From Candidatus Poseidoniales archaeon (GTDB lineage Archaea; Thermoplasmatota; Poseidoniia; Poseidoniales; Poseidoniaceae): a stretch of 64,000 bases of DNA. A program made the position numbers and the translations under genes. This document shows, piece by piece, positions 1-64,000 of the stretch. Where the stretch lies: assembly GCA_019651595.1 (NCBI GenBank), contig BOYQ01000005.1, positions 13,456 to 77,455 on the forward strand, in the 5' to 3' direction. The notes below the pieces were generated by a model, which had not been told where the DNA came from, did not search any database, and saw only the letters and a list, made by a program, of their open reading frames with translations. The first letter of the stretch is position 1. Every line of letters starts with the position of its first letter.

Positions 1-339
1 CAGTGTGGAACCTTATCGTTCCCTACTCCTTCCGGAGACATCTCCTGCACGAACTACAAGTGCGGCTACAAGGGACCTGCAAATGTCAAAACCAAGATTG
101 GGGGCAAGGAAGTCGACCTTTCCAAGGCCACCTCCAGCACCAAGGTCGAATCTCGCGACTACGAGGTGATCAAGGACTCGGACAACATGCAGGGCATCTT
201 GACCACGGGGGACTACATGTGCCCGAAGTGCGATTGCGTGGAAGTCTACGCCTACCTCGAACAGACCCGTTCCTCTGACGAGCCGGAAACTCGAATGCTG
301 ACCTGCAAAGAGTGCGGCAACGGTTGGCGAGAATACTGA
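1..339 (+). CDS. tfs: Transcription factor S (TFS/RpoM family), 5'-truncated by the window edge
   Basis: Frame +1, translated by hand and absent from the ORF track: QCGTL...CTNYKC...CPKCDCVEVYAYLEQTRSSDEPETRMLTCKECGNGWREY*. C-terminal Zn ribbon with the QTRSxDEP acidic hairpin. Confidence 0.93.
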   Translation, partial: QCGTLSFPTPSGDISCTNYKCGYKGPANVKTKIGGKEVDLSKATSSTKVESRDYEVIKDSDNMQGILTTGDYMCPKCDCVEVYAYLEQTRSSDEPETRMLTCKECGNGWREY

Positions 340-340
340 A

Positions 341-1081
341 TCAGTAATCGGATTCAACCCGAGGTGCCAGGAAGTAGAGCACTTCGCCAGCGCCGTCGTT
401 GAAGGTGAATTCGAGGCTCAGCGGGAAACTCTCCCCGAAGCCCAACTTGACGGTCCCGAGGGAGCCGAACACCTTGGACAGCGGCACGAGGTAGGTCAGC
501 GAGTATTGGCTGCGTGCAGGTTTGGAACAGTTGAGCGACTCGAGTTCGTCCTTGGAGAAACTGACCGTGACCGAATCGGTTTGACCCTGCACGTGAACGG
601 TGAAGGAATTACCGTCGATGCTGAAGTTGACCAAGTCGCCCACCTGCTTGGCAGCTCGAAGGGCTTGGGCGAGGGAAGCCCCGTTGATTTCGATGGAAGA
701 GGGAATGTCGATGTTGGGCAGGTTGGGCGAGTTCACGGTGCTCGGGTCGAGGGGGCGGATGTTTCGGTCGATCTTTCCGAGGTTGAGCGTGAGGACACCG
801 GAATCCTTGGTGTAGGCCATTTCGATGAGGTCGTCGGCCCCGCCGAGGCTGATGAGTTCCTTGACCTTTCGAAGTTCCAAGGCGAGGTCGTTTTCCTCAA
901 TTTCCCAGGTGTCAAAAGCAGCGGCGTCGACCTTCATGTCGATCATCGCCACGTGCGAGGCGTCCACGACGGTCGCCTGCATTTTGTCTTCTTTGAACTC
1001 GAAGCGTGCGTCCTCAACGACCACGCCCAGAGTTTCAACAATTTTGTTCATCAAGTCCTGTCGGGCCGTGACGTTCAACAT
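341..1081 (-). CDS. pcn: DNA polymerase sliding clamp PCNA
   Basis: 246 aa; VDASHVAMI motif, SQYSLTYL and C-terminal YFLAPRVE are typical of PCNA. Confidence 0.96.
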   Translation of the reverse strand: MLNVTARQDLMNKIVETLGVVVEDARFEFKEDKMQATVVDASHVAMIDMKVDAAAFDTWEIEENDLALELRKVKELISLGGADDLIEMAYTKDSGVLTLNLGKIDRNIRPLDPSTVNSPNLPNIDIPSSIEINGASLAQALRAAKQVGDLVNFSIDGNSFTVHVQGQTDSVTVSFSKDELESLNCSKPARSQYSLTYLVPLSKVFGSLGTVKLGFGESFPLSLEFTFNDGAGEVLYFLAPRVESDY

Positions 1082-1239
1082 GAGTTCATCCCTCTCTACA
1101 GCAAAAGGCCCCCGCGACGGCTTATGAACTTAGCACAAACGCAAGCATGAACGGACGCGTTCGTGCGCGGTTCCAATCTTTCGGCTTGTTCTCCGCGCAT
1201 GGAGAAGAATTATACGAATCCATCAGAAACAAACCTCCC

Positions 1240-2163
1240 ATGAAGCCCGCAGCCCGTGTCCTTTCAGCCGTTCTCTTGACCAGCATGCTGATGCTCTCCG
1301 GATGCCTTGGAACAGACACCGGATGAAACGGATGGCCGAAGGCGGGGGCATCATCCCAACAGCCCAGGGCAGCACAACCACCGTGGTGAACGGGAATTAC
1401 CTCCCCATTGTCAATGCTTACCAACGGTGCCGGATGGCTCCGCTTTCACGACCAAACGTCCAAGTTACAACAGCACTTCGGTTTCTACAACGGAACCCTT
1501 CTTGGAATGAACGTATCTGTGTACCACAGCGCCATTGATCCGGACGGCACCACGCTCGCCATGGGCTGGGACACGAACCTTGACGGTGTTGTTGACGTCC
1601 CTGTTTCAGCACCACAAGGTTTCACGGTGTTCTACATCCCCATTCCAGACTGGAACACCGTGCCGGACACCGAGCAACAACTCGCACATGGTGAGCATTG
1701 CATTCCACGCCACCGATGCAAACGGTGGAAGAGATGTTGCTCTTCTTGACTTGCAATCTCGCAACCCCGTCGGCCCGTGGTGGATGACAGGTCAAAACGG
1801 ATTCTACGCCATGAGCGGTAAAGACGCACAAGGTTCTCCCGGTACCGGCACTGCAGACAACCTCATCATGCTGACCATGGACCAGGGCGGCGACATCAAC
1901 TGGGCTGCCGTTTCTGTCAAACTGGCTATCGATGGAGCAGCCCCGGTGACTGCAGACAACCCTGGTGTTGAGGGGCACCTCCGTCTGCAGTCTTGTCGAG
2001 TTCGGAAACACGAGACGCCAAGTTTGGTCCGTGGGAGATGGCGTGACGGTGGTTGAGAACGGTCAGGACCTCTGCTCTGGCAGCTGTTCCATCGATCGTT
2101 GCCCATCACGACACCCGTGAAGGCAAGGTCATTGACACCACCAACGGCGTGGTTGCTGAGTGA
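1240..2163 (+). CDS. Putative lipoprotein/surface protein, frameshifted in this sequence
   Basis: ATG at 1240 gives MKPAARVLSAVLLTSMLMLSGC (lipobox-like). Coding continues through track ORFs 1408-1749 and 1535-2056 and ends ...IDTTNGVVAE* at 2163; several frame changes are needed. Confidence 0.6.
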
Positions 2164-2209
2164 GATTTTCAACCTTGATTTCTTATGAGGCGGGCGTGTC
2201 GCCTGTCCC

Positions 2210-3335
2210 ATGGGCGAAGGTGAGACGGTCCCCGTTTTGCTCAAAGAGGACGGCACGCCGTACAAAACGGCCGTGCTGATCCCCACCATCAACAACGCCG
2301 ACGAACTTGACATCGTCCTCGAGCGCCTCGGCAAGCAAACCTATCCGCATTTTGAGCTCATCATCGCTGATTCCAAATCCAAAGACCACACCAAGGCGGT
2401 CTGCGAAAAGCACGGCGCCACGTGGATTGACGACCCTTCCCGCAACCGTGCCGACGCCTGCAACTTTGCGTTGCGCCAGATGGACCACGACCTCGTGCTC
2501 TTCACCGACGACGACACCGTGCCCCCCTTGGACTGGGTGGCCAAACTGGTGCGCTGGTTCGACAACCCCGAGGTCGGGGCGGTGGGCGGACCCAACTTCG
2601 CCCCCGACGACGACCCGTTCGGCGCCAAGTGCGCCGACGTGGCGTTCTGCACGAAGTTCATGACCGCCGGCACCCGCTACGGTGCTCAACCCAAAGGCGA
2701 GCTCGTACCCATTACGCACAATCCGGGCGTGAACTGCGCTCACCGAATGGCGAACCTGCGGGAAGTGGATTTCTTGAAGAGGGGTCATTGGCGCCGAAGA
2801 CGCCGTCCTCGATCCAAAATTCAACGCAAGGGCCACAAGTTGTTCATCGACCCTTCAAACGTCATGCCGCACCGACGACGACGACCGTTCAAGCCGTACA
2901 TGAAGCAGATGCGAAACTCGGCTACACCCGCATGGTGGCCAACAAACGCTGGCCTGAAATTGCGACGTGGTCCCACACCGCCATCGGTTTCTTCCCACCC
3001 TTGGTGGTCCTCGCCCTGGCCGCCATGGTGTACGGTGGCCTCTCGGGCGGCGCTGCTGCCGACCTTGGTTCACGTTGAGCGGTGACTGGAACGCTGCGTG
3101 TCGCCTTCCACATTCCGCTGGGCCTCGTGTGCGCCTACATCGGCATCTCGTGGCTCGGAGCAGCCATCGGTACGTCGCCCCATCGCTCGTCGGCACCGTG
3201 TTCTTGGCGCCGCTGTTCGTCTTCCTCGCTCAGTGGGCCTACGGGCAAGGTGTCATCAAGGCCTGGCGAGAAATCCGCCGAACCGGCGGACGGGCCGGTG
3301 AAGGCTCGCAAATTGACGACCTGCGGACCGCTTGA
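2210..3335 (+). CDS. Glycosyltransferase family 2 with C-terminal membrane segments, frameshifted
   Basis: VLIPTIN, IIADSKSKD, FTDDD (DxD) and VGAVGG motifs. The C-terminus continues in ORFs 2629-3078, 3082-3435 and 2967-3335. Confidence 0.85.
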
Positions 3336-3412
3336 CGGACAACGCTCGCAAAGGCCGCCCTGCTCGCTGACGCTGGCGAACGTTGATGGTCGCACGGGGG
3401 TCCAAGCCACTC

Positions 3413-3700
3413 ATGGCGCGTCCAACGCTCGCTGAACGGCTCTCAGCGTTGGACCAACCGGACCATGCGACGGACGCCAGCGCCATATGGAACTCCGTTC
3501 GGCCGTTGTTGGTGCTGGGGCGCATCATCATGGTTGGCTTCATCATCATCGTGGGCGAGGTGTTCGACGACGTCCGCATGGCAGGGTTGACCATCGGGGT
3601 GTGGGCCCTCATCCTCGGCATTCCTCTCTTCCTGCTGATCTCAGCCGTCATCACCTACGTTGACCGCCTGGTTCGAGGTGAAGAGGAAACACCTCCGTGA
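3413..3700 (+). CDS. Small membrane protein with two TM helices
   Basis: Two hydrophobic stretches; codon style matches neighbouring genes. Confidence 0.65.
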   Translation: MARPTLAERLSALDQPDHATDASAIWNSVRPLLVLGRIIMVGFIIIVGEVFDDVRMAGLTIGVWALILGIPLFLLISAVITYVDRLVRGEEETPP

Positions 3701-3751
3701 TCGGTGCCGGTCAGACGAAGAATGAAAAGGACGGGTGGCCATCTACGGCGC

Positions 3752-6230
3752 ATGAACAGGAAGGTCGGTGCTGTTGCGCTTCTCTTCTTGTTGTGCTCGT
3801 GCCCCTCGGCCAAGTCAACGCCAACAGCGGCGGCCGATTCAATTCCTCCAACGGCTGCGGTTGCCACGGCGGTTCGGTGGTGTCACGCCGGTGCTGTCGG
3901 GTTTGCCTTCGACCTACGCAGCCCTGACGACTTACAGTCTGACCGTCGGCATGAGCACGTCGCCCGGAACCGGAGGATTCAACCTCGACGTGAATCGAGG
4001 TTCGCTGAGCAACGGCGATACCAACACACAAGTGGCCTCCAACGGTCGCCAAGCCACGCACGATTATTCGCCGGGAACGAGCACCTGGACGATGGACTGG
4101 ACGGCCCCCGCCTCGGGTTCCGGGAGCGTGTTGTTCAAACTCGCCGTCCTTTCAGGCAACGGCAACGGCGGGACCAGCGGTGATGATTACGACACCTACA
4201 GCATCACCCTTTCCGAAGAGGTGTCCACCAACAACGACCCCGTGGCCAGCGATGTGTTGCTCACGCCGATCGATGCCGACACGACCGACGCCCTCACCCT
4301 GACCTACACGTACAGCGACGACGACGGAGATCCCGAAAGCGGGACGACCATCGCCTGGTACCGAAACGGAGCCCTACAGCCCGGCCACACCACGACCGTC
4401 CTGCCATCCTCGGCCACCAACAAAGGCGAGGCGTGGCATGCTGTGGTCACGCCCTCTGACGGCATCGACGACGGAACGCCCGTCTCCTCGCCCACGGTGA
4501 CCGTCGCCAACCGAGCCCCCGATGTTCTCAACCTCGCGGTCAGCGACGAAGCACCGGACACCAACGATGACGTGACCTTCACCTACCAAACCAGCGACGT
4601 TGATGGCGATGGCATCACCTCAACCGACGTCCGCTGGATGCTTGACGGCGTCCAAGTGAACTCGCTCGACGACGCCATGACGCTCCCCGCCGTGGCCACC
4701 GCGTTGGGAGTTTGGACCGTGCAGTTCGTGCCTCGGACGGCGCCGACCTGTCGGAGTGGGCCGAATCGCCCGCCATCACGGTGGGTCCGACAACCAAGGG
4801 CCGGTCATCACCGACCTGACAATTTCACCAGCCAACCCCACGACGCAGCACGACCTGTCCGTCTCGTGGACGGCACGGACCCCGAGGGCGATGACGTGGT
4901 CGAAACGGTGCTGATCTGGTCGCTCGACGGCAATCACGTGCCCGAGGCGGACGGATTGAACCCGCTCCCAGCCTCGTTCACCGTGCGCGGTGAGGCATGG
5001 ACGGTGGCCGTTCAGGCCAACGACGGAAACGCATGGGGTGTTGCGGTCGAGGCCATCGTGAGCATCGAAAACGCCGCCCCAGAGGTCAACGTTTCACTGG
5101 CCTCCCCCACGTTCACCGCCCTCGATGACCTGGTGATGGTCCTCAACGCATCGGATGCGGACGGCGACACCACGACGTTGGAAAGCGTCCGTTGGTACCT
5201 GAACGACGGGTTGCAAAGCGCTCACACCACCGACACCTTGCCCGCCGCTGCATTGACGCGAGGCGATGCGTGGTACGCCGTGGTCACGGTGGCCGACGGC
5301 CTTACACAGATCGAGGCGACCTCACCGACCGTTGTCGTGGTCAACGCTCCGCCACAGGTCAGCATCACCTGGCCGGAAGCACCGACGGCGCTCGACGATT
5401 TGGTGCCCTCCATCACGATTGACGATGCGGACGGCGACCTCGTTGAGGTCGCAACGACCTGGTACAAAAACGGGTTCCGCGATGCAGGGCTGACCAACGC
5501 CACCATGGTGTCCTCGGAGCGATTGGCCCCCGAACAAACGTGGCGTTTGATCGTCGTGGCAGACGACGGGAAGGCAACCAGCGGCGAAGTTGAATCGTTG
5601 ACCACACTGGTCAACCTCCCACCTACAGCGTTGATCGAGCAGGTTTCGTCCAACGTGTGGTTCAACGAGACCACCGTGTTGTCCGCCGTCGCATCGACGG
5701 ACCCCGACGGCACCTTGAGCCGATTCGAATGGTCGTGGGATGGCGGCACCTCAACGGGAGAAACGCTGGCGTTGGTGTTGAAGGCACCAACGGACGTCAC
5801 CCTCACGGTCATTGACGAACACGGTGCAACCAACGAAACGACGGTCTCGCTCAGCCTCAAAATCGGCCCGTCCATTCGAGACCTTGAGGTGTTCACCGAT
5901 GACCGCGGCGATGTCCGATTGACGTGGAGGTGGACGGGCGATGCGGTGGCCTACAACATCCTCCGCGACGGTGTCATCATCGCCACCACGGACGTTGGTT
6001 CCTACGAGGACCAACCGCCGCTGAGCGGCACCACCCACTACACGGTTCAGCCGTTCAACGACGAGCGGACCTTCATCGGTGGCAGTGATACGATTTCAGC
6101 CACGCTCACCGACGTGGTCGTCGAAGAGCCTGGGCCGGCCACCGGCCTGGGTTATGCCTTGGGAGGTCTCATCGTCTTGGCCTTGCTCGTTCTTCCCGTT
6201 CTTTCACGCCGAGGAGGTGAATCGTCCTGA
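3752..6230 (+). CDS. Secreted, membrane-anchored protein: Reeler-like (choice-of-anchor V type) N-domain, tandem Ig-like repeats, PKD-like domain, C-terminal TM; frameshifted
   Basis: Signal peptide from ATG 3752; NSGG..GCGCHG motif in an adjacent frame; GGFNL and WTAP motifs; repeated YxDxDGD...W..NG...GxxW..VTPxDG units; C-terminal hydrophobic anchor followed by RR. Confidence 0.75.
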
Positions 6231-6250
6231 AGCGAAGCACCGTCTTCATC

Positions 6251-7195
6251 GTGGTCGCTCTGCTCCTCGTGCTGCCCACGCTGGGCTCGGCCAACCCCAA
6301 CGGCGTGGGGTCGGGCACGTTTGACGCACAATGCGGTGGTGCCTGCCACGGCGACGCCGACATGAACCGATCCTCAGCGGCCATCGTTGAGGTGGACGGC
6401 CCCGAAGTGGCCTACGAAGGCCTGCTCACCAGCGTCTCCATCACCGTTTCCAACATCGAAACCACGACCAGCGGTCTGCTGGGCATCTTCCTGCTCTCCG
6501 ACCTTTCGGGGGCCGGCGATACGCCGGACGATGCGGGTTGGACCGTCGTTTCCAACAGCGAAGGAGGCACCGAAAACTACGTTGAAGCTCGCATCAACAC
6601 CGGGCAAACCGAACACACGGTGGAGTGGACCCTCCGTGCGCCAGCGAGCGGTCAACACCTTCTCTATGGCGCCATCCACCACGGGACGGAAGACGGCAGT
6701 GAAGCCCCGTTCTTTGGCGCCTCCGCCGTACCGGCCAGCGTTGAGGTGCGCCCGGTACCCGAGAACCTTCCACGCCTCGGCCCCGACTTTGAGCCACCCG
6801 TTCTCCGGGACGTGGGTGCCACCACGACCGTGGTGATGCAAACGGTGGACGTGGACGCAGTGCGAGTTGAGTGGCGTTTGGCCAACGGCGAAGGCACGGA
6901 CGTGACCGTCATCGGCGAAGGCGAGGCGTGGACTTTCGAACTCCCAGCCACGCTTCAACCGGTGGCGATTCAGTGGCGAGCGCACCTGACCGGGGAAGGG
7001 CCGGAGCAAGCGACCCCATGGTTCACCCTCCAAAGCGAGAACCCTTCGTGGACGGTGGATGAAAACGCAGCCTACCTGCAATCCTTCGCCATGGTGCTGG
7101 CGTTCATGGCCGGCTTCTTATCGCTCCAGCGGCGCTCATCGGGCAAAGCGACCGAATTTGATTCGGTGATGTTTGACAGCGAGGTGGACCTCTGA
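6251..7195 (+). CDS. Secreted Reeler-like domain protein with C-terminal TM
   Basis: Signal peptide, ANPNG..CGGACHG motif, WTLRAP, C-terminal TM followed by RR. The true start is probably near 6217 (GGAGGTGA) with an indel. Confidence 0.7.
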   Translation: MVALLLVLPTLGSANPNGVGSGTFDAQCGGACHGDADMNRSSAAIVEVDGPEVAYEGLLTSVSITVSNIETTTSGLLGIFLLSDLSGAGDTPDDAGWTVVSNSEGGTENYVEARINTGQTEHTVEWTLRAPASGQHLLYGAIHHGTEDGSEAPFFGASAVPASVEVRPVPENLPRLGPDFEPPVLRDVGATTTVVMQTVDVDAVRVEWRLANGEGTDVTVIGEGEAWTFELPATLQPVAIQWRAHLTGEGPEQATPWFTLQSENPSWTVDENAAYLQSFAMVLAFMAGFLSLQRRSSGKATEFDSVMFDSEVDL

Positions 7196-7755
7196 TGGTG
7201 TCGGCAGCCACGCTCCACGTGGTGGCGACGGAACTCGCCGTCGGCTCGTTCGCCATGGCGGGTGTCGCCTTCCTCATGGCGGGTTTGGCCAGCCACGGGT
7301 GGTTGGTCAACTCGCGACACTTGCCCCTGGTCGACCACGTGGCCCATTTTGCGCTCGCCTTCGGGTTGGTGGCCATGCCGTTTGCCATCATCACCGGCAT
7401 CCAATCGAGCCCGGGCGACGGCATTGACCATCCCGTCCTCATCAACAAGATGTTGCTGGCATCAGCAGCGTTGGGTTTGGCACTGGGCGTGCTTCTTGCA
7501 CGACGGAGGCAAGGACACGACGTGTGGCTCCATCGCACCGGCCGACGCTGGCAAACCCTCGGTGGTCTCGGTGCGGTCGGCTTGGTGTTGATGACGGCGT
7601 CGCTGGGCGGCACGTTCAGCCGCGGTGAATCGCTGCTGGACATCTTCCGCCTGCCCTACGACCAAGTCCCGCTGATGCCGATGTGGTTGTCGGGTGCCGT
7701 GTTGGTGCTCGCCATCACCAACCTGGTGCTGTTGCGCCGTGAAACAACGGCGTGA
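7195..7755 (+). CDS. Multi-pass membrane protein (DUF2231-like)
   Basis: Five hydrophobic helices, AIITG and TASLGG motifs; start overlaps the upstream stop (TGATG). Confidence 0.65.
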   Translation: MVSAATLHVVATELAVGSFAMAGVAFLMAGLASHGWLVNSRHLPLVDHVAHFALAFGLVAMPFAIITGIQSSPGDGIDHPVLINKMLLASAALGLALGVLLARRRQGHDVWLHRTGRRWQTLGGLGAVGLVLMTASLGGTFSRGESLLDIFRLPYDQVPLMPMWLSGAVLVLAITNLVLLRRETTA

Positions 7756-9609
7756 TCACAGGCCGGCCATGTCGCCGGTTTGAATCGTCCACTGGCTGGC
7801 GTAGACGCCGCCCGAGGCGACCAAGTCGTCGTGCAAGCCACGCTCGACGATGGCACCGTCCACCATGGAGAGAATTTCGTTGGCGTTTCGAATCGTGCTG
7901 AGGCGATGAGCCACCGCGATGGTGCCACGTTCCTTGCCCGAGGAGAGCAGGTTCTCTTGGATTCGACGTTCGGTTTCGGCGTCCAATGCACTGCTGGCTT
8001 CATCGAGAATGAGCAAACTGGGCGCCTTGAGCAGCGCTCGTGCCAGCGAAATACGGGCCCGCTGTCCGCCACTCAGCATGGCGCCCCGATCGCCGACGAG
8101 GGTCTCAATTCCGTGTTCGAGTTCCTGAACGAACTCCCATGCCCCCGCCATCCGCAGGGCCTCTTCCAAGGAGGCGTCCGTTGCTTCCTGATTGTAGATG
8201 ACGTTGTCCTTGACCGAACCGTAGAACAGGAAGGGGTCCTGGCTGACGAAGCCGATGGCTTCGCGCAGGGAATGCAGCGTGTAGTCCGTGATGGGCCGTC
8301 CGTTCACCAAGACCTCGCCGCTGTCCGGCGTGTAGTAGCGCATCAGCAGTTTGAGGATCGTGGTTTTTCCAGCACCGGTGTGGCCCATCACGCCGAGGAA
8401 CTCACCCTCGTTCACCTTGAACGAAATGCCGTTCAGCACTTTGATGGTCGTGTTAGGGTAGGTGAAGTAGACGTCGTTGAACTCGACGGTTTTGATGCCA
8501 CCCTCAAGGGCCACGGCGTCGTCTTCGTCGACGATGGTGGGTTCAAGATCGACGGCAGCAAAGACGCGCCGTGCGGCGGCTTCGCCGCGCTGGAGTTGAT
8601 TGACGAGGATACCAAAAATGAACATCGGCATGGTCATTCGCGTGCTGATGAGCAGGAAGGTGACGAGTTGCCCGGTGGTGATTTCATCTTGGCTGGCCCA
8701 GTACCCGCCGGCGGTCGTCAACAACCCGAAGGCGACGCCTGCGACGGCGTAAATCATCGGAATGAATCGGTTGCGGTCGGCACTGGCGCCCATCGCCTGG
8801 TCCCTGTAAGACCCGGATTCAGCGGCCACCCGGTTCGCTTCCCACTGTTCAGCGTTGTACGCCTGAACGACGGCGATGCCCGAAATGAGGTTCTCGAGCA
8901 CGGCGTGGATGTCGCCGGTGGATTCTCGCTGCTTTCTGTATTTGCGCTGGACACGGGTCGAAAACCAGTACACGGCAGGGACGATGAAGAGGATGGGCGT
9001 GAACAACACAGCGGCGAGTTTCCAGGACATCAGCACGAGGATGAGGAAGGCGGTGCCGAAGGTGACGAAGATGCGGATGATGGAGGTTGACGAGTCCGAC
9101 ACCACGTCTTCGAGTTGGTTGACGTCGCTGGAAAGCACGGACATGATCTGGCCGGTTTGCCTCAGGTCGTAATACGAGGCCTCCATGGCGATGAGGGAGC
9201 GGGTGGCGTCCATGCGAAGGTCGTGTTGGATGTTGTAGCCCAGCGTTTGCCAAGAGTACTCCGAGATGCCTTGGAAGATTGCCAGACACAGAAACCCGAG
9301 AAAGATGATGACGCCGTAGCCGACGGCTGGGTCGCTGTGAATGGCCGTGACCACGTTTTGAACAACGGCCGGCCCGGAGAGGACGTCCGTCGTGAAGTAA
9401 TCCACCGCCAATCCGATGGCCACGAACGGCATCAGGTCAAAGAATCGGGCAGCAGCGTTGGCAAAGATCCCCGTGAGGACGCGCCCCGGGTATTTTTTGG
9501 CGTACGGGACGATGCGCCAGATTTGCTTGCCCAACACGTCGGCGTTGCCGTTGATGTCCTCGGGGGACATCTTGTCGCCGCCGCCTTTTGCTGCGTGGGC
9601 CGCCGTCAT
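7756..9609 (-). CDS. ABC transporter, fused permease/ATPase (ABCB/MsbA-like exporter)
   Basis: N-terminal TM domain; Walker A GHTGAGKT, signature LSGGQ, Walker B LILDE, H-loop AHRLST. Confidence 0.95.
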   Translation of the reverse strand: MTAAHAAKGGGDKMSPEDINGNADVLGKQIWRIVPYAKKYPGRVLTGIFANAAARFFDLMPFVAIGLAVDYFTTDVLSGPAVVQNVVTAIHSDPAVGYGVIIFLGFLCLAIFQGISEYSWQTLGYNIQHDLRMDATRSLIAMEASYYDLRQTGQIMSVLSSDVNQLEDVVSDSSTSIIRIFVTFGTAFLILVLMSWKLAAVLFTPILFIVPAVYWFSTRVQRKYRKQRESTGDIHAVLENLISGIAVVQAYNAEQWEANRVAAESGSYRDQAMGASADRNRFIPMIYAVAGVAFGLLTTAGGYWASQDEITTGQLVTFLLISTRMTMPMFIFGILVNQLQRGEAAARRVFAAVDLEPTIVDEDDAVALEGGIKTVEFNDVYFTYPNTTIKVLNGISFKVNEGEFLGVMGHTGAGKTTILKLLMRYYTPDSGEVLVNGRPITDYTLHSLREAIGFVSQDPFLFYGSVKDNVIYNQEATDASLEEALRMAGAWEFVQELEHGIETLVGDRGAMLSGGQRARISLARALLKAPSLLILDEASSALDAETERRIQENLLSSGKERGTIAVAHRLSTIRNANEILSMVDGAIVERGLHDDLVASGGVYASQWTIQTGDMAGL

Positions 9610-9711
9610 GATTCCCTGCCGAGGACCGAGACTCTTGAACCCTCGCCATGCGACCGTGGGACCTGACCGTTCAACCAATCCTTGATGAGGTTCCCCGGGC
9701 TGGAAGAAGCC

Positions 9712-12700
9712 ATGCAGAGCCATCGACGTCGAACAACCGGCGTGTTCATTGCCCTCCTTTTGGTTAAAGTCCTCTCACCGATGGCCTTTGCTCAACCATC
9801 GGAGGCATCGTCCAGCACCGACACCGAGGCTGCCTTGGCATGGCTGGAGCAATTGAACATCGCACCGTCGGACGCAGCCCAACACGGGTGGGTGAGCCCC
9901 GACCAAACCGCCAGCACGACGCACCTGCTCTATCGCGACGTCGGCCTCATCGCTCCCAGCGATTGGACCGAGGAAACGGGGCAACAGCGGGTGGAAGGGT
10001 TTCACATCCTCGGCCACACCTACCCGGTGCCCAGCGATTGGTTCCTCGACCTTGCAGCCGCCGGCATTGACTGCTATTCCTTCATGCCCCCGGCCAGTTT
10101 CCACTGCGACGTGAGCGCCACCACGCCCGCCGCCTTGGCGCAACTCAACGTCGTGGGCCTGGCCGCCATGGACGTCACCGACAAGGTGCAAACCGACCTC
10201 GTTCGTGGTTTGCTGGGCTTTGAGATGGTGGCTCCGAACCCCTTCGTCAATCAGGAAGGGGCCGTGGTGAACGTCGTCCTTTCTGGCGAAACCTTGCCCG
10301 AAGGGCTCAACCACCGAAGCGGGATTGCTCTCGATTCCCACAGCGGGCGATTCGCCACCATGGCGTTGACCCCGGACAGCCTTGCCTGGCTGGTGCAACA
10401 GGAAGAGATTGAATGGGTGGAACCCCGTCCGTTCTTCGAAATCATGAACTCCGTGGGCATTGAGGTCATGAACGTCGACGACACCTGGAACAGCACCAAC
10501 ATGGCCAACATCGATGCGACCTGGTCGGGTTTGGACGGGAGCGGCGTCATCGTCACCGTGGCTGACACGGGCCTGGATAACGGTGTGAACAACTCCAACA
10601 TGCACCCGGATTTCCGGGACCACATCACCGGCATCCTTTCCTTCCCACCGGCGGCTTCCACCTGCGCCTCGCTCAGTCTGAGCCCGTGCGGAGACGATGC
10701 GGAAGACCATCACGGCCACGGCACCCACGTGGCAGGGTCCGTGCTCGGCGACGGAACCCACAGCAACGGTGCCATCATTGGCGCAGCGCCCGAGGCTCAC
10801 TTGCTGGTGCATTCCATCGCCACCACCCACAACGGCGAGGAGAAACTGCTGGGCATTCCCAACAACCTTGACGACCTGTTCAAACTCGCTTGGGCCAACG
10901 GCAGCCGCGTTCACACGAATTCGTGGGGGTCCGCCGTGGCGGGGCAGTACACCACCTCCTCCATGCAAGCGGATGCGAGTGCGCGAACTCACGACGAAAT
11001 GGTCATCCTCTTCGCCGCTGCCAACGAAGGGGCAGACGCCAATCGAGACGGCGAGATCGACCTTGATTCCATGGGAAGCCCTGCCACCGCCAAGAACGTC
11101 CTGACCGTTGGCGCCAGTGAAAACGACCGAAGCAACATGACGTGGGTGTGGGGAAGCAGCGATTACGGCTCACCCATTTCCACCGACCGCCTGGCCGACA
11201 ACCCCGAAGGCATGGCGGCGTTCTCCTCCCGAGGCCCGACCGACGACGGACGCCTCAAACCGGACTTTTCTGCACCGGGAACGATGATCCTCTCCACGAA
11301 GTCTCGCAGCACCACCTCGGTTGGCTGGCTGGCTCACAACGCCAGCTACACCTACATGGGCGGCACGAGCATGGCAACACCACTGACCGCCGGTGCTTCG
11401 GCGCTGTTGCTGGAGCACCTGATGGAGAACCTCGGCGAGACCAACCCAACCTCGGCGCTGGTCAAAGCCATCTTCACGGCGAGCGCCCACGACATGACCG
11501 GCCAATACTCCTCCAGCACCAACGGCGCCGGTGAGGCGGCCCCCAACAACCACGAGGGCTGGGGTCGCATCAACATGTCTCAAGCCATCAACACCTCGTA
11601 CCTCTACGGGCATTCCGTGGTCACCAACGCCGACTCCGGATGGTCGTTCAACGTCCCCGCCAGCGCCGACGACATCAACATCGCCCTGACGTGGACCGAC
11701 CCCGCCTCCACCCCTTCAGCGTCCACCAACCTCGTCAACGACCTCGACCTGGCGCTCAAGAGTCCTTCGGGCACCTGGACCAACGTCAGCAACAACCTCG
11801 ACAACCTGCGAGGTCTCACGCTCGGCACGCCCGCTCAAGGAACGTGGGAACTTCACGTGGTGGGCACCAGCGTCCCCACCGGACCGCAATTCTTCGCCGT
11901 GGCCATGACCGGTGATTACGCCCTGACCAACCTCACCCAAGACGCTGACCTTGACGGCTACCAAGACGCCGACGATGACTGCAACACGACCGCCGGCACC
12001 TCCACCATTGACCGAACGGGCTGCCCCGACACGGACGGGGACGGGTACTCCAACCCCGACGGGAACTGGACGGTGAACAACGGCGCCGACGCCTTCCCGA
12101 GCGAAACCACCCAGTGGGCCGACCAAGACTACGACGGCTACGGCGATAACGCAGCCGGCGTTCAACCGGACGCTTGCGTTGCCACCGCTGGAAATTCCAC
12201 CGGGGACCGATTCGGATGCACGGACAGCGACGGGGACGGTTACTCCAATCCCGACGGTTCCTGGACCACGGCCAACGGAGCCGATGCGTGCTCGAGCGTT
12301 TCGGGCACCTCGAACCAAGACCGAAACGGATGCGCCGATCAGGACGGGGACGGGTATTCCGACCCCGACGGCTCATGGGGAACCACGAACGGTGCGGATG
12401 CGTTCCCCACCGACGACACGCAGTGGGTCGATTCGGACGGGGACGGCTACGGTGACAACCCGCCACCCGCCACCACCGGCGACGCCTGTCCGAGCACCAA
12501 CGGGGACTCAATGAACGACCGGTTTGGCTGCACGGATTCGGACGGGGACGGGTATTCCGACCCGGACAGTTCGTGGACCGTTGCCAACGGCGCTGACGCT
12601 TTTGCTTCGGATGCGACCCAGTGGTCGGACGCCGACAGCGACGGCTACGGCGACAACGCTTCGGGCAACAGCCCCGACGCATGCCCCACGCAGTTTGGTA

Positions 12701-15294
12701 CGTCCACTGAAATGGGTCGATTGGGCTGTGCGGACACCGACGGCGACGGCTACGCCGACGTTGACGATGCGTTTCCCAGTGAATCCACCCAATGGAACGA
12801 CACCGACGGCGACGGCTACGGCGACGAAGCCTCCGGATTCGAAGGGGATGCGTGCCCCGCCACCAGCGGCACCTCGATGCGAGACCGGTTCGGGTGCACC
12901 GACACGGACAACGACGGCTCCTCCGACGGGGACGCCAACTGGACGACGGCCAACGGGGCCGACATTGCGCCCAACGACAGCACGCAGTGGGCGGACAGCG
13001 ACGGGGACGGCTACGGTGACAACCCGTCCGGCACCAACGGAGACGCCTGTCCTTCGGTAGCAGGCACCTCGACCGCCGACCGGCGTGGTTGCCCCGACAC
13101 CGACGGTGACGGCTACTCGGACCCCGACGGTTCGTGGACCGTGGACAACGGCGCCGACGCCTACCCCAACGACCCCAACCGCTGGGGCGACAGCGACGGG
13201 GACGGCTACGACGACGGTTTGGACGACGATTGCCCGGCGCTTTTCGGCACCTCCGTTCACGACCGAAAGGGATGTCCGGACCAAGACGGTGATGGTTACT
13301 CCGACCCTGACAGCGGTTGGACGACCGCCAACGGCGCCGACGCCTTCATGACCGACTCAACGCAATGGAACGACACCGACGGCGACGGCTACGGCGACAA
13401 CCCGGCAGGTGCTGCACCCGATGCGTGTGTCAACACCTACGGTACGTCCTGGCAGAACGGCACCTACGGCTGTCCTGACGGCGACCAAGACGGGTGGGGA
13501 GACGACCAAGACACGCACCCCGCCGACCCAACCCAGTGGTCCGATGCCGACGGCGATGGCTACGGCGACAACCCCGGAGGTACCCTACCCGATGCCTGTC
13601 CGACGGTTTGGGGCAATTCCACACAGGGTAACCGACTGGGTTGCCTCGACAACGACGGTGACGGTTGGGACAACAGCATCGACGCCCTGCCCGACCTTCC
13701 AACGCAGTGGCTTGACCAAGACGGGGACGGCTACGGCGACAACGCCACCGGGATTCAACCCGACGCGTGTCCCGGCGAGGCTGGCACCTCAAGCATCGGC
13801 TTGTACGGTTGCGTTGACGATGACGGCGACGGCCACGCCAACCTGACGGATGATTTCCCCCTCGACCCCACCCGGTGGATCGACAGCGATGGCGACGGCT
13901 ACGACGATGCTGAGGATGCGTGCCCCTTCATCAACGGCAACTCCACTCAAGACCGGGTGGGATGCTTGGACACCGACGCTGATGGATTTTCAAACCCCAC
14001 GCCACCGGTTGGCAACAACAGCGGTTGGAACACCTCCAACGGCGCCGACGCCTTCCCCGACGAACCCACGCAGGCCGTGGACGGGGACGGGGACGGCTAC
14101 GGCGACAACCCCAGCGGCGTTGAAGCCGATGCCTGCCCGACCCAAGCCGGCTCCTCCAACGTCGACCGATTCGGCTGTGTGGACGAAGACGGTGACGGCA
14201 CCTCCGATGCCAGCGATGCGTTCCTCGGAAACCCGACCCAATGGATCGACACCGACGGCGACGGCTACGGCGACAACCCCAACGGCACCCAGGCCGATGC
14301 CTGCGTGGCGACGGTTGGAACGTCCACCGTGGACGTGTACGGCTGCACGGACGGCGACGGGGACGGTGCCAGCGATGCCAACGACCTCTGGCCCAACGAC
14401 GCCACGCAGTGGTTTGACAGCGACGGGGACGGCTACGGCGACGAGACCCAAGGGACGGACGGCGATGCCTGTCCAAACGATTTCGGCCCCTCAACCGCCA
14501 GCAACACCTTCGGGTGCCCCGACGGCGATGGCGACGGGTGGGCGGACCAGCAGGACGCGTTCCCCGACCAGCGGAGCCAACAAATGGACAGCGACGGGGA
14601 CGGCTACGGCGACAACGCCACGCTCGGCGCGTTCAAGCCCGACCACTGGCCCAACGATGCCTCTCGCAGTTCAGCCTCAGCCAGCATGACGTGCACGCCG
14701 GTTTCCATCGAGGTGGACCTGGCAGCGAGCGGGTGGTTCACCTTCACCTGCTCGGTCTCCACGTCCATGAGTTCCGCCTTTGCGGCCACCGTTTCGTGGC
14801 AGGCGACCTCGAGCATCGTGGGGGAATCCTCCGAACACTTCCTGACCTTTACAGCGGCGAGCGGAAACACCCAAGCCGTCACCTTCTCCGGCACCGCTGA
14901 AACCGTGGGTCAGCATCAACTGCTGCTTTCGGCGGCGGAACCGGGTGCTGAGAACCCAATGGACACGGTCGTGGTCGTGGTGGTGGCGACGGATTCCAAT
15001 GCGCCGATCGAAGTGGCCGATGAAACGGAGGGTTCGGTGCTTGAGACCATCACGGAAAGCACCGTGTTGCAGGCTGCCCTTGCCGGCTTGGTGCTCTTCG
15101 TGTTGATGGGGACGTTGATGATTCGTGGCCAAAGCCGACGAGCAAGGGACCAGGAACGCCGCATGATGCGAGCAGCAGAACTTCGACAAACTCGGGGTTT
15201 GGCCGACCTGCCGAACCGTGAAATGACTCAACCACGACCCGCCGAACGTCAGGTGCGAGGCGGGTCGATGTTCGATGATTTCCGTCGCCGGTGA
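9712..15294 (+). CDS. Secreted S8 (subtilisin-like) serine protease with a long thrombospondin type-3-like Ca-binding repeat region and C-terminal TM
   Basis: Catalytic triad motifs VADTG, HGTHVAG and GTSMATP; NDLDL beta-domain; dozens of DxDGDGxxD repeats; TM near the C-terminus. Confidence 0.93.
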   Translation: MQSHRRRTTGVFIALLLVKVLSPMAFAQPSEASSSTDTEAALAWLEQLNIAPSDAAQHGWVSPDQTASTTHLLYRDVGLIAPSDWTEETGQQRVEGFHILGHTYPVPSDWFLDLAAAGIDCYSFMPPASFHCDVSATTPAALAQLNVVGLAAMDVTDKVQTDLVRGLLGFEMVAPNPFVNQEGAVVNVVLSGETLPEGLNHRSGIALDSHSGRFATMALTPDSLAWLVQQEEIEWVEPRPFFEIMNSVGIEVMNVDDTWNSTNMANIDATWSGLDGSGVIVTVADTGLDNGVNNSNMHPDFRDHITGILSFPPAASTCASLSLSPCGDDAEDHHGHGTHVAGSVLGDGTHSNGAIIGAAPEAHLLVHSIATTHNGEEKLLGIPNNLDDLFKLAWANGSRVHTNSWGSAVAGQYTTSSMQADASARTHDEMVILFAAANEGADANRDGEIDLDSMGSPATAKNVLTVGASENDRSNMTWVWGSSDYGSPISTDRLADNPEGMAAFSSRGPTDDGRLKPDFSAPGTMILSTKSRSTTSVGWLAHNASYTYMGGTSMATPLTAGASALLLEHLMENLGETNPTSALVKAIFTASAHDMTGQYSSSTNGAGEAAPNNHEGWGRINMSQAINTSYLYGHSVVTNADSGWSFNVPASADDINIALTWTDPASTPSASTNLVNDLDLALKSPSGTWTNVSNNLDNLRGLTLGTPAQGTWELHVVGTSVPTGPQFFAVAMTGDYALTNLTQDADLDGYQDADDDCNTTAGTSTIDRTGCPDTDGDGYSNPDGNWTVNNGADAFPSETTQWADQDYDGYGDNAAGVQPDACVATAGNSTGDRFGCTDSDGDGYSNPDGSWTTANGADACSSVSGTSNQDRNGCADQDGDGYSDPDGSWGTTNGADAFPTDDTQWVDSDGDGYGDNPPPATTGDACPSTNGDSMNDRFGCTDSDGDGYSDPDSSWTVANGADAFASDATQWSDADSDGYGDNASGNSPDACPTQFGTSTEMGRLGCADTDGDGYADVDDAFPSESTQWNDTDGDGYGDEASGFEGDACPATSGTSMRDRFGCTDTDNDGSSDGDANWTTANGADIAPNDSTQWADSDGDGYGDNPSGTNGDACPSVAGTSTADRRGCPDTDGDGYSDPDGSWTVDNGADAYPNDPNRWGDSDGDGYDDGLDDDCPALFGTSVHDRKGCPDQDGDGYSDPDSGWTTANGADAFMTDSTQWNDTDGDGYGDNPAGAAPDACVNTYGTSWQNGTYGCPDGDQDGWGDDQDTHPADPTQWSDADGDGYGDNPGGTLPDACPTVWGNSTQGNRLGCLDNDGDGWDNSIDALPDLPTQWLDQDGDGYGDNATGIQPDACPGEAGTSSIGLYGCVDDDGDGHANLTDDFPLDPTRWIDSDGDGYDDAEDACPFINGNSTQDRVGCLDTDADGFSNPTPPVGNNSGWNTSNGADAFPDEPTQAVDGDGDGYGDNPSGVEADACPTQAGSSNVDRFGCVDEDGDGTSDASDAFLGNPTQWIDTDGDGYGDNPNGTQADACVATVGTSTVDVYGCTDGDGDGASDANDLWPNDATQWFDSDGDGYGDETQGTDGDACPNDFGPSTASNTFGCPDGDGDGWADQQDAFPDQRSQQMDSDGDGYGDNATLGAFKPDHWPNDASRSSASASMTCTPVSIEVDLAASGWFTFTCSVSTSMSSAFAATVSWQATSSIVGESSEHFLTFTAASGNTQAVTFSGTAETVGQHQLLLSAAEPGAENPMDTVVVVVVATDSNAPIEVADETEGSVLETITESTVLQAALAGLVLFVLMGTLMIRGQSRRARDQERRMMRAAELRQTRGLADLPNREMTQPRPAERQVRGGSMFDDFRRR
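11935..14660 (+). repeat. Intragenic tandem coding repeats (DxDGDG/TSP3-like)
   Basis: Recurring gacggcgacggctacggcgacaac-type units encoding QWxDxDGDGYGDN...DAC...DRxGCxDxDGDG. Confidence 0.9.
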
Positions 15295-15357
15295 TGGCGC
15301 ACCTCGGCGAACCGATTCCCTCAAAGGGGAGAGGCTTGTCGCCCGGTCTGCCACACT

Positions 15358-15432
15358 GCGGATATGGTGAAGTGGTTATCATCTGAGGTTTCCAACCTTA
15401 TGTCGTGGGTTCGACTCCCGCTATCCGCACCA
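15358..15432 (+). tRNA. tRNA-Gly(TCC) with encoded CCA, no intron
   Basis: Acceptor stem GCGGATA/TATCCGC; anticodon arm TGAGG-TT-TCC-AA-CCTTA; T arm GTGGG-TTCGACT-CCCGC; ends ACCA. Confidence 0.95.
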
Positions 15433-15527
15433 TCGTTTTCGTCATCACTTCCGCCCGTGACCGCCGAGAACCTCGCAAGCATCAAAGGCTCAACGACCGA
15501 GGCAACGGACAGGAACTGCGTGGTACC

Positions 15528-16182
15528 ATGGATTTTCTCTCCCTTTGCTTGTTGACCTTGTGGTTGTACCTCCCCGGATTTCTTGCGAACACGTTCGCCA
15601 TGATGTGGGGCAAATGGTTGCCCAAAACCGGCTACGGCCCCTGGCCCATCGACGGTGGCCGAGTGATGGCGGACGGCCATCGAATGCTGGGCGATGGGAA
15701 AACGTGGAACGGTCTCATCGGCGGGTCCCTGACCTCCGGGCTGCTGTGCATGTTGCTGGCTTCGACCGTCGCCACGGGGGACGCAGCCACGGTCTTTGAC
15801 GACGGAGCCACCGTGTTCGCGGCATCCGCTCATCGGCGCTGAAGACGCATGGTTCTACATCGGTGGCGCCAACGGTGCAGCCTTTGTTTTGGGAACCTTC
15901 CTCGGGTTTGCATGCTTGGTGGGCGACAGCACGGGTTCGTTCTTCAAGCGCCGACGCGGCCTCAAGCGAGAGGGTGACATTTCTTCGAAAGCCCCGCTGT
16001 TGGACACGTTGCCGTTTGCAATCATGGTTTTTCTTTGGGGTCAGTTGTTCCTCGGGCCGTCGGTCTTGGCGTCAGAAGAATTGCGTCTGCCCATGCTGGC
16101 GCTGATCATCATCACCCCGGTGCTCCACCGCTCCTTCAACCTCATCGGCTACAAAATCGGGTGGAAAGATGTCCCGTATTGA
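15528..16182 (+). CDS. carS: CDP-archaeol synthase (frameshifted)
   Basis: YLPGFLANT, PIDGG..DG.RMLGDGKTWNG, then in the next frame GDSTGSFFKRRRG and PLLD; these are CarS motifs. Frame change near 15820. Confidence 0.9.
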
Positions 16183-17656
16183 GGACGAGGTGCTGGACAA
16201 AGCCAAGCCCTATCAAGAGCGGGCTCAAGGCCTGACCGTGTTCGGCGGCTCTGAAGCAACGCTGAAGGCGTTCCTGCTCGTTTCCTTGATGCTCATCGCC
16301 CCGCTCTCAGGATGTTTCGGGGAAACCGAGGAGACCGAAACGGTTGATCTTGAGGTGGCGTTAACCATCGACGGCACGGCCCCGTCGGAAGCCGTGTTTC
16401 GGGCCGGTGAATGGCACGATGTGTTGCTCATCGGCGAAAATCTCCGAATTTCTGCACCCGCCCACGACGTGCTGTTGTTCGTGGACGGCGTCATCGACAT
16501 CGACAGTTCCGTCCCGGTTGAGGGTGACCGTGTCAGCGTCCAGTTGCTGACCACGCCCTACACCGAGCACGTCGAACTGGTGGTCTACGCCACTGACGGT
16601 ACCAAAGCCGTCTTCAACCAAAGCATCACCAACGGCACGCCCATCATCACCGGTGAAGCGTGGTACGAGAAGATGGACTACATCACGTGCGACACGCCCT
16701 CCGATGACTGCGGGTCCTACAATTTCCGCTGGATGGGCAGCCCCAACGCACAGTTCGAGCGGGCTGCTTCGTACTTTCAGGGTCATTTCGAGGGGTTGGG
16801 CTACGACACGCACCTCATGCGTGTGGTTGACACCCTCAATCCAACCCAACCCGAGTCCCTCAACGTCATCGCCTGGAAAGAGGGGCGCAGCGACGATTGT
16901 GTTCAGGGGATGGGCGCCCACATGGACATCGCACCACCCGCCGGTCCACCCGGAGGGGGAACCTGGGAAGGCGCTTACGACAACACGGCAGGCACCGTGG
17001 CCATCATGATGTACGCACAAGTTCTGGTCGACCTTGAGGTTGAATGCGACACCTTCCTCGCCCTGTGGTCCTCTGAGGAAGAAGGGCTGCGCGGCTCAAA
17101 CGCGTTTGCCAACAACGACTGCGAGGCTTGTTTGCCCCAAGACAAGGAACTTCGATTTTACATCAACATGGACATGATGGGCATTTCCTGGCCCGCCGTC
17201 AAGGAGAACGGCGATCCTTTTCCCTACCACGCTTGGTCTGGCCCGGACGTTGACCCCGAGGTTCAGGACGTCGCCATCACGAGTGTGCTGGACCACGTGC
17301 ACCGCAACATCCTGAAGGCGCCCATGGACCTTCGCATTGATGGAAGTTATGGCGCCGGCTGCGACCAGCATTGGGACGACCACTACAACCTCGTGATGGA
17401 CGTCCACGAGGACACTTTTGGCCGCTCCGACCACGTGACCTTCCGCAACCTCGGGGCTCAGACCATCTTCCACCTCGGCGCCTACGACGAAGACTACTCC
17501 GCCTACCACTCACCGCAAGACACGCTCGAAAACATGGTGGCCGTGGTCGGCGGTCAGGAAAACCTCGAGGAGAGCATCGAGTTCGTGTTGTGGGCGGCCT
17601 TCTTGGAGTTCGTCTTGGCCGACCAAGACCCCGAAATCCGCAACGTCAACGCCTGA
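16169..17656 (+). CDS. M28 family metallopeptidase, putative lipoprotein (start uncertain)
   Basis: LSGC lipobox-like motif; Zn-ligand motifs GAHMD, GAYDN.AG, SEEEGLRGS, NMDM, SDH and YH. Confidence 0.9.
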   Translation: MSRIEDEVLDKAKPYQERAQGLTVFGGSEATLKAFLLVSLMLIAPLSGCFGETEETETVDLEVALTIDGTAPSEAVFRAGEWHDVLLIGENLRISAPAHDVLLFVDGVIDIDSSVPVEGDRVSVQLLTTPYTEHVELVVYATDGTKAVFNQSITNGTPIITGEAWYEKMDYITCDTPSDDCGSYNFRWMGSPNAQFERAASYFQGHFEGLGYDTHLMRVVDTLNPTQPESLNVIAWKEGRSDDCVQGMGAHMDIAPPAGPPGGGTWEGAYDNTAGTVAIMMYAQVLVDLEVECDTFLALWSSEEEGLRGSNAFANNDCEACLPQDKELRFYINMDMMGISWPAVKENGDPFPYHAWSGPDVDPEVQDVAITSVLDHVHRNILKAPMDLRIDGSYGAGCDQHWDDHYNLVMDVHEDTFGRSDHVTFRNLGAQTIFHLGAYDEDYSAYHSPQDTLENMVAVVGGQENLEESIEFVLWAAFLEFVLADQDPEIRNVNA

Positions 17657-17701
17657 GGGATTGAACGAAACTTCTTGTAGAAAACCACATGGATTTCTAT
17701 C

Positions 17702-19341
17702 ATGGTTGAAGCCATGACGTCCAGCGACGATGGCCTTCCAAACGGCCAACATCGCTACGTGGCCGTTGCGGCCGTGTCGGTCGGGTTTCTCCTCGCCTTC
17801 GCCGAGATGATCATCCGCCTGCTGGCAGGAAAAGACGTCGTTGACGCCGTGTGGCCGCACGCCTTGCGATCGCTCGACTGGACCATGACACTGCGTGAGT
17901 CCGCCGGCCTAACCGTCGCCTTGTTCGTCCTCATCGGCTTGGGCGGCTTCGGGTTGCGAAAAGCGATTTCATCCGCCGACAACCCGCCGTGGAAGCCGCT
18001 GGTTCAAGCCGGCCTCGGTTTGTTGATGGGGCTGATCGCCCTTCATTTTCTGTTGGACGTGTTCTACCTGCGTGGGGCCTTTCTCCTCCTGCCGACCCTG
18101 ATGGGTTGGGCCCTTGCCTGCCTCCTCATTGCGCTTGGAGGGGCACCCTCGCTTCGCGCTGCGGGTCAGGACAGGGTCGCTACCACTCGACTGCTTCACA
18201 TGACGGGCGTGTTTTTCGCAGCGTGGTTGGTGATGCCGGGAGTTCCAGCCGTCATGGGCTTTGCGCCCTCGCCACCGGACGCTCCAGCCATGGGCTACGG
18301 TTCGAACCCCGGCCCGTACACGGTGCAACAATACCGGTCGCCCTACACGCTTCCCGACGAGGTCATCGCCGTTCAGGGCGAACTGGAGAACGACGTGGAG
18401 TGGAGCGTGTACGTCACCCTGCCCGATCTCCCCGAAGATTCACCCGTCACCCATCTGCCCCTGGCCGTTCTCCTGCACGGTTTCAGTTATCCTGACATCG
18501 ATGCCTATCAGGGCTGGATCACCCACTTGACAGCGAAAGGCATGGCGGTAGCGTTCATCCAATACCCCTCCGACCTGCGACCCCAAGGGTTTGAAGACCA
18601 CACAGCCACGTACGCCGACGGCATGTCGGACTACCTCCAACACACCTACCGAGACCTTGCCATACGGGCGGCTCTCGACCACCTCGACCGCTGCTGATGG
18701 GGCCAGATCGTCACCCGAACTCGACGCCCACCTCGGGGCGGTCACGGTCGACCCAACCACGCTGTGGGCGGGGTGGGCACAGCCTTGGAGCAGCCTACAC
18801 CTTCCTGACCCTGAACGCAGCCTTTGAGCGCGGGTGGGGTTCCCGCGCCCTTGTCGTTGCCCTCGAAGCCCCTGCCAGCCGACCCATGCAGCCCAACCTC
18901 CAGCCCAACCTCACGGGCATGCCTGAGGAGACGCTCATCCAAATCGGCATTCCACAGGATGACATGAGCGTGGGTCGCTGCCCGGGAGGCTTTCACCAAC
19001 AGGTGTTTTCTGCCCTCCCCGAAGAACGAAACCAGGTGATTGAAATTCAATCCGACCATTACGGCTTTCCACGGCTGGTCGCCAGCCACTACCTCCAAAC
19101 CGACCCCGTCCGGGACCGACTCGCCGATTGGAGTTTTTACCGAAGGATTGACGCCCAGGCGGACTACCTCGTCGCTCACGGTCGCAACGACACGTTCACC
19201 GCCGATTGGGCGTTCCAATACATGACGGACGAAACCATGCTGACAGGGATGGGGAAATGGTCGGACGGCACCCCGGTCTTGCCGTTGCTTTGGCATCGGA
19301 ACGCCATCGATGAGGTCGCCAGTTTCGCAAGCTGCACCTGA
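17702..19341 (+). CDS. Membrane-anchored alpha/beta hydrolase (frameshifted)
   Basis: About five N-terminal TM helices; LLHGF oxyanion motif; GHSLG nucleophile elbow in the continuing ORF 18697-19341; candidate catalytic D (QDD) and H (ASH). Confidence 0.8.
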
Positions 19342-19379
19342 GAACACAACTTGAAATGCAGAACAACGGAGGTGCTAAC

Positions 19380-19805
19380 ATGGCCGAAGGGACCGTTTCC
19401 AGCGATGTCAAATCGCTTTGGAAGTGGATCGGCGGGTCCGCCTTCTTGGCCTCAATGTGCTGTTTCCCAAGCGTCGTCCTGGTCATGTTCGGTTTGGCCA
19501 GCATCTCCAGCGCTGCAGCCCTTTCCAACGATTTGTACTGGGGCACAAACGGCATGGGTTGGTTCAGGCCAATGTTGCTGGTGTTGAGCACGCTGCTCGT
19601 GTTGATTGGGCTGGTCATGTATTTCCGCAAGGAGGGCATCTGCAGCCTCGATGAAGCCCGACGTCAGCGAAAACGAATCCTGAACACCTCCCTGTTGGTG
19701 CTTTCGCTGTCCCTTGTGTCCTACATCGTTTTCAATTTCGTGATTTTGACCGAAATTGGCGTGGCGTTGGACCTGCCGTGGGAAAGCAGCCGTCTTTGGA
19801 ACTGA
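19380..19805 (+). CDS. Small 3-TM membrane protein with vicinal cysteines (MerT-like)
   Basis: ASMCCFP in TM1, a further Cys after TM2, three hydrophobic helices. Confidence 0.6.
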   Translation: MAEGTVSSDVKSLWKWIGGSAFLASMCCFPSVVLVMFGLASISSAAALSNDLYWGTNGMGWFRPMLLVLSTLLVLIGLVMYFRKEGICSLDEARRQRKRILNTSLLVLSLSLVSYIVFNFVILTEIGVALDLPWESSRLWN

Positions 19806-20567
19806 TCACGAACCACTGCGTGTGGTTTTGCACCCCACACCCCAGTCCGGATCGGCTTCCATGGCTGAACGGGTGGCCTCCAACAGCACCTCCTCCGGCG
19901 TGAGAACCGGCACGTCAGCAGGCCGCGTGGCCAGGGAGCAATGGTAGCCGTTTTCGTGCCAATAATTCAATTGAATTTTTGAATTTTCAATTGAAATAGT
20001 TGCTGATTCTTTCCCAATTGGAATTTGGATGTTTCTCGGATTGAGGTGCATGCCATGACCGAGGCATTTCTGGACGGCTTCCTTGCCGGTCCATGCCTGA
20101 AAGACATGCTGAGGTGTGCTTCGCAAGGCGTCCAGTTCTGCACCTTTCGCCATCATGTCGTAGGCGTTCTCTGCCAGTTGTCGACCGAGCGGTTCGGCGT
20201 CAAAGCCCACGGCCCGGTCCGATTCCACCAGGGCAACGAACGCCATCCCGTCACTGTGAGCGATGGAGATGTTGGGCAGCGGCGTCCGCTTCCACACACC
20301 TTGGATGTAGGCGAGGGAAGGCGCCCTGCGATCGTTTCTGACCACCTCCACGACGGTGAGGTCGCCAACGCCCCAAGCCCTGAGACCCTGCCCCAGCAGC
20401 CACCGTCCCGTCAAGTGTTCATCACGCCGCTTTTGGGTGACAAAACGCTCAACCTCTGACGCTTGTGCGAGCGGAACCTCCTCCATGTTCCAGGCCCGAA
20501 CCTCAGAGGCGAGCAGTTGAACCCCTGAGGCTCGGGGAGGCGTCAGGCGAACCACCGGCGGGAGCAT
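19806..20567 (-). CDS. 4'-phosphopantetheinyl transferase (Sfp-type)
   Basis: NISIAHS, VGFDAE and WTGKEAVQKCLG motifs; lies immediately downstream of the PKS. Confidence 0.9.
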   Translation of the reverse strand: MLPPVVRLTPPRASGVQLLASEVRAWNMEEVPLAQASEVERFVTQKRRDEHLTGRWLLGQGLRAWGVGDLTVVEVVRNDRRAPSLAYIQGVWKRTPLPNISIAHSDGMAFVALVESDRAVGFDAEPLGRQLAENAYDMMAKGAELDALRSTPQHVFQAWTGKEAVQKCLGHGMHLNPRNIQIPIGKESATISIENSKIQLNYWHENGYHCSLATRPADVPVLTPEEVLLEATRSAMEADPDWGVGCKTTRSGS

Positions 20568-20577
20568 TCGAGGAACC

Positions 20578-23500
20578 TCACCGTTCAAGGGAGAAGCGTT
20601 GGTCTTCAGCGACGTTGGCCATCGCTTTCAGGCGGAGCCCTTTGAGCGCCATAACCGGGGCGTCGTCGTCGCCCACGATCAGCACGTCGTGGACCGTCGT
20701 ACCGTCGTCAAGGGCGTCGTGTTGAACGGTTCGCAGCCTGAGCGTTTCGTCGGCTTCGGGGACGCGAAGCATCGTTGACCATTCAATCCCGACCGGAAGG
20801 CTGCTGTAGCCGAGGATTTCCATGGCCACCAGGCCGGCGTTCTGGAACCCGGCTTCAATGAGCATCGGCAGCGCTTCCAACAACACGGGTTCGCCGGCCT
20901 GTTCCAGAGCGAACTGATCTGAGGCTGGCAGTTGGTGGCGCATCAGGGCCAAACCGTCGATGCCCGGCCCGGCAACGTCTCCCGAACCGGCGAGGACGCC
21001 GCCATGGGATTGGAAACGAGGGCCGTGGAAATACCGGTCGTAAATGAAGGAAGGCGGGTGCATCAAGGACCCCATGGGTGGCGTACCGATGGTCGGCAGC
21101 GCCTCCACCTCGCGCTGGAGGAACGGTCGCAGGTCGTCGTGCTTGGCGACCAGTCGAACAAGGGCTTCGTGGTGCTCGCGTTCACCAAACACTTCGCCTT
21201 TTGAGTTCATCAAATCCGAGACCAAACGGCATCGAACCCAAGTCAAATCGCCGTCCGTTCGGTCGACCTCGGCTTCAACGCGAACCGTCATCGGGCCCTT
21301 GATGAGTTTGACCGGCAAACCAAACGTGACGGCTTCAAAGCCGGCAAGGCAACTCGATGGATGCAAGAGAAGAGAGGTTTGTGCGAACATCTCCAAGGCC
21401 ATGACGCCGGGGTGGTAGGGAACGCCTTCGATGGCGTGGTCCACAAGGAACGGATGGTCGTCGGTGGACAGGGTGCTTTGTGTGGTGAGACGCACCCCTT
21501 CTTCCAAGGCCAGCACCTTGTCCACGAAGGGGAAACGCGTCGGGTCCGCCATCGCCGCAGCCATTTCGGCAGGCAATTTGAGCGGCGCTTCTCGGAAGGA
21601 GGAAAACCGGTCCATCAGGCCCAGCGAACCGCAGCCCAAAACCCGGCGTTTGCCGCCTCTGAGGGCTTCATCAACGAAGATCGCCACGCCGTCTTCAACC
21701 GCAAGGGTCTCGATGCCCGCAGCCGCAAACACCGCCTCAATGGACCCGCGCGTGGCCATGCCAACGTCGCGCCAGCCGGTCCAACCGATGGCGACGGCTC
21801 GGCAGTCATGGGCCGCCGTCAGGCGAGCCATTTCTGCATCCAACACCGAGTTGGCCGCCGCGTAATCGGTTTGGCCGCCGTTGCCAAACCGCCCTGCAAC
21901 GCTGGTAAAGCAACACGCAAACGTCGGTGCATCGCGACCGGAAGCCTTCACTGCGGTGAGCAAGGATTGCCAGCCGTCGACCTTGACCCGGACAACCCGG
22001 TCAAACACATCGTAGCCCTTGTCGGCCACCAATTTGGAATCCTCGAGACCTGCGCCGTGAACAACACCCGTGATGGGGCGCCCCAGACCCTCGCCCAGGG
22101 CTTCAAGCGCCGAACGGTCCATCACGTCAACGGCGTGATAGGTGGCGTGGTTACCCGTTTGTTCGATGGCGTTCAAGGTGAGGTACACGTCTCGACTTCG
22201 AGTGAACCGCTGCCATGCACGGTTCCATTCGACCATCGTGACCTTGCCGTTTTCGCTTGCATCAATGAGACGTTGCCGAAGGGCGTTCTTCTCTTCACCG
22301 AGTTGCTCGTCCGTCCAATCAATCCATGTTGCCGTTGATTCGATGAGCGTTGAACGACCGAGCAATTCGAAATGAGCACCCGCGTTCTGGCTTGCTTCCG
22401 CTACACCGATGACGGAGGCGGCTGTGACGCCCGAACCCCCACCCGAAACCAACCACGTGTCATCGGAGGTCAGGGGCTGAAGGTCCTCAACAACATCCTC
22501 TGCAAAGGCCACCAGCGCCCAGCGACGACCGTCCCGGTCCAACCCGACCTCAACCTCACCGGCCAAGCCGAACAGGTCATCCTCGATTCGCTTGGCTGCC
22601 TCAACTTCGTCGAGCACGAATTCGGGATGCAGGTCCAGCGCCCGGCAACGGAGATCGGGCCGTTCAAAGGCATAGGATTTGGTGACACCGCTGGCCGCAC
22701 ATTGGACGGCGTTGAAACGATCACCGAGATTGCCGTGCCGACCGTCGAGGGACGTCACGGAAGCGACGACACCCGGTTGATCAACAGAGAGTTGCCCGCC
22801 AAGCTCCTTGAGGAGGCCGAACCATCCGTGGGCCGCCAAGGCGATTTGGGAAGACGGGTAGGAGTCTTCCTCCACTGCTCCGATGCGAGTTTCAGCGGGG
22901 CCAGGTGCACGAGCCCCGCCAGCGGTGTCCCGTCGAGTTGTTGAGCAATCCACGCCAGGTGTTCGGGTTGTTCCGGGTCGGCCCGGTAGACCGTTCGCTC
23001 ACCCTCGTCGTGGCGTGATGCATCGCGGATGCGACTCTCAAAGCCGATGCGGACAGCGGCCAATCCACGGGCTTCCATTCGCTGGCAGAAAGCCTCAGCG
23101 ATGCCCCACCCGTCGTCGGACACGACGATGGTCCCGCCACGTCAAGCGGCGCAGGTTCACCGGGACAGTCCTCGATTTCAACCTGCCATCGGCGGGTCCC
23201 CGCCTGATGCGATGTCGGACGTTCGGCCGCCATCGCACCAGCGCTGGCTTCCGCGACGGAAGCCTCAGCGGGCGGCGAGGACGCATTGGTTTCGCCGCCA
23301 CGCATCTGACGATGTAGGCCGTGAAATGATTGAGCGTGGGGTGGTCTGCGAGCACGAAGTCCTCGTCGACGGGTAACGAGAACCGGTCCCGAATCTCGGC
23401 CATGATCTCGGCCTGCTTGACCGTGTCAATGCCCAGCTCGCCCTCGAGGTCCTGGTCCATTTCGATGAAGTCCGCCGGGTAGCCGGTGTGGTCAACCACC

Positions 23501-26500
23501 ACCGAAACCAGCACGTCCTCAATGTCGCTGTGAGACCCGGTTGCGACGGAAGGAGCAGGGGTTGGGGTTGGTGCAGGGGTGGGGGGCGCAGGAGCGGGGG
23601 CTGCCGGAGCAGGGGCAGGCACCAGAGCAGCCGGCGCACCGCCTGTCATCCGTTGGATGTAGCCAATCATGTGGTTGAGGGTGGGGTGGTCGGCCAGGAC
23701 GAAATCTTCGTCCACCGGGAGAGCGAACTTGTCGCGGATGTCCGCCATGATCTCGGCCTGTTTCACCGTATCAATCCCCAACTCACCTTCCAAATCCTGG
23801 TCAGTTCATGAAATCAGCGGGATAGCCCGTGTGTTCCACCACCACGGCCACGACCGTGGCGGTCATTTCGGCATCGTCGACCACGGCGGCGGGTGCTGGA
23901 ACGGGCACTTCGGTTGCAGCGATGGGAGCCGTTTCCGGAGCACTGGGGGCAGGCTCGGGGGCCGGGGCGGAGGGCGCAACGGCCTGTTCACCACCGGTCA
24001 TGCGCTGGATGTAGCCGATCATGTGGTTGAGCGTCGGGTAGTCCGCCAGAACGAAATCCTCGTCAACGGGCAGGCCGAAACGCTCTCGAATGTCGGCCAT
24101 GATTTCGGCTTGTTTGACCGTGTCAATGCCCAATTCCCCTTCGAGGTCTTGGTCGAGTTCGACGAAGTCGGCCGGATAACCGGTGTGATGAACCACCACG
24201 TCAATGACGGTCTTCACCATCTCTTCGTCGCCCACCACGGCGCTGCAGCGACGGGCGCCTCGGGCGGTGCAGGTGCTGGCGCAGCCACCGGCTCAGGCTT
24301 GACCGCCGGCGTTGGTGGCGCAGCGGCGGGCTCGGGTTCGGCCGATGCCGGCGAAGGTTTCCCTTCCCACGGAGCGGTGGCGGGCCAGGGTTCGCCCTGC
24401 ACTCCACCGTGGAGATTGTCATCGCCGTTGACGTAGGCCACGAGTTTGTTTTGCAAGACCCGCATCACGACATCGTCGGTTCCGGCGAGGCTTCGAGCCC
24501 AAGCCAACAACCGGGCCCCGTCAATGCGCTCGCCCTCAACGGGCCAGGCTCGCAAGAGCGACAGGGCGATTTGCGAGCCGAATCCGGCAGCGAACCGAAG
24601 TCCGTACTCCAATTCGGGGTAGTGGCCGCCCTTCGAGAGGTTCAGGTCGCCCAGTTCGGGGTCCTTCTCCTTGTGATTGGCGATGGGTGGGATGCGGCCG
24701 GTCTTCAGGCCGTAGAGCATGCTGGCGTCTTCGATGCCAACCGCCATCGGATGGCCGGTGAACCCCTTGGTGTTGGCCACCACGAGTTTGTTGGTGGAAT
24801 CGCCGAAGGTGTCGCGCAGGGCCTTGACCTCGGACTGAGCGGAACCGCCTCGGGCAGGCGTGTAGGTTTCGTGGGAGAAAAACACGGTGTTGGGGGCCAT
24901 CGCGTGCCGGTCAAGACCCCACCGTCGTTCCATGTCGGTGATGAAGCCGTTGACGACTTGCCCCACGTGCTCGACGTCCAACCGTGTCCCGTGGTAGGCG
25001 GAATTGGCCGTGGTCGAACCGAGGACCTCGGCGATGGGTTGCACACCACGCTGTTTCGCCTCGGAGTGCCGTTCGATGACAAACGCAGCGGCGCCCATGC
25101 CGAGGATCAACCCGTTGCGACGGCGGTCAAACGGCAGGGCGGTTTCCTCGACCACGTTGTTCGTAGCGGCGGCGCCGGACGCTGCGAAGCCGCCCGCAAT
25201 CCATTCCCAAAGGTCGTCGCCGGTGACGTCGTCACCGCTGATGATGACCACGCGGTCGACGCGGTCGGCGTCAAGCCAGTCTTCCGCTACGCCGAACGCT
25301 GCAGTAGCGGAGGCGCATGCGAGGTTGATGGTGGTGTTTGGACCACGAATCCCCGTGTACTGAGCGAATTGGGAATGCCCCATGTTGAGGGTTTGGAAGA
25401 GGTAGCGTCGGTCAAAGCGACCCTCGCCATCATCCCCGTTGGTTTTGGCGTGCTTGACACCCATCTGAAGGCCGGGGAAACACGAGGAAAACACGATACC
25501 GGTGCGTTCCCGCTGAACTTGAGGGACCTGCCAGTTTCGGATCAATCGCAAGCCTCCTTTGCCAATCTGTTCCACCGGTGTGAGCGGAATACCGGCATCC
25601 CGAAGCGCCAGCAGTCCGGAAGCGACCGCCAGCTGGGTGCTGATGTCCCATGCGAGGATGGCTTTGGGATCGATGCCGAATTCTTCGGCGAGGTCAAAGG
25701 CGCCTTTCAGGCCGGCCAGTTGAGGAATGTCACCAAACACCTTGGCCTGGTCCATGTTGACCGAGCCGTCTCGCCCTTTGATGAGCCGGACGATGTTCTT
25801 GTCCAGAAGGCGTTGCTTGTATTCGTCCGAGACTTCGCTGATGCAGGTCTCGCCTCGAACCAGTTTCTCAAACGCATCCTCTGAGAACACCCGGTCCATG
25901 CCGGGCAAGCCCAACGAAATGCCCGTGACCACGTAGGGGTCCACGTCCCGCCGAGAGGCGGTGCTGAGGGCGCTCACGGTGTGAACGGGCGCCGCCTTCA
26001 ATGAAACGGGAGAAGCGACCGACGTCATGGGCGCCCATGCGGCGGGCGGTGAGCGGACCCATCGATTCAGGTCACCCGCTGTTGTGGCGGTCGTTCCGTC
26101 GTACTCCGGGTCGGTTTGAGCCTCCGAGGCAATCGTGGCCACGACGCTCTGCACCTGTTGGGCCGTCAAACCCAGACCCTCGATCAGCGACACATGGCCG
26201 TGACAGAACGAGGCAGGATAGCCGCTGTAGGCCGCAATCCGATCGCCGACGTAGGCACGAATCGCCCGATCACGTGCGTAATCCGAATCCATCGGACCGG
26301 CTTGCACCGTTGCGGAGGCGGCCGCCACGGGTGCACCGGTGCCGCTCCCGGGAAGGGGTCGGGCGCGGGTACGAAGGGATTCCAGGGCGGCAGAATCGTG
26401 GGGTGGGACGATCGACGATGCCGAGCGCGCTTCAATGGGTCCGGCCTTGAAGCCGTCCTGCAGCGCGTCAGAATCCAGGCCGGGCCAAACGGGCGGTCGA

Positions 26501-29391
26501 CCGGCGAGCGCCAGGGCACCGATGGCGGTCAGCAAACTTGCAATGCCGCCTTGCTTGGGGTGGTTGGTCATCACGGGAACGTGAGGTTGACCCTCGAGGA
26601 TTTGCATGGCAAACATGGTCAGCGCTCGTTTCGGCCCGACTTCGACAAACAGGCGGCCACCGGCATCGTACATGGTTTGGATTTGCTTCGTCCACTCCAC
26701 CGATGAAGCCATTTGAGGGGCAAGTTGTTCCAAAATGGCCGCCTTCGAATCCACCCCCTCCATGGGGTAGAACGAACCGTCAACGTTGGCGGTGATGGGG
26801 ACGGATGGCCACCGAATCTCCAAGCCCTCGAGGAAACGGCGGAGCGGTTCGTTGGCCGGTGCGACGATGCGGGAGTGGAAGGCATGGGAGGTGGCCAGCG
26901 CAACACACGAGAATCCTTCGGCTTCAAAGGTCGCCATGGCCGCCTTGACGGGTGCCGTTTCACCCGCTATGACGGTCATCTTAGGGGAGTTTTTGTTGGC
27001 CGCAATCACGTAGCCTTCGGTCGCCTCGAGCACGCGTTCTACGACGTCATACGGTGCCGTTACGCTGGCCATTAACCCCTTGTCGTCGATTTCCACGGAA
27101 CCCATCTCGGTCCCACGGGCGGCCGCTGCACGAAGGGCGCCGTCCATGTCGAGGATGCCCGAAGACATCAGCGCTGCGTATTCACCCAGCGAGTGGCCGG
27201 CCACCATGTCCGGGGCGTGGCCAAAGGCGCCCAAGGTTCGCTCGATGGCCAAATCGGCCGTGAGCATGGCCGGCTGCGTGTACTCGGTTTGCTTGAGTTT
27301 GTTTTCCGCTTCTTTCAATTCCTCTTTGCTGAGGGTGGTGCGCAACACGAAGCCGGAGAGCGTTTCACCGCCCAGCACGTCGACCATGGTTTCATCGGCT
27401 TGGCGCCAAACGTCTGCGGGGGCGGTGAAGCGTTGAACCAAGTCAGCCGTCATGCCGACGTACTGACTGCCTTGGCCGGGGTACATGTGGACGGTTTTTG
27501 CTTCGGCAGGCATGGCGGGCTGGTCGGTGATCAAGACGCCTTGTGCCTGAAGGAAACCCCATTTGTCGGGGTCCATCATCGCCTGACCTGCGAGGGTTTG
27601 TCGCTTGTTGAATTCCGCCCACGAGGTGGCGACCAGCGCCAGCCTGTAGGGTGCCTGAGGGTCAAAGGAGGTGCTGGCCTCCTGAAGAGCCTCCGAAAGA
27701 CGTCGTCCCCTCGGATCGTCGTCAAAGAGCGGGCCGTCAAAGGACACGGCCCCCAGCGTGGCACTCAAGCCGTCCAGCGAAGCGGCAGAAAGGAGAAGGA
27801 CACCGCCTTCAACGGCCTTGATTTCCTCGTGGGTCATCGTGGCGGCAAGGGTCCCGTCAAAGATGGACGGGGCTTCCGCAGGACCTTGCCCGCTGTAGGC
27901 GGCCCAGCGAGCGTCCCATTCCGCTGCCATGGGCGCGTGGAAATCGGGCTCGTAGCCTTCCAGGGCCACGTGGAAGTTCGTGCCACCGAACCCGAAGGCC
28001 GAGACGCCGGCTCTGCGAGGATGGGCAGCCGGGCGGGGCCATTCGAGGGGAGCGGTGGGAACGAAGAACGGAATGTTGGACCAGTCCACCGTTGGATTGG
28101 GCGTCTCAAAATTCGCACTTGGAGGGATGGTTCGGTGGTGAAGGGCCATCACGGATTTCAGAATACCGGCCATCCCGGCTGCCGCCTTCAGGTGCCCGAT
28201 TTGGGACTTGATGGAACCAACGGCCACGTTGCCCGGACCATCAACACCGGTCCACAATCGGGACAAGGTGGACAATTCGGTGGCGTCACCCACCTTCGTC
28301 GACGTCCCGTGTGCTTCCACCAGTTCAACGCTGGATGCATCATAGCCGGCTTGGCTGTAGGCTCGGGCAATCGCTTGGATTTGGCCGCGTTGGCTGGGAG
28401 CGGTGATCCCCTTTCCTCGCCCGTCGGAGGAGCCCCCGATGCCGCGTATGACGCTGAAAATCTCGTCCTCGTCCCGCATGGCATCGCTCAGTCGCTTGAG
28501 AACGAGAACGCCGGCACCTTCGCCCATCACGAACCCGTTGGCACGAGCATCAAACGGCGAGGAGTGGCTGGGTGAAAGAGCACCAATGGCTGAAAATTTG
28601 GCAAACGTCGCAGGGTCCATCGTGCGGTCGGAGGCCCCGGCGAGCATGACGTCGACTTGACGCGTCTGCAAAAGGCGGCAGGCATCTAACACCGCCGCCA
28701 TGGAAGAAGCGCATGCAGCGTCCATGGCGTGGTTGGGCCCTTGAAGGTCGAGCAGGTTCGCCACACGACCCGAGACCACGTTCGCAAGTTCACCCGGCAT
28801 GGTGTCCTCATCCACGCGAGGGGCGCCTTCGAGCATGGCCTCGGTGAAGCCCTCGACCTGACCCTCGGGGAGGCCGTGGGACTTGGCCAGCGTGACGGTG
28901 TGGTTTGACCACACGCGAAGGTTGGACAGGTTGCGGTTTTCGCCGCCCAAGGCGTTGGCAAACACCACGCCGGTTCGCGTTCGGTCGATGTCTTTGGTCT
29001 CGCCGTCGTAGCCCGCATGTTCAATGGCGTCCGCCGAGACCGTGACGGCCCACAACTGGCAGGGATCGATCTGTGGCAGGGTGCCGGGGGGTTGTCGCCA
29101 TCGACGCCAGTCGAACTCGGCATCGGCCACAACGGCCCCGATTTTTGCATAGGAGTAGCCCTCCGTGTGCGAGCCCGGACCGCCTTCTTTCCAGAAGTGA
29201 TCGATCGGTCCCGGCCATCGGCCGTCCGGCAGTGGTCGAATGCTGACCTTGGCGTCCAGGATGTTCTGCCAGAAGGCCTCGATGTCGTGGGCATCGGGCA
29301 TCAGCGCCCCCAAGCCGATGACCGCAATGGGCTCAAAGGGACCCTGGTCAACCCCTTCGCAGGGTTTGCCGTCTTCCGTCGTCAAGCCCAT
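20578..29391 (-). CDS. Iterative type I polyketide/fatty-acid synthase (PfaA-like): KS-AT-(degenerate ACP)-KS-ACPx3-KR-DH, about 2,900 aa, split by about five indels
   Basis: KS1 DAACASS/EAHGTST/GHLKAAAG; AT PGQGSQ/GHSLGE/HAFHS; KS2 NLACAS/SHETYT/GHPM; three ELGIDTVKQAE ACPs; KR SGGGSG...YAAAN; DH DHAIEGVPYHPG and FHGPRFQ. Frame changes near 24240, 23805, 23305, 23135 and 22870. Confidence 0.92.
23305..24225 (-). repeat. Three tandem ACP-encoding repeats separated by Pro/Ala-rich linkers
   Basis: Near-identical HTGYPADF.E.DQDLEGELGIDTVKQAEIMA.IR..F.LPVDEDFVLAD.PTLNH units. Confidence 0.9.
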
Positions 29392-29400
29392 GCTTTCACC

Positions 29401-30192
29401 TCAGTTCATGATGCTCTCCGGCACCATCGTGATCGAATACCCAGCATCGACGTAGATGCACTGGCCGGTCACGCCCGCCGCCAGCGGGCTGGCAAGCCAG
29501 AGGGTTGCGCCCGCCACATCGTCTTGGCTGACGTTCCTTCGCAGCGGCGCGTTGGCTTCAACGTGGTCGAGAATGCGGTCGAAGCCAGGAATGCCGCTGG
29601 CGGCAATGGTCCTGATGGGGCCCGACGAAATGGCGTTCACACGATGACCTTCGGGCCCGAGGTGGCAAGCCAATTCCCTCGTCCAGCACTCCAAGGCCGC
29701 CTTGGCCATGGACATGATGCCGTAGCTCGGAACGTAGCGGTTGGAGGCGGCGTACGTCAGCGTGATGGTGGACGAGCCCGGGTTCAAGTAGGGAAGGGCG
29801 TGCTTGAGGCAACGCTGCAACGAGTTGGCCGAGATGGTCATGGCGGTGTTGATGTCCTGGTCCTCCACGAAGAGAACGGGGCGGTCAAAGCACGCCCGAG
29901 GAGCAAAGCCGATGGCATGAACCAGAATGTCTGCTTTTTTCCCGGGGTGCTCAGCGGCAAAGGCGGTGAAGAATTCCTGCGTGGTCGCATCCGAAGCAAC
30001 GTCCAACGGGTAAAATCCTCCGATGGCCGGAAGTTGGTCCTTGAGTTTGAAGACTCGACTCATGAAGCGCTTCTGGTACCCCAAATACAGGGTCACGCCA
30101 GCAGCAGCCAGTTGCTTGCAAATCGCCCAGGCGATGGAATCCTCACTGGCCACACCGAACACAAAGGCCGTTTTTCCTTGGAGCCCGAGCAT
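29401..30192 (-). CDS. fabI: Enoyl-ACP reductase FabI
   Basis: GVASEDSIAWAI, HAIGFAP, catalytic YGIMSMAKAALE, RVNAISSGPIRTIAASGI and VDAG; 9 bp upstream of the PKS start. Confidence 0.93.
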   Translation of the reverse strand: MLGLQGKTAFVFGVASEDSIAWAICKQLAAAGVTLYLGYQKRFMSRVFKLKDQLPAIGGFYPLDVASDATTQEFFTAFAAEHPGKKADILVHAIGFAPRACFDRPVLFVEDQDINTAMTISANSLQRCLKHALPYLNPGSSTITLTYAASNRYVPSYGIMSMAKAALECWTRELACHLGPEGHRVNAISSGPIRTIAASGIPGFDRILDHVEANAPLRRNVSQDDVAGATLWLASPLAAGVTGQCIYVDAGYSITMVPESIMN

Positions 30193-30309
30193 GAAAAACC
30201 TCCGTGGGGATAAGGTGTAGTGCCCTACACCAAGCCTTTGAGCGTTGCTCATGAAATCGTGTCACATCGACCGAGTTAGCGGTGCGGGACCAACGGCCAA
30301 ATCTCGGCC

Positions 30310-31392
30310 TCAGAGGTCGGCGAAAACGTCGTCAAACTCGTCGTCGTCGTCCTCAGGGAACAGGTCGTCAAGATCGGAGAAGTCAAACTCGTCCTCATCC
30401 TCGTCATCATCCTCGACCTCGACCGGTGGGACGTAGACGGGTTGGGCGTTGGCACGACGGCGAAGCGTACGGGCCAGGGCCACGATGAACACAAGACCGA
30501 AGAGCACGGCTGCGCCGATGCTGCCGTACATCACCAGCGTGTCCTTGTCCACTTCTTCCAAGCCGCCGCCAAGCCCGCCAGCGGAACCGCTCGCCTCCAG
30601 CTGGAGGGAGATGCTCACCTCGCTCACCGGCGCAGCATCGTCGTTCCCGCTCGCTGCCTGGAAGGTGATTTGGTATCGAGCATCTTCAGGCACGTCCGAT
30701 GGAGCCCGGACGGACAATTCTCGCACGGGCGACACACCGTCTTCCGAGACGTCGTCGGCGACAAAGGTACCACCCGGGAAGGTGAACCCTGCCTCCTCAA
30801 GTTCAGCGGCGTTGACGATGGTCACGCTGATTTTGTCATCGTCGTTGCCGTTGTTTTGGAACTGGAAGGAGATCTTGACCTCGTCGCCTCCCGTCATGGT
30901 GCGGGTGCTCTTGTCGGAGATGTCCAAATCCACCATGCCAAACGTGGCGATGTTGAGGTCGCCGCTCACCGTGGCGTTGGAGGCCAAGGCTTCGGGCCAG
31001 TCCAGCATGCCGACGTTGGTCACCGTAGCGGTCAGAGCAAAGTCGATGGAGAGGTCCGATGAGAGGCGGGTTTGACCGGAAAAGGTGACGGTGAAGTCTT
31101 CCTCTTCATCGGGCCCGAGGGTGAAGGTGTCGTCCTCCAGCATCATGTCGACCTCAATACCGTCCCACTCCTTCTCCACGCTGACGGTTTCCTCGAAGGA
31201 TGACGGATTCTTGACGGTGCAGGTGATCTCAACGACGGGGTCGCTGAGCGGGTGGACATCAAGCTCAGGCTGCTTGTCGTCGCAGTCGATTTCAACACCC
31301 GGAGCTGTAGGGGTTTGAGCGGCCGCCACCGAGAGGAAGCCGCACAGCATCATCGCTGCCAGCACCAAACCCAATCGGCGTGTGGTCACCAT
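30310..31392 (-). CDS. Secreted beta-sandwich protein with C-terminal TM and acidic tail (choice-of-anchor T-like)
   Basis: Signal peptide, CTVKNP and NNGNDDD motifs, TM followed by RRR, D/E-rich tail. Confidence 0.7.
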   Translation of the reverse strand: MVTTRRLGLVLAAMMLCGFLSVAAAQTPTAPGVEIDCDDKQPELDVHPLSDPVVEITCTVKNPSSFEETVSVEKEWDGIEVDMMLEDDTFTLGPDEEEDFTVTFSGQTRLSSDLSIDFALTATVTNVGMLDWPEALASNATVSGDLNIATFGMVDLDISDKSTRTMTGGDEVKISFQFQNNGNDDDKISVTIVNAAELEEAGFTFPGGTFVADDVSEDGVSPVRELSVRAPSDVPEDARYQITFQAASGNDDAAPVSEVSISLQLEASGSAGGLGGGLEEVDKDTLVMYGSIGAAVLFGLVFIVALARTLRRRANAQPVYVPPVEVEDDDEDEDEFDFSDLDDLFPEDDDDEFDDVFADL

Positions 31393-31474
31393 CTCCCTCG
31401 TGCATCACGTGGTGATTCTCTTTCATCAATGTGATGGGGCGTTGAGGTGCGAACGGGAGGTTCTGCAACCCCGT

Positions 31475-32341
31475 CTATTCACCGTACACCAGGGCGGGCA
31501 ATTCGCTGTGCGTGTTCCACATGACGGCTTCGTCCACCCCGGCCTCGAGAAGCTGTTGAGTTCGCTTCGGCACGGTTTTGGGCCCGAGAACCGCTCCGGG
31601 TCGACGAGGGTCGTCCATGTAATCGGTTTCCAGAAAGAACCCGTGCTTGGCGTCCAAATGAGTTTCTATCAGGCGCTCGATGGCCCCTTTTCCGCACAAG
31701 ACACTCGGGGTGAGTCCGTGCGTGTTGGACGTGCGAACATCGGGTGGCGAGTAGTGCCGAACGAGTTTGCGGAGGTCCATCCCCTGTCGCAGGGCACGCC
31801 GGGCGAGGTCCGGGTAGGTCTCGTCGCTTTCACCTTCGACGTGAAGCTGCAGCGGTATCCCCTCCTGCGCAGCAAGATGCATGGTTTCGTCCAGCAATTC
31901 GTTGGAGAGATCCCAAATCTCGTCGGAGACCGGCCAGTGCGGACGCCCGACTTCACCGATGGCGTGAGCGTGGCCTTCATGCACCAGTTCAAGGGCTGCT
32001 TGGATGCTGTGCCGATAGTTCTCCACGGCACGTTCCTTCCCCGCAGGGCCCTCTTCGCTTACCCATCGTTCGAACTGATGGGCAAAGGCGGCGGGGTGCG
32101 GTCCGAGGACCACACGGACCCCCAGTCCCACCTCGTCGCGCACGGATTGCGCCATGGCCACCGTGTCGCGATAAGCCGTTTGATGGCCCGCCAACGTCTC
32201 GGGAGGTGAAGTAAAATCCGGGCAGTGGACCAGCACCACATCGGTCCCACCGACCCGCTGGAACGCTCGTGCAGCGTCCAAGAACAGACCTCGTCGGTTC
32301 AGGTGGAAATGGTTGTCCAAGATCGGACCGTCGTAGACCAT
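31475..32341 (-). CDS. TatD-family metal-dependent hydrolase
   Basis: DNHFH, GPHP, IGEVGRPHW, LQLHVE, RHY and ETDYMDD motifs. Confidence 0.9.
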   Translation of the reverse strand: MVYDGPILDNHFHLNRRGLFLDAARAFQRVGGTDVVLVHCPDFTSPPETLAGHQTAYRDTVAMAQSVRDEVGLGVRVVLGPHPAAFAHQFERWVSEEGPAGKERAVENYRHSIQAALELVHEGHAHAIGEVGRPHWPVSDEIWDLSNELLDETMHLAAQEGIPLQLHVEGESDETYPDLARRALRQGMDLRKLVRHYSPPDVRTSNTHGLTPSVLCGKGAIERLIETHLDAKHGFFLETDYMDDPRRPGAVLGPKTVPKRTQQLLEAGVDEAVMWNTHSELPALVYGE

Positions 32342-32351
32342 GGGCGCCCCC

Positions 32352-32894
32352 TCAAATACGTTCCACGAACAGACCGCGCTCCGTGAAGACGCCCTTCCAG
32401 TACACGGCAGCCATGGCCACCATGTTGGGGTGCCGGGCATCGGCAACGATGCACTTCCCGTTGGGCCAAAGTTGCACGGTGAGGCTGTGGCGTGTGTCGG
32501 TCAAGGTGGTGCATCCCAAACGAGCGTCGTATTCAGCGGAACCCGACGGGAGGGTGGCAGGGATGGCTTCGAGGTTGACGGCTTGTTCGAACTGGAACGA
32601 GACCACCACGGGGCCCATCTCGGCGACCAAGCCGCTGTCATCCATGCCCATGCGAAGAAGCAGTTCTTTCGCAGCGGCACGAGCAGCCTCAACGCGGTGG
32701 GTGCCGTGAACAACAATGCGACCCATCTCATCGATGACAAGGGTGGCTCGTGGTCGTTCCATGGCTTTGATGACCACGCCGCTGTTTCGCTGGCCACCAA
32801 CCTCCGCCACCACGCGATCGTGGTCGAGGGGAGTGGGACAGACGAACCGAACGAGTTGGTTTTCAACCCGAACATCGATGCTGCCGGTCGCCAT
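32352..32894 (-). CDS. Divergent TATA-binding-protein-like protein
   Basis: 180 aa with two TBP-like repeats: VRVEN...PRATLVIDEMGRIVVHG and VNLE...EYD...LWPNGKCIV. Confidence 0.65.
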   Translation of the reverse strand: MATGSIDVRVENQLVRFVCPTPLDHDRVVAEVGGQRNSGVVIKAMERPRATLVIDEMGRIVVHGTHRVEAARAAAKELLLRMGMDDSGLVAEMGPVVVSFQFEQAVNLEAIPATLPSGSAEYDARLGCTTLTDTRHSLTVQLWPNGKCIVADARHPNMVAMAAVYWKGVFTERGLFVERI

Positions 32895-32895
32895 T

Positions 32896-33696
32896 TCACG
32901 CTTCCTCCAAGAGGGACGAGTCGCTGGCCGTTGATGAAATCTCCTCCACCGCTCGATTTGCTTCCAAGGCCATCACCATCGCCCTGGCATGGGGCTGATG
33001 AACCACCAGCAACAGCGTCGCCTCGTCGCCCAAAAGGGTGCGCAGCGAAGCCAAGGCTCCTCGAATCCTCGCAGCGTACCTTGCGTTCCGACGTTCGGCC
33101 AGGGCCGGGGTGCTCAGCCATTCGGAGAGTTCCCACCAGGCGGCGGTCAGGACGCTGGCCGTCGAATAGTCAACGGATTGACCCTTTGGCGGTGGTTGGG
33201 CGTGGAACAAATGACGCTTGAGGCTCTTTTTCCATCGCTTTCCAACGCGCACCATGCCCAGCAATTTTCGCCAGTGAGACACGGCCTTCGCCTCTTGGGT
33301 CAAGTAGTCACCCCAGTCTTCGTCGTCGGCGAGCGGTTCGATGAAAAACACCGGGCGGTCGTGGCGGTCAGCGTTGCGCTGGAGACGACGCGGTTCAGGG
33401 TCTGGAAAGCGACCGCCCTGCAAGTCTTCCAGCGTCTCGATGCCTTCCACGTACTTGCCAAAAGCGCCACCCGATAGCAAGGCGTGGGTGAGGTTGATGC
33501 CTTCGGATTCGGCTTCGTCGGCTTCTTCCTGAGCCCACAAATCAACGATGTCCGGCGACTCAAGCAAGGCCAATCCGTGCCAGGTGGCTCGGGGCCGCAT
33601 GGCGTTGGGGTACACCACGGTGGGCATCGTTCCGTGAACGATCACCTTCCCGCCATCAGGGTCCTCCCAGACCGCATCGGTCCACAACGAGGACAT
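32896..33696 (-). CDS. Hypothetical protein
   Basis: 266-aa ORF tightly packed in a minus-strand operon. Confidence 0.75.
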   Translation of the reverse strand: MSSLWTDAVWEDPDGGKVIVHGTMPTVVYPNAMRPRATWHGLALLESPDIVDLWAQEEADEAESEGINLTHALLSGGAFGKYVEGIETLEDLQGGRFPDPEPRRLQRNADRHDRPVFFIEPLADDEDWGDYLTQEAKAVSHWRKLLGMVRVGKRWKKSLKRHLFHAQPPPKGQSVDYSTASVLTAAWWELSEWLSTPALAERRNARYAARIRGALASLRTLLGDEATLLLVVHQPHARAMVMALEANRAVEEISSTASDSSLLEEA

Positions 33697-33705
33697 GCGG
33701 TTGCC

Positions 33706-36700
33706 TCACTGGTTGTTGACCCAATCCTGAAGCGATTCAACGGTCCAGCCTTGGTCAAAGTAGCCTTGAATCTCCTCTTGGCTCCACTGGGGGAACTGTT
33801 GCATGGCTCGCGCCATTTCGGGATCGACATCTGCAGGAATCTGGGCAAGTACCTTGCTCTCACCGTAGCCTTCGTCGTCGTCTTCTTCCTCGTACTCCTC
33901 ATCGAGCATCGATGAGCCACCGCCTCGGCGAGCGAGCACGAAGACGAGGGTCCCGAGAACACCGATGACGGCGACCAGGATGACAACAATGAGCAACAGG
34001 TTGGAACTGTCTTCTTCCGCTTGGACCTTGACGTTGAACACGTCAGCCCACTGGCCTTGAGAACCGTCGTAGATACTCTCGCTTGAGCCGTTCAGGCTGA
34101 TGGTGTAGTACATCCCGGTGGTCTGTGCGGCAAACGGTGCGAGGGTGACGTCAACCCAATCGCTCACTTCTTGGATGCCCAGTTCAGGCACGGTGACCGT
34201 GTCTTCTACGACGGGCGTGCCGCTGTCGGTGACCGACTTGATGACCAATTCAGCGACCCCGGCCATGGAACCGGTGTTCTTGACCTTGATGCGGAGCTTC
34301 ATGCTCTCACCGACACGGGGGTCCTCGCTCAGGAGAACGTCCTGAATCTCGAATGTGGCCTTCTCTTCAATGAAGGTGTATTCCGATTTGTGCTGGGCTT
34401 GGCCGGAGAAGATCGGCAAGACGCTGCCGTCTTCCTGAGGGCCACCGCCCAAGCGAACCGTTGAACCGGCCGAGTCGGCACCCGAGATCCAGAACACCAG
34501 CGTGGGCTGGTTGGCTTCGTTGACCTCGGCGTCAAAGACACGTGGCTCGTTGTCGGACAGGGGCCACAGGTCGAGGCAGGTCGCCGATGCAAGGTAGCCA
34601 CCGCTGAGGGTGCTCAGCGACAAGGTAGCGGATGAGGGTTCAAACCCGAAGTATTCGGCGTATTCAGACCACGGCGTGTAGTCGATGGTGTTGCTGTAGA
34701 ACATCCAATTCACCTGCAAGTCGCCGGGGAACATGGCTTCCTGTTCCTTGATTTGAGCCTGAATGTCAACGCAGTGGTAGTTGGCGGTCGACAGGGTGTT
34801 GGCGATGATGCGGTCGTTGGCGCCGGTGGGCAGAGCACCTTTCTCAGCGAGCCAGGTGTTGGCCAACACCTCGGGCGGCGTCCGGTCAACCTTCAGCGTG
34901 AACTCGCCGCACCCGTAGGAGGTGGACGTGGCGCAAAGGGCGGCCGTGAAGTCTTCTGCGCCTGCTGGCAAATTGATCAGACGGTAGGTGTAGGTGTACT
35001 CGTTGGTGAACACCGGTGCGGTGATGTTGATGTCAAAGACACCGCCGGTGAACGAATGGGTGATGACTTCTCCGGGTGTTGCGATGTAGCCCTTGTTGAA
35101 ATCTTCAGACGCATCCTGCCGAGTAATTTCCATGGTCAATTCGACTTCAGGGTTGATGTAGACGCTGTCAAAGATACCCTCGCGGAAGGCAAATTGTCCC
35201 GCAAAGCGAACGGTATCGCCCGCGAAGATGAACCCTTCACGCACGTCGCTGGTGAACGGGTCGCTGACGTCCTCAAACATGGGCGTGACCATCAGGTTGT
35301 TGACCTCATCCGTGCGGAAGTCGAGCTGGATGCCGTCGCTGTATCGCCAAATCTGGATGTAGCGGCCGGGGACACCGGACAGCATCGTGTAGAGCGGGTT
35401 GTCAAGGTCTTGCATTTGGAGTCGCGGTTCGATGTCCTTTCCGTCAAGTCCAACGATGCCCCAGTCGATTCGAATGGGGATGTCAAGGATGAAGTCGGAT
35501 TCGAACGGGTCGATAAGGGCCGTGCCGTCCATGGTCAGCATGGACGGTGCCACGTCTTCATCTTCGACGATTTCGATGTGGGGGCTGTCGGTCCAAGCGG
35601 TCTGGTTGCGTGGGAAGTACCAGACGGTCATGTCGTCAGCGGTCTTGTCCAAGTTGACCTGGAAGAAGTCCACGTCTCGCCAACCGTTGTCGTCGCTGGC
35701 TTCCAAAACGAGGTGGTAGGTGTTCCCGGCGTACATGGTTTGGTTCCACGTGCCGTCCCACTGAAGTTCGTTTGAGTTGAGGAAACCGCTTCCCTTCGAG
35801 TCTTCGATGAAGAAGTTGCGAATCACCGGCGTCTTGGACGACATGGACACGTAGGTGACCTGGTCGTTGTCGAAGCCAGGTCCACCGCCGTTGATCGGGT
35901 TTCCAGCGAGGTCGTAGCCCTCGATCCACAAGGACACCTTACCCTCCAGACCTTCGTTGGCCAAATCGTTGTAATTTCCGGAGTAGTTGGCCGTGGGAGC
36001 CTCTCCGTCGCCGTTCAAGGTCAGCGTGATGTACTCGTCAGCATCGGGCAAACCGTCGCTGTTGGCGTCGTGGTCGTTCTCAACCCAGAGGTGGAGGTCG
36101 AGGCTCGCTGGTGGGCTGGGCAGGTCTTGGCTGGCCATGCGGATTTGCTGATTGGCCTGCGGGACCACCCACGTGTCGTCGACCAGGGTTCGCCAGTTCG
36201 AGTCCACGTTGGCGTCGGTTCCAGGACTGAGCACTTGGATATCGAGGAGGTTGGGCTCGTAGGTGTCGATGGTGATGTCGAACGGAATGGCACAGGTTTC
36301 GTCGGGGTTGTATTGCGACGGAGGGCACAGCAGGTCGCCGCCTTCGTAGCCACGGACGGCGAAGCGGTAGGTCTCGCTGCCGGCTACGGCGCCAAGATCA
36401 ACGTTCCAGTTGAAGTCCCCGCCGATCACACCGGAGCGGTTGGCGACCTCTTCCCACTCGACGGTGATGTTGCCGTCGGTGGTGTTCACGTGCTTGAGTT
36501 CGAGCACGAGGAAGTAAGCGCTGGGGTCTGGAGCCTCGTTGAGGTCCTGAAGGCGAATCTGGCCGATGAGGTTGATGTCTTGACCCGATTCCGCGCCGCT
36601 CAGGGACTGCGGGGCGCCGATGCTGTTCTGCAGTTCGAAGGACGTGATGCCCGCATCGTTTTCGACGGCATTACCAACCGAGGGGTCGAGGAGCACGGCG

Positions 36701-39576
36701 TCGGGCAACCCGTTCACACCGTTGTTGGCGGTCAGGCCAGCGTACATGCGAACGGCGGATGTGTCGTCCCACGAGGGGTTCACGCGGAAATGCCACGTAA
36801 TCTGCTTCCCGTTGGTGATGTCGGCCACGGAGGACGTGGATTCAAGCTGCACGTGGTCGTGCTCATCGGTGGCCTCAGCGAACGACATGAATTCACTCCA
36901 CGAGAACTTGATGAAGCCGGTTTCGGACTCGAACGTCAACCACGCTTCGGACAGGGCTGCACCGGTCAAGGGGTCGACGGCGTGGGTGGTGACGACTTCG
37001 TAGATGTCGCCGTTGGGGTACAGGCCGACCGGGCTGTCGGTCAGACTCAGGGTGTTGGTGTAGCCGGTGCTGGAGGACACGCTGAGGTCGCTCAGTGAGA
37101 CTCCGCCGCCCGAATCGGTGTAAACGGCGATGGGGACGGTGGCGGTTGCTCCACCCGTCCAAAGGGCGATGCCTTGGTTCAGTTCGATGTCGAAGCCGTC
37201 GGTTTCGTCGATGACGGTCGAGTAGTCGTAGACGATGTCGAGGTCAACGATGTCGAGCGACGTGCCAGAGGAAGCGTTGGGCGAGTCAACCATGAACCGG
37301 AACATGACCCAGTAGCGGCCAAATTCGTCTTGATGCGTACCAGCCACGGAGGGGTTGGTCAGCAGGCTGTTGAGCGCCCCGGTGAAGTCCATGGGTTGGT
37401 TGAGCATCTCTTGGACGAGAACGGTGCTGTTGGGCATGTCGCCGAGCACCACTGCTTGGGAACCCGCCATGAGCGTGAGTTCGAAGCCTTCGGTCGGGTC
37501 GCTGTTGGAGCGAACCGAGATTTGGTCCATCCCAAAGTCTGCGGCGGTCACTTCAGCCCCCTCGGGGAGAAGGAAGAAGCCACCGGTGGCTTGACCGCTC
37601 ACACCGAGGGTCAGCGTCGCATCGTCAGCGGCGTAGTTCACACCGTCAACGGTTCCGGAAACGAAGGTGGTTTGCCGTCCGAACATGTCGAAGGCCGGTT
37701 CGGTGAACCCGTAGTCAACGTCGCCGTCATCGGCCACGTCAATTTCGAGATGGCTGGCATGGTGACCGAATTCGAGGTCGAACCAGATACCGCCCACGTC
37801 ACAGGCGCCCTGATAGGAGGTGACGGCGTTGAACCCAAACATCGGTGGTGAAAAGATGGTCTGGACGCCGTCTTCCACGGAAATGCTGGTGGTTTGACCG
37901 GTCGGTGTGACTTCGATCGAGGGTGATTCGGTGCAGTCGTCCTGAATCATTGGCGTCATCGCCGTGATGGGGTAGCTGAACTTGCTCCGCTCCAGCACGG
38001 GCGAGTAGGCGTGGCGCTGAACGTTAGGTACGTAGATCATCGGCTCTCCTCCGCCCATGGTCTGCCAAACACCGCCGTCAATTTGGACCGGTCCGATGGC
38101 CGAGAAGTTGAACCCGGTTCCCACGCGGGTACCGATGCTGAACCCGTGAAGGACGGGGGTTGACAGGCGGTCAGGTCCAGAGTCAAAGTTGAATTTCAGG
38201 TTGACCGCTCGGTAGTCCCTGGTGTCAATGTTCCAGAGTTCGATGATGTCGCCGGACAGGCCGGTCATCACCGACCCGTCTTTGCCGGTGACGGGGTTGT
38301 TGTTCGTGTCGAGAACGTCAACCGTCAGCGTGGCCGAGAGGGAAGTCTCGGCTTCCAAGGCAAGAATGCCGTAGCCGTTGGGGTGGTTTTCACCGCCCAG
38401 TGTTGAGGGCGTCATGCCGCGAACGGTCATGCTGGCGCTCTGGGGCAAAAGGTCGCCCAAGCGGAAGTTGTCGACGTACCAGCCGGACATGTTGTCGTCG
38501 ATGTTCATGGCGGGACGAGCCGTGTGGTGGAGCACAAAGCGGATCTGCACGTACTCGTCGATGTAGTCCGTCAGGTCGACAGCAAGGTTGGTCCAGCCCG
38601 TGGGGTTTTGTGCCGTGGTTGAGGAACCGGCGAGGCCCCACTCCCACTGACTACCGTTTTGCAGGCCGCCGCAGTTGCTGGTGATCTTGCCGTCCCAGTT
38701 GCTGCCGAAGCCACCGCCCTGAGCATAGCTCGTGCCGTAAACCAGACCGGTGCTGGCTTGCTGGTCGATGGCGATGTAGTCAAAACCGCTGTTGTCGGGA
38801 GGGAAGCCGGGGTTGGGCGAGGAGCGAATTTCAAGGTAGCCGCAGTCGGAAAATCGCTTGGTGTTGGGTTGAGAGCCGGTGGACGTCTCGAGGTTGTGCC
38901 AGGAGTCAAAGTAGGCGGTCTTGCTCTTGAGGAGCGGGTCAACGAACAATTCTGCGCTGGTCATGGAGACCACGAAGGGCATGTAGGAAGGTGGCGTGTT
39001 GCCGTCGTCGTTGTCGTCGGTGTAGTTGGTGTCGGCCAGGTTGGTTCCCCAGCACTCTTGTCCGGAGGCGCAGCCACCCGGAATGTCGGTGGTGGAAAGC
39101 GAGCCGTGTTCCCAGCCGATGCCGCTTGACGGCATGCTGGCCGGGTCGGTAGAATCAGTGAATCCTGCGGTCGTGCCTTCGAAGTCGGTGAGGAAGCCTT
39201 CGGAGATCAGGGAGACAGGGGTGGCTTGGGTGCCGTCCTCGTACTGGAAGAGCGATTCATCGGAAAATTCCGTCAGCTGGTTGTTGTATTGAGGGTTCCA
39301 AACACGCTGCGTCGTCTCCAAATCAATGCGGGACTGGTGGCCGTGCTCCACGGCATGGGTGTGAACGGTCATGCTGGCGCTGGTCACCGTTTCACCGTCC
39401 GGCAGTTCCACGGCCCCGTCGACGAGGTTTTGCAAGTCGTTGCCGTCTCGAATTTCGACGTCAACGCTCTCGTTTCCGTCAGCAAACGTCGTCACGTTAG
39501 CGGAAGCAAAAGGAGCGAGAAGCATCAACAACATCAAGAAAATTGGCTTGGTTTTCGGGTGTGTTTGATTTGACAT
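33706..39576 (-). CDS. Very large acidic secreted/cell-surface protein with C-terminal TM and short cytoplasmic domain
   Basis: 1956 aa; signal peptide; GWEHG..CWGT and SGWYVD motifs; CARDB-like VKNTG; TM followed by RR and an acidic tail. Confidence 0.85.
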   Translation of the reverse strand: MSNQTHPKTKPIFLMLLMLLAPFASANVTTFADGNESVDVEIRDGNDLQNLVDGAVELPDGETVTSASMTVHTHAVEHGHQSRIDLETTQRVWNPQYNNQLTEFSDESLFQYEDGTQATPVSLISEGFLTDFEGTTAGFTDSTDPASMPSSGIGWEHGSLSTTDIPGGCASGQECWGTNLADTNYTDDNDDGNTPPSYMPFVVSMTSAELFVDPLLKSKTAYFDSWHNLETSTGSQPNTKRFSDCGYLEIRSSPNPGFPPDNSGFDYIAIDQQASTGLVYGTSYAQGGGFGSNWDGKITSNCGGLQNGSQWEWGLAGSSTTAQNPTGWTNLAVDLTDYIDEYVQIRFVLHHTARPAMNIDDNMSGWYVDNFRLGDLLPQSASMTVRGMTPSTLGGENHPNGYGILALEAETSLSATLTVDVLDTNNNPVTGKDGSVMTGLSGDIIELWNIDTRDYRAVNLKFNFDSGPDRLSTPVLHGFSIGTRVGTGFNFSAIGPVQIDGGVWQTMGGGEPMIYVPNVQRHAYSPVLERSKFSYPITAMTPMIQDDCTESPSIEVTPTGQTTSISVEDGVQTIFSPPMFGFNAVTSYQGACDVGGIWFDLEFGHHASHLEIDVADDGDVDYGFTEPAFDMFGRQTTFVSGTVDGVNYAADDATLTLGVSGQATGGFFLLPEGAEVTAADFGMDQISVRSNSDPTEGFELTLMAGSQAVVLGDMPNSTVLVQEMLNQPMDFTGALNSLLTNPSVAGTHQDEFGRYWVMFRFMVDSPNASSGTSLDIVDLDIVYDYSTVIDETDGFDIELNQGIALWTGGATATVPIAVYTDSGGGVSLSDLSVSSSTGYTNTLSLTDSPVGLYPNGDIYEVVTTHAVDPLTGAALSEAWLTFESETGFIKFSWSEFMSFAEATDEHDHVQLESTSSVADITNGKQITWHFRVNPSWDDTSAVRMYAGLTANNGVNGLPDAVLLDPSVGNAVENDAGITSFELQNSIGAPQSLSGAESGQDINLIGQIRLQDLNEAPDPSAYFLVLELKHVNTTDGNITVEWEEVANRSGVIGGDFNWNVDLGAVAGSETYRFAVRGYEGGDLLCPPSQYNPDETCAIPFDITIDTYEPNLLDIQVLSPGTDANVDSNWRTLVDDTWVVPQANQQIRMASQDLPSPPASLDLHLWVENDHDANSDGLPDADEYITLTLNGDGEAPTANYSGNYNDLANEGLEGKVSLWIEGYDLAGNPINGGGPGFDNDQVTYVSMSSKTPVIRNFFIEDSKGSGFLNSNELQWDGTWNQTMYAGNTYHLVLEASDDNGWRDVDFFQVNLDKTADDMTVWYFPRNQTAWTDSPHIEIVEDEDVAPSMLTMDGTALIDPFESDFILDIPIRIDWGIVGLDGKDIEPRLQMQDLDNPLYTMLSGVPGRYIQIWRYSDGIQLDFRTDEVNNLMVTPMFEDVSDPFTSDVREGFIFAGDTVRFAGQFAFREGIFDSVYINPEVELTMEITRQDASEDFNKGYIATPGEVITHSFTGGVFDINITAPVFTNEYTYTYRLINLPAGAEDFTAALCATSTSYGCGEFTLKVDRTPPEVLANTWLAEKGALPTGANDRIIANTLSTANYHCVDIQAQIKEQEAMFPGDLQVNWMFYSNTIDYTPWSEYAEYFGFEPSSATLSLSTLSGGYLASATCLDLWPLSDNEPRVFDAEVNEANQPTLVFWISGADSAGSTVRLGGGPQEDGSVLPIFSGQAQHKSEYTFIEEKATFEIQDVLLSEDPRVGESMKLRIKVKNTGSMAGVAELVIKSVTDSGTPVVEDTVTVPELGIQEVSDWVDVTLAPFAAQTTGMYYTISLNGSSESIYDGSQGQWADVFNVKVQAEEDSSNLLLIVVILVAVIGVLGTLVFVLARRGGGSSMLDEEYEEEDDDEGYGESKVLAQIPADVDPEMARAMQQFPQWSQEEIQGYFDQGWTVESLQDWVNNQ

Positions 39577-39707
39577 GGTGTCACCTGCGCCCTTGCGAAG
39601 GTTTGTCCCCCTAAAATCTCGTCGCTTTCAAGACATCCTCGTCGTTTCGGCCCCTTGTCCCTCAAGCGGTGAACATGAGTTATGAGGGTGAACGGGTTGG
39701 AAGCGGC

Positions 39708-40178
39708 ATGGAGCCTTACTCAACCGAGCCCGTGACCCTCATCGAAGAAGTGTTTCCGCAGGACACCAACGCCTACAACACCCTGTTTGGTGGACGGCTC
39801 CTGTCCCTGATGGACAAAGCGGGCGGCATCGCATGCGCTAAATTCGCCCATCGAGAGTTCGTCACCATCTCCATCGACACCCTGACGTTCATTGCGCCCG
39901 CCCGCCAAGGCGATCTCCTCGAAGTGTCCGGTCAAGTGGTCTACACGAGCAGTCATACCGCCTGCACGAAGGTGACCGCCTACACCATGAGCAAAGCCAC
40001 CTGGGAGAAGAGCATCATCTGCGAGGGCTACTTCTTCTTCGTCGCCATCGACTCCATGATGCGCCCCATCCCGGTGCCGCAGTTCACGCCGCACACCGAG
40101 GAGGAACACACCGAGTGGGAGAAGGCGAAAGCCATTCGGGAGAACATGCTTGCCCAGAAAGCGAAACGAGAAGCCTGA
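39708..40178 (+). CDS. Acyl-CoA thioesterase (hotdog fold, YciA-like)
   Basis: VFPQDTNAYNTLFGGRLLSLMD and FFFVAID motifs. Confidence 0.92.
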   Translation: MEPYSTEPVTLIEEVFPQDTNAYNTLFGGRLLSLMDKAGGIACAKFAHREFVTISIDTLTFIAPARQGDLLEVSGQVVYTSSHTACTKVTAYTMSKATWEKSIICEGYFFFVAIDSMMRPIPVPQFTPHTEEEHTEWEKAKAIRENMLAQKAKREA

Positions 40179-40218
40179 CCACCCATTGTTTCTTCAAGCG
40201 CTGGCATCTCGGCGTCGC

Positions 40219-41243
40219 ATGGTCGTGCTCAACATCGCCGTCATCGCCTCAGACGAACTCGCTCGGAGCATCGCCAAGGCGGCCGACCAGCGCGACGTTC
40301 ACACCTACGTCCACAAAGAGAACGGCCCAAAAGGCGCGCGAATTCTCTCGCTCATCCGCCCCGCAAAGTACCCCGAACGGCTCCCGCCGTTTCTCAACGC
40401 CCTGTCCACCTCGCAGGCCGGTATCATCGAAATCACGACCGTGGACGCCTCCCTCGGCGAAGTGCTGGTCGCCTTCGCCAGTGCCGGCATCAAGCGAGGT
40501 TTGGCCGTGGTGAACCCGCCTGATGGTGGATGGGTGGACGAAGATCAGGTCCAGATGCTGTTCAAGCAGGCCGGCCTTGAAGCCTGGACCTTTGAGCGCA
40601 ACGACGGCGTTCACCTTCGAGAGCGGATGTACGCCCTGATGGACGACATCGAGTCCGTGCTTGAGGCGAACGCCGATGCGCCCCTTGTGCTTCCCGTGGA
40701 CCAACACTTCAACGTCAAGGGCATCGGACTGGTGGCCATCGGCTACGTCCAATCCGGGCGCGTCAGCGTCCACGACGAGGTCCTCCTCTTGCCCGCCAAC
40801 GGAACCGGGAACGCCAAGTCGCTCCAGGTCATGGACGACGATGTGGAAGTGGCCAGCGCCGGTGATCGGGTGGGCTTGGCGCTGCGCAACGCCAAAGAAG
40901 ACCATCTCACGGGCGGTACCATCATCGTCCACCCGCCGATTGAAGACAAACGCGCCAACCTCTCGGTCCCCTGGCCGTGGACCAGCACCATCGCTCCAGC
41001 CTCCAGTTGAGCACCTCACCGTTCCAGAAGCGTGTGCTCGCTGCGGGTGATGTCATCCACGCCAGCGTTGACCTTCAGTTCGTGGTGGGGCGGATCAAGG
41101 ACGTCTCGGGGGACACCGTGATCGTTGAATGGGACCAACCCCTGTTCATACGAAAAGAACGCCCGCCATCGGTGCTCATCGCTCAACTTGACTCCAAGCC
41201 ACGGATCATGGGGTCGGCCGTGGTCACCCAACACGAGGCGTGA
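40219..41243 (+). CDS. SelB-like/EF-Tu domain II protein with degenerate G domain (frameshifted)
   Basis: PVDQHFNVKGIGLVAIG, SLQVMD and AGDRVGLAL motifs; the C-terminus continues in ORF 40977-41243. Confidence 0.85.
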
Positions 41244-41333
41244 CGGCGAACGTTCCACCCGTGATTTTTCCCGCGGCGAAGCCGGGTCAACATCGGTGGT
41301 TTGATAACCTCAGACGACCGGCTCGGATGTGGG

Positions 41334-42806
41334 ATGCGCGAGATTGGACAGGCGACTGTACCAACCAGCGAGGCAGACAAGGAAACCTTCCAGTCCCTCC
41401 GGTTGGCAGAGCCCTCAGAACGGGTGAAAATCACCTTGGACGAGCGCATGCTGAGCATCGAGGGGAGGCGGAACGCCACGGTGGACATGCGGCTTCACGC
41501 CATCACCACCATGCGCCATCACTCCACCAACCTCGTCCCAGGGTGGTTGGTCTTCCTCGGGATTGCCCTGGTGTGGATCGGTTACCGTCTCATGGTGCCT
41601 TCAACCTACAAATTGGCGTTCATCGGTGCAGGCGGTTGCCTCATCGGCGCTCGATTCTTGACGCGAAAACCCACCCTCAGCATTCACACCTCATCGGGCG
41701 ACTCGCACGTGCTCTACGGCAATGAACGGGCGTTGAACCGGTTGAGTTTCATGTTCCATCATCTCGCCAACAACCACACGATGGCCGAGGTGCGAGCCAA
41801 GATACAAGCCATCGAAGCCGAGAGCAGCCAAGCGTGGCGGGACGATGTGCTCCCCGCACCCCTTCTTCCCAACCCCCTTGAGGCACCCCAAGCCCTCGAG
41901 CGCTTCCTCGCCGTTGAGGAGGGCACGGAACCCGCAGCCCCGCTGCGAGAGGTTGAACCCGAGTGGATGCCGACGCTCGAACCCGAACCCGTCCAGCAAC
42001 AAGCCGTGGTCGGGTTCATTCCAAGCTTCCAACCCGTTCACGGAACGGTTCAACCCACCGCTTACCCGGCTGACCATCGCCCGGCACCCCTCACCAATCC
42101 CGTGTTGGTGCCTCATCCCACGCCGCCGATGTATCAGGGCCTTCAGCAAAACGGCCCCGGCACCTTCCTTCCCTCGTTCATGAATCAGGACGGCGCTCAC
42201 ATCCCGGGTCATGCGGAAAACGATGACGAGCCCGATGAGCCCGAGGACGACCTCGTGTTGGATGCGGAGATGTTCGAATTCTTGGATGACGAAGATGCGC
42301 CCGCACCCGCCCCACCCGTCGAAGCCCTTCAACCGGTGGAACAGCCCCCCACCTTGCTCAAACCCAGAGCTCGCCCCAGCATCGAGCGCACGCCGTTCCA
42401 CCCGCGTCGGGTCCAGAACCTTCGGCCGAAAAACCACCGCGGTTCAAGCATGCTTTCCCGAATCCGAGCCTCCTCTTCATCCATGCTCGAGCGGGCGTCC
42501 CAAGCCGTGCGCCCCTCGCCGTACGCCACCACGGAAACCTCCGGAGCACTTCGAGAACAAGCCGCCGCCTCCGAGCCCCCCAACCGACCCCAACACGTCA
42601 TGGATTCCTTGTCCATCGAAGAAGGCGGCGTGATGGCGCCCGAAGAAGCCGCCCGGCTCAAGGAACGAGAAGCCATGCTCATGGCCGCCGCCAGCGAAAT
42701 CAGCCGGTCCGAGGAAGGCCGACTTGAGTCCATGTCCTTCAGCGACCTGCGCTCCAGCACCCTCGACGACGAACGTCTCCAACTGCCGCGACTGGACGAC
42801 GACTGA
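41334..42806 (+). CDS. Hypothetical membrane protein (two TM helices, long Pro/acidic disordered tail)
   Basis: Long ORF with two hydrophobic helices followed by low-complexity sequence. Confidence 0.75.
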   Translation: MREIGQATVPTSEADKETFQSLRLAEPSERVKITLDERMLSIEGRRNATVDMRLHAITTMRHHSTNLVPGWLVFLGIALVWIGYRLMVPSTYKLAFIGAGGCLIGARFLTRKPTLSIHTSSGDSHVLYGNERALNRLSFMFHHLANNHTMAEVRAKIQAIEAESSQAWRDDVLPAPLLPNPLEAPQALERFLAVEEGTEPAAPLREVEPEWMPTLEPEPVQQQAVVGFIPSFQPVHGTVQPTAYPADHRPAPLTNPVLVPHPTPPMYQGLQQNGPGTFLPSFMNQDGAHIPGHAENDDEPDEPEDDLVLDAEMFEFLDDEDAPAPAPPVEALQPVEQPPTLLKPRARPSIERTPFHPRRVQNLRPKNHRGSSMLSRIRASSSSMLERASQAVRPSPYATTETSGALREQAAASEPPNRPQHVMDSLSIEEGGVMAPEEAARLKEREAMLMAAASEISRSEEGRLESMSFSDLRSSTLDDERLQLPRLDDD

Positions 42807-43730
42807 TCACAGGCCGAGCATGGACCGGTAGTCGGCCAACCGTTCTGCGAACGCCGCCTCGGTCAGTCCGGACAGTCCCGCCGTTCCGAAAGCCTGCAGG
42901 GTGAAACTGGCCATGACGGTGGCCTTCATCAGGCCCTCTCGAAGTTCATCAAGGCCAACCGCCCCCTCACCGGCGGCAAGGTGGGCTGCGAGAGCGCCGG
43001 CAAAGGTATCGCCGCAACCCGTGGGATCAACCACGTCCGAGGTTGGCACCGCCGGCAAGGCCACCAGAGCACCCTGATGAAGCGCAACAACACCGTGTTC
43101 GCCTCGTTTGACGATGAGGGTTGAGGTGTTGGTCTGCTCAGCGAGTTGATGCATTGCTCGGATGAGGTTATCGTCACCGGTGAGCATCCTTGCCTCGCCG
43201 TCGTTGATGATCACCAGATCGACCATCCCCATCACGTCCAAGAGGGCCGGTTGAGCAATGGTGATCCAGAGGTTCATGGAATCCAACATCGTCAACCGCT
43301 TCGGTGATGTTTGTCCAATCACGTTGCGCTGAATGGCAGGATGCAGGTTGGCACAGAACAGAACGCTGGGTTGAGCGAGCGTGGCTGGAACGTCCGGCTC
43401 AAAATGTTCGAACACGTTGAGGTGGGTGGCTCGGGTTTCGGCCTCGGCCATCGCACCGTGGTAGGCGCCCTCCCACCGGAACGTCTCGCCCTCGGCCACC
43501 TCCAAGCCTTCGAGGTTCAACCCCGCTGAAGCCAGCAAATCCCGGTCGGTTTGGGCAAAATCTTGCCCGACGACGCCCACCAAACCCGTGGTGGCCTCAC
43601 CGTGCATCGACTGAACGAAACGGCACGACAACCCGCCGTAGGTCGCCGACCCGCCAAGGGCTCTGTCAACCGAACCAGCCGGGGATTCAACCGAGTCGTA
43701 GGCAATGCTGCCGACGATGAGGACGCTCAC
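42807..43730 (-). CDS. PfkB family carbohydrate/nucleoside kinase
   Basis: GSIAYD, LGGSA and DPTGCGDTFAG signature; GTG start preceded by GGTGA. Confidence 0.92.
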   Translation of the reverse strand: MSVLIVGSIAYDSVESPAGSVDRALGGSATYGGLSCRFVQSMHGEATTGLVGVVGQDFAQTDRDLLASAGLNLEGLEVAEGETFRWEGAYHGAMAEAETRATHLNVFEHFEPDVPATLAQPSVLFCANLHPAIQRNVIGQTSPKRLTMLDSMNLWITIAQPALLDVMGMVDLVIINDGEARMLTGDDNLIRAMHQLAEQTNTSTLIVKRGEHGVVALHQGALVALPAVPTSDVVDPTGCGDTFAGALAAHLAAGEGAVGLDELREGLMKATVMASFTLQAFGTAGLSGLTEAAFAERLADYRSMLGL

Positions 43731-43743
43731 GGAAATCACCCGG

Positions 43744-45084
43744 TTAGCCAAGCAGTTCTTGGTGCATGTCGATGTACTGAATCGTGATGTCGCCGTTGTT
43801 GAAGTCCTCTTCATCCATGATGCGACGGTGGAGTGGAATCAGGTGTTCCACGCCCGTGATCATCGTCTCGTCCAGGGCCGTTTTCATGCGCCGAATGGCA
43901 TCCTCTCGGTCCCTGCCCCACACCAACAGCTTCGCCAGCAGGGAATCGAAACAACCGGGCATCTCGTAACCGGGATGAGCGTGTGTGTCGCAGCGTATGC
44001 CAAATCCGCTCGGGAAATGGCACTCCCAGAGGCGGCCCGGGCTGGGCACAAATTCACGGGGATCCTCGGCGTTGAGCCTGCACTGAATGGAATGGCCTCG
44101 CCACGTGATGTCTTCCTGCTTCATCGGTAGGGCTTCGCCTTGTGCGACTCGGATACCAAGTTCCACGAGGTTGTGCCCGGTGATGAGTTCGGTCACCGTG
44201 TGTTCGACCTGAACGCGAGGGTTGACTTCGAGGAAGTAAAAGTCCCCGTTGGCGTCCCGGAGGAACTCAAAGGTCGCCAAGCCCTTGTAGCCCACCGCCT
44301 CGGCGCCTTTGCACACCAAAGCACCAATTTCAGCTCGCTTTTCATCGCTCAGCCAAGGCCCCTCTTCCACCAATTTCTGATGGCGGCGTTGAATGGAGCA
44401 GAAGCGTTCACCGAAGTGAATGGCCTTCTTTCCGTCTGCCAACACTTGGAATTCGACGTGCTGCGCGCCCTGGATGTACTTCTCAACGAAGACCCGTTCA
44501 TCACCGAAGGCGGATTTTGCTCGGGACTGGCAGAGTTTGAGCGCACCTTCGAATTCATCGGCCTGATGGACGATCTGCATCCCGATGCCACCGCCACCTG
44601 CGGCCGCCTTGATGATGACAGGATAGCCGATGTCGTCAGCGAGGGCGCTGGCGACCTCGGCACTGGCAATGGGTTCGGAGGATCCTTTGGCCGTGGGCAG
44701 GCCGGCAGCCTCCATGGCCGCCCGAGCTTCGATCTTGTCGCCCAGCAGGGTGATGACGCCCGAGGCTGGACCGATGAACGTGATGCCTTCCTCCTCGAGA
44801 CGGGCGACAAAGGCAGCGTTCTCGGCCAAAAAGCCGTAGCCGGGATGGACGGCGTCGCATTCGAGTTCCTTGGCGGCTTGCACCACGGCTTCGATGTCCA
44901 AGTAGGAATCAAGCGGATTGGTTCGGTAGTTGGGGTAGGCGATGTCAGCCATTTGAACAGGGAGCGACAAACGGTCCTCGCGACCGTGAATGATGGCCGC
45001 CTCGATGCCCATGTCGCGAAGGGTGCGAAGAATACGGAGAGCGATTTCGCCCCGATTGGCAATCAGCACGCGCTTGAAGCCCAT
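43744..45084 (-). CDS. accC: Biotin carboxylase subunit of an acyl-CoA carboxylase
   Basis: LIANRGEIA, HPGYGFLAEN, GGGGIGM, CSIQRRHQK, FLEVNPRVQVEH and RLNAEDP motifs. Confidence 0.95.
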   Translation of the reverse strand: MGFKRVLIANRGEIALRILRTLRDMGIEAAIIHGREDRLSLPVQMADIAYPNYRTNPLDSYLDIEAVVQAAKELECDAVHPGYGFLAENAAFVARLEEEGITFIGPASGVITLLGDKIEARAAMEAAGLPTAKGSSEPIASAEVASALADDIGYPVIIKAAAGGGGIGMQIVHQADEFEGALKLCQSRAKSAFGDERVFVEKYIQGAQHVEFQVLADGKKAIHFGERFCSIQRRHQKLVEEGPWLSDEKRAEIGALVCKGAEAVGYKGLATFEFLRDANGDFYFLEVNPRVQVEHTVTELITGHNLVELGIRVAQGEALPMKQEDITWRGHSIQCRLNAEDPREFVPSPGRLWECHFPSGFGIRCDTHAHPGYEMPGCFDSLLAKLLVWGRDREDAIRRMKTALDETMITGVEHLIPLHRRIMDEEDFNNGDITIQYIDMHQELLG

Positions 45085-45156
45085 GAGGCCTTGTCGGCCG
45101 ACTCAATCTATGAGCAAAGCGGTCGCAAGGCGTGCCTGACGGACGGTCAGCCTTCC

Positions 45157-46405
45157 TCAGTAGACGTCTCGCAGGTAGCGCTTCTCTTCACGCATCATTG
45201 TTTTCTCGATGAAATGGGTGGCGTCGTCTCGGACATCCGCCGTGTTCCATGGCGATCTCAATGAGGGCACGGTGCACGTCTTTGGCCATGTACTGCTTGT
45301 CGCCGCAGATGTAGAAGTAAGCGCCGCGCTCGAACCACTCCCAGACCTCAGCACCGTGCTCCTTGAGCCGGTGTTGCACGTAGATCTTCTCCTCTTGGTC
45401 GCGAGACCACGCCGTGGTGAATCGCCAGAGGTGGCCTTCGTCGATCCAGCTTTCAATTTCGTCTTTGTAGTAGAACTCCGTCTTTTCGGACTGGTCGCCG
45501 AAGAACAACCAGTTCTTGCCGGCACCACCGTCGTGAACGCGCTGTTCCATGAAGGCACGGAACGGGGCGATGCCCGTGCCCGGGCCGACCATGATGATGT
45601 CCGTGTCCTTGTCCTCGGGGAGGATGAAGGACTTGGTGGGCGACATGAAGACACCGATAGGGGCACCGGAAGTGTTGATCTCATCGGCCATGAATTGAGT
45701 GCACAAGCCACCACGGGCTCGACCGTTGTATTCGAAGCGGACAATGCCAACGGTCAACTCGACAAATCCAGGGTGCGCGTCGTGCGAAGAAGCGATGGAG
45801 TAGAGGCGAGGTTTCAGTCGGTCGGCCAGTTCGAGGAATTCCTCGGGCGAATACTTGACCTCGAATTCTCGCATGATGTCGACGTAATCTCTGGTCCAGA
45901 GGTAATCTTCGATGGCCTTGGTGTCCGCCGTGATGGCCTCAACCTGCGCAGCGGGGTCGTCGGAAGGCACCGACGGGCGAAGGCTTGGAGGAATCTGCTG
46001 GTCGTCGGTGGCGGCCCACGAAGCATCGTTTCGGGTGCGAGCGACGATGCTCATGCTGATTTTCATCCCGCTTGATACGACCTTCTCGGCGAGGGATTGA
46101 ACGAATTTTTTGTTCGCCATGTGCACCTCGAAATCTTTCTTCAACGCGTCGTAGAGGGAGCGCTCGCCGTTGTGTGTGGTGACGGTAGCGTCCCGGTCCC
46201 AGCCTTGGACGTCCAAGAGTTCCTCGACGATGTGCGGAGGGTTCTCAGCGATGACGCCAAGAGCGTCGCCCACCTTGTAGTCAAGGCCCGAATCACCGAG
46301 GGCGAACACGATGTGTCGGGTCTCCTTGCGAGAGCCCTCACCGTTGAGAATGAAGTTCTCCGTAATTTGCGTAAAATAGGGATTTTTTGCGGACCAATCA
46401 CTCAT
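45157..46405 (-). CDS. FAD/NADPH oxidoreductase of CysJ/CPR type lacking the flavodoxin domain (frameshift near the 3' end)
   Basis: KETRHI, RLYSIASS, GLCT, GPGTGIAPF, KIYVQ and YICGD motifs; RYLRDVY C-terminus in an alternative frame. Confidence 0.88.
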
Positions 46406-46537
46406 CTCCTCACCTCAACCCACGGGGGTTGATTTTGGCACCAAAGGTGGCTATATCATCCTTGGTATGACCTCGCATCCTTCCTTCCATCCCAGACCAA
46501 CCGATGAGAACAAGAAGGCGCATGGATTCCGACCGTC

Positions 46538-47332
46538 ATGGCCCCTCGTATTGACATGCTCGGAACGGGGAACGCCTTCCTCCCGCACGGGCGGCACCAC
46601 TCGTTTGCCATGTTCGACGAGCGCCACATCATCGACGCCCCCCCAACGGCGCTCGCAGGTCTACGGCGCCATGGAAAAAACGTCGCAGAAATCGAAACCG
46701 TGTTCATCACGCACGTTCACGGCGACCACGTGTTTGGTTTCCCGTTCCTCCTGCTCGAACGGAAATACATCTCCGACCGGGACGGGCATCGCCCGCTCAC
46801 GGTCATCGGCACACCGTTTGTGAAACAGCGACTCACTGAATTGTGCAACCTGGCGTTTCCGGGGTCGCTTGAGAGCATGATCGAACATGTCACCTGGGTC
46901 ATGGACGACGCCGGTGAACTGGAAGACGGATGGCGATGGGAGCGGTTTGAAGTTCACCACGACGATGCAGTCGAACCCCACGGCTACCGGTTCGAGCACC
47001 CCAGCGGTGCATCCTTTGTTCACAGCGGCGACTCTGGCCCCTGCGAGACGCTGTACGAAGCCATCGGTCGGTCCAAATTTGCCATTCTGGAGATGGGGTT
47101 TCCTGATTGGGTGCCCTCCACCCATCACCACAAACCGATGGACGTCCGCGCCCTCTCGGAACAATGCTCGACCCCGCTGGGGATCACCCACACCTACATC
47201 GACGACGCCTCCCCTCATCCCACGGTCCTTGAGTCGGTGTTTCCTGAGTTTGCCGGGCACGTAACGCATCTGAGAGATCAAACGGAAATCGCATGGAACG
47301 GAACCGACTGGACGGTCGCTTTCAACGAATAA
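46538..47332 (+). CDS. Metallo-beta-lactamase-fold hydrolase (RNase Z-like)
   Basis: LGTG, THVHGDH, HSGDS and ITH motifs. Confidence 0.88.
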   Translation: MAPRIDMLGTGNAFLPHGRHHSFAMFDERHIIDAPPTALAGLRRHGKNVAEIETVFITHVHGDHVFGFPFLLLERKYISDRDGHRPLTVIGTPFVKQRLTELCNLAFPGSLESMIEHVTWVMDDAGELEDGWRWERFEVHHDDAVEPHGYRFEHPSGASFVHSGDSGPCETLYEAIGRSKFAILEMGFPDWVPSTHHHKPMDVRALSEQCSTPLGITHTYIDDASPHPTVLESVFPEFAGHVTHLRDQTEIAWNGTDWTVAFNE

Positions 47333-47375
47333 ATTCGTGGACACGAAAGTGTTCTTTTTTGTTCAAGAGGCCCTA

Positions 47376-47393
47376 ACTTTATAGGTGGAACTG
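47376..47393. promoter_or_regulatory. ORB-like element upstream of cdc6
   Basis: TTTATAGGTGGAACTG (reverse complement CAGTTCCACCTATAAA) shares the 10-mer GGTGGAACTG with the element at 54488-54497. Confidence 0.4.
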
Positions 47394-47536
47394 AGGAGTC
47401 CACTGTTCAGCAAATCAAGGCCTCCCATCGTCGTTCGTGGACAGGCATATAAGGGGGACTCGGACTCAGCCAACTCATGGCGGTGAGTCGGCAATTGACT
47501 CCCTCGACCTTGGTATAAATAGGGAGGTGATTTTGA

Positions 47537-48778
47537 ATGGAAACCAACATCTTCGACAAGTTTGTTTCCCAAAAAACCCTCTTCAAAAACAAGGAGCATC
47601 TTCGCCACAACTACCGGCCAGCACAACTTCCGCACCGGCAGGAAGAGATCGAGAAAATTTCCTACAACCTCTGGGAAGCCCTCAAGGGTCACATCCCCAG
47701 TAACATGACGCTCTACGGTGTGACCGGGGCCGGGAAAACGGCGGTCACCGACTATGTTTGCCACCACCTCAAGGCCAAAGGGCAAACGATGGGGCGGCAA
47801 GTGGAGGCCATCATGGTGAATTGCCGTCAAATCGACACGCAATACCGGGTGTTGAGCCACATTGGAAACTCCCTGCTCGAGGAATTTGAGCGCGATGAAA
47901 TTCCGTTCACGGGTTGGCCCACCGACCGCGTGTTCAACGAACTGGTTCGACGCATGGACCGGCGCGGCGGCGTGTTCGTTATCGTGCTCGACGAAATCGA
48001 TCACTTGGTTCGCAAAGCGGGGGACGACTTGCTCTACAACTTGACGAGCATGAACGCTTCACTTCAATCGGCTCGCTCGTGTGTCATTGGAATTTCCAAC
48101 GACCTCAAGTTCACCGATTTCCTTGACCCCCGCGTGCGGTCCCGACTCGGCCAGTTGGACGTCCTCTTCCGCCCCTACGACGCTGAACAACTCCAGGACA
48201 TTCTCCGCCAGCGCGCCAAAGAAGGTCTTGACCCGGACGCCATCGGACCGGGCGTCATCGAGCTTTGCGCAGCCCTTGCCGCCCAAGAACACGGTGATGC
48301 CCGCTGCGCTCTTGACCTCCTGCGAATCTCAGCAGAAAAGGCCGAGCAATCCGGTGATGTCATCGTCAACCAGAACCACGTTCGCATCGCACAGAGCCAA
48401 ATCGAATCCGACCAGATGACACCCGTCATCGCCACGCTTCCCAGCCAGCAAAAGCTCGTGCTGGCCGCCATTCTCCTGAACGAACAGCACGGCTTGCGCA
48501 ACGTCCAGACCGGGCAAGTGTACGACATCTACCGCCAGGCTTGCAAGCACATTCGGCAAAACCCGCTGACGCAGCGTCGGATCTCAGGTCTGATTTCCAA
48601 CCTCGACATGTTGGGTTTGGTCACTGCACGAACCGTCAGCAAAGGCCGGTACGGCCGGTCCAAAGAGATCAATTCCTGCATTCCTGCCAACGTTGACGTG
48701 CGAGAGATCATGGGAACCGCTGAGGAAGAGATGCGAACCGTCTTCAACGCCAACTACCACCACCAAACCTCGTTGTGA
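47537..48778 (+). CDS. cdc6: Orc1/Cdc6 replication initiator
   Basis: YGVTGAGKT, VLDEID, GISND, HGDARCALDLL and C-terminal wHTH LDMLGLV..SKGRYGR; SD GGAGGTGA. Confidence 0.97.
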   Translation: METNIFDKFVSQKTLFKNKEHLRHNYRPAQLPHRQEEIEKISYNLWEALKGHIPSNMTLYGVTGAGKTAVTDYVCHHLKAKGQTMGRQVEAIMVNCRQIDTQYRVLSHIGNSLLEEFERDEIPFTGWPTDRVFNELVRRMDRRGGVFVIVLDEIDHLVRKAGDDLLYNLTSMNASLQSARSCVIGISNDLKFTDFLDPRVRSRLGQLDVLFRPYDAEQLQDILRQRAKEGLDPDAIGPGVIELCAALAAQEHGDARCALDLLRISAEKAEQSGDVIVNQNHVRIAQSQIESDQMTPVIATLPSQQKLVLAAILLNEQHGLRNVQTGQVYDIYRQACKHIRQNPLTQRRISGLISNLDMLGLVTARTVSKGRYGRSKEINSCIPANVDVREIMGTAEEEMRTVFNANYHHQTSL

Positions 48779-48846
48779 ATCGGGCTCACGAAACGGCCCA
48801 CGCCCGGTTCGGTGTGCTTAAATGCAGTACGCAAGTCGCAAGGCCC

Positions 48847-49395
48847 ATGAGCGACGATGCTCCCGGCCAAACCAGCGTTGCAAACGCGCCCGTCTATGCG
48901 TCCGTCATGGTGTGCGTGGGCTTCTGGGGCTTGGCCTTGGCCCTCCTGAACATGTTCGGGATGATTCACCCCACCTACCACGTATCGTGGGGCGGCCTGC
49001 TCACGTTTGAGGCCACCAACGCAGCCTTCGGGGAAGCCAAGGACGGTTTCCATTTCGAACCCCTCGGTGACACCGTGTTCATGGCAGGGTGCATCGGCCT
49101 TATCGCTCTGGGCATCAACCAAATCAACCAGCGAAAACCGATCGAAGAATGGTTCTCTGGCCTCATCATCAACGACACCTGGACCGCCCTGAACGACACG
49201 AGCGTCGCTGGTGGCCAGCGAACCATGTCCGCTTGGTGCTTGCTGCTGGGCCTGGCCTTCTATCTCTACTTTGGCATCGCCCACCAGGGCTGGATCGACG
49301 TTGGCGTCTACTCCGTGACCATCGCACTGATGGCCGCCGGGGTCGCCCTGAATCACGCCAGTCGTGTTCCACCCGGCGACGAAAACATCGACTGA
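48847..49395 (+). CDS. Hypothetical 4-TM membrane protein
   Basis: Four hydrophobic helices; GWIDVGVYS motif. Confidence 0.75.
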   Translation: MSDDAPGQTSVANAPVYASVMVCVGFWGLALALLNMFGMIHPTYHVSWGGLLTFEATNAAFGEAKDGFHFEPLGDTVFMAGCIGLIALGINQINQRKPIEEWFSGLIINDTWTALNDTSVAGGQRTMSAWCLLLGLAFYLYFGIAHQGWIDVGVYSVTIALMAAGVALNHASRVPPGDENID

Positions 49396-49400
49396 TGCGG

Positions 49401-50513
49401 TTAAGCCCGCCGATGCCCGTTTCTTCCCAAAACAGCATCGAGAACGCCCAAGAACAACCCGTGCCAGAGGGCGAGGCTCCATCGAAGGATCATCCGGCGA
49501 ACGCCGAGCATGGCCACCAACTTGCTCCCGGTGGTTGAGCGCACGACCTCCCGATTGACGACGCCCAGACGTCCTCGCCACACCAGCACCTCTTGAATCA
49601 ACAACACCGCTATGCTCGCAATGAGGGCCTGGCCCTCCCATTGCTGAAGCATTGCTTTGTCGAGGGCAAGATCACCGCTGAGCAAGCCAAGGACAAACGG
49701 GACGAACAAAATGAGAACGGCCAGCCACATCGGAAGCATGCACAAAACCACGGTCGAACTTCCAAGAAAGTCAAAACCCGGTCCACCTCGTTGACGCTTC
49801 GGGTGGTGACGAACGATTCGAACGTGCGCTCGTGCATCTCGGCGTCGCTTAGCAAGAAAGTGAGATGCACCGGTTTCAGGAACGTGACGCACCAGTGCAT
49901 CCCGGGCGTAAACAATGGTCCCGCCTGCTTGGATGAGACGCTGGCTCACCTCCATGTCCTCGGCGTGGTACCACTCAGGGTCGAACCCACCAACCGCCAG
50001 AAGGGCCTCTCGGTTGAACATTGAGCAGGGACCGTTGGCCAAACTTGTCCGTCGTGGGCGGGCTCGGTATTTTGCCGCGATTTCGACGGAACGTAAGCGA
50101 CTGACCAAATCACTCGCTTGCTCGAAAACGGTCCGGCCCGTGATCGCCACCACGCGCTCCTCGGGGTCAACGGGGTGGATTTGTGCTACCATGTTGGCGA
50201 CCCAATCCGCCTCGGGCCTGACGTCAATGTCCGTGATCGCTACCCATTCGCCTCTGGCTTGTTCAACGGCCCACTGCCTTCCAGCCGACAGCCCCAACGG
50301 GGGTTGGTGGTGAACCCGGACGGGGACCCCGTTGTTTCCCTCGGGGTCGTGGTGAGCATCAAGAATGGCTTCCGCTCCGTCGGTGGACCCGTCGTTCACG
50401 ACCAAAATTTCGGTTGAGGGGTGGGTTTGTCCCTTAAGGGAGGCGAGGCAGTCATCGATCCAGTGCGCACCGTTGCGAACACAAACCGTGATGGACACCA
50501 TCGGACCGGTCAC
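49401..50513 (-). CDS. Glycosyltransferase family 2 with C-terminal TM segments
   Basis: VVNDGSTDG, TDID, GGFD and AEDME motifs. Confidence 0.9.
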   Translation of the reverse strand: MTGPMVSITVCVRNGAHWIDDCLASLKGQTHPSTEILVVNDGSTDGAEAILDAHHDPEGNNGVPVRVHHQPPLGLSAGRQWAVEQARGEWVAITDIDVRPEADWVANMVAQIHPVDPEERVVAITGRTVFEQASDLVSRLRSVEIAAKYRARPRRTSLANGPCSMFNREALLAVGGFDPEWYHAEDMEVSQRLIQAGGTIVYARDALVRHVPETGASHFLAKRRRDARAHVRIVRHHPKRQRGGPGFDFLGSSTVVLCMLPMWLAVLILFVPFVLGLLSGDLALDKAMLQQWEGQALIASIAVLLIQEVLVWRGRLGVVNREVVRSTTGSKLVAMLGVRRMILRWSLALWHGLFLGVLDAVLGRNGHRRA

Positions 50514-51533
50514 TCATTCCACCTCAAACAATTCGAGGAGGCGACGGCATCGCATCTTGGTCGCAAGGCTGCTGGGCTGAACCACCACGCCGGTACGGGG
50601 CTGACCGTACAGGACCACGGCGTGCAATGGAACGTGCAAGTGGATAAAGAGCGGGGCGAGGTCTTCTTCGCCGTCCACCACCACCACCACGGGTTGCTCG
50701 AGCGCAGCCGCCTCAGCCACGGCGAGTTGGAGGCTCGGGGTCAGGACGCCGGGTGGGTTCTCAGCGTGGAGCACGTGATGAAAGGCGGTAAGGTCCACCT
50801 GCTCTTCTTCCTCGAGGGCCTGCCGTTTGGTTTGACCGTCAACGAAGGCCATGTCGGGGACCACGTCCAAGGCAAGGAGCGTCGCCACCGTAACATCACC
50901 CACGGCGATGAGGATCAATTCCGAGGTGTTCAACTCCTCAAGGGCGGCCAGCATGGCGATGTCCGGGGCCTCTTCAGGGCCTTTGTAGAGGGTCCCCATC
51001 GGTGTCTTGAGTTCGGGCTCCGCACGAGGATGCATGCGAAGGACGGCCTGTTTCCACTCGGGCGCCATCCAGGGATGACCCTCGGGGTCGACCATTCCGT
51101 TTCGGATGCGTGTTGAACTGATGATGCCGCCCTCAACGTCCCTCAGATGAGCCACCTCGATGATGTGAAGGGGCCTCAAACCGTGCTCGGCCCGCTTGAG
51201 GTTGATGCGTTCGCATTCCGCTTTGGTTTCGGGGGTGGCCACGATGCAGTCAGCATCAGGGTGCGTGGGCGCAGGCCCGTGGATGTCGGTCAATTCGTGA
51301 ACCGAAACACGGTGAGGTGCATGCCGCTCGACCCAGTTCAGCAACTCATCGCGTCGGGTTTCAAACGACTGCATGTTCACCGATTTTTTGTCAGCCATGC
51401 CGTCACTCGTGATGTGAACTTCGACGTGCTCGGCTGATTTGACCGCTGCATCGAGCAACAAGCGATGGCCGGCGTGAAGGCGGTCAAACGTCCCGCCCAC
51501 CAAACATCGGCTGTAGCGGGGAGCGCCTCCCAT
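50514..51533 (-). CDS. coaD: Fusion of phosphopantetheine adenylyltransferase and DUF359 (GTP-dependent dephospho-CoA kinase)
   Basis: GGTFDRLHAGH and ISSTRIR (PPAT), followed by VGDVT, NPPG, VDGEEDL and YGQP.GVV (DUF359). Confidence 0.92.
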   Translation of the reverse strand: MGGAPRYSRCLVGGTFDRLHAGHRLLLDAAVKSAEHVEVHITSDGMADKKSVNMQSFETRRDELLNWVERHAPHRVSVHELTDIHGPAPTHPDADCIVATPETKAECERINLKRAEHGLRPLHIIEVAHLRDVEGGIISSTRIRNGMVDPEGHPWMAPEWKQAVLRMHPRAEPELKTPMGTLYKGPEEAPDIAMLAALEELNTSELILIAVGDVTVATLLALDVVPDMAFVDGQTKRQALEEEEQVDLTAFHHVLHAENPPGVLTPSLQLAVAEAAALEQPVVVVVDGEEDLAPLFIHLHVPLHAVVLYGQPRTGVVVQPSSLATKMRCRRLLELFEVE

Positions 51534-51595
51534 GGAAGCGGCTTCAGCGACGAGCCTTTGAGTTCATCGCCAAATCGCCGCAGAAGAAGGGCATC

Positions 51596-51887
51596 ATGGA
51601 ACTGTGCCCCGACACCTAACGGCCTTGTTCACTGTTTCCTCCGAGGCCTGACCCTCGGTGTCGGGGCGTACTGTCCGGTAAGGTGGTTGTCTTGCGTTCA
51701 TTCTTGCGTCGCACAAGGACCCATAACCCACCGATGGTTTACCGCATTTGCACCAAAAGTCACTCCCCGAAGGGTCGTCTTGGTCTTCGATTGCGGCCGT
51801 ACACGTGGTGTCAGACGTCATTGCTCGTTTCACAGTCGCTCAGCCTGATGTTGCAGGTACGGTAAGCCGGCGTCCCACCGACTCCAT
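51596..51887 (-). ncRNA. Putative structured non-coding RNA of unknown class (~292 nt)
   Basis: The 5' and 3' ends pair; perfect 11-bp stem 51606-51616/51657-51667; C(UUCG)G hairpin at 51765-51774; several nested helices with G-U pairs that favour the minus strand. Confidence 0.6.
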
Positions 51888-51893
51888 ATCAAT

Positions 51894-54398
51894 TCATCGG
51901 AGCGGCCGAAGGTGCCGAGCATGGTAGCTTCGCAAGAAGAGCACCTCCCCCACCATTGGGTCCCCCATCGTCAAGACCTCCGAACCAAAAACGGGCCACT
52001 GGTGGACGGGGCGGACCAACCACCCCGCCATCGGATGCGTCGACAGCACGGGAACCGGAGCCCCAAGGTCGAGGGCGTTCACCATGGCGTACAGGTCCTC
52101 GAGGGCCGGCTTACCGGGACCATCGGGAAGGAGGTTCACGGGGAGAAGAGCAGTAGAACTGAGATCAAAGGCGGGATGTTCATCCGCAAGCCCCGGGTAT
52201 TGCACGCGTTCGCCCGGTGTACGAGCCACCAGAGCCGGCCAACTGAACGCAGAGGAAGCGAGCCACATCCGCCCAGTATGGCTGTTCAACTGACCGAGCA
52301 GCCAGGATTGTGCAAACATGGACCACCACGCCGAAGGGAGCAGTTCCATCAGCCGGCGCTGCGTTTCAGGAAGCCACGGCTCACGACGCTGTGCAATCTC
52401 GAGGCCGGTTGCCCAAGCACGCAGCACACTCCCCTTTGGTTGAAGCAAGGACCGCTCAACCCAACGCTGCAACAGCCCCTCGCCCTCGGTCGGGTCCGAG
52501 CGTCCAAACAACGATTCCAGCACCTCTCGCTCACTCATCGGCGCCTCAAACCACGCGTCGCTTGCTTCCTCAAACAACGCTCTGTGATGCTCCTTCGTCG
52601 GGTCCAGAGCGCACAATATGGAGGCAGCCAACGCAGGTCGATGCGCAGCATCACCCGTCAATTGCTGACGCCAGCGTAGAACAGCAGCGAGATCCTCAAC
52701 GGTTTGGGATTGAAGGTGGTGAAGCGCTCGACGACGCCAGGCGTTGCCGGCCACCGAAAGGGCGTAGGGGAGGTCCGCCAGAGGTACGTCATGCACGTCC
52801 ATCAGCTCCACCCAGCCGGCCGGAAGCACCCGATGAAGTCGAACCCAACGAGCGGGTCGGCTTGCCGGTGGCGAAGCAACCCATGCGAGCAGCGGGGCGA
52901 CCGGCTCCAGAGCGTTGGCTCGCTCTTCGTCACCGAGGGGATAGAGGCGAAGCGCTTCCCTCCACCGTCGGCCATCAACACCTGCTGGCGCCACCTCGGA
53001 ATACACCGCTTTACCCACCGAAGTGGCGTCCAGCAATTCCCTGGCCGTGGCAGGAATGAAAACATCGTGCTGTTGGGACGGTGGCGGTTCGGTCTCACCG
53101 AGGTGAAGCGTCAAATCAAACCGTATGGAACGACTCAGGTGAACGGCAACCGTGCCCAGGTCATGGCCGTCCACCAACAGGCTCGTCGAGGGTAAACCCT
53201 CGGGCGGTGCATCCCGCCGAAGGATGACTGAACGGCAATCAGGATGCCTGAGCCAGCGCGAAAGGCGGGAGGGCGACGGCGTTTCAAAGGCCCAGTCAAC
53301 AACAAACGGCAGGCGACCTTCCTCCATCGCGTGATGCAAGATTGACAAGACCCCTCGCTCGGTGATGCCGTGGAGGTTGACCGGCCCCGGCCGCCAGGGC
53401 TCCATGGTCCACGGTTGGTCTCCAAAATCCATCAGCAAGGACCGCATCAACGGCGAGGCGTCTGGGGTATCGCTTGCTTGGAGTTCATGGACCAAATCGT
53501 CGTACAGGCGCTGCCGGCGGTGGGTGGCCATTCGTGGATGCTTGAACGTCAACCAGTGGCTGAGCACAGAAAACGGGACACCGGCGTTGGAAGCGCCCTG
53601 ACGGTCGCTCAGGACGAGCGCACCCCGGGACAAGGCGTTGAGCAAGAGGTTGCGGTGACTTGCCGAGCGAAGATGCCCCAGCAAGCCTGGAGACGGGGCA
53701 AACCCGCCGGTCAGCCCCGGCACGCTGCCGATTTCAATCTCTCCGACTGAGAGCCCCGCAGGTGGAGGGGCGTCGTGCTGGGACAGGGCATCGAAAGGTT
53801 GGCCTTCCAACAGGGCACGGTGCCCTCGCTGTTCAACCACCACGCCCCGAACCAAACCAACGCGCTGTGGCGTGGATTCGAACGCTGCCAAGGTGCTGGC
53901 TTCTCGCGACGCAGGCGGGTCAACCGGCGTGCCTTCATCCAGTGAAAACCACTGAATTGAAGACGTGGGTGCCAAAACCCAAGCCCCCCCTAAGTTTCCA
54001 CTGGAGTTCCCGCCCTCAGTCTCGGGCGTTTCACCGATGTAGACAAAGGAAGATTCGGGCGGTTCGATGTAAGCAAGGAGCACGTTGTTCTCGTCCGCAT
54101 GAAGCACGTGCGACCGCGCCGAGGTCCGAAGTAAGGCAGCATGTTGTTGCATTTTTCCAACGGCATCCTCCACAAGCCGGTCCATGCCGCCTTGACTCAG
54201 GTAGATCGGAGCGTTGCGGAGCCCACCGCGCTCGTCCCTCGTGATCAGCCCCGCCTCCCTGAGTTGTCGACAGGCGAGCGAGGCGTGGGGCATTCGCATG
54301 GAAAACTGCTCCGCAATCTCAGACACCGTGGAAGGCCCGTGGCGCAACCAGGTCAAAATTTGGCGCTGGGCGGTTGAACGGATGGTGCGGTGCTTCAT
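51894..54398 (-). CDS. Large hypothetical protein with N-terminal winged HTH (ArsR/MarR-like)
   Basis: ILTWLRHGPSTVSEIAEQFSMRMPHASLACRQLREAGLI, then about 750 aa of Trp/Leu/Pro-rich sequence with no recognised domain. Confidence 0.75.
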   Translation of the reverse strand: MKHRTIRSTAQRQILTWLRHGPSTVSEIAEQFSMRMPHASLACRQLREAGLITRDERGGLRNAPIYLSQGGMDRLVEDAVGKMQQHAALLRTSARSHVLHADENNVLLAYIEPPESSFVYIGETPETEGGNSSGNLGGAWVLAPTSSIQWFSLDEGTPVDPPASREASTLAAFESTPQRVGLVRGVVVEQRGHRALLEGQPFDALSQHDAPPPAGLSVGEIEIGSVPGLTGGFAPSPGLLGHLRSASHRNLLLNALSRGALVLSDRQGASNAGVPFSVLSHWLTFKHPRMATHRRQRLYDDLVHELQASDTPDASPLMRSLLMDFGDQPWTMEPWRPGPVNLHGITERGVLSILHHAMEEGRLPFVVDWAFETPSPSRLSRWLRHPDCRSVILRRDAPPEGLPSTSLLVDGHDLGTVAVHLSRSIRFDLTLHLGETEPPPSQQHDVFIPATARELLDATSVGKAVYSEVAPAGVDGRRWREALRLYPLGDEERANALEPVAPLLAWVASPPASRPARWVRLHRVLPAGWVELMDVHDVPLADLPYALSVAGNAWRRRALHHLQSQTVEDLAAVLRWRQQLTGDAAHRPALAASILCALDPTKEHHRALFEEASDAWFEAPMSEREVLESLFGRSDPTEGEGLLQRWVERSLLQPKGSVLRAWATGLEIAQRREPWLPETQRRLMELLPSAWWSMFAQSWLLGQLNSHTGRMWLASSAFSWPALVARTPGERVQYPGLADEHPAFDLSSTALLPVNLLPDGPGKPALEDLYAMVNALDLGAPVPVLSTHPMAGWLVRPVHQWPVFGSEVLTMGDPMVGEVLFLRSYHARHLRPLR

Positions 54399-54444
54399 CA
54401 CAGGTCACCTTTCCCCGCCGGGGTTTGTTCCGACCACGCTTTGG

Positions 54445-54640
54445 CCAGATAAAAATTCTTTGTAGTTAATTTTAGTTATATATTTCCGGTGGAACTGTGA
54501 AAAATAACTTACATATTTGCACCGAAGTGTTGGAAATACACCGCAATTGAAGCACTTACGGTAACCAAATCGTCAAACCGAGGAGGAACCATTATATCAG
54601 CGGCCTCGCTCCTCAACCTCAGTGGCACATTTCCAATGAA
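54445..54640. other. AT-rich intergenic region with ORB-like motif (candidate oriC or strong divergent promoter)
   Basis: gtagttaattttagttatatattt abuts TTTCCGGTGGAAC (reverse complement GTTCCACCGGAAA), which resembles the archaeal ORB core GTTCCAGTGGAAA. Confidence 0.45.
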
Positions 54641-54671
54641 GCCGCACCAAAAATGACAGGAGGGACCAACC

Positions 54672-54995
54672 ATGAAAACAACACGCATCCGTGAAAAAAT
54701 CAAGAAATTCTTAGGCGATCGACCACGAAACACTGCAGAAATCCTGGAGTACATCAACAGCACCATGCGTCATGGCACCACCAGCCAACAACTGGGCAAC
54801 GTGTTGTCCAAAGACAAGGACATCGTCAAGGTCGGCTACATCAAGCGCTCCGGCATCCTGTCGGGCGGGTACGACATTTGCGAGTGGGCCACCCGGACCT
54901 GGGTGTCTGAAAACTGCCCCGAGTGGATCGAGGGCACTCCCATCATCGTTGACAGTGAAGGCAACTTCATGACCAACGCTGACGAGAAGCTCTGA
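54672..54995 (+). CDS. Small basic winged-helix nucleic-acid-binding protein (DUF3860-like)
   Basis: RNTAEILEYINSTMRHGTTSQQLGNVLSKD; SD GGAGG; family assignment is from recall only. Confidence 0.7.
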   Translation: MKTTRIREKIKKFLGDRPRNTAEILEYINSTMRHGTTSQQLGNVLSKDKDIVKVGYIKRSGILSGGYDICEWATRTWVSENCPEWIEGTPIIVDSEGNFMTNADEKL

Positions 54996-55040
54996 AGCGC
55001 TCCCCCGGTCGCTTCGAACATGTGCCTCGCTGAGGCAACC

Positions 55041-55235
55041 TCACGATTTTTCATCCTCCGCCGTGAGTTCCTTTGATTGGTATGCTCCTTCTTCACATGG
55101 ATTAAATTCGGAGAAGGCAGAGAGCAGCGACAAGAAGAAAAACACGCCACCCAAGATGACCACAATGGACAACGTGAGGAGAAACACGAAGATTATCCGA
55201 GGGGTATCGACATCCACACCGTCTTCATTGTTCAT
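55041..55235 (-). CDS. Small single-TM protein
   Basis: 64 aa with one long hydrophobic helix; TATA-like TTTATGTA upstream. Confidence 0.45.
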   Translation of the reverse strand: MNNEDGVDVDTPRIIFVFLLTLSIVVILGGVFFFLSLLSAFSEFNPCEEGAYQSKELTAEDEKS

Positions 55236-55365
55236 GGGCGTTTTATCTTGAACCGCTACATAAATTCAATCCGCCATCCCAACCTCCGGAGGGGATTTGC
55301 TCCAAGCAGGGATTCAAATCGGTCCGTTTTCTTCTGCTGGACGGAATCATTCAGCGATGGCGAGA

Positions 55366-55394
55366 AAAACCGCGCCCTGCCTGCGGGGGCAGGG
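55366..55394 (-). terminator. Hairpin plus T-tract after the aldolase gene
   Basis: Minus strand: CCCTGCC-CCCGCA-GGCAGGG followed by CGCGGTTTTTCT, directly after the stop codon. Confidence 0.45.
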
Positions 55395-55397
55395 AGA

Positions 55398-56324
55398 TTA
55401 ATTTCCTTGGTAGATGGCCATGGCCTCGTCGACCGAAGCGCCCTCGCAAATGATGGCGTGGCATGCAGCCGTCATGCGAACGGCTTCTTCGGTTGTCTTT
55501 TGGTGAATGTTTCGGCCGGTGGCCGCACCTCGGCATCCTGAAACGGCCATCTGGTCGTAAAGTCGCTGAAGGAATTCCCGCGGAGGAAGGGTCCCTCCGC
55601 CCGAGCAGATGATGCCGGTTCGACCGGCGGCCTCAACGGCGATCCGGAGCGACTCGGGTTGGGTCATGCCGTCCCATGCACGGGGATAATTCACCTTGGC
55701 AAAGTCTGCACCGATGCAGCTGGCCACGCCGGCGGCGCCCGAGATGAGTTGCGGGTCCTTCTCGTCGGCCACGGCTTGGCCTCGGGGGTACATCCACACA
55801 ACGGAAATCATACCTAGTTCGTGAGCCTGGCGAATGAAATGAGCCGCTTCGGTCAGCATTTCGTGTTCGTATTCGCTGCCGATGTACACGGTGTAGCCGA
55901 TGCCCACCACGTTGATGCCGTTGTGGACCAGTGACATCACGTCGTCCATGTCCCACAAGGCTTGACTGATGGGGTCTCGCTGGGCGGTTTTGACGAGGTG
56001 AGATTTCGAGTTCAGTTTCACAAGGTAGGGGATATCGGGGTGGTCGCGAGCGTACTGAGCGATGAGCCCGCACTGACCGGCAAGGACGCCAATCGTACCG
56101 TCGGCATGGGCGCGAGCGCCGATTTCAAACAAGTGGCCGGGGTTGTTGGAGGACAACGGGATGGTCTCGCCGCCATCGTAGAAATCGTCGTTCAGGTGTT
56201 CGATTTTCTGATCGCAGGCAAAGAGGTTCATGTTGCCCGTGCCAGCGGTGGCGGCTCGCATGTTGTCGAGGTAGGTGTCGATCAACTCGTCGGGGACGTC
56301 GGCTGGAACGTGGATGTCGTCCAT
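55398..56324 (-). CDS. Class I fructose-bisphosphate aldolase (DhnA-type)
   Basis: ACDQKIEH, LVKLNSK, GYTVYIGSE, WMYPRG, ADFAKVNYP (Schiff-base Lys), SGG and ATGRNIHQ motifs. Confidence 0.88.
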   Translation of the reverse strand: MDDIHVPADVPDELIDTYLDNMRAATAGTGNMNLFACDQKIEHLNDDFYDGGETIPLSSNNPGHLFEIGARAHADGTIGVLAGQCGLIAQYARDHPDIPYLVKLNSKSHLVKTAQRDPISQALWDMDDVMSLVHNGINVVGIGYTVYIGSEYEHEMLTEAAHFIRQAHELGMISVVWMYPRGQAVADEKDPQLISGAAGVASCIGADFAKVNYPRAWDGMTQPESLRIAVEAAGRTGIICSGGGTLPPREFLQRLYDQMAVSGCRGAATGRNIHQKTTEEAVRMTAACHAIICEGASVDEAMAIYQGN

Positions 56325-56341
56325 GAGTACCACGCCGAAGT

Positions 56342-57208
56342 TCACTCACCGGTGAAGTTGGCCACGCGCTTTTCCACGTAAGCGGCGATGCCTTCCTTGG
56401 CGTCGTTGCTGTTGAAGAGAGCGGCCTGCAGTTCCCGCTCGAGAGCCAGATGGTACTCAAAGGGAATCTCTGGGCCGGTTTGGCACGAGCGCTTGATGTT
56501 GCCCACGGCCTTGACCGCCTTGTTGGGCAGGGTGAATTGGCTGCACCAGTCGAGGATGTCTCGACGGAAATCATCGGGATCGCCCTCCCAAATGTGGTTG
56601 ATGAGGTTGCAAGCGTGTGCGTCCTCGAAGGACATCAGTTCGCCGGTGACCATCATTTCGAGGGCTTTGGCCTTCCCGATGAGACGGGTCAGACGAGCGG
56701 TGCCACCGGTTCCGGCCAGCACGCCGAGGTTGATCTCGGGAAGACCAACTTTGCCGGAATTCTTGCGGGCGATGCGGATGTCGGCCGCCATGGCGATTTC
56801 GAGTCCACCGCCGACGGCGTGGCCGTTGATGGCACAGACGACGAGCTTGGCGGTTTGCTCGAGCCGAGACAAGGTTTCGTTGGCGTGAAGGCAAAAGTTG
56901 TACTTGAAACCGGGGCTGACGCTGTTGAGCATCTGGATGGAGGCGCCCGCCGAGAAAAACGAGGCACCGTTGCCGGTCAAGACGATGCAGGTGACGCTGT
57001 CGTCGAAGCGAGCGCGGACGATGGCCTCGTCAATGTCTCGCATCATGCCGTGCGTGTAGGTGTTGGGCGAGCGGTCGTTGGGGCCTTCAAGAGGTGCGCC
57101 AGCCGAATCGGACGTGAGTTCAATCACGGCGATTCCGTTCTCGGTCACGCCGTAGTTGACGAGTCGGTTTGGCATGGGTTCAAGTTTCAATCCGTAGAGG
57201 TCGCTCAT
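56342..57208 (-). CDS. Enoyl-CoA hydratase/isomerase (crotonase) family protein
   Basis: FFSAGA, NGHAVGGGLEIAMAADIR and GLPEINLGVLAGTGGT motifs. Confidence 0.93.
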   Translation of the reverse strand: MSDLYGLKLEPMPNRLVNYGVTENGIAVIELTSDSAGAPLEGPNDRSPNTYTHGMMRDIDEAIVRARFDDSVTCIVLTGNGASFFSAGASIQMLNSVSPGFKYNFCLHANETLSRLEQTAKLVVCAINGHAVGGGLEIAMAADIRIARKNSGKVGLPEINLGVLAGTGGTARLTRLIGKAKALEMMVTGELMSFEDAHACNLINHIWEGDPDDFRRDILDWCSQFTLPNKAVKAVGNIKRSCQTGPEIPFEYHLALERELQAALFNSNDAKEGIAAYVEKRVANFTGE

Positions 57209-57231
57209 GCCCTGAGCCAACGGGATTGGCA

Positions 57232-58508
57232 TTATGAAGAAATCGCTGAGATTTCTTGCGCCTCGCCGTCGGCGTTGCTGGTGAACGAGACGTGACCGCC
57301 ACCTCGGCGCACCGCTTCCCACCGGGCCTTCACCTGTAGCGCTTCCTCACTCTGCTCCCACGTGTCCCGGGGCTTGGCTTTCCTGAAGGGCAGGCGAAGC
57401 GGTCGAGTGGGACCCGACATGCGCTTGAGCATGAACGGGGACGTGACCTGAACACGATCCGCTTGAACAAACTCGGTCGGAACAACTTCCCGATCCACCG
57501 AAGCCCGTCGCCGCTGCGTTCCTGGTCGCGCATCCACTGCAGGCACATGCGCTTGAAGGTGCGGTCGCCCACCCGGTTCATGAGCCACCGGTTGGCCACG
57601 CTGGTCTGAACGTAAGGAAGCAGTTGGCGGCGAACCTCCTTCTCGTAGGGTCGACCACCCAACATTTCCTCCGCAGCCAGAACGCCGGACCACACCGCCA
57701 TGCGCATGCCGAAGCCCCACATGAAGTCCTGAAGACCACCCGACTCTCCGACAAAGTGCTGACCCGTCTGAGGAACGGTGTAGAAGCCGTTGAGGGTAAA
57801 GTCACCTTTTCCGCCCACCCGCTTCACGGGCTGCATGTCCATTTCGGGGTAAAGGCGCTGGTAGCAGGCGATGGTCTCGTTCAGGAACCGCTCGCTTTTC
57901 TTTTGTTTGCGCCACAGGCACGTGCAAATCAAGCCCACGCCGTCGATGACGATGAGGTAAGAGTAAGCGCCGGGTGCGAGTTTGTCGTTGAGTTGAAAGG
58001 CGATGTGGTTGGGGTGAGAGGTGTGGAAAATTTCACCCAGAGCGATGGCGGAGGTGTCTTTTGGACCGCAGGCGACGATATCGGCCTCTTTTTCGTCGAT
58101 CCTCGACTTGTAGTGAAGGCTTGCTCCGGCCTCGAGGGCCATGCGCTTGAAGGCCTGGTCGATGGTGTGGTCCGAGGTGCCTCGTTCCACGATGCGATAG
58201 GCAACACCGTCGGTTTTGGCTTGGGTGACGACGTCGTCGGGATGAATCAGGTCCACGACCGAAAACGACGTTGATTTGAACGCCGAGGAATCAAAGCCCC
58301 AGCGTTCGAGTTGGTCGAAGAAATCGTCGTCCATGCTCCAGTTTTCCAACGCTTGAAAATCACCGTCAAAACGGGCGCCGGAGTCATGCCGGATGTCGTG
58401 AACGTGCACTTCACGCCCGGCCCGAGCCAGCAAGGTTGCGGCCGCCAATCCAGAGAGGCCAGCACCCATGATGGTGATGGGTTTGGACGGCGAGGTTGCA
58501 TCGGCCAT
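57232..58508 (-). CDS. FAD-dependent oxidoreductase, geranylgeranyl-reductase-like (frameshift near 57430)
   Basis: GAGLSGL, APGAYSY and VGESGGLQD..WGFGM motifs; the C-terminus continues in ORF 57232-57720. Confidence 0.8.
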
Positions 58509-58560
58509 GCCTTGCCATGGAGGCGTGAGGTTTGAATGATGCCCTCCCCTCGTGAGGGGT

Positions 58561-58988
58561 ATGTCGTTGCGCGTGGTCGTGGAAGAGGCACCCGATGTGC
58601 TTCAACCGGACGCCCTCCGTTCAAAGTTGAACACCGAGGGTTGTGGTGCCGTCGTCTCGTTTGTTGGCTTAACTCGAGAAACGGAAGGCGAGGCGGATGT
58701 GTTGAGATTGGAATTCGATGCCTGGCAAAACAAACTCACGCCCGTGCTGCGAGCGCCTGGCCAACGAAGCCATCGAAGGCTTTGGCATCGCTTTCGGTGG
58801 CCATGGCTCACCGGACCGGGGCGGTCGGTCCGCAGGAACCCATCGTGGCCATTCACGTTGGCAGCCCGCATCGAAAAGAGGCCTTCCAAGCCTGCGAGTG
58901 GCTGATCGACGAACTCAAGAAGCAAGCACCCATATGGAAGAAAGAGGTCACAACCCACGGGGAGACCTGGAAAGAGGGGTTGGGATGA
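58561..58988 (+). CDS. moaE: Molybdopterin synthase catalytic subunit MoaE (frameshifted)
   Basis: GAVVSFVGLTR in one frame; HRTG, SPHRKEAF and LKKQAPIWKKE in another. Confidence 0.9.
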
Positions 58989-59437
58989 GCGAGAAGTCCA
59001 TCGAAGGGATCGTGAACATCGGTCAGAAACCGGTCGTCGAGCGTCGAGCCACGGCCCGTGGGCGCGTCGTGCTCAGGGAAGCCACGAAAGCCGCCATCAC
59101 TACAGGCGCTATCAAGAAAGGCGACGTGCTTGAAGCCTCCACCGTCGCTGCCGTGCAAGCGGTCAAAGAGACCCCACGTATCGTTCCGCACTGCCACCCC
59201 ATCCCGCTCGAGGGGACCACCGTTGATTGGGCGTGGGAAGGGGCAAGCCTGTGGTGCACGGTGACGGTCAGTGCTCACTACAAAACCGGCATTGAGATGG
59301 AAGCGTTGACCGGTGTCGCCGCAGGGCTGTTGTGCGCTTTTGACATGGTCAAATCGCTTGAAAAAGACGACCAAGGTCAGTACCCTGTGGCCCGAATCAC
59401 CGACCTTGAAGTGGTCGAGAAATTCAAGCAAAATTGA
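58985..59437 (+). CDS. moaC: Cyclic pyranopterin monophosphate synthase MoaC
   Basis: KKGDVL, PHCHPI, TGIEMEALTG and DMVKS motifs. Confidence 0.95.
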   Translation: MSEKSIEGIVNIGQKPVVERRATARGRVVLREATKAAITTGAIKKGDVLEASTVAAVQAVKETPRIVPHCHPIPLEGTTVDWAWEGASLWCTVTVSAHYKTGIEMEALTGVAAGLLCAFDMVKSLEKDDQGQYPVARITDLEVVEKFKQN

Positions 59438-59476
59438 ACCGCTGACTTGATGGCGTTCCCGCGAGTCCATTCCACC

Positions 59477-60430
59477 ATGGGCATCATCGGAGACCTTGCA
59501 CATCACTTCGTTGAAGCGGTTGACCAAGCGGCCATCGCCTCCGCAGCCTGGCGTGGTAAGGGCGACAAAAACGCCGCCGATGACGCAGCGGTTGAGGCGA
59601 TGCGGCGGACCTTCGACGCTGTCCCCTTTGACGGGCGCGTCGCCATAGGAGAGGGTGAACGGGACGATGCCCCCATGCTCTACATCGGCGAGGAGCTCGG
59701 TTCCATGGTGGGTCAAACCGGTGCCCCCCAAATCGACATCGCCGTCGACCCGCTGGAGTGCACGAACAACTGCGCCGACAACCTTCCCAACTCCATTGCG
59801 GTGCTGGCCGCTGCGCCGCGTGGCACCTTGCTTCACGCCCCCGACTGCTACATGGACAAGCTGGCGGCTGGACCCCTGTTGGCCGACCACGTCGCCCTCG
59901 ATGGCGGCGTGGCGTACAACATCGAACAAGCGATGCACGTGCTCGACTGTCAGGCCGCTGATGTTCGCATCGTGGCCTTGGACCGAGACCGCCATGCAGA
60001 CTTGTTCAAGGAGATTCGAGCGACGGGCGCACAACTGCACTTGCTGAGCGACGGGGACGTCTCAGGCGCTCTCTGGGCCGCCAAAGATGACGGTCCGTAC
60101 GACATGCTCATGGGCATCGGGGCGGCCCCGGAGGGTGTCATCTCCGCCACGGCCATTCGAGGCGTCGGCGGGACCTTTGAGGGACGTCTGGTGTTTCGTT
60201 CACCGGAAGAAGAGGCCCGGGCAGGAACGATGGTCGGGGACGACCTGACACGCCTCTGGAAGGCGACCGACCTCTGCCAGAGCGACGATGCAGTCTTCGC
60301 GGCGTCGGGCGTTTGTGACGGCTACTTGCCGGGCGTCAAGGTCGACGCCACGTCCACCACGACGTACAGCGAACTCATCGATGTCGCCACCCGTCAGGTC
60401 GTGCGTCGTGAGCAGCAGCGGCCCCTTTGA
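59477..60430 (+). CDS. glpX: Fructose-1,6-bisphosphatase class II
   Basis: GDKNAADDAAV, IGEGERDDAPMLYIGE, DIAVDPLE, DGDV and GIGAAPEGV motifs. Confidence 0.95.
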   Translation: MGIIGDLAHHFVEAVDQAAIASAAWRGKGDKNAADDAAVEAMRRTFDAVPFDGRVAIGEGERDDAPMLYIGEELGSMVGQTGAPQIDIAVDPLECTNNCADNLPNSIAVLAAAPRGTLLHAPDCYMDKLAAGPLLADHVALDGGVAYNIEQAMHVLDCQAADVRIVALDRDRHADLFKEIRATGAQLHLLSDGDVSGALWAAKDDGPYDMLMGIGAAPEGVISATAIRGVGGTFEGRLVFRSPEEEARAGTMVGDDLTRLWKATDLCQSDDAVFAASGVCDGYLPGVKVDATSTTTYSELIDVATRQVVRREQQRPL

Positions 60431-60447
60431 ATCAACGAGGCGAAACC

Positions 60448-61071
60448 ATGGCCCAGCAACTCCGAATCGATGTTCGGCTTCCTCAAGGCCACTGGGCGGG
60501 CGACGTGACAAGGCAGCACCCTTCGGCAACCCTCCGCATCGAACAGCACATGCCGCTGAGCAAGGGGCGGGGGACGGCCCGGTGCTGGAGCAACGAAATC
60601 ATCCATGAAACCGTCCGGCATCACGAGGGTATCGATGCGTGTACCGACCCCGAAGACGGCCGGTTTTCGGTCAACATTTCAGCGGGAGGCGGTGGGTTCC
60701 TGCGCCCGCTCGTCGACCTCGGTGTGGTTCCACGGACGCCCTTCGAAGTCAGGGACGGCTGGGTGGAATGGACGGTTGAAGGCAACCGAGACACCATGCG
60801 GGCGCTCATCAACCGATTTCGCAGCGATGAGATCCCGCACCGACTCCTCTCCACTCGAAGCACGGGCGCACGGCTACTGACGCCCCGGCAGCGAGAAGTG
60901 TTTGAGGTGGCCTCGAGGGAGGGCTACTGGGACGTGCCTCGTCGCATCAACCTGACCGAACTCGCCGGTTTACTCAACGTGGCAAAATCGACCCTCTCCA
61001 ACCAGCTCCAACGCATCGAGTCGGCGGTGTTCCACGCCTTCACCGAAGAGATTCGTCGGCAAAGCGACTAA
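60448..61071 (+). CDS. Transcriptional regulator with C-terminal HTH_10 (bacterio-opsin activator type)
   Basis: LTPRQREV...GYWDVPRRINLTELAGLLNVAKSTLS motif. Confidence 0.9.
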   Translation: MAQQLRIDVRLPQGHWAGDVTRQHPSATLRIEQHMPLSKGRGTARCWSNEIIHETVRHHEGIDACTDPEDGRFSVNISAGGGGFLRPLVDLGVVPRTPFEVRDGWVEWTVEGNRDTMRALINRFRSDEIPHRLLSTRSTGARLLTPRQREVFEVASREGYWDVPRRINLTELAGLLNVAKSTLSNQLQRIESAVFHAFTEEIRRQSD

Positions 61072-61106
61072 CATGTTCGTGCGAACATGTTCGTAAAGGG
61101 TATAAG
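61070..61106 (+). promoter_or_regulatory. Palindromic operator directly upstream of a BRE/TATA-like element of the boxB-like gene
   Basis: Perfect inverted repeat ACATGTTCG-TG-CGAACATGT (61071-61090); AACATGTTCGT occurs twice; followed by AAAGGGTATAAG about 25 bp before ATG 61130. Confidence 0.65.
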
Positions 61107-61129
61107 GAGGTCCCCGACCACCGTGAAGC

Positions 61130-62291
61130 ATGGACAACCTTCCGAAGACCTGGGACGACTGGATTGAGAACTTCAAAGCCTGGCAAGACAACGTCGGCTA
61201 CGACCGCGAGTGGATGGGCGATTTCGACCTCTCCATCCAGTTTGACTGGGAGCGAGCGGGCGACGTGATCGAGTTCGGCGACTACGCCGGCCGAGCCAAG
61301 TGGGAGCGCTCCCTCCAAGTGCCCCACCAGAGCATGCGAGACGCTCTCGTCAGCATGATCACCGTTCAGGGCGACACCGAGTTTGCCTCCGTTGAGCAGC
61401 AGCGCCACCTTCTCGCCACCGCACCCACCGACTACGACCGCTACGCAGCGGCCCGCATCATGGCCGAAGAACAGCGCCACGGCTGGCAAATGGCCTACCT
61501 CCTCATGACCTACTTCGGCCAGCAAGGACGACGTGAGGCACAGAAGCTCCTCGAGCGCAACGCACAAGACGGCGACCGATTGCTGGGTGCGTTCAACCGC
61601 CCCATGCCTCACTGGCTGGATTTCTTCTGCTACACCATGTTCGTCGACCGAGACGGCAAGTTCCAACTCGGCATGTTGTCGACCTCAGCGTTCAAGCCCT
61701 TGGCCGCCAGCATGGGCCCCATGCTCAAGGAGGAATCCTTCCACCTGGGCACCGGCTCCAACGGCCTGCGCCGCATCATCAAGGCAGGCGTGATCCCCCC
61801 TTGACATGCTGCAGCGCTACATCAACAAGTGGGTGTCCACCGCGCACGACCTGTTCGGTGTTGACGAGTCCTCCTCCGCTCACTGGGCATACGTCTGGGG
61901 AATCAAGGGACGCTGGGACGAGCGCAAGAAACTCGAGGCCGACGTCGAGGTTTCGAAAGAAAACCTCAACGAAGAAGCACGGCAACACTACCATGAGGAA
62001 ATCGTGGGTGAGGTCAGGAAGCTTTGCGGCTACCTCCCCGAAGGTGCAGCCGATCTCTACGTACCTCACGAAAACTTCCACCGTGAAATTGGCCACTTCA
62101 AGCGCCAGCGCTACACCGTGGAAGGCACCCTCTTCGAAGGCTCCGACGACGAGTGGGACGCCTACATGGCCGCTCACTTGCCCACGGCGCAGGACGAAGA
62201 GGACCTCAAGGAACTCTTCAAGCAACAATGGGTCGCTGAGAAGCCCATGACCGCTCGCCAAATCGCCTCCGGCATTGGCGCCAGCGCCTGA
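61130..62291 (+). CDS. BoxB/PaaA-like diiron aryl-CoA epoxidase (frameshift in the C-run near 61800)
   Basis: QGDTEFASVEQQ, EEQRH, LGAFN, DRDGKFQL and EESFH match the BoxB motif order; continues in ORF 61806-62291. Confidence 0.88.
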
Positions 62292-62309
62292 AGGTCGGAG
62301 TGATCACCG

Positions 62310-62846
62310 ATGATTCCCGTCGCCCTCTACGGCGTCGACGCCGAGATGTGTGAACGCTTCTTCGAAGACCTCCCTGGCCTCGTCACGGACGCCTACGAAG
62401 ACCGCTCGTACATCGAGTCGCTGTACGCCGTCCAAGCCGAGCACTCGATCGAACACATCAGCATCGCCGACCAGTGGGCTGAGCGAACACCCTTTGCTTG
62501 GCCTGAGGACATCGTGAACGAGGTCGAGATGGTGTTGCGAACGACGAACTACCCCGACGTCTCGCTGCTCGAGCACTTGATGACCCTTGACGGAGTCGAT
62601 GCCCAGCGAATCTCGGAATGGATGCACTTCTCGACCAACCTCTTCCCCATCTACTCTGAAAAAGCGTGCCAAACGCTTCAGCGAATGGGCCTCGACACAC
62701 CCTACAAACCCGACGACATCGCCAGCTACGGTCTCTACGTGAACAGGATTGAAGGTCTCAAACTCCACGCCCCAGCCGCAGGACTTCCGGAAATCGGCCT
62801 CCCCCGAACCCGGATGCTGCAGTTGGGCTTGGAGCGATTTGAATGA
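62310..62846 (+). CDS. Hypothetical protein
   Basis: 178-aa ORF with SD-like GGAGTGA; co-oriented in the operon. Confidence 0.75.
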   Translation: MIPVALYGVDAEMCERFFEDLPGLVTDAYEDRSYIESLYAVQAEHSIEHISIADQWAERTPFAWPEDIVNEVEMVLRTTNYPDVSLLEHLMTLDGVDAQRISEWMHFSTNLFPIYSEKACQTLQRMGLDTPYKPDDIASYGLYVNRIEGLKLHAPAAGLPEIGLPRTRMLQLGLERFE

Positions 62847-63766
62847 ACAACGCCAGCATTCACGCAAAGTTGGTCGTCGTCGCCGCGATATGGGGGCTGG
62901 GCTGGCCCGCCGGTCGCGTGGTCGCTACCGAACTGCCGCCCATCGGTGCGGCGTGGATTCGCTACGTTATCGTCGTCCTAATGTTCCTCGCCTACCTCAA
63001 ATGGTCGGACCAGTGGGTGTTACCATCAGCATCACAATGGAAGCAAGTGGCGCTCATCGGCTTGTTTTCGACGTTCATGTACCAGGTCCTGTTCATGTAC
63101 GGTATGGGTTTCACCGCCGCCGGTGATGCTTCACTGATGATCACCCTCAACCCGCTGTTCACCGCGTTCCTTGCCGTCCTGTTCCTGAAAGAACGGATGA
63201 CCTGGCGTCTTCTGGGAGGCCTGATGTTGGCGTTGGCCGGCGTGGCCGTTTTGTTCCTCGCATCGCCCAACACCGACATACCGACCATGGACCGATGGAT
63301 TGGCAACACGTTCATCGCAGGCTCTGCTCTTGCGTGGGCCGCCTCCACCATCGTCATGAAGCGTGTCATGACCCAAACTCCAGAGGATGCTCATGAGCCC
63401 TTGAGCCCACTCCACCTGACGGTGTGGTCTTCCGTGGTGGGGTTACTCATCCTCACGCCGTGGGCGAGTATCGAAGCCCAAAACGCATCGTGGAGCGCAC
63501 CCAGCCTTGAGGCGTGGATGGGCATCGTGTTCTTGGCCGTGTTCTCCACCGTCGTGGCTTATGTTTGGTTTGCTGATGGCATTCGGACGATCGGGGCTGG
63601 ACCGGCGGCCTTCTACGTGTACCTCGTTCCTCCGTTCGGTATTCTGGGCGGCCAACGGTTGTTGGATGAAACCCCGGGGGCATCACTTGCGGTCGCGTTT
63701 GCCCTCATCGTGGGTGGGGTGCTTCTCGCTCAATCCAAACAAACCGCACCCGAGCAAGCATCATGA
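62843..63766 (+). CDS. DMT/EamA family transporter
   Basis: About ten TM helices; IWG, NPLFT..LA.LFLKE and YLVPPFG motifs. Confidence 0.92.
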   Translation: MNNASIHAKLVVVAAIWGLGWPAGRVVATELPPIGAAWIRYVIVVLMFLAYLKWSDQWVLPSASQWKQVALIGLFSTFMYQVLFMYGMGFTAAGDASLMITLNPLFTAFLAVLFLKERMTWRLLGGLMLALAGVAVLFLASPNTDIPTMDRWIGNTFIAGSALAWAASTIVMKRVMTQTPEDAHEPLSPLHLTVWSSVVGLLILTPWASIEAQNASWSAPSLEAWMGIVFLAVFSTVVAYVWFADGIRTIGAGPAAFYVYLVPPFGILGGQRLLDETPGASLAVAFALIVGGVLLAQSKQTAPEQAS

Positions 63767-63788
63767 AGGTCCTTGACCTGCCACGACC

Positions 63789-64000
63789 ATGACCCTTCGT
63801 TGCGTGGCCGTCGTTGGTGCTGGAACGATGGGGGCCGGCATCGCCCAAGTCTGTGCCCAAGCCGGCTGGAAAACCAACCTCTACGACGCGTTTCCCGAAG
63901 GGTTGGAACGCGGCATGGAGCGCATCGCTGCGTTTTGGGAAAAGGGCATCGCCAGAGGAAAAACCACGCCGGACCAGCGCGAGTCGTGGGCGGCCAACCT
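63789..64000 (+). CDS. 3-hydroxyacyl-CoA dehydrogenase, 3'-truncated by the window edge
   Basis: Hand translation: MTLRCVAVVGAGTMGAGIAQVCAQAGWKTNLYD... Confidence 0.9.
   Translation, partial: MTLRCVAVVGAGTMGAGIAQVCAQAGWKTNLYDAFPEGLERGMERIAAFWEKGIARGKTTPDQRESWAAN

What the first reader, a model, noticed from the sequence alone, without database searches (positions are those of the whole stretch)
19806..30192. Self-contained fabI + type I PKS/FAS megasynthase + PPTase operon in an archaeon
Seen: three tightly packed minus-strand genes (gaps of about 10 bp) encode FabI, a ~2,900-aa KS-AT-xACP-KS-ACP3-KR-DH synthase and an Sfp-type PPTase. They sit among clearly archaeal genes (carS, PCNA, cdc6), show no obvious compositional break, and have no mobility genes nearby. 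Established: archaea build isoprenoid ether lipids and generally lack ACP-dependent fatty-acid synthesis; HAFH in the AT indicates malonyl-CoA specificity. Inference: KR, DH and a trans-acting FabI give a complete reductive cycle, so this cell may make long saturated or partly reduced acyl chains by a bacterial-style ACP route. There is no PfaD-type ER and no TE, so it is not a canonical PUFA synthase. The product is unknown, and it bears on the lipid divide.
Basis: partly seen in the sequence, partly recalled or inferred. Interest (0 to 1): 0.9.

Follow-up and report, generated by a model that had tools for sequence, protein, structure and literature searches.

The report
Archaeal fatty-acid-type megasynthase operon
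Marine Group II archaea, among the commonest microbes in the surface ocean, carry a conserved three-gene set that looks built to make fatty-acid-like chains the bacterial way, which makes the old question of whether these archaea have mixed membranes testable.

Summary
On the minus strand lie a FabI-type enoyl reductase (29401-30192), a ~2,940-aa KS-AT-(dead ACP)-KS-ACP3-KR-DH synthase (20578-29391) and an Sfp-type PPTase (19806-20588).

The synthase is broken by six missing bases, all between 22871 and 24238. Contigs from three independent DNA runs carry the missing base at each site. A 99%-identical intact 2,939-aa protein also exists. The breaks are therefore assembly errors, not a pseudogene.

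The locus is archaeal and inherited. The synthase is in 148 of 149 Poseidoniaceae genomes and 49 of 149 Thalassarchaeaceae-like genomes searched. FabI and the PPTase are present in the same 20 genera and missing from the same 6.

It matches the uncharacterised bacterial 'Type R' secondary-lipid synthase of Shulse & Allen 2011, here with FabI added. Homologs elsewhere fuse a PfaD-type ER or the PPTase to the synthase.

The ACP attachment residue is Thr, not Ser, in 199 of 206 homologs.

Best reading: an iterative type I fatty-acyl synthase. The product and its release are unknown. This is a new variant of a known but unstudied kind.

The parts
29401..30192 (-). FabI-type enoyl-ACP reductase, the proposed trans-acting ER. 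The ORF runs to 30252. The likely start is the Met at 30192, where orthologs begin to align.
   Evidence: Pfam adh_short_C2 scores 235.7 bits. The twelve best NCBIfam hits are FabI models, all below their cut-offs. The Tyr-x6-Lys motif (YGIMSMAK) is readable. Same-genus identity is 92-99% (87-88% in two more distant same-genus loci) and dN/dS is 0.01. It is adjacent to the synthase in 25 of 25 Poseidoniales loci that hold that flank.
20578..29391 (-). Type I KS-AT-(degenerate ACP)-KS-ACP3-KR-DH megasynthase. It is about 2,940 aa once the six missing bases are allowed for.
   Evidence: An intact 99%-identical 2,939-aa protein is P0001. Intact 2,700-2,970-aa ORFs exist in relatives. dN/dS is 0.04-0.05.
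28105..29334 (-). KS1 (PfaA-type ketosynthase)
   Evidence: PF00109 and PF02801 match residues 20-429. The DAACASS, EAHGTST and KSQIGH motifs are readable.
26590..27492 (-). Acyltransferase. It carries GHSLGE and HAFH; reading HAFH as a malonyl-type motif is recalled knowledge.
   Evidence: PF00698 matches residues 634-934. NCBIfam FabD scores 190 bits, below its 260.9 cut-off.
26077..26265 (-). It reads Ala where the ACPs have Thr or Ser.
   Evidence: Weak BLASTP match to the gene's own ACPs: 24% identity, E 7e-4 in a four-sequence search. There is no Pfam hit. Homolog P0148 has a true ACP at this place.
24565..25932 (-). KS2, a FabF-like second ketosynthase with Cys, His and His all retained. 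Shulse & Allen 2011 labelled this position 'CLF'.
   Evidence: PF00109 scores 52.5 bits. The best solved relative is T. thermophilus FabF, 1j3n, at 94.5 bits. In that alignment ACAS, HETYT and GH fall on the FabF catalytic residues.
23311..24208 (-). Three tandem ACP domains (24008-24208, 23656-23805, 23311-23514). Each reads LGIDTVKQAEIM, with Thr at the phosphopantetheine position.
   Evidence: PF00550 gives three matches, and these are the only ones in the genome. The Thr aligns with the phosphopantetheine Ser of solved ACPs. ACP1 and ACP2 cores contain no Ser at all.
22871..24238 (.). Stretch holding six single-base deletions of the assembly, at 22871, 23132, 23306, 23801, 23807 and 24237/8. 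These break the synthase frame.
   Evidence: Contigs of DNA runs X1, X2 and X3, from three studies, carry an extra base at each site. In every one of those runs all the depth at the site carries an inserted base; at 24237/8 it is split between the two adjacent positions, and at some sites the inserted letter differs between contigs. RNA-library contigs of X17 also carry the extra base at 22871. No other indels were reported over 19700-30300. The sites agree with the frame changes seen.
21766..22194 (-). Ketoreductase catalytic subdomain (GGGSGVTA; YAAAN)
   Evidence: PF08659 scores 86 bits.
20605..21531 (-). PKS-type dehydratase (HxxxGxxxxP, YFHGPRF, ExxFQ). No FabA-type isomerising DH is present.
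   Evidence: PF21089 scores 33.2 bits. PF14765 scores 18.7 bits, below its cut-off.
19806..20588 (-). Sfp-type 4'-phosphopantetheinyl transferase. It is the only PPTase found in the genome.
   Evidence: PF01648 scores 38.4 bits and gives a single match in the genome. It lies downstream of the synthase in 15 of 16 Poseidoniales loci that hold both flanks. It is fused to the synthase C-terminus in 43 of 206 homologs. dN/dS is 0.18.

Best explanation
This is a working, vertically inherited three-gene module of Poseidoniales (Marine Group II) archaea. It encodes an iterative type I fatty-acyl ('secondary lipid') synthase of the Type R / PfaA-like kind.

Proposed mechanism:
1. The cluster's own Sfp-type PPTase activates the three tandem ACPs.
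2. The AT loads malonyl units.
3. Two catalytically complete ketosynthases, a PfaA-like KS1 and a FabF-like KS2, extend the chain. By analogy with PUFA synthases they probably act over different chain-length ranges.
4. KR and the PKS-type DH give a trans-2-enoyl-ACP.
5. The adjacent FabI reduces it in trans.
6. With no FabA-type isomerase, the product should be a saturated or nearly saturated straight acyl chain.
7. Release is not encoded in the cluster. The chain is probably handed to an acyltransferase or cleaved by a hotdog thioesterase.

Shown here: the anatomy, the intactness in nature, the conservation, the co-inheritance of the three genes, and the catalytic motifs.

Inferred: every chemical step, the chain length, the release, the destination, and that Thr carries the phosphopantetheine arm.

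Intact in nature:
- Contigs of three DNA runs from three studies restore all six missing bases.
- P0001 is 99% identical and intact.
- Same-genus ORFs are 2,924-2,970 aa.

Purifying selection against the nearest species ortholog (dS is above 1, so the values are rough):
- Synthase 0.04-0.05.
- FabI 0.01.
- PPTase 0.18.

Distribution:
- Synthase in 200 of 301 genomes of the order: f1 148/149, f2 2/2, f3 49/149.
- FabI in 197 of 301.
- PF01648 in 192 of 301.
- All three are in the same 20 of 26 genera, and none is found in the other 6 genera (98 genomes).

Synteny and fusions:
- FabI-synthase-PPTase order in 15 of 16 loci that hold both flanks.
- 43 of 206 long homologs have a C-terminal PPTase, 20 an N-terminal ER-like domain, and 9 both.
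- Pfam confirms NMO plus ACPS in P0145.

This genome (64% complete):
- The three ACPs are the only PP-binding domains.
- The cluster PPTase is the only PPTase.
- Apart from two weak PF00109 matches (about 26-27 bits) elsewhere, KS1 and KS2 are the only ketosynthase domains.
- A biotin carboxylase and two carboxyltransferase loci could supply malonyl-CoA.

Weak hint of expression:
- Contigs of RNA library X17 at 95% identity or more lie on the synthase.
- A preprint reports PKS transcripts from 4 Thermoplasmatota MAGs (10.1101/2022.12.20.521206, passages read).
Against: - No product is known for any member of this family. Type R was listed as uncharacterised in PMC3098273, and one search found no later paper on it.
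- The ACP attachment residue is Thr, not the canonical Ser. No precedent for Thr-linked phosphopantetheine turned up in one search.
- No thioesterase or other release domain is present.
- FabI scores below every NCBIfam FabI cut-off: 219.8 against 391 for the best model.
- PlsC-type acyltransferases are in 167 of 167 genomes of the order at 85% completeness or more, including the genera without the synthase. They are therefore not specifically tied to it.
- Six genera live without the module, so its product is not an essential membrane component of the order.
- Co-occurrence counts come from related genomes, so the number of independent losses may be only one or two.
- The RNA-library contigs could derive from contaminating DNA.
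Confidence: 0.6

Rival explanations
1. The module makes a partly reduced or otherwise specialised lipid rather than a plain saturated fatty acid. Candidates include a hydroxy or enoyl long-chain acid, or a precursor of an alkyl diol, hydrocarbon or glycolipid. FabI would act only in some cycles, and the product would serve a conditional role such as a surface, storage, buoyancy or stress lipid.
For: The characterised relatives of the wider PfaA-like group make specialised lipids, namely PUFA, heterocyst glycolipid and phenolic lipid. This is stated in PMC3098273 (passages read). Tandem ACPs are a hallmark of such synthases (same paper). The module is dispensable in six genera. It has two active-looking KS domains. 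Bacterial homologs sit in Chloroflexota, Myxococcales and other groups; that these groups are known for unusual lipids is recalled, not tested.
Against: A complete KR-DH-ER set, with FabI under the strongest constraint of the three genes (dN/dS 0.01), argues for full reduction. No tailoring genes are conserved beside the cluster. The neighbours are a peptidase, TatD and a secreted 'choice-of-anchor T' protein.
Confidence: 0.25
2. The synthase no longer works as a carrier-protein-dependent enzyme, because Thr cannot take the phosphopantetheine arm. On this reading the gene is kept for another, unknown role.
For: Thr replaces the universally conserved Ser in all three ACPs. ACP1 and ACP2 contain no Ser at all. 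From memory, the Ser-to-Thr mutant of E. coli ACP is not modified by AcpS; this was not checked here.
Against: - 199 of 206 long homologs are Thr-only, and all keep the full set of catalytic domains.
- Two proteins mix Ser-ACPs and Thr-ACPs in one chain.
- A PPTase is adjacent to the synthase or fused to it.
- The PPTase is lost together with the synthase.
- dN/dS is 0.04-0.05 over about 8.8 kb.
- A PPTase with no other client in the genome would be pointless if it could not act on these ACPs.
Confidence: 0.07
3. The gene is a true pseudogene in this strain: the six deletions are real.
For: The window sequence as given is out of frame at five places. The raw reads of the window's own sample were not seen.
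Against: - Contigs of all three DNA runs, from three studies, restore every site, with all the depth at each site carrying an inserted base.
- The six deletions sum to zero modulo three.
- Outside the breaks the sequence is 99% identical to intact P0001.
- The assembly shows further frame breaks in unrelated genes nearby. It scores only 64% completeness in 12 contigs, which is typical of unpolished long-read consensus.
Confidence: 0.04
4. The locus is bacterial DNA wrongly joined or binned into an archaeal genome.
For: All close homologs outside Thermoplasmatota are bacterial. Two of 55 related contigs carry bacterial labels, Verrucomicrobiales and Yoonia.
Against: - It is found in 148 of 149 family genomes and 43 of 43 same-genus genomes.
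- It lies on single contigs of 2.0-2.1 Mb.
- The same 64-kb window holds PCNA and Cdc6.
- GC is level across the region.
- 53 of 55 related contigs are labelled Poseidoniales or a euryarchaeote.
- Contigs of other runs bridge FabI into the upstream flank (records 8 and 24).
Confidence: 0.01

Closest known systems
Type R secondary-lipid synthase clusters (Shulse & Allen 2011, PMC3098273), reported in Roseiflexus, Koribacter, Solibacter and Elusimicrobium
   Same: One pfaA-like gene with KS-MAT-'CLF'-ACP(3-6)-KR, followed by a PPTase gene. The product is uncharacterised. The nearest named bacterial homologs found here are Chloroflexales and other Chloroflexota, Myxococcales and Leptospiraceae.
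   Different: The host here is an archaeon; that paper does not contain the word 'archaea'. A FabI gene is added upstream. The 'CLF' keeps its catalytic Cys. A DH follows the KR. The reference Type R sequences were not in hand, so clustering with them was not tested.
Bacterial PUFA synthase PfaABCD plus PfaE
   Same: It shares a PfaA-like KS-AT-tandem ACP-KR-DH backbone. The PfaA model TIGR02813 is the best NCBIfam hit. It also has a dedicated Sfp-type PPTase.
   Different: The score is below the PfaA cut-off, 845 against 1010. There is no PfaB, no PfaC with FabA-type DH pairs, and no PfaD (NMO not found). The second KS is fused in cis. The ER is FabI-type. The ACPs carry Thr. No cis double bonds are expected.
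Azotobacter ArsA/ArsD type I FAS for phenolic lipids ('Type P' in PMC3098273; details recalled)
   Same: It is a PfaA-like iterative synthase making saturated long acyl chains that stay on the ACP and are handed on without a thioesterase.
   Different: The Ars system feeds type III PKSs. No type III PKS (PF00195) was found in this genome (the genome is 64% complete).
Heterocyst glycolipid synthase HglE/HglC/HglD ('Type F' in PMC3098273)
   Same: It has tandem ACPs, lacks FabA-type DH domains, and makes a reduced long-chain product.
   Different: Hgl splits its KS-CLF-AT onto a separate protein and uses a PfaD-type ER. It belongs to cyanobacterial cell differentiation.
Proposed ACP-independent archaeal fatty-acid synthesis, and the Marine Group II 'mixed membrane' hypothesis (Villanueva 2017, as cited in PMC6461757 and PMC6962369)
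   Same: It concerns the same organisms and the same question. According to those papers, Marine Group II lack G1P dehydrogenase and have G3P dehydrogenase and PlsC. GpsA-like and PlsC-like genes are found in this genome too.
   Different: This module is ACP-dependent and type I. Villanueva 2017 could not be read, so I cannot say whether it names this gene. Rinke 2019 and Tully 2019 contain neither 'polyketide' nor 'acyl carrier'.

Membership tests
Type R secondary-lipid synthase cluster (Shulse & Allen 2011) | A single pfaA homolog with the order KS-MAT-CLF-ACP(3-6)-KR | tested here: met
   The order found is KS, AT, second KS, three ACPs, then KR, followed by a DH. The 'CLF' position holds a KS that keeps Cys, His and His.
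Type R secondary-lipid synthase cluster (Shulse & Allen 2011) | A PPTase gene directly downstream | tested here: met
   A PF01648 ORF lies at 19806-20588. It is conserved in 15 of 16 loci that hold both flanks.
Type R secondary-lipid synthase cluster (Shulse & Allen 2011) | The proximal KS clusters with the Type R reference sequences | not tested
   The Roseiflexus, Koribacter, Solibacter and Elusimicrobium sequences were not fetched. The named homologs include Chloroflexales. A KS2 FastTree places Poseidoniales inside the bacterial radiation.
PUFA synthase PfaA (TIGR02813) | A score at or above the curated cut-off of 1010.1 bits | tested here: not met
   845.1 bits
PUFA synthase PfaA (TIGR02813) | Partner PfaD (NMO-type ER) present in the genome | tested here: not met
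   PF03060 gave no match in G000. The genome is 64% complete. PfaC and FabA-type DH were not searched for.
FabI enoyl-ACP reductase | Curated NCBIfam FabI equivalog score | tested here: not met
   The best model, NF005615, scores 219.8 bits against a 391 cut-off. Twelve FabI models top the list. Pfam adh_short_C2 scores 235.7 against 27.
FabI enoyl-ACP reductase | Catalytic Tyr-x6-Lys | tested here: met
   YGIMSMAK is readable in the translation. The definition of the motif is recalled.
Sfp-type PPTase | An ACPS-family domain in a two-lobed protein of about 230-270 aa | tested here: met
   PF01648 scores 38.4 bits against a 25 cut-off. PF17837 scores 23.9 against 27, below its cut-off. The ORF is 260 aa.
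Canonical acyl carrier protein (PF00550) | A conserved Ser that carries the phosphopantetheine arm | tested here: not met
   The domain model is matched three times. The position aligned with the Ser of solved ACPs is Thr. The same holds in 199 of 206 homologs.

The most novel reading that the evidence does not exclude
The whole Type R family, archaeal and bacterial, uses threonine instead of serine as the phosphopantetheine attachment site of its ACPs, served by dedicated PPTases that are adjacent to or fused with the synthase. In Marine Group II archaea this module would be an ACP-dependent de novo fatty-acyl synthase whose product enters G3P-based ester or mixed ether/ester lipids. The most abundant surface-ocean archaea would then straddle the lipid divide.
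Probability: 0.3. Interest if true: 0.9.

Novelty: new variant of a known kind. Interest (0 to 1): 0.72.

Why it matters
Poseidoniales are uncultured and very abundant. They lack the enzyme that makes the archaeal G1P backbone (Rinke 2019, passages read), and their membrane lipids are unknown (Besseling 2020, passages read).

A conserved, self-sufficient, ACP-dependent acyl-chain synthase gives a concrete three-gene target. It can be expressed and its product read out, turning the 'mixed membrane' idea into an experiment.

It also offers a defined candidate lipid source to look for in the ocean.

Finally, it draws attention to a large uncharacterised bacterial and archaeal synthase family whose carrier domains carry Thr where every studied ACP has Ser.

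Tried and rejected
- **Pseudogene reading: rejected.**
- **Chimeric or contaminant contig: rejected.**
- **Canonical PUFA synthase: rejected.**
- **ArsA-like feeding of a type III PKS: not supported.** No PF00195 match was found.
- **PlsC as a dedicated off-loader: not supported.** PF01553 is in 167 of 167 genomes, including genera without the synthase. The extra ~540-aa PlsC-family ORF in many MGIIa genomes is only a lead.
- **Tandem-repeat collapse as the cause of the frameshifts.** TRF found no array. The deletions are not in long homopolymers.
- **Sister group of the Poseidoniales clade.** Its nearest representative, P0121, could not be placed. A genome-contig scan with it returned only Poseidoniales-type loci at 44-58% identity.
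- **Origin of the archaeal genes.** The KS2 tree is FastTree only and most rows are unlabelled. I draw no conclusion on donor or on the number of transfers.
- **RNA library X17.** No contigs lay on 28196-30300 or on several other bins.
- **carS.** I did not scan every ORF.
- **Literature.** None returned a paper describing this cluster in archaea or a product for Type R. Supplements are closed. Rinke 2019 Figs S13-S15 and Supplementary Text, Tully 2019 source data, and Table S2 of PMC10304266 may list this gene.
- **Jobs not run.** No structure prediction or complex prediction was run.

Full report
**What is there.**

The minus strand between 19806 and 30252 holds three tightly packed ORFs.

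- *FabI-like gene.* Pfam calls the upstream ORF (29401-30252) an enoyl-ACP-reductase-type SDR: adh_short_C2, 7e-70. Its twelve best NCBIfam hits are FabI models, though all fall below their cut-offs, 219.8 bits against 391 for the best. Orthologs align from residue 19-21 onward, and several have a stop codon further upstream.
- *Synthase.* The central gene (20578-29391) carries KS (residues 20-429), AT (634-934), a second KS, three PP-binding domains, KR and a PKS-type DH.
- *PPTase.* The downstream ORF (19806-20588) is an ACPS-family PPTase of Sfp size.
At least one homolog, P0148, has a true ACP there.

**The frame breaks.**

- Against an intact ortholog the window changes frame five times between about 22866 and 24358.
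- Contigs from three DNA runs of three different studies were laid on 19700-30300. They carry one extra base at 22871, 23132, 23306, 23801, 23807 and 24237/8. At each site all the depth in each of those runs carries an inserted base; at 24237/8 it is split between the two adjacent positions, and at some sites the inserted letter differs between contigs. No other indels were reported over the 10.6 kb.
- A database protein 99% identical to the window's first 1,725 residues is intact at 2,939 aa.
- The window also has frame breaks in unrelated neighbouring genes, at about 15821-15823 and about 18685-18773. A PlsC-like gene elsewhere in the genome is split too.
- The assembly has 12 contigs but only 64% marker completeness.
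- The six sites are short runs, not long homopolymers.

I read them as uncorrected single-base deletions of the assembly. I did not see the reads of the window's own sample.

**Whose gene is it.**

- The window also encodes PCNA and Cdc6, and GC is level across the cluster.
- NCBI names on near-identical proteins, and on 53 of 55 related contigs, are Poseidonia, Poseidoniaceae, Thalassarchaeaceae, Poseidoniales or 'Euryarchaeota/Methanobacteriota archaeon'. Two contigs carry bacterial bin labels, which I take to be mis-binning.
- Across 301 genomes of the order the synthase is found in 200: family f1 148 of 149, f2 2 of 2, f3 49 of 149.
- At genus level the pattern is all-or-none. Twenty genera have it and six do not (0 of 18, 22, 11, 24, 14 and 9 genomes). 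Those six are all small genomes of 1.2-1.7 Mb.
- In a KS2 tree (FastTree only) the nine Poseidoniales rows form one clade with support 96. The three families separate within it, which fits vertical descent with loss.
- Homologs at 41-47% identity also occur in other families of the phylum: f10 9 of 9, f19 20 of 20, f28 6 of 6 and f29 19 of 19. None were found in f6 (0 of 48) or f16 (0 of 54). That search ran with a stricter first look. In the same tree these rows sit apart from Poseidoniales among unlabelled rows, so I draw no conclusion about the number of transfers.

**Do the three genes belong together.**

- FabI lies next to the synthase in 25 of 25 Poseidoniales loci that include that flank.
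- The PPTase follows the synthase in 15 of 16 loci with both flanks; it was not detected in L018.
- FabI (197 of 301 genomes) and PF01648 (192 of 301) are found in exactly the same 20 genera as the synthase, and in none of the 98 genomes of the other six genera. These genomes are related to one another, so this may reflect only one or a few loss events.
- Among 206 long homologs, 43 carry a C-terminal PPTase, 20 an N-terminal ER-like domain, and 9 both. Pfam confirms NMO (PfaD-type ER) plus ACPS in P0145, a near relative of an archaeal locus.
- Different lineages have thus solved 'synthase needs an ER and a PPTase' by fusion or by adjacency.
- In this genome the three ACPs are the only PP-binding domains and the cluster PPTase is the only PPTase. 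Apart from two weak PF00109 matches (about 26-27 bits) elsewhere, KS1 and KS2 are the only ketosynthase domains.
- dN/dS against the nearest species ortholog is 0.04-0.05 for the synthase, 0.01 for FabI and 0.18 for the PPTase. dS is above 1, so these values are rough.

**How it probably works.**

- *KS1* has Cys, His and His, readable.
- *AT* has GHSLGE and HAFH; reading HAFH as malonyl-type is recalled knowledge.
- *KS2* has as its best solved relative FabF (1j3n, 94.5 bits). Its ACAS, HETYT and GH motifs align with the FabF catalytic Cys, His and His. It is therefore not a chain-length factor in the strict sense.
- *KR* has the Gly-rich loop and YAAAN.
- *DH* has HxxxGxxxxP, with Glu where many PKS DHs have Asp.
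- There is no FabA-type isomerising DH, no cis ER and no thioesterase. No NMO was found in the genome.
- With FabI the reductive cycle is complete, so the simplest product is a saturated straight acyl chain built from malonyl units.
- Malonyl-CoA could come from the biotin carboxylase at 43744-45084 and two carboxyltransferase loci.
- Release is open. PlsC-type acyltransferases exist but are universal in the order, including genera without the synthase. A hotdog thioesterase lies 9 kb away. No type III PKS was found.

All of these chemical steps are inference.

**An unexpected feature.**

- All three ACPs read LGIDTVKQAEIM. HMMER alignment to solved ACPs places the Thr on their phosphopantetheine Ser.
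- ACP1 and ACP2 contain no serine at all.
- The same holds for 199 of 206 long homologs. Five are Ser-only; two of those are the loci from two genera of family f3 (Thalassarchaeaceae-like, MGIIb). Two proteins mix Ser-ACPs and Thr-ACPs in one chain.
- 81 of the 84 fetched loci that include an ACP region are Thr-only.
- Given the strong purifying selection and a dedicated PPTase with no other client, I think the Thr is modified. Nothing here shows it, and one literature search found no precedent.

**What is known.**

- Shulse & Allen 2011 (PMC3098273, passages read) defined a 'Type R' cluster. It is one pfaA homolog with KS-MAT-CLF-ACP(3-6)-KR plus a downstream PPTase, found in Roseiflexus, Koribacter, Solibacter and Elusimicrobium, with the product uncharacterised.
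- The present cluster fits that description and adds FabI. The named bacterial homologs I found are Chloroflexota, Myxococcales/'Deltaproteobacteria', Leptospiraceae and Kineosporiaceae.
- That paper does not mention archaea, and I found no later paper on Type R.
- BGC surveys report T1PKS as the second largest BGC class in marine archaeal genomes (PMC10304266) and PKS transcripts from Thermoplasmatota MAGs (10.1101/2022.12.20.521206). I read passages only.
- The two large Marine Group II comparative papers contain neither 'polyketide' nor 'acyl carrier'.
[quoted passage not shown] I could not read Villanueva 2017, so it may already mention this gene.

**Verdict.**

- The finding is real, conserved and biologically interesting. 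It is a member of an already described but unstudied synthase family.
- The archaeal setting, the FabI coupling, the co-loss pattern and the Thr-ACPs are, as far as my ten searches show, not in print.
- Confidence is about 0.95 that the module is intact, archaeal and functional as a unit.
- Confidence is about 0.6 that it makes a fully reduced fatty-acyl chain.
- Where the chain goes is unknown.

Noticed in passing
window 15821-15823 and 18685-18773; G000:C3:97625-98007: There are further frame breaks in unrelated genes. A ~220-aa ORF is split, the 553-aa ORF of relatives is split into 17702-18697 and 18697-19341, and a PlsC-like gene is split. This points to assembly-wide single-base deletions, which fits 64% completeness in 12 contigs.
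   Followed up: partly
window 23311-24208 (-) and 206 homologs: The ACP phosphopantetheine site is Thr instead of Ser across almost the whole family: 199 Thr-only, 5 Ser-only and 2 mixed. Two of the five Ser-only rows are loci from two genera of family f3 (MGIIb).
   Followed up: partly
window 43744-45084 (-), 39669-40178 (+), 50514-51533 (-), 56342-57322 (-): The same window holds a biotin carboxylase, a 4HBT hotdog thioesterase, a fused PPAT plus DUF359 ORF (a CoA-pathway assignment, recalled) and an enoyl-CoA hydratase. They may supply malonyl-CoA, CoA or a release activity. No linkage was tested.
   Followed up: no
L027-L036 (other Thermoplasmatota families): These loci encode 3,000-3,800-aa homologs. 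Seven of ten have a fused C-terminal PPTase, two of ten a fused N-terminal ER, and one (L029) also has an adjacent FabI. In the KS2 tree they sit apart from Poseidoniales.
   Followed up: partly
L047 and L078: Contigs labelled 'Verrucomicrobiales bacterium' and 'Yoonia sp.' carry a Poseidoniales-type synthase. They are probably mis-binned.
   Followed up: no
window 9682-15294 (+) and 33706-39576 (-): There are two giant ORFs. One is 1,870 aa with a subtilase S8 domain. The other is 1,956 aa with no Pfam match.
   Followed up: no
order-wide PF01553 search; G000:C1:84322-84648: MGIIa genera that carry the synthase mostly show three PlsC-family matches, including a ~540-aa ORF. The f3 (MGIIb) genera without the synthase show one or two. 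The correlation is imperfect, since genera g13 and g15 have two.
   Followed up: no

What the first reader, a model, noticed from the sequence alone, without database searches (positions are those of the whole stretch)
23305..24225. All three tandem ACPs have threonine instead of the phosphopantetheine-accepting serine
Seen: each ACP reads ELGIDTVKQAE. The codon is ACG in all three copies, although neighbouring synonymous positions differ (ggc att gac, ggg att gat), so this is not a sequencing slip. No GxDS-type ACP is visible anywhere in the synthase. Established: carrier proteins are pantetheinylated on the Ser of the D-S motif. Inference: the dedicated adjacent PPTase may modify Thr, which would be unusual carrier chemistry; otherwise the real carrier is encoded elsewhere. 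I recall similar DTVKQ motifs in uncharacterised bacterial PfaA-like proteins, so the trait may define a wider family.
Basis: partly seen in the sequence, partly recalled or inferred. Interest (0 to 1): 0.85.

Follow-up and report, generated by a model that had tools for sequence, protein, structure and literature searches.

The report
Threonine-type carrier domains in archaeal synthase
A marine archaeon's only acyl carrier domains carry threonine where every studied carrier protein has the cofactor-bearing serine, and comparison with hundreds of relatives suggests that the threonine is a working attachment site, which would be a modification not described so far.

Summary
Three tandem carrier (ACP) domains on the minus strand read ELGIDTVKQAE, each with Thr codon ACG. 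The Thr aligns with the pantetheinylated Ser of every solved ACP matched.

The host is a Marine Group II archaeon (Poseidoniales). The gene is one about 2,940-aa synthase, KS-AT-KS2-ACP3-KR-DH, flanked by FabI and an Sfp-type PPTase. The six frame breaks in the window are assembly deletions.

The trait defines a large family. 107 of the 150 best cluster representatives are all-Thr. At least 595 confirmed stretches occur across archaea and many bacterial phyla, nearly always with a PPTase of one clade nearby or fused.

Orthologues inside Poseidoniales carry either DT-V or DS-I. Ser forms are nested within Thr clades. In the 10 genomes checked, among them one single-contig and four of 3-10 contigs, the PPTase checked was the only one and no other carrier domain was found.

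Best reading (about 0.6): the Thr is pantetheinylated by the dedicated PPTase. This is not shown biochemically. The architecture matches the uncharacterised "Type R" secondary lipid synthases.

The parts
20578..29391 (-). One synthase gene (KS-AT-KS2-ACPx3-KR-DH). In this assembly it reads as several ORFs because six single bases are missing.
   Evidence: Pfam on the pieces. Collinear tblastn to the intact 2,952-aa orthologue of L058, at 91% and 90% identity in the long unbroken parts. The intact 2,932-aa orthologue in L024 has the same domains.
28105..29334 (-). Ketosynthase 1 (KS)
   Evidence: PF00109 and PF02801, residues 20-429 of the 1,725-aa ORF.
26590..27492 (-). Acyltransferase (AT); GHSLG motif in the orthologue
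   Evidence: PF00698, residues 634-934. Motif found.
24322..26394 (-). Second KS-like domain (the 'CLF' of Shulse & Allen). It keeps an A-C-A-S cysteine aligned to the KS1 active-site Cys. Limits are approximate.
   Evidence: It cross-matches KS in phmmer in nearly all family members. BLASTP of KS1 against this region gives E 2e-8 with the Cys aligned. Weak ACP_syn_III hit.
23999..24226 (-). ACP1, Thr codon ACG at 24119-24121
   Evidence: PF00550. AlphaFold2 mean pLDDT 95.8, with Thr36 the first residue of helix II.
23647..23872 (-). ACP2, Thr codon ACG at 23767-23769. Its N-terminal part is out of frame because bases are missing at 23801 and 23807. Limits are approximate.
23302..23529 (-). 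ACP3, Thr codon ACG at 23422-23424
   Evidence: PF00550.
21766..22194 (-). Ketoreductase (the part matched by Pfam)
   Evidence: PF08659, residues 254-396 of the 791-aa ORF.
20605..21531 (-). PKS-type dehydratase
   Evidence: PF21089 and PF14765, residues 475-783 of the 791-aa ORF. HxxxGxxxxP motif in the orthologue.
19806..20588 (-). Sfp-type 4'-phosphopantetheinyl transferase. It overlaps the end of the synthase gene and is the only PPTase match in the genome.
   Evidence: PF01648 and PF17837. Single PF01648 match in G000. Catalytic motifs are conserved: G128, D130, E132, W166, E170, K174 invariant and S108, H111, K169 nearly so in 27 sequences.
29401..30252 (-). FabI-type enoyl reductase directly upstream; the likely trans-acting ER of the synthase
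   Evidence: PF13561, E 7e-70. NCBIfam FabI models match the orthologue below their cut-offs. The same position is kept across Poseidoniales and in two Elusimicrobiota loci.
22871..24238 (.). Six single-base assembly deletions, behind 22871, 23132, 23306, 23801, 23807 and 24237/24238
   Evidence: Each extra base is present in contigs of DNA runs X1, X2 and X3, which come from three studies. The RNA run X15 also carries the base at 22871. The places coincide with the frame switches.

Best explanation
The three domains are working acyl carrier domains whose cofactor-accepting residue is threonine instead of serine. The Sfp-type PPTase encoded immediately downstream transfers 4'-phosphopantetheine from CoA to the Thr hydroxyl at the start of helix II. 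The holo-ACPs then serve an iterative synthase (KS-AT-KS2-ACP3-KR-DH) that, with the upstream FabI as trans enoyl reductase, builds fatty-acyl chains in a Marine Group II archaeon that has no other ACP. Shown here: the Thr, its position in the fold, its conservation, the S/T interchange among orthologues, the exclusive one-PPTase/one-carrier pairing, and the intact PPTase catalytic motifs. Inferred: the transfer onto Thr, the FabI partnership, and the fatty-acyl product. The synthase belongs by architecture to the uncharacterised 'Type R' secondary lipid synthases.
For: (1) A profile of 17 Thr-type ACPs aligns the Thr to the Ser in the four alignments shown, among 46 solved carrier proteins matched. 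In the AlphaFold2 model (mean pLDDT 95.8) Thr36 is the first residue of helix II.

(2) Only hydroxyl residues occur at this position. Of 616 ACP domains in the 150 best representatives, 408 have T, 206 have S, 1 has A and 1 has D; the A and D sit in visibly degenerate extra domains. Of 243 ACP domains in the 81 loci that gave a match, 238 have T, 4 have S and 1 has D.

(3) The Thr is under amino-acid-level selection. All four Thr codons occur among archaeal orthologues: ACG 139, ACC 38, ACT 35, ACA 26.

(4) Orthologues with the same FabI-synthase-PPTase operon carry Ser in Poseidoniales genera g6, g9 and g24. That is 24 ACPs in 12 loci, all GIDSIKQAE with TCN codons. Genera g3, g4, g11, g23 and all sampled f1 and f2 genomes carry Thr.

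(5) Ser forms are nested in the Thr clade. A FastTree of 114 KS+AT rows needs 4 changes. A quick IQ-TREE of 57 rows needs 3, with the archaeal Ser rows forming one clade (SH-aLRT 99) inside archaeal Thr rows. The AU test rejects all Ser rows together (delta lnL 512, p 1.5e-11).

(6) The next residue co-varies: T-V 398, S-I 199, T-I 10, S-V 7.

(7) A PPTase of one clade lies beside, fused to, or 5-6 kb from the synthase in 73 of 86 loci. The Sfp motifs are kept alike in 12 Ser-associated and 89 Thr-associated PPTases.

(8) In 5 of 5 genomes searched, including one single-contig genome, there is one PF01648 match, the neighbour. In 23 congeners and 5 near-closed genomes every PF00550 match lies inside the synthase. 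The single-contig genome G041 is Thr-type. An intact PPTase there has no Ser carrier to act on.

(9) Complex model of PPTase + CoA + Mg + ACP1: ipSAE 0.91 against a best control of 0.00. The mark was reached by 58 of 80 solved complexes and 2 of 110 mismatched pairs. The runs agree in at least 98% of contacts and the partner pLDDT is 92. The interface includes ACP residues 35-37 and PPTase E132, W166 and E170. PPTase-carrier complexes have been solved, so this pass may reflect likeness to them only.

(10) The gene is 79% identical in DNA but about 90% identical in protein to its nearest held orthologue.
Against: No biochemical datum exists; nothing here shows a cofactor on Thr. From my own recall, no call: E. 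coli ACP S36T is treated as non-modifiable by AcpS. The one paper I read passages of (PMC13343975) uses S36T as a variant of the phosphopantetheine site, and that variant loses a holo-dependent interaction. No PPTase alignment column separates Ser-associated from Thr-associated enzymes, so no specific adaptation of the enzyme to Thr was found. The one hint, Pro81, is present in 88 of 89 Thr-associated and 5 of 12 Ser-associated enzymes; it maps, by recall, to a CoA-binding motif. The Ser-bearing archaeal rows form one clade, so the archaeal reversal is one event and not a replicated one. Kin are not independent, and the T-V/S-I counts are inflated by shared ancestry. The window genome is only 64% complete. 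PF00550 is the only model used to look for other carriers, so a very divergent carrier could be missed.
Confidence: 0.6

Rival explanations
1. The Thr-type ACP domains are never pantetheinylated. They persist as structural or docking modules, while the synthase works on CoA-bound or otherwise carried substrates, as has been proposed for ACP-independent fatty acid metabolism in archaea. The PPTase would have another, unrecognised substrate or role.
For: Ser is the only acceptor described (recall). S36T is used as a phosphopantetheine-site variant in E. coli (PMC13343975, passages). No PPTase residue was found that tracks Thr. Archaea in general lack ACP; order members without the synthase have no PP-binding match at all.
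Against: A dead site would not be held to S or T alone over 614 of 616 domains, with all four Thr codons in use. The whole helix-II recognition motif (D35, T36, V37, K38, Q39) is invariant in the 17-sequence alignment. Tandem multiplication of ACPs (2-6 copies) is a throughput feature of working carriers in PUFA synthases, according to Shulse & Allen citing Jiang 2008. The PPTase keeps every catalytic motif and stays glued to the synthase, or fused to it, in 73 of 86 loci. Ser-bearing orthologues arise inside the clade without any other change of architecture.
Confidence: 0.17
2. The Thr is modified, but not with plain 4'-phosphopantetheine. The linked PPTase-family enzyme might transfer a different CoA-derived group. 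Alternatively the Thr hydroxyl might carry the acyl chain directly as an oxoester.
For: The PPTase is very distant from solved ones. A single-sequence search of the PDB found only AcpS, at E 0.011. NCBIfam PPTase models score far below their cut-offs.
Against: The CoA- and Mg-binding and catalytic motifs of Sfp-type PPTases are all present. The same enzyme clade serves Ser-type orthologues. KS, AT, KR and DH are ordinary thioester-handling domains.
Confidence: 0.06
3. A separate Ser-type carrier protein encoded elsewhere serves the synthase in trans, and the in-line Thr domains are relics.
For: The window genome is 64% complete. Only one Pfam model was used to look for carriers.
Against: PF00550 found nothing outside the synthase in 23 congeners. 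It also found nothing outside it in five genomes of 1-10 contigs that are 92-97% complete. The control search found carriers in 11 of 14 reference genomes.
Confidence: 0.05
4. Artefact: a sequencing error, or a decaying pseudogene in this strain.
For: The window's gene has six frame-breaking deletions. Other genes of this assembly are split too: a PlsC-type acyltransferase and a carboxyltransferase.
Against: Contigs from three independent studies restore the frame at all six places. No change at the Thr codons is among the listed differences. The same motif occurs in hundreds of intact genes.
Confidence: 0.01

Closest known systems
'Type R' secondary lipid synthase gene cluster (Shulse & Allen 2011, PLoS One, PMC3098273; passages read)
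   Same: A single pfaA homologue with KS-MAT-CLF-ACP(3-6)-KR, followed by a PPTase gene. An acetyl-CoA carboxylase gene lies between them in one member; compare the single-chain carboxylase between synthase and PPTase in Planobispora. The PPTase has the 'hShxH' motif; here the consensus reads SISH. It occurs in Elusimicrobia and Chloroflexi, phyla that also hold Thr-type loci here. The product is unknown.
   Different: The paper's main text has no 'threonine', no 'serine' and no 'archaea', so neither the Thr trait nor an archaeal host is described there; its supplements could not be seen. The 'CLF' here keeps a Cys aligned to the KS active site. Identity with the named Type R organisms was not tested by sequence.
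PfaA of omega-3 PUFA synthases (TIGR02813)
   Same: The KS-MAT-tandem ACP-KR-DH order. The ACP repeats are clearly related: TGYP...DLEADLGID-x-hK, with DSIKRVE in PUFA-type representatives. A dedicated Sfp-type PPTase is present.
   Different: The score of 876.6 is below the cut-off of 1010.1, and only residues 38-970 match. There is an extra KS-like domain. Thr-Val replaces Ser-Ile. No pfaB, pfaC or pfaD was found in the flanks. The PUFA-type rows fall outside the Thr clade.
Canonical carrier proteins (Pfam PP-binding; E. coli AcpP, PigH, CurA ACPs in the PDB)
   Same: The fold and the helix-II recognition surface. The best PDB match is the PigH didomain, E 4.7e-19.
   Different: The acceptor residue is Thr; every solved relative shown in alignment has Ser there.
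Enediyne PKSE (KS-AT-ACP-KR-DH-PPTase); recalled, not tested here
   Same: It is iterative and resembles PUFA synthases. A PPTase is fused to the C-terminus, as in several Thr-type members (L078, L088, L093, L102 and representatives such as P0022, P0037, P0068).
   Different: By recall, PKSE has one Ser-type ACP and no second KS. No sequence comparison was made.

Membership tests
Carrier protein, Pfam PP-binding (PF00550) | Profile match and four-helix carrier fold | tested here: met
   PF00550 scores of 37-55 bits against a cut-off of 20.8, and 87.6 bits over three stretches in the intact orthologue. AlphaFold2 mean pLDDT 95.8, with three long helices plus a short turn.
Carrier protein, Pfam PP-binding (PF00550) | Conserved Ser at the start of helix II as the phosphopantetheine acceptor | tested here: not met
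   Thr (ACG) in all three copies. It is aligned to the Ser of solved ACPs.
Carrier protein, Pfam PP-binding (PF00550) | Conversion to the holo form by a PPTase | not testable with these tools
   There is only indirect support: the linked PPTase and the complex model at 0.91 against a control of 0.00.
Type R secondary lipid synthase cluster (Shulse & Allen 2011) | One pfaA homologue with KS-MAT-CLF-ACP(3-6)-KR | tested here: met
   KS-AT-(KS-like)-ACP3-KR-DH. The definition was read.
Type R secondary lipid synthase cluster (Shulse & Allen 2011) | PPTase gene directly downstream, with the P1b' motif hShxH | tested here: met
   PPTase at 19806-20588, overlapping the synthase end. S108 and H111 are nearly invariant and the consensus is SISH.
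Type R secondary lipid synthase cluster (Shulse & Allen 2011) | KS-domain phylogenetic grouping with the named members (Koribacter, Solibacter, Elusimicrobium, Roseiflexus) | not tested
Elusimicrobiota and Chloroflexota MAG loci do group in the Thr clade.
PfaA, omega-3 PUFA synthase (TIGR02813) | Whole-protein score above the curated cut-off | tested here: not met
   876.6 bits against a cut-off of 1010.1; only residues 38-970 match.
PfaA, omega-3 PUFA synthase (TIGR02813) | Partner genes pfaB, pfaC (KS-CLF-DH2) and pfaD (ER) in the cluster | tested here: not met
   The flanks hold FabI, a choice-of-anchor T protein, a TatD-like protein, the PPTase and peptidases.
Sfp-type (group II) PPTase | Two-lobed, about 230-aa enzyme with GxDxE, WxxKE(A/S)xxK and SxxH motifs | tested here: met
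   PF01648 plus PF17837 or PF22624. The motifs are invariant or nearly so in 27 and in 101 sequences.

The most novel reading that the evidence does not exclude
O-(4'-phosphopantetheinyl)-threonine is a natural and widespread protein modification. It would be installed by a dedicated Sfp-type PPTase clade on the tandem ACPs of 'Type R' secondary lipid synthases. The Thr-Val / Ser-Ile switch would be a reversible packing trade-off in the PPTase active site, and the Thr form may insulate these carriers from Ser-specific housekeeping enzymes such as AcpS and AcpH. In Marine Group II archaea this pair would be the cell's only carrier system. It would drive a type I fatty-acid synthase that is nearly universal in Poseidoniaceae, giving a concrete enzymatic basis for the fatty-acid side of their proposed 'mixed' membranes.
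Probability: 0.45. Interest if true: 0.9.

Novelty: new variant of a known kind. Interest (0 to 1): 0.8.

Why it matters
Carrier-protein chemistry rests on one rule: the cofactor sits on a serine. Motif rules known to me require that serine (recalled, not tested here).

Here a whole family keeps threonine at that place. It accounts for 107 of the 150 best cluster representatives and at least 595 confirmed genomic stretches. It spans archaea, Actinomycetota, Chloroflexota, Myxococcota, Elusimicrobiota, Spirochaetota and others. Orthologues switch between Thr and Ser.

If the Thr is modified, three things follow. It would be a new post-translational modification. It would offer a ready-made orthogonal PPTase/carrier pair for engineering. 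Annotation rules that call such domains inactive would need correction.

Independently, the host matters. Marine Group II archaea are among the most abundant planktonic archaea, lack the archaeal G1P dehydrogenase, and were proposed to make mixed membranes (PMC6461757 and PMC7852524, passages read). A complete FabI-megasynthase-PPTase operon occurs in 187 of 199 sampled Poseidoniaceae-side genomes and 64 of 199 of the other large family. These genomes have no other ACP. The operon makes that proposal directly testable by heterologous expression.

Tried and rejected
Literature. I found no paper describing Thr at the pantetheine site.
- 'DTVKQ' anywhere in the text gave 3 irrelevant papers.
- Six phrasings of threonine phosphopantetheinylation gave 0 papers.
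- 'threonine instead of serine' with ACP and phosphopantetheine gave 0.
- Broader term sets gave nothing relevant in the listings.
- Searches for Marine Group II plus PKS, FAS or ACP gave nothing on this synthase. The DeLong review (PMC8049014, passages) was irrelevant.
- In its main text, Rinke 2019 has no 'polyketide' or 'acyl carrier'.
- Passages of the zeamine paper (PMC3547906) show Ser-type motifs only.
- The search on the single-chain carboxylase plus PKS cluster gave nothing relevant.

The library covers CC-licensed PMC and bioRxiv only, and supplements were closed. Figures S1-S3 and File S1 of Shulse & Allen may show the ACP or PPTase alignments.

PPTase determinants. I looked for alignment columns separating Ser-associated from Thr-associated PPTases and found none.

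Solved structures. A single-sequence PDB search with the PPTase gave only AcpS at E 0.011. A PDB search with the whole synthase gave generic type I PKS hits and no specific relative.

DNA alignment. A DNA-level alignment meant to place the frameshifts was too noisy at 79% identity. It was replaced by tblastn and by laid contigs.

RNA. Contigs of the RNA run X15 cover parts of the stretch. Contigs cannot show transcription, and parts without cover mean nothing.

Pseudogene reading. It is rejected.

Other lipid genes. PlsX (PF02504) was not found in 5 of 5 genomes. This only says that acyl transfer to glycerol, if any, does not use PlsX.

Full report
OBSERVATION

The finding's coordinates hold three tandem carrier-protein domains on the minus strand. 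Each reads ...DQDLEGELGIDTVKQAEIMA... The motif LGIDTVKQAE is encoded at 24104-24133, 23752-23781 and 23407-23436, and the Thr codon is ACG each time. Over 52 shared codons the copies are only 72-79% identical in DNA, with 20-24 synonymous differences per pair. So the Thr is not a copied slip. Pfam PP-binding matches all three. ACP1 contains no serine at all.

THE GENE AND ITS BREAKS

Around the ACPs lie KS and AT domains (1,725-aa ORF) and KR and DH domains (791-aa ORF). The pieces are collinear with an intact 2,952-aa orthologue, but there are five frame switches, all between 22866 and 24358.

I laid contigs of three DNA runs from three studies, plus one RNA run, on 22700-24500. The DNA runs carry one extra base behind 22871, 23132, 23306, 23801, 23807 and 24237/24238, exactly where the frame changes. 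The RNA run also carries the base at 22871. No difference at the Thr codons is among the listed differences (11 rows of that table were not shown). The window's assembly has 12 contigs, is 64% 'complete', and has other split genes. It therefore lacks six bases here, and the gene is not a pseudogene.

In 23 of 24 congeners the three ACPs were found, mostly in one open frame of 2,924-3,011 aa. All 20 loci read carry GIDTVKQAE throughout.

HOST AND LOCUS

The genome has an archaeal SSU rRNA and ribosomal protein L19e. Its closest public loci are titled Poseidonia / Candidatus Poseidoniaceae / Poseidoniales, that is, Marine Group II.

In an intact relative the order is: TatD-like protein, choice-of-anchor T protein, FabI, synthase (2,932 aa), PPTase. 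The synthase domains are KS 37-445, AT 656-969, a region of about 700 aa, ACP x3, KR and DH. The PPTase start overlaps the synthase stop.

The 700-aa region is a second KS-like domain. It cross-matches KS throughout the family and keeps an A-C-A-S cysteine aligned with the KS1 active site.

The best NCBIfam model is PfaA, below its cut-off (876.6 against 1010.1) and over KS-AT only.

A WIDE FAMILY

A search of 1.84 billion cluster representatives with ACP1 gave 4,648 hits at E<=1e-3. Of the best 150, 107 have Thr in every ACP, 41 have Ser in every ACP (the PUFA-type DSIKRVE and a DSIKKAQ type), and 2 are Thr plus one degenerate domain.

The best 80 hold about 40 Poseidoniales. The rest include Myxococcales, Bradymonadia, Actinomycetota (among them an Amycolatopsis strain and Planobispora takensis NBRC 109077), Chloroflexota, Elusimicrobiota, Spirochaetota and Gemmatimonadales.

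The architecture KS-AT-KS2-ACPn-KR-DH is kept throughout. A PPTase of one clade is directly downstream, fused to the C-terminus, or 5-6 kb downstream in 73 of 86 loci. Most misses are cut contigs; L096, L104, L110 and L111 have none in the flank held.

In Planobispora the cluster is acyl-CoA dehydrogenase, synthase, a single-chain biotin carboxylase-carboxyltransferase of 1,826 aa, and PPTase. In archaea and two Elusimicrobiota loci it is FabI, synthase, PPTase.

This matches the 'Type R' secondary lipid synthase cluster of Shulse & Allen 2011. That cluster is a pfaA homologue KS-MAT-CLF-ACP(3-6)-KR followed by a PPTase, found in Acidobacteria, Elusimicrobia and Chloroflexi. One member has a carboxylase gene in between, and the product is unknown (passages read). 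The paper's main text has no occurrence of 'threonine', 'serine' or 'archaea'.

IS THE THR THE WORKING SITE?

(a) Position. A profile of Thr-type ACPs aligns the Thr to the Ser of solved carriers. In an AlphaFold2 model (pLDDT 95.8) Thr36 opens helix II.

(b) Constraint. Of 616 domains, 408 have T, 206 have S, 1 has A and 1 has D, the last two in degenerate domains. All four Thr codons are used among archaeal orthologues.

(c) Natural exchange. In the second large Poseidoniales family, genera g6, g9 and g24 carry GIDSIKQAE (TCN codons) in both ACPs; this holds in 12 of 12 loci from those genera. Genera g3, g4, g11 and g23 carry GIDTVKQAE. The operon is the same in both. Eighteen further genomes of the window's family, picked by similarity and not by motif, are all Thr.

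On KS+AT trees the PUFA-type Ser rows lie outside, and one clade holds all Thr rows. Ser rows are nested in it: P0076 beside P0094, and the archaeal Ser rows inside archaeal Thr rows. In the IQ-TREE run the archaeal Ser rows form one clade with support 99. The AU test rejects a single S/T split (p 1.5e-11). I named the Ser group by the trait, but after I had seen the first tree.

(d) Compensation. Thr pairs with Val and Ser with Ile at the next residue: 398, 199, 10 and 7 for T-V, S-I, T-I and S-V. Shared ancestry inflates these counts.

(e) Closed system. Each of five genomes has one PF01648 match, the neighbour of the synthase. In 23 congeners and five genomes of 1-10 contigs every PF00550 match is inside the synthase. 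Order members without the synthase have no PP-binding match at all. The PPTase keeps the GxDxE, WxxKExxxK and SxxH motifs. In Thr-type genomes its only candidate substrate is a Thr-ACP.

(f) Complex model. PPTase + CoA + Mg + ACP1 scores 0.91 against 0.00 for the best control. The mark was reached by 58 of 80 solved complexes and 2 of 110 mismatched pairs. The runs agree in at least 98% of contacts and the partner pLDDT is 92. ACP residues 35-37 lie against E132, W166 and E170. Because PPTase-carrier complexes have been solved, this may show likeness only.

WHAT SPEAKS AGAINST IT

Nothing here shows a cofactor on Thr. S36T of E. coli ACP is used as a pantetheine-site variant (passages). That AcpS does not modify it is my recollection. 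No PPTase column tracks S against T. The archaeal reversal is a single event.

MECHANISM PROPOSED

Shown: the parts and their conservation.

Inferred: the PPTase loads phosphopantetheine on Thr36 of each ACP. AT loads malonyl units; three carboxyltransferase genes per genome could supply them. KS1 and KS2 extend the chain, KR and DH reduce and dehydrate, and FabI reduces the enoyl intermediate in trans. The acyl chain leaves by an unknown route: there is no TE domain and no PlsX, but two or three PlsC-type acyltransferases per genome.

Poseidoniales lack the G1P dehydrogenase and were proposed to make mixed membranes with bacterial-like fatty-acid genes (passages). The synthase is present in 254 of 401 sampled genomes of the order, 187 of 199 in the window's family.

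VERDICT

Noticed in passing
window 33706-39576 (-): A 1,956-aa ORF with no Pfam match at E<=0.001 lies about 3.5 kb upstream of the operon. The 266-aa ORF next to it (32896-33696) also has no match.
   Followed up: no
window 9682-15294 (+), 16169-17656 (+): A 1,870-aa subtilase (Peptidase_S8) and an M28 peptidase flank the locus, in keeping with the proteolytic lifestyle reported for Marine Group II. The M28 gene is also next to the PPTase in the relative L024.
   Followed up: partly
G000 contig C3, 70730-72189 and 97625-98007: A carboxyltransferase and a PlsC-type acyltransferase of the window's genome are each split over two frames, while relatives have one frame. The assembly seems rich in single-base deletions, which may also explain its low completeness estimate of 64%.
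   Followed up: partly
L097 12953-18433 (Planobispora takensis) and other Actinomycetota loci: A eukaryote-like single-chain carboxylase (biotin carboxylase, BCCP, ACC_central, carboxyltransferase; 1,826 aa) sits between the Thr-type synthase and its PPTase. An acyl-CoA dehydrogenase lies upstream. Together these form a self-contained malonyl-supply and synthase unit.
   Followed up: partly
L078, L088, L093, L102; representatives P0022, P0037, P0068, P0074, P0094 and others: In several bacterial members the PPTase is fused to the C-terminus of the synthase. By recall, this is the arrangement of enediyne PKSE enzymes.
   Followed up: no
PPTase alignment, position 81 of the L024 enzyme: A proline is present in 88 of 89 Thr-associated PPTases but in only 5 of 12 Ser-associated ones. 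By recall it may lie in the CoA-binding 'x(G/D)xP' motif. Its meaning is unclear and the count is confounded by ancestry.
   Followed up: partly
Poseidoniales genomes: The synthase is nearly universal in one family (187 of 199). It is patchy in the other (64 of 199): present in seven genera and not found in six (g5, g7, g8, g10, g25, g26). Genomes of those six genera have 1.3-1.6 Mb. This suggests loss along with genome reduction.
   Followed up: partly
window 30310-31392 (-) and 31475-32446 (-): A choice-of-anchor T family protein (NCBIfam match for the orthologue) and a TatD-like hydrolase sit upstream of FabI, both in the window and in L024. Whether they belong to the operon is unknown.
   Followed up: no
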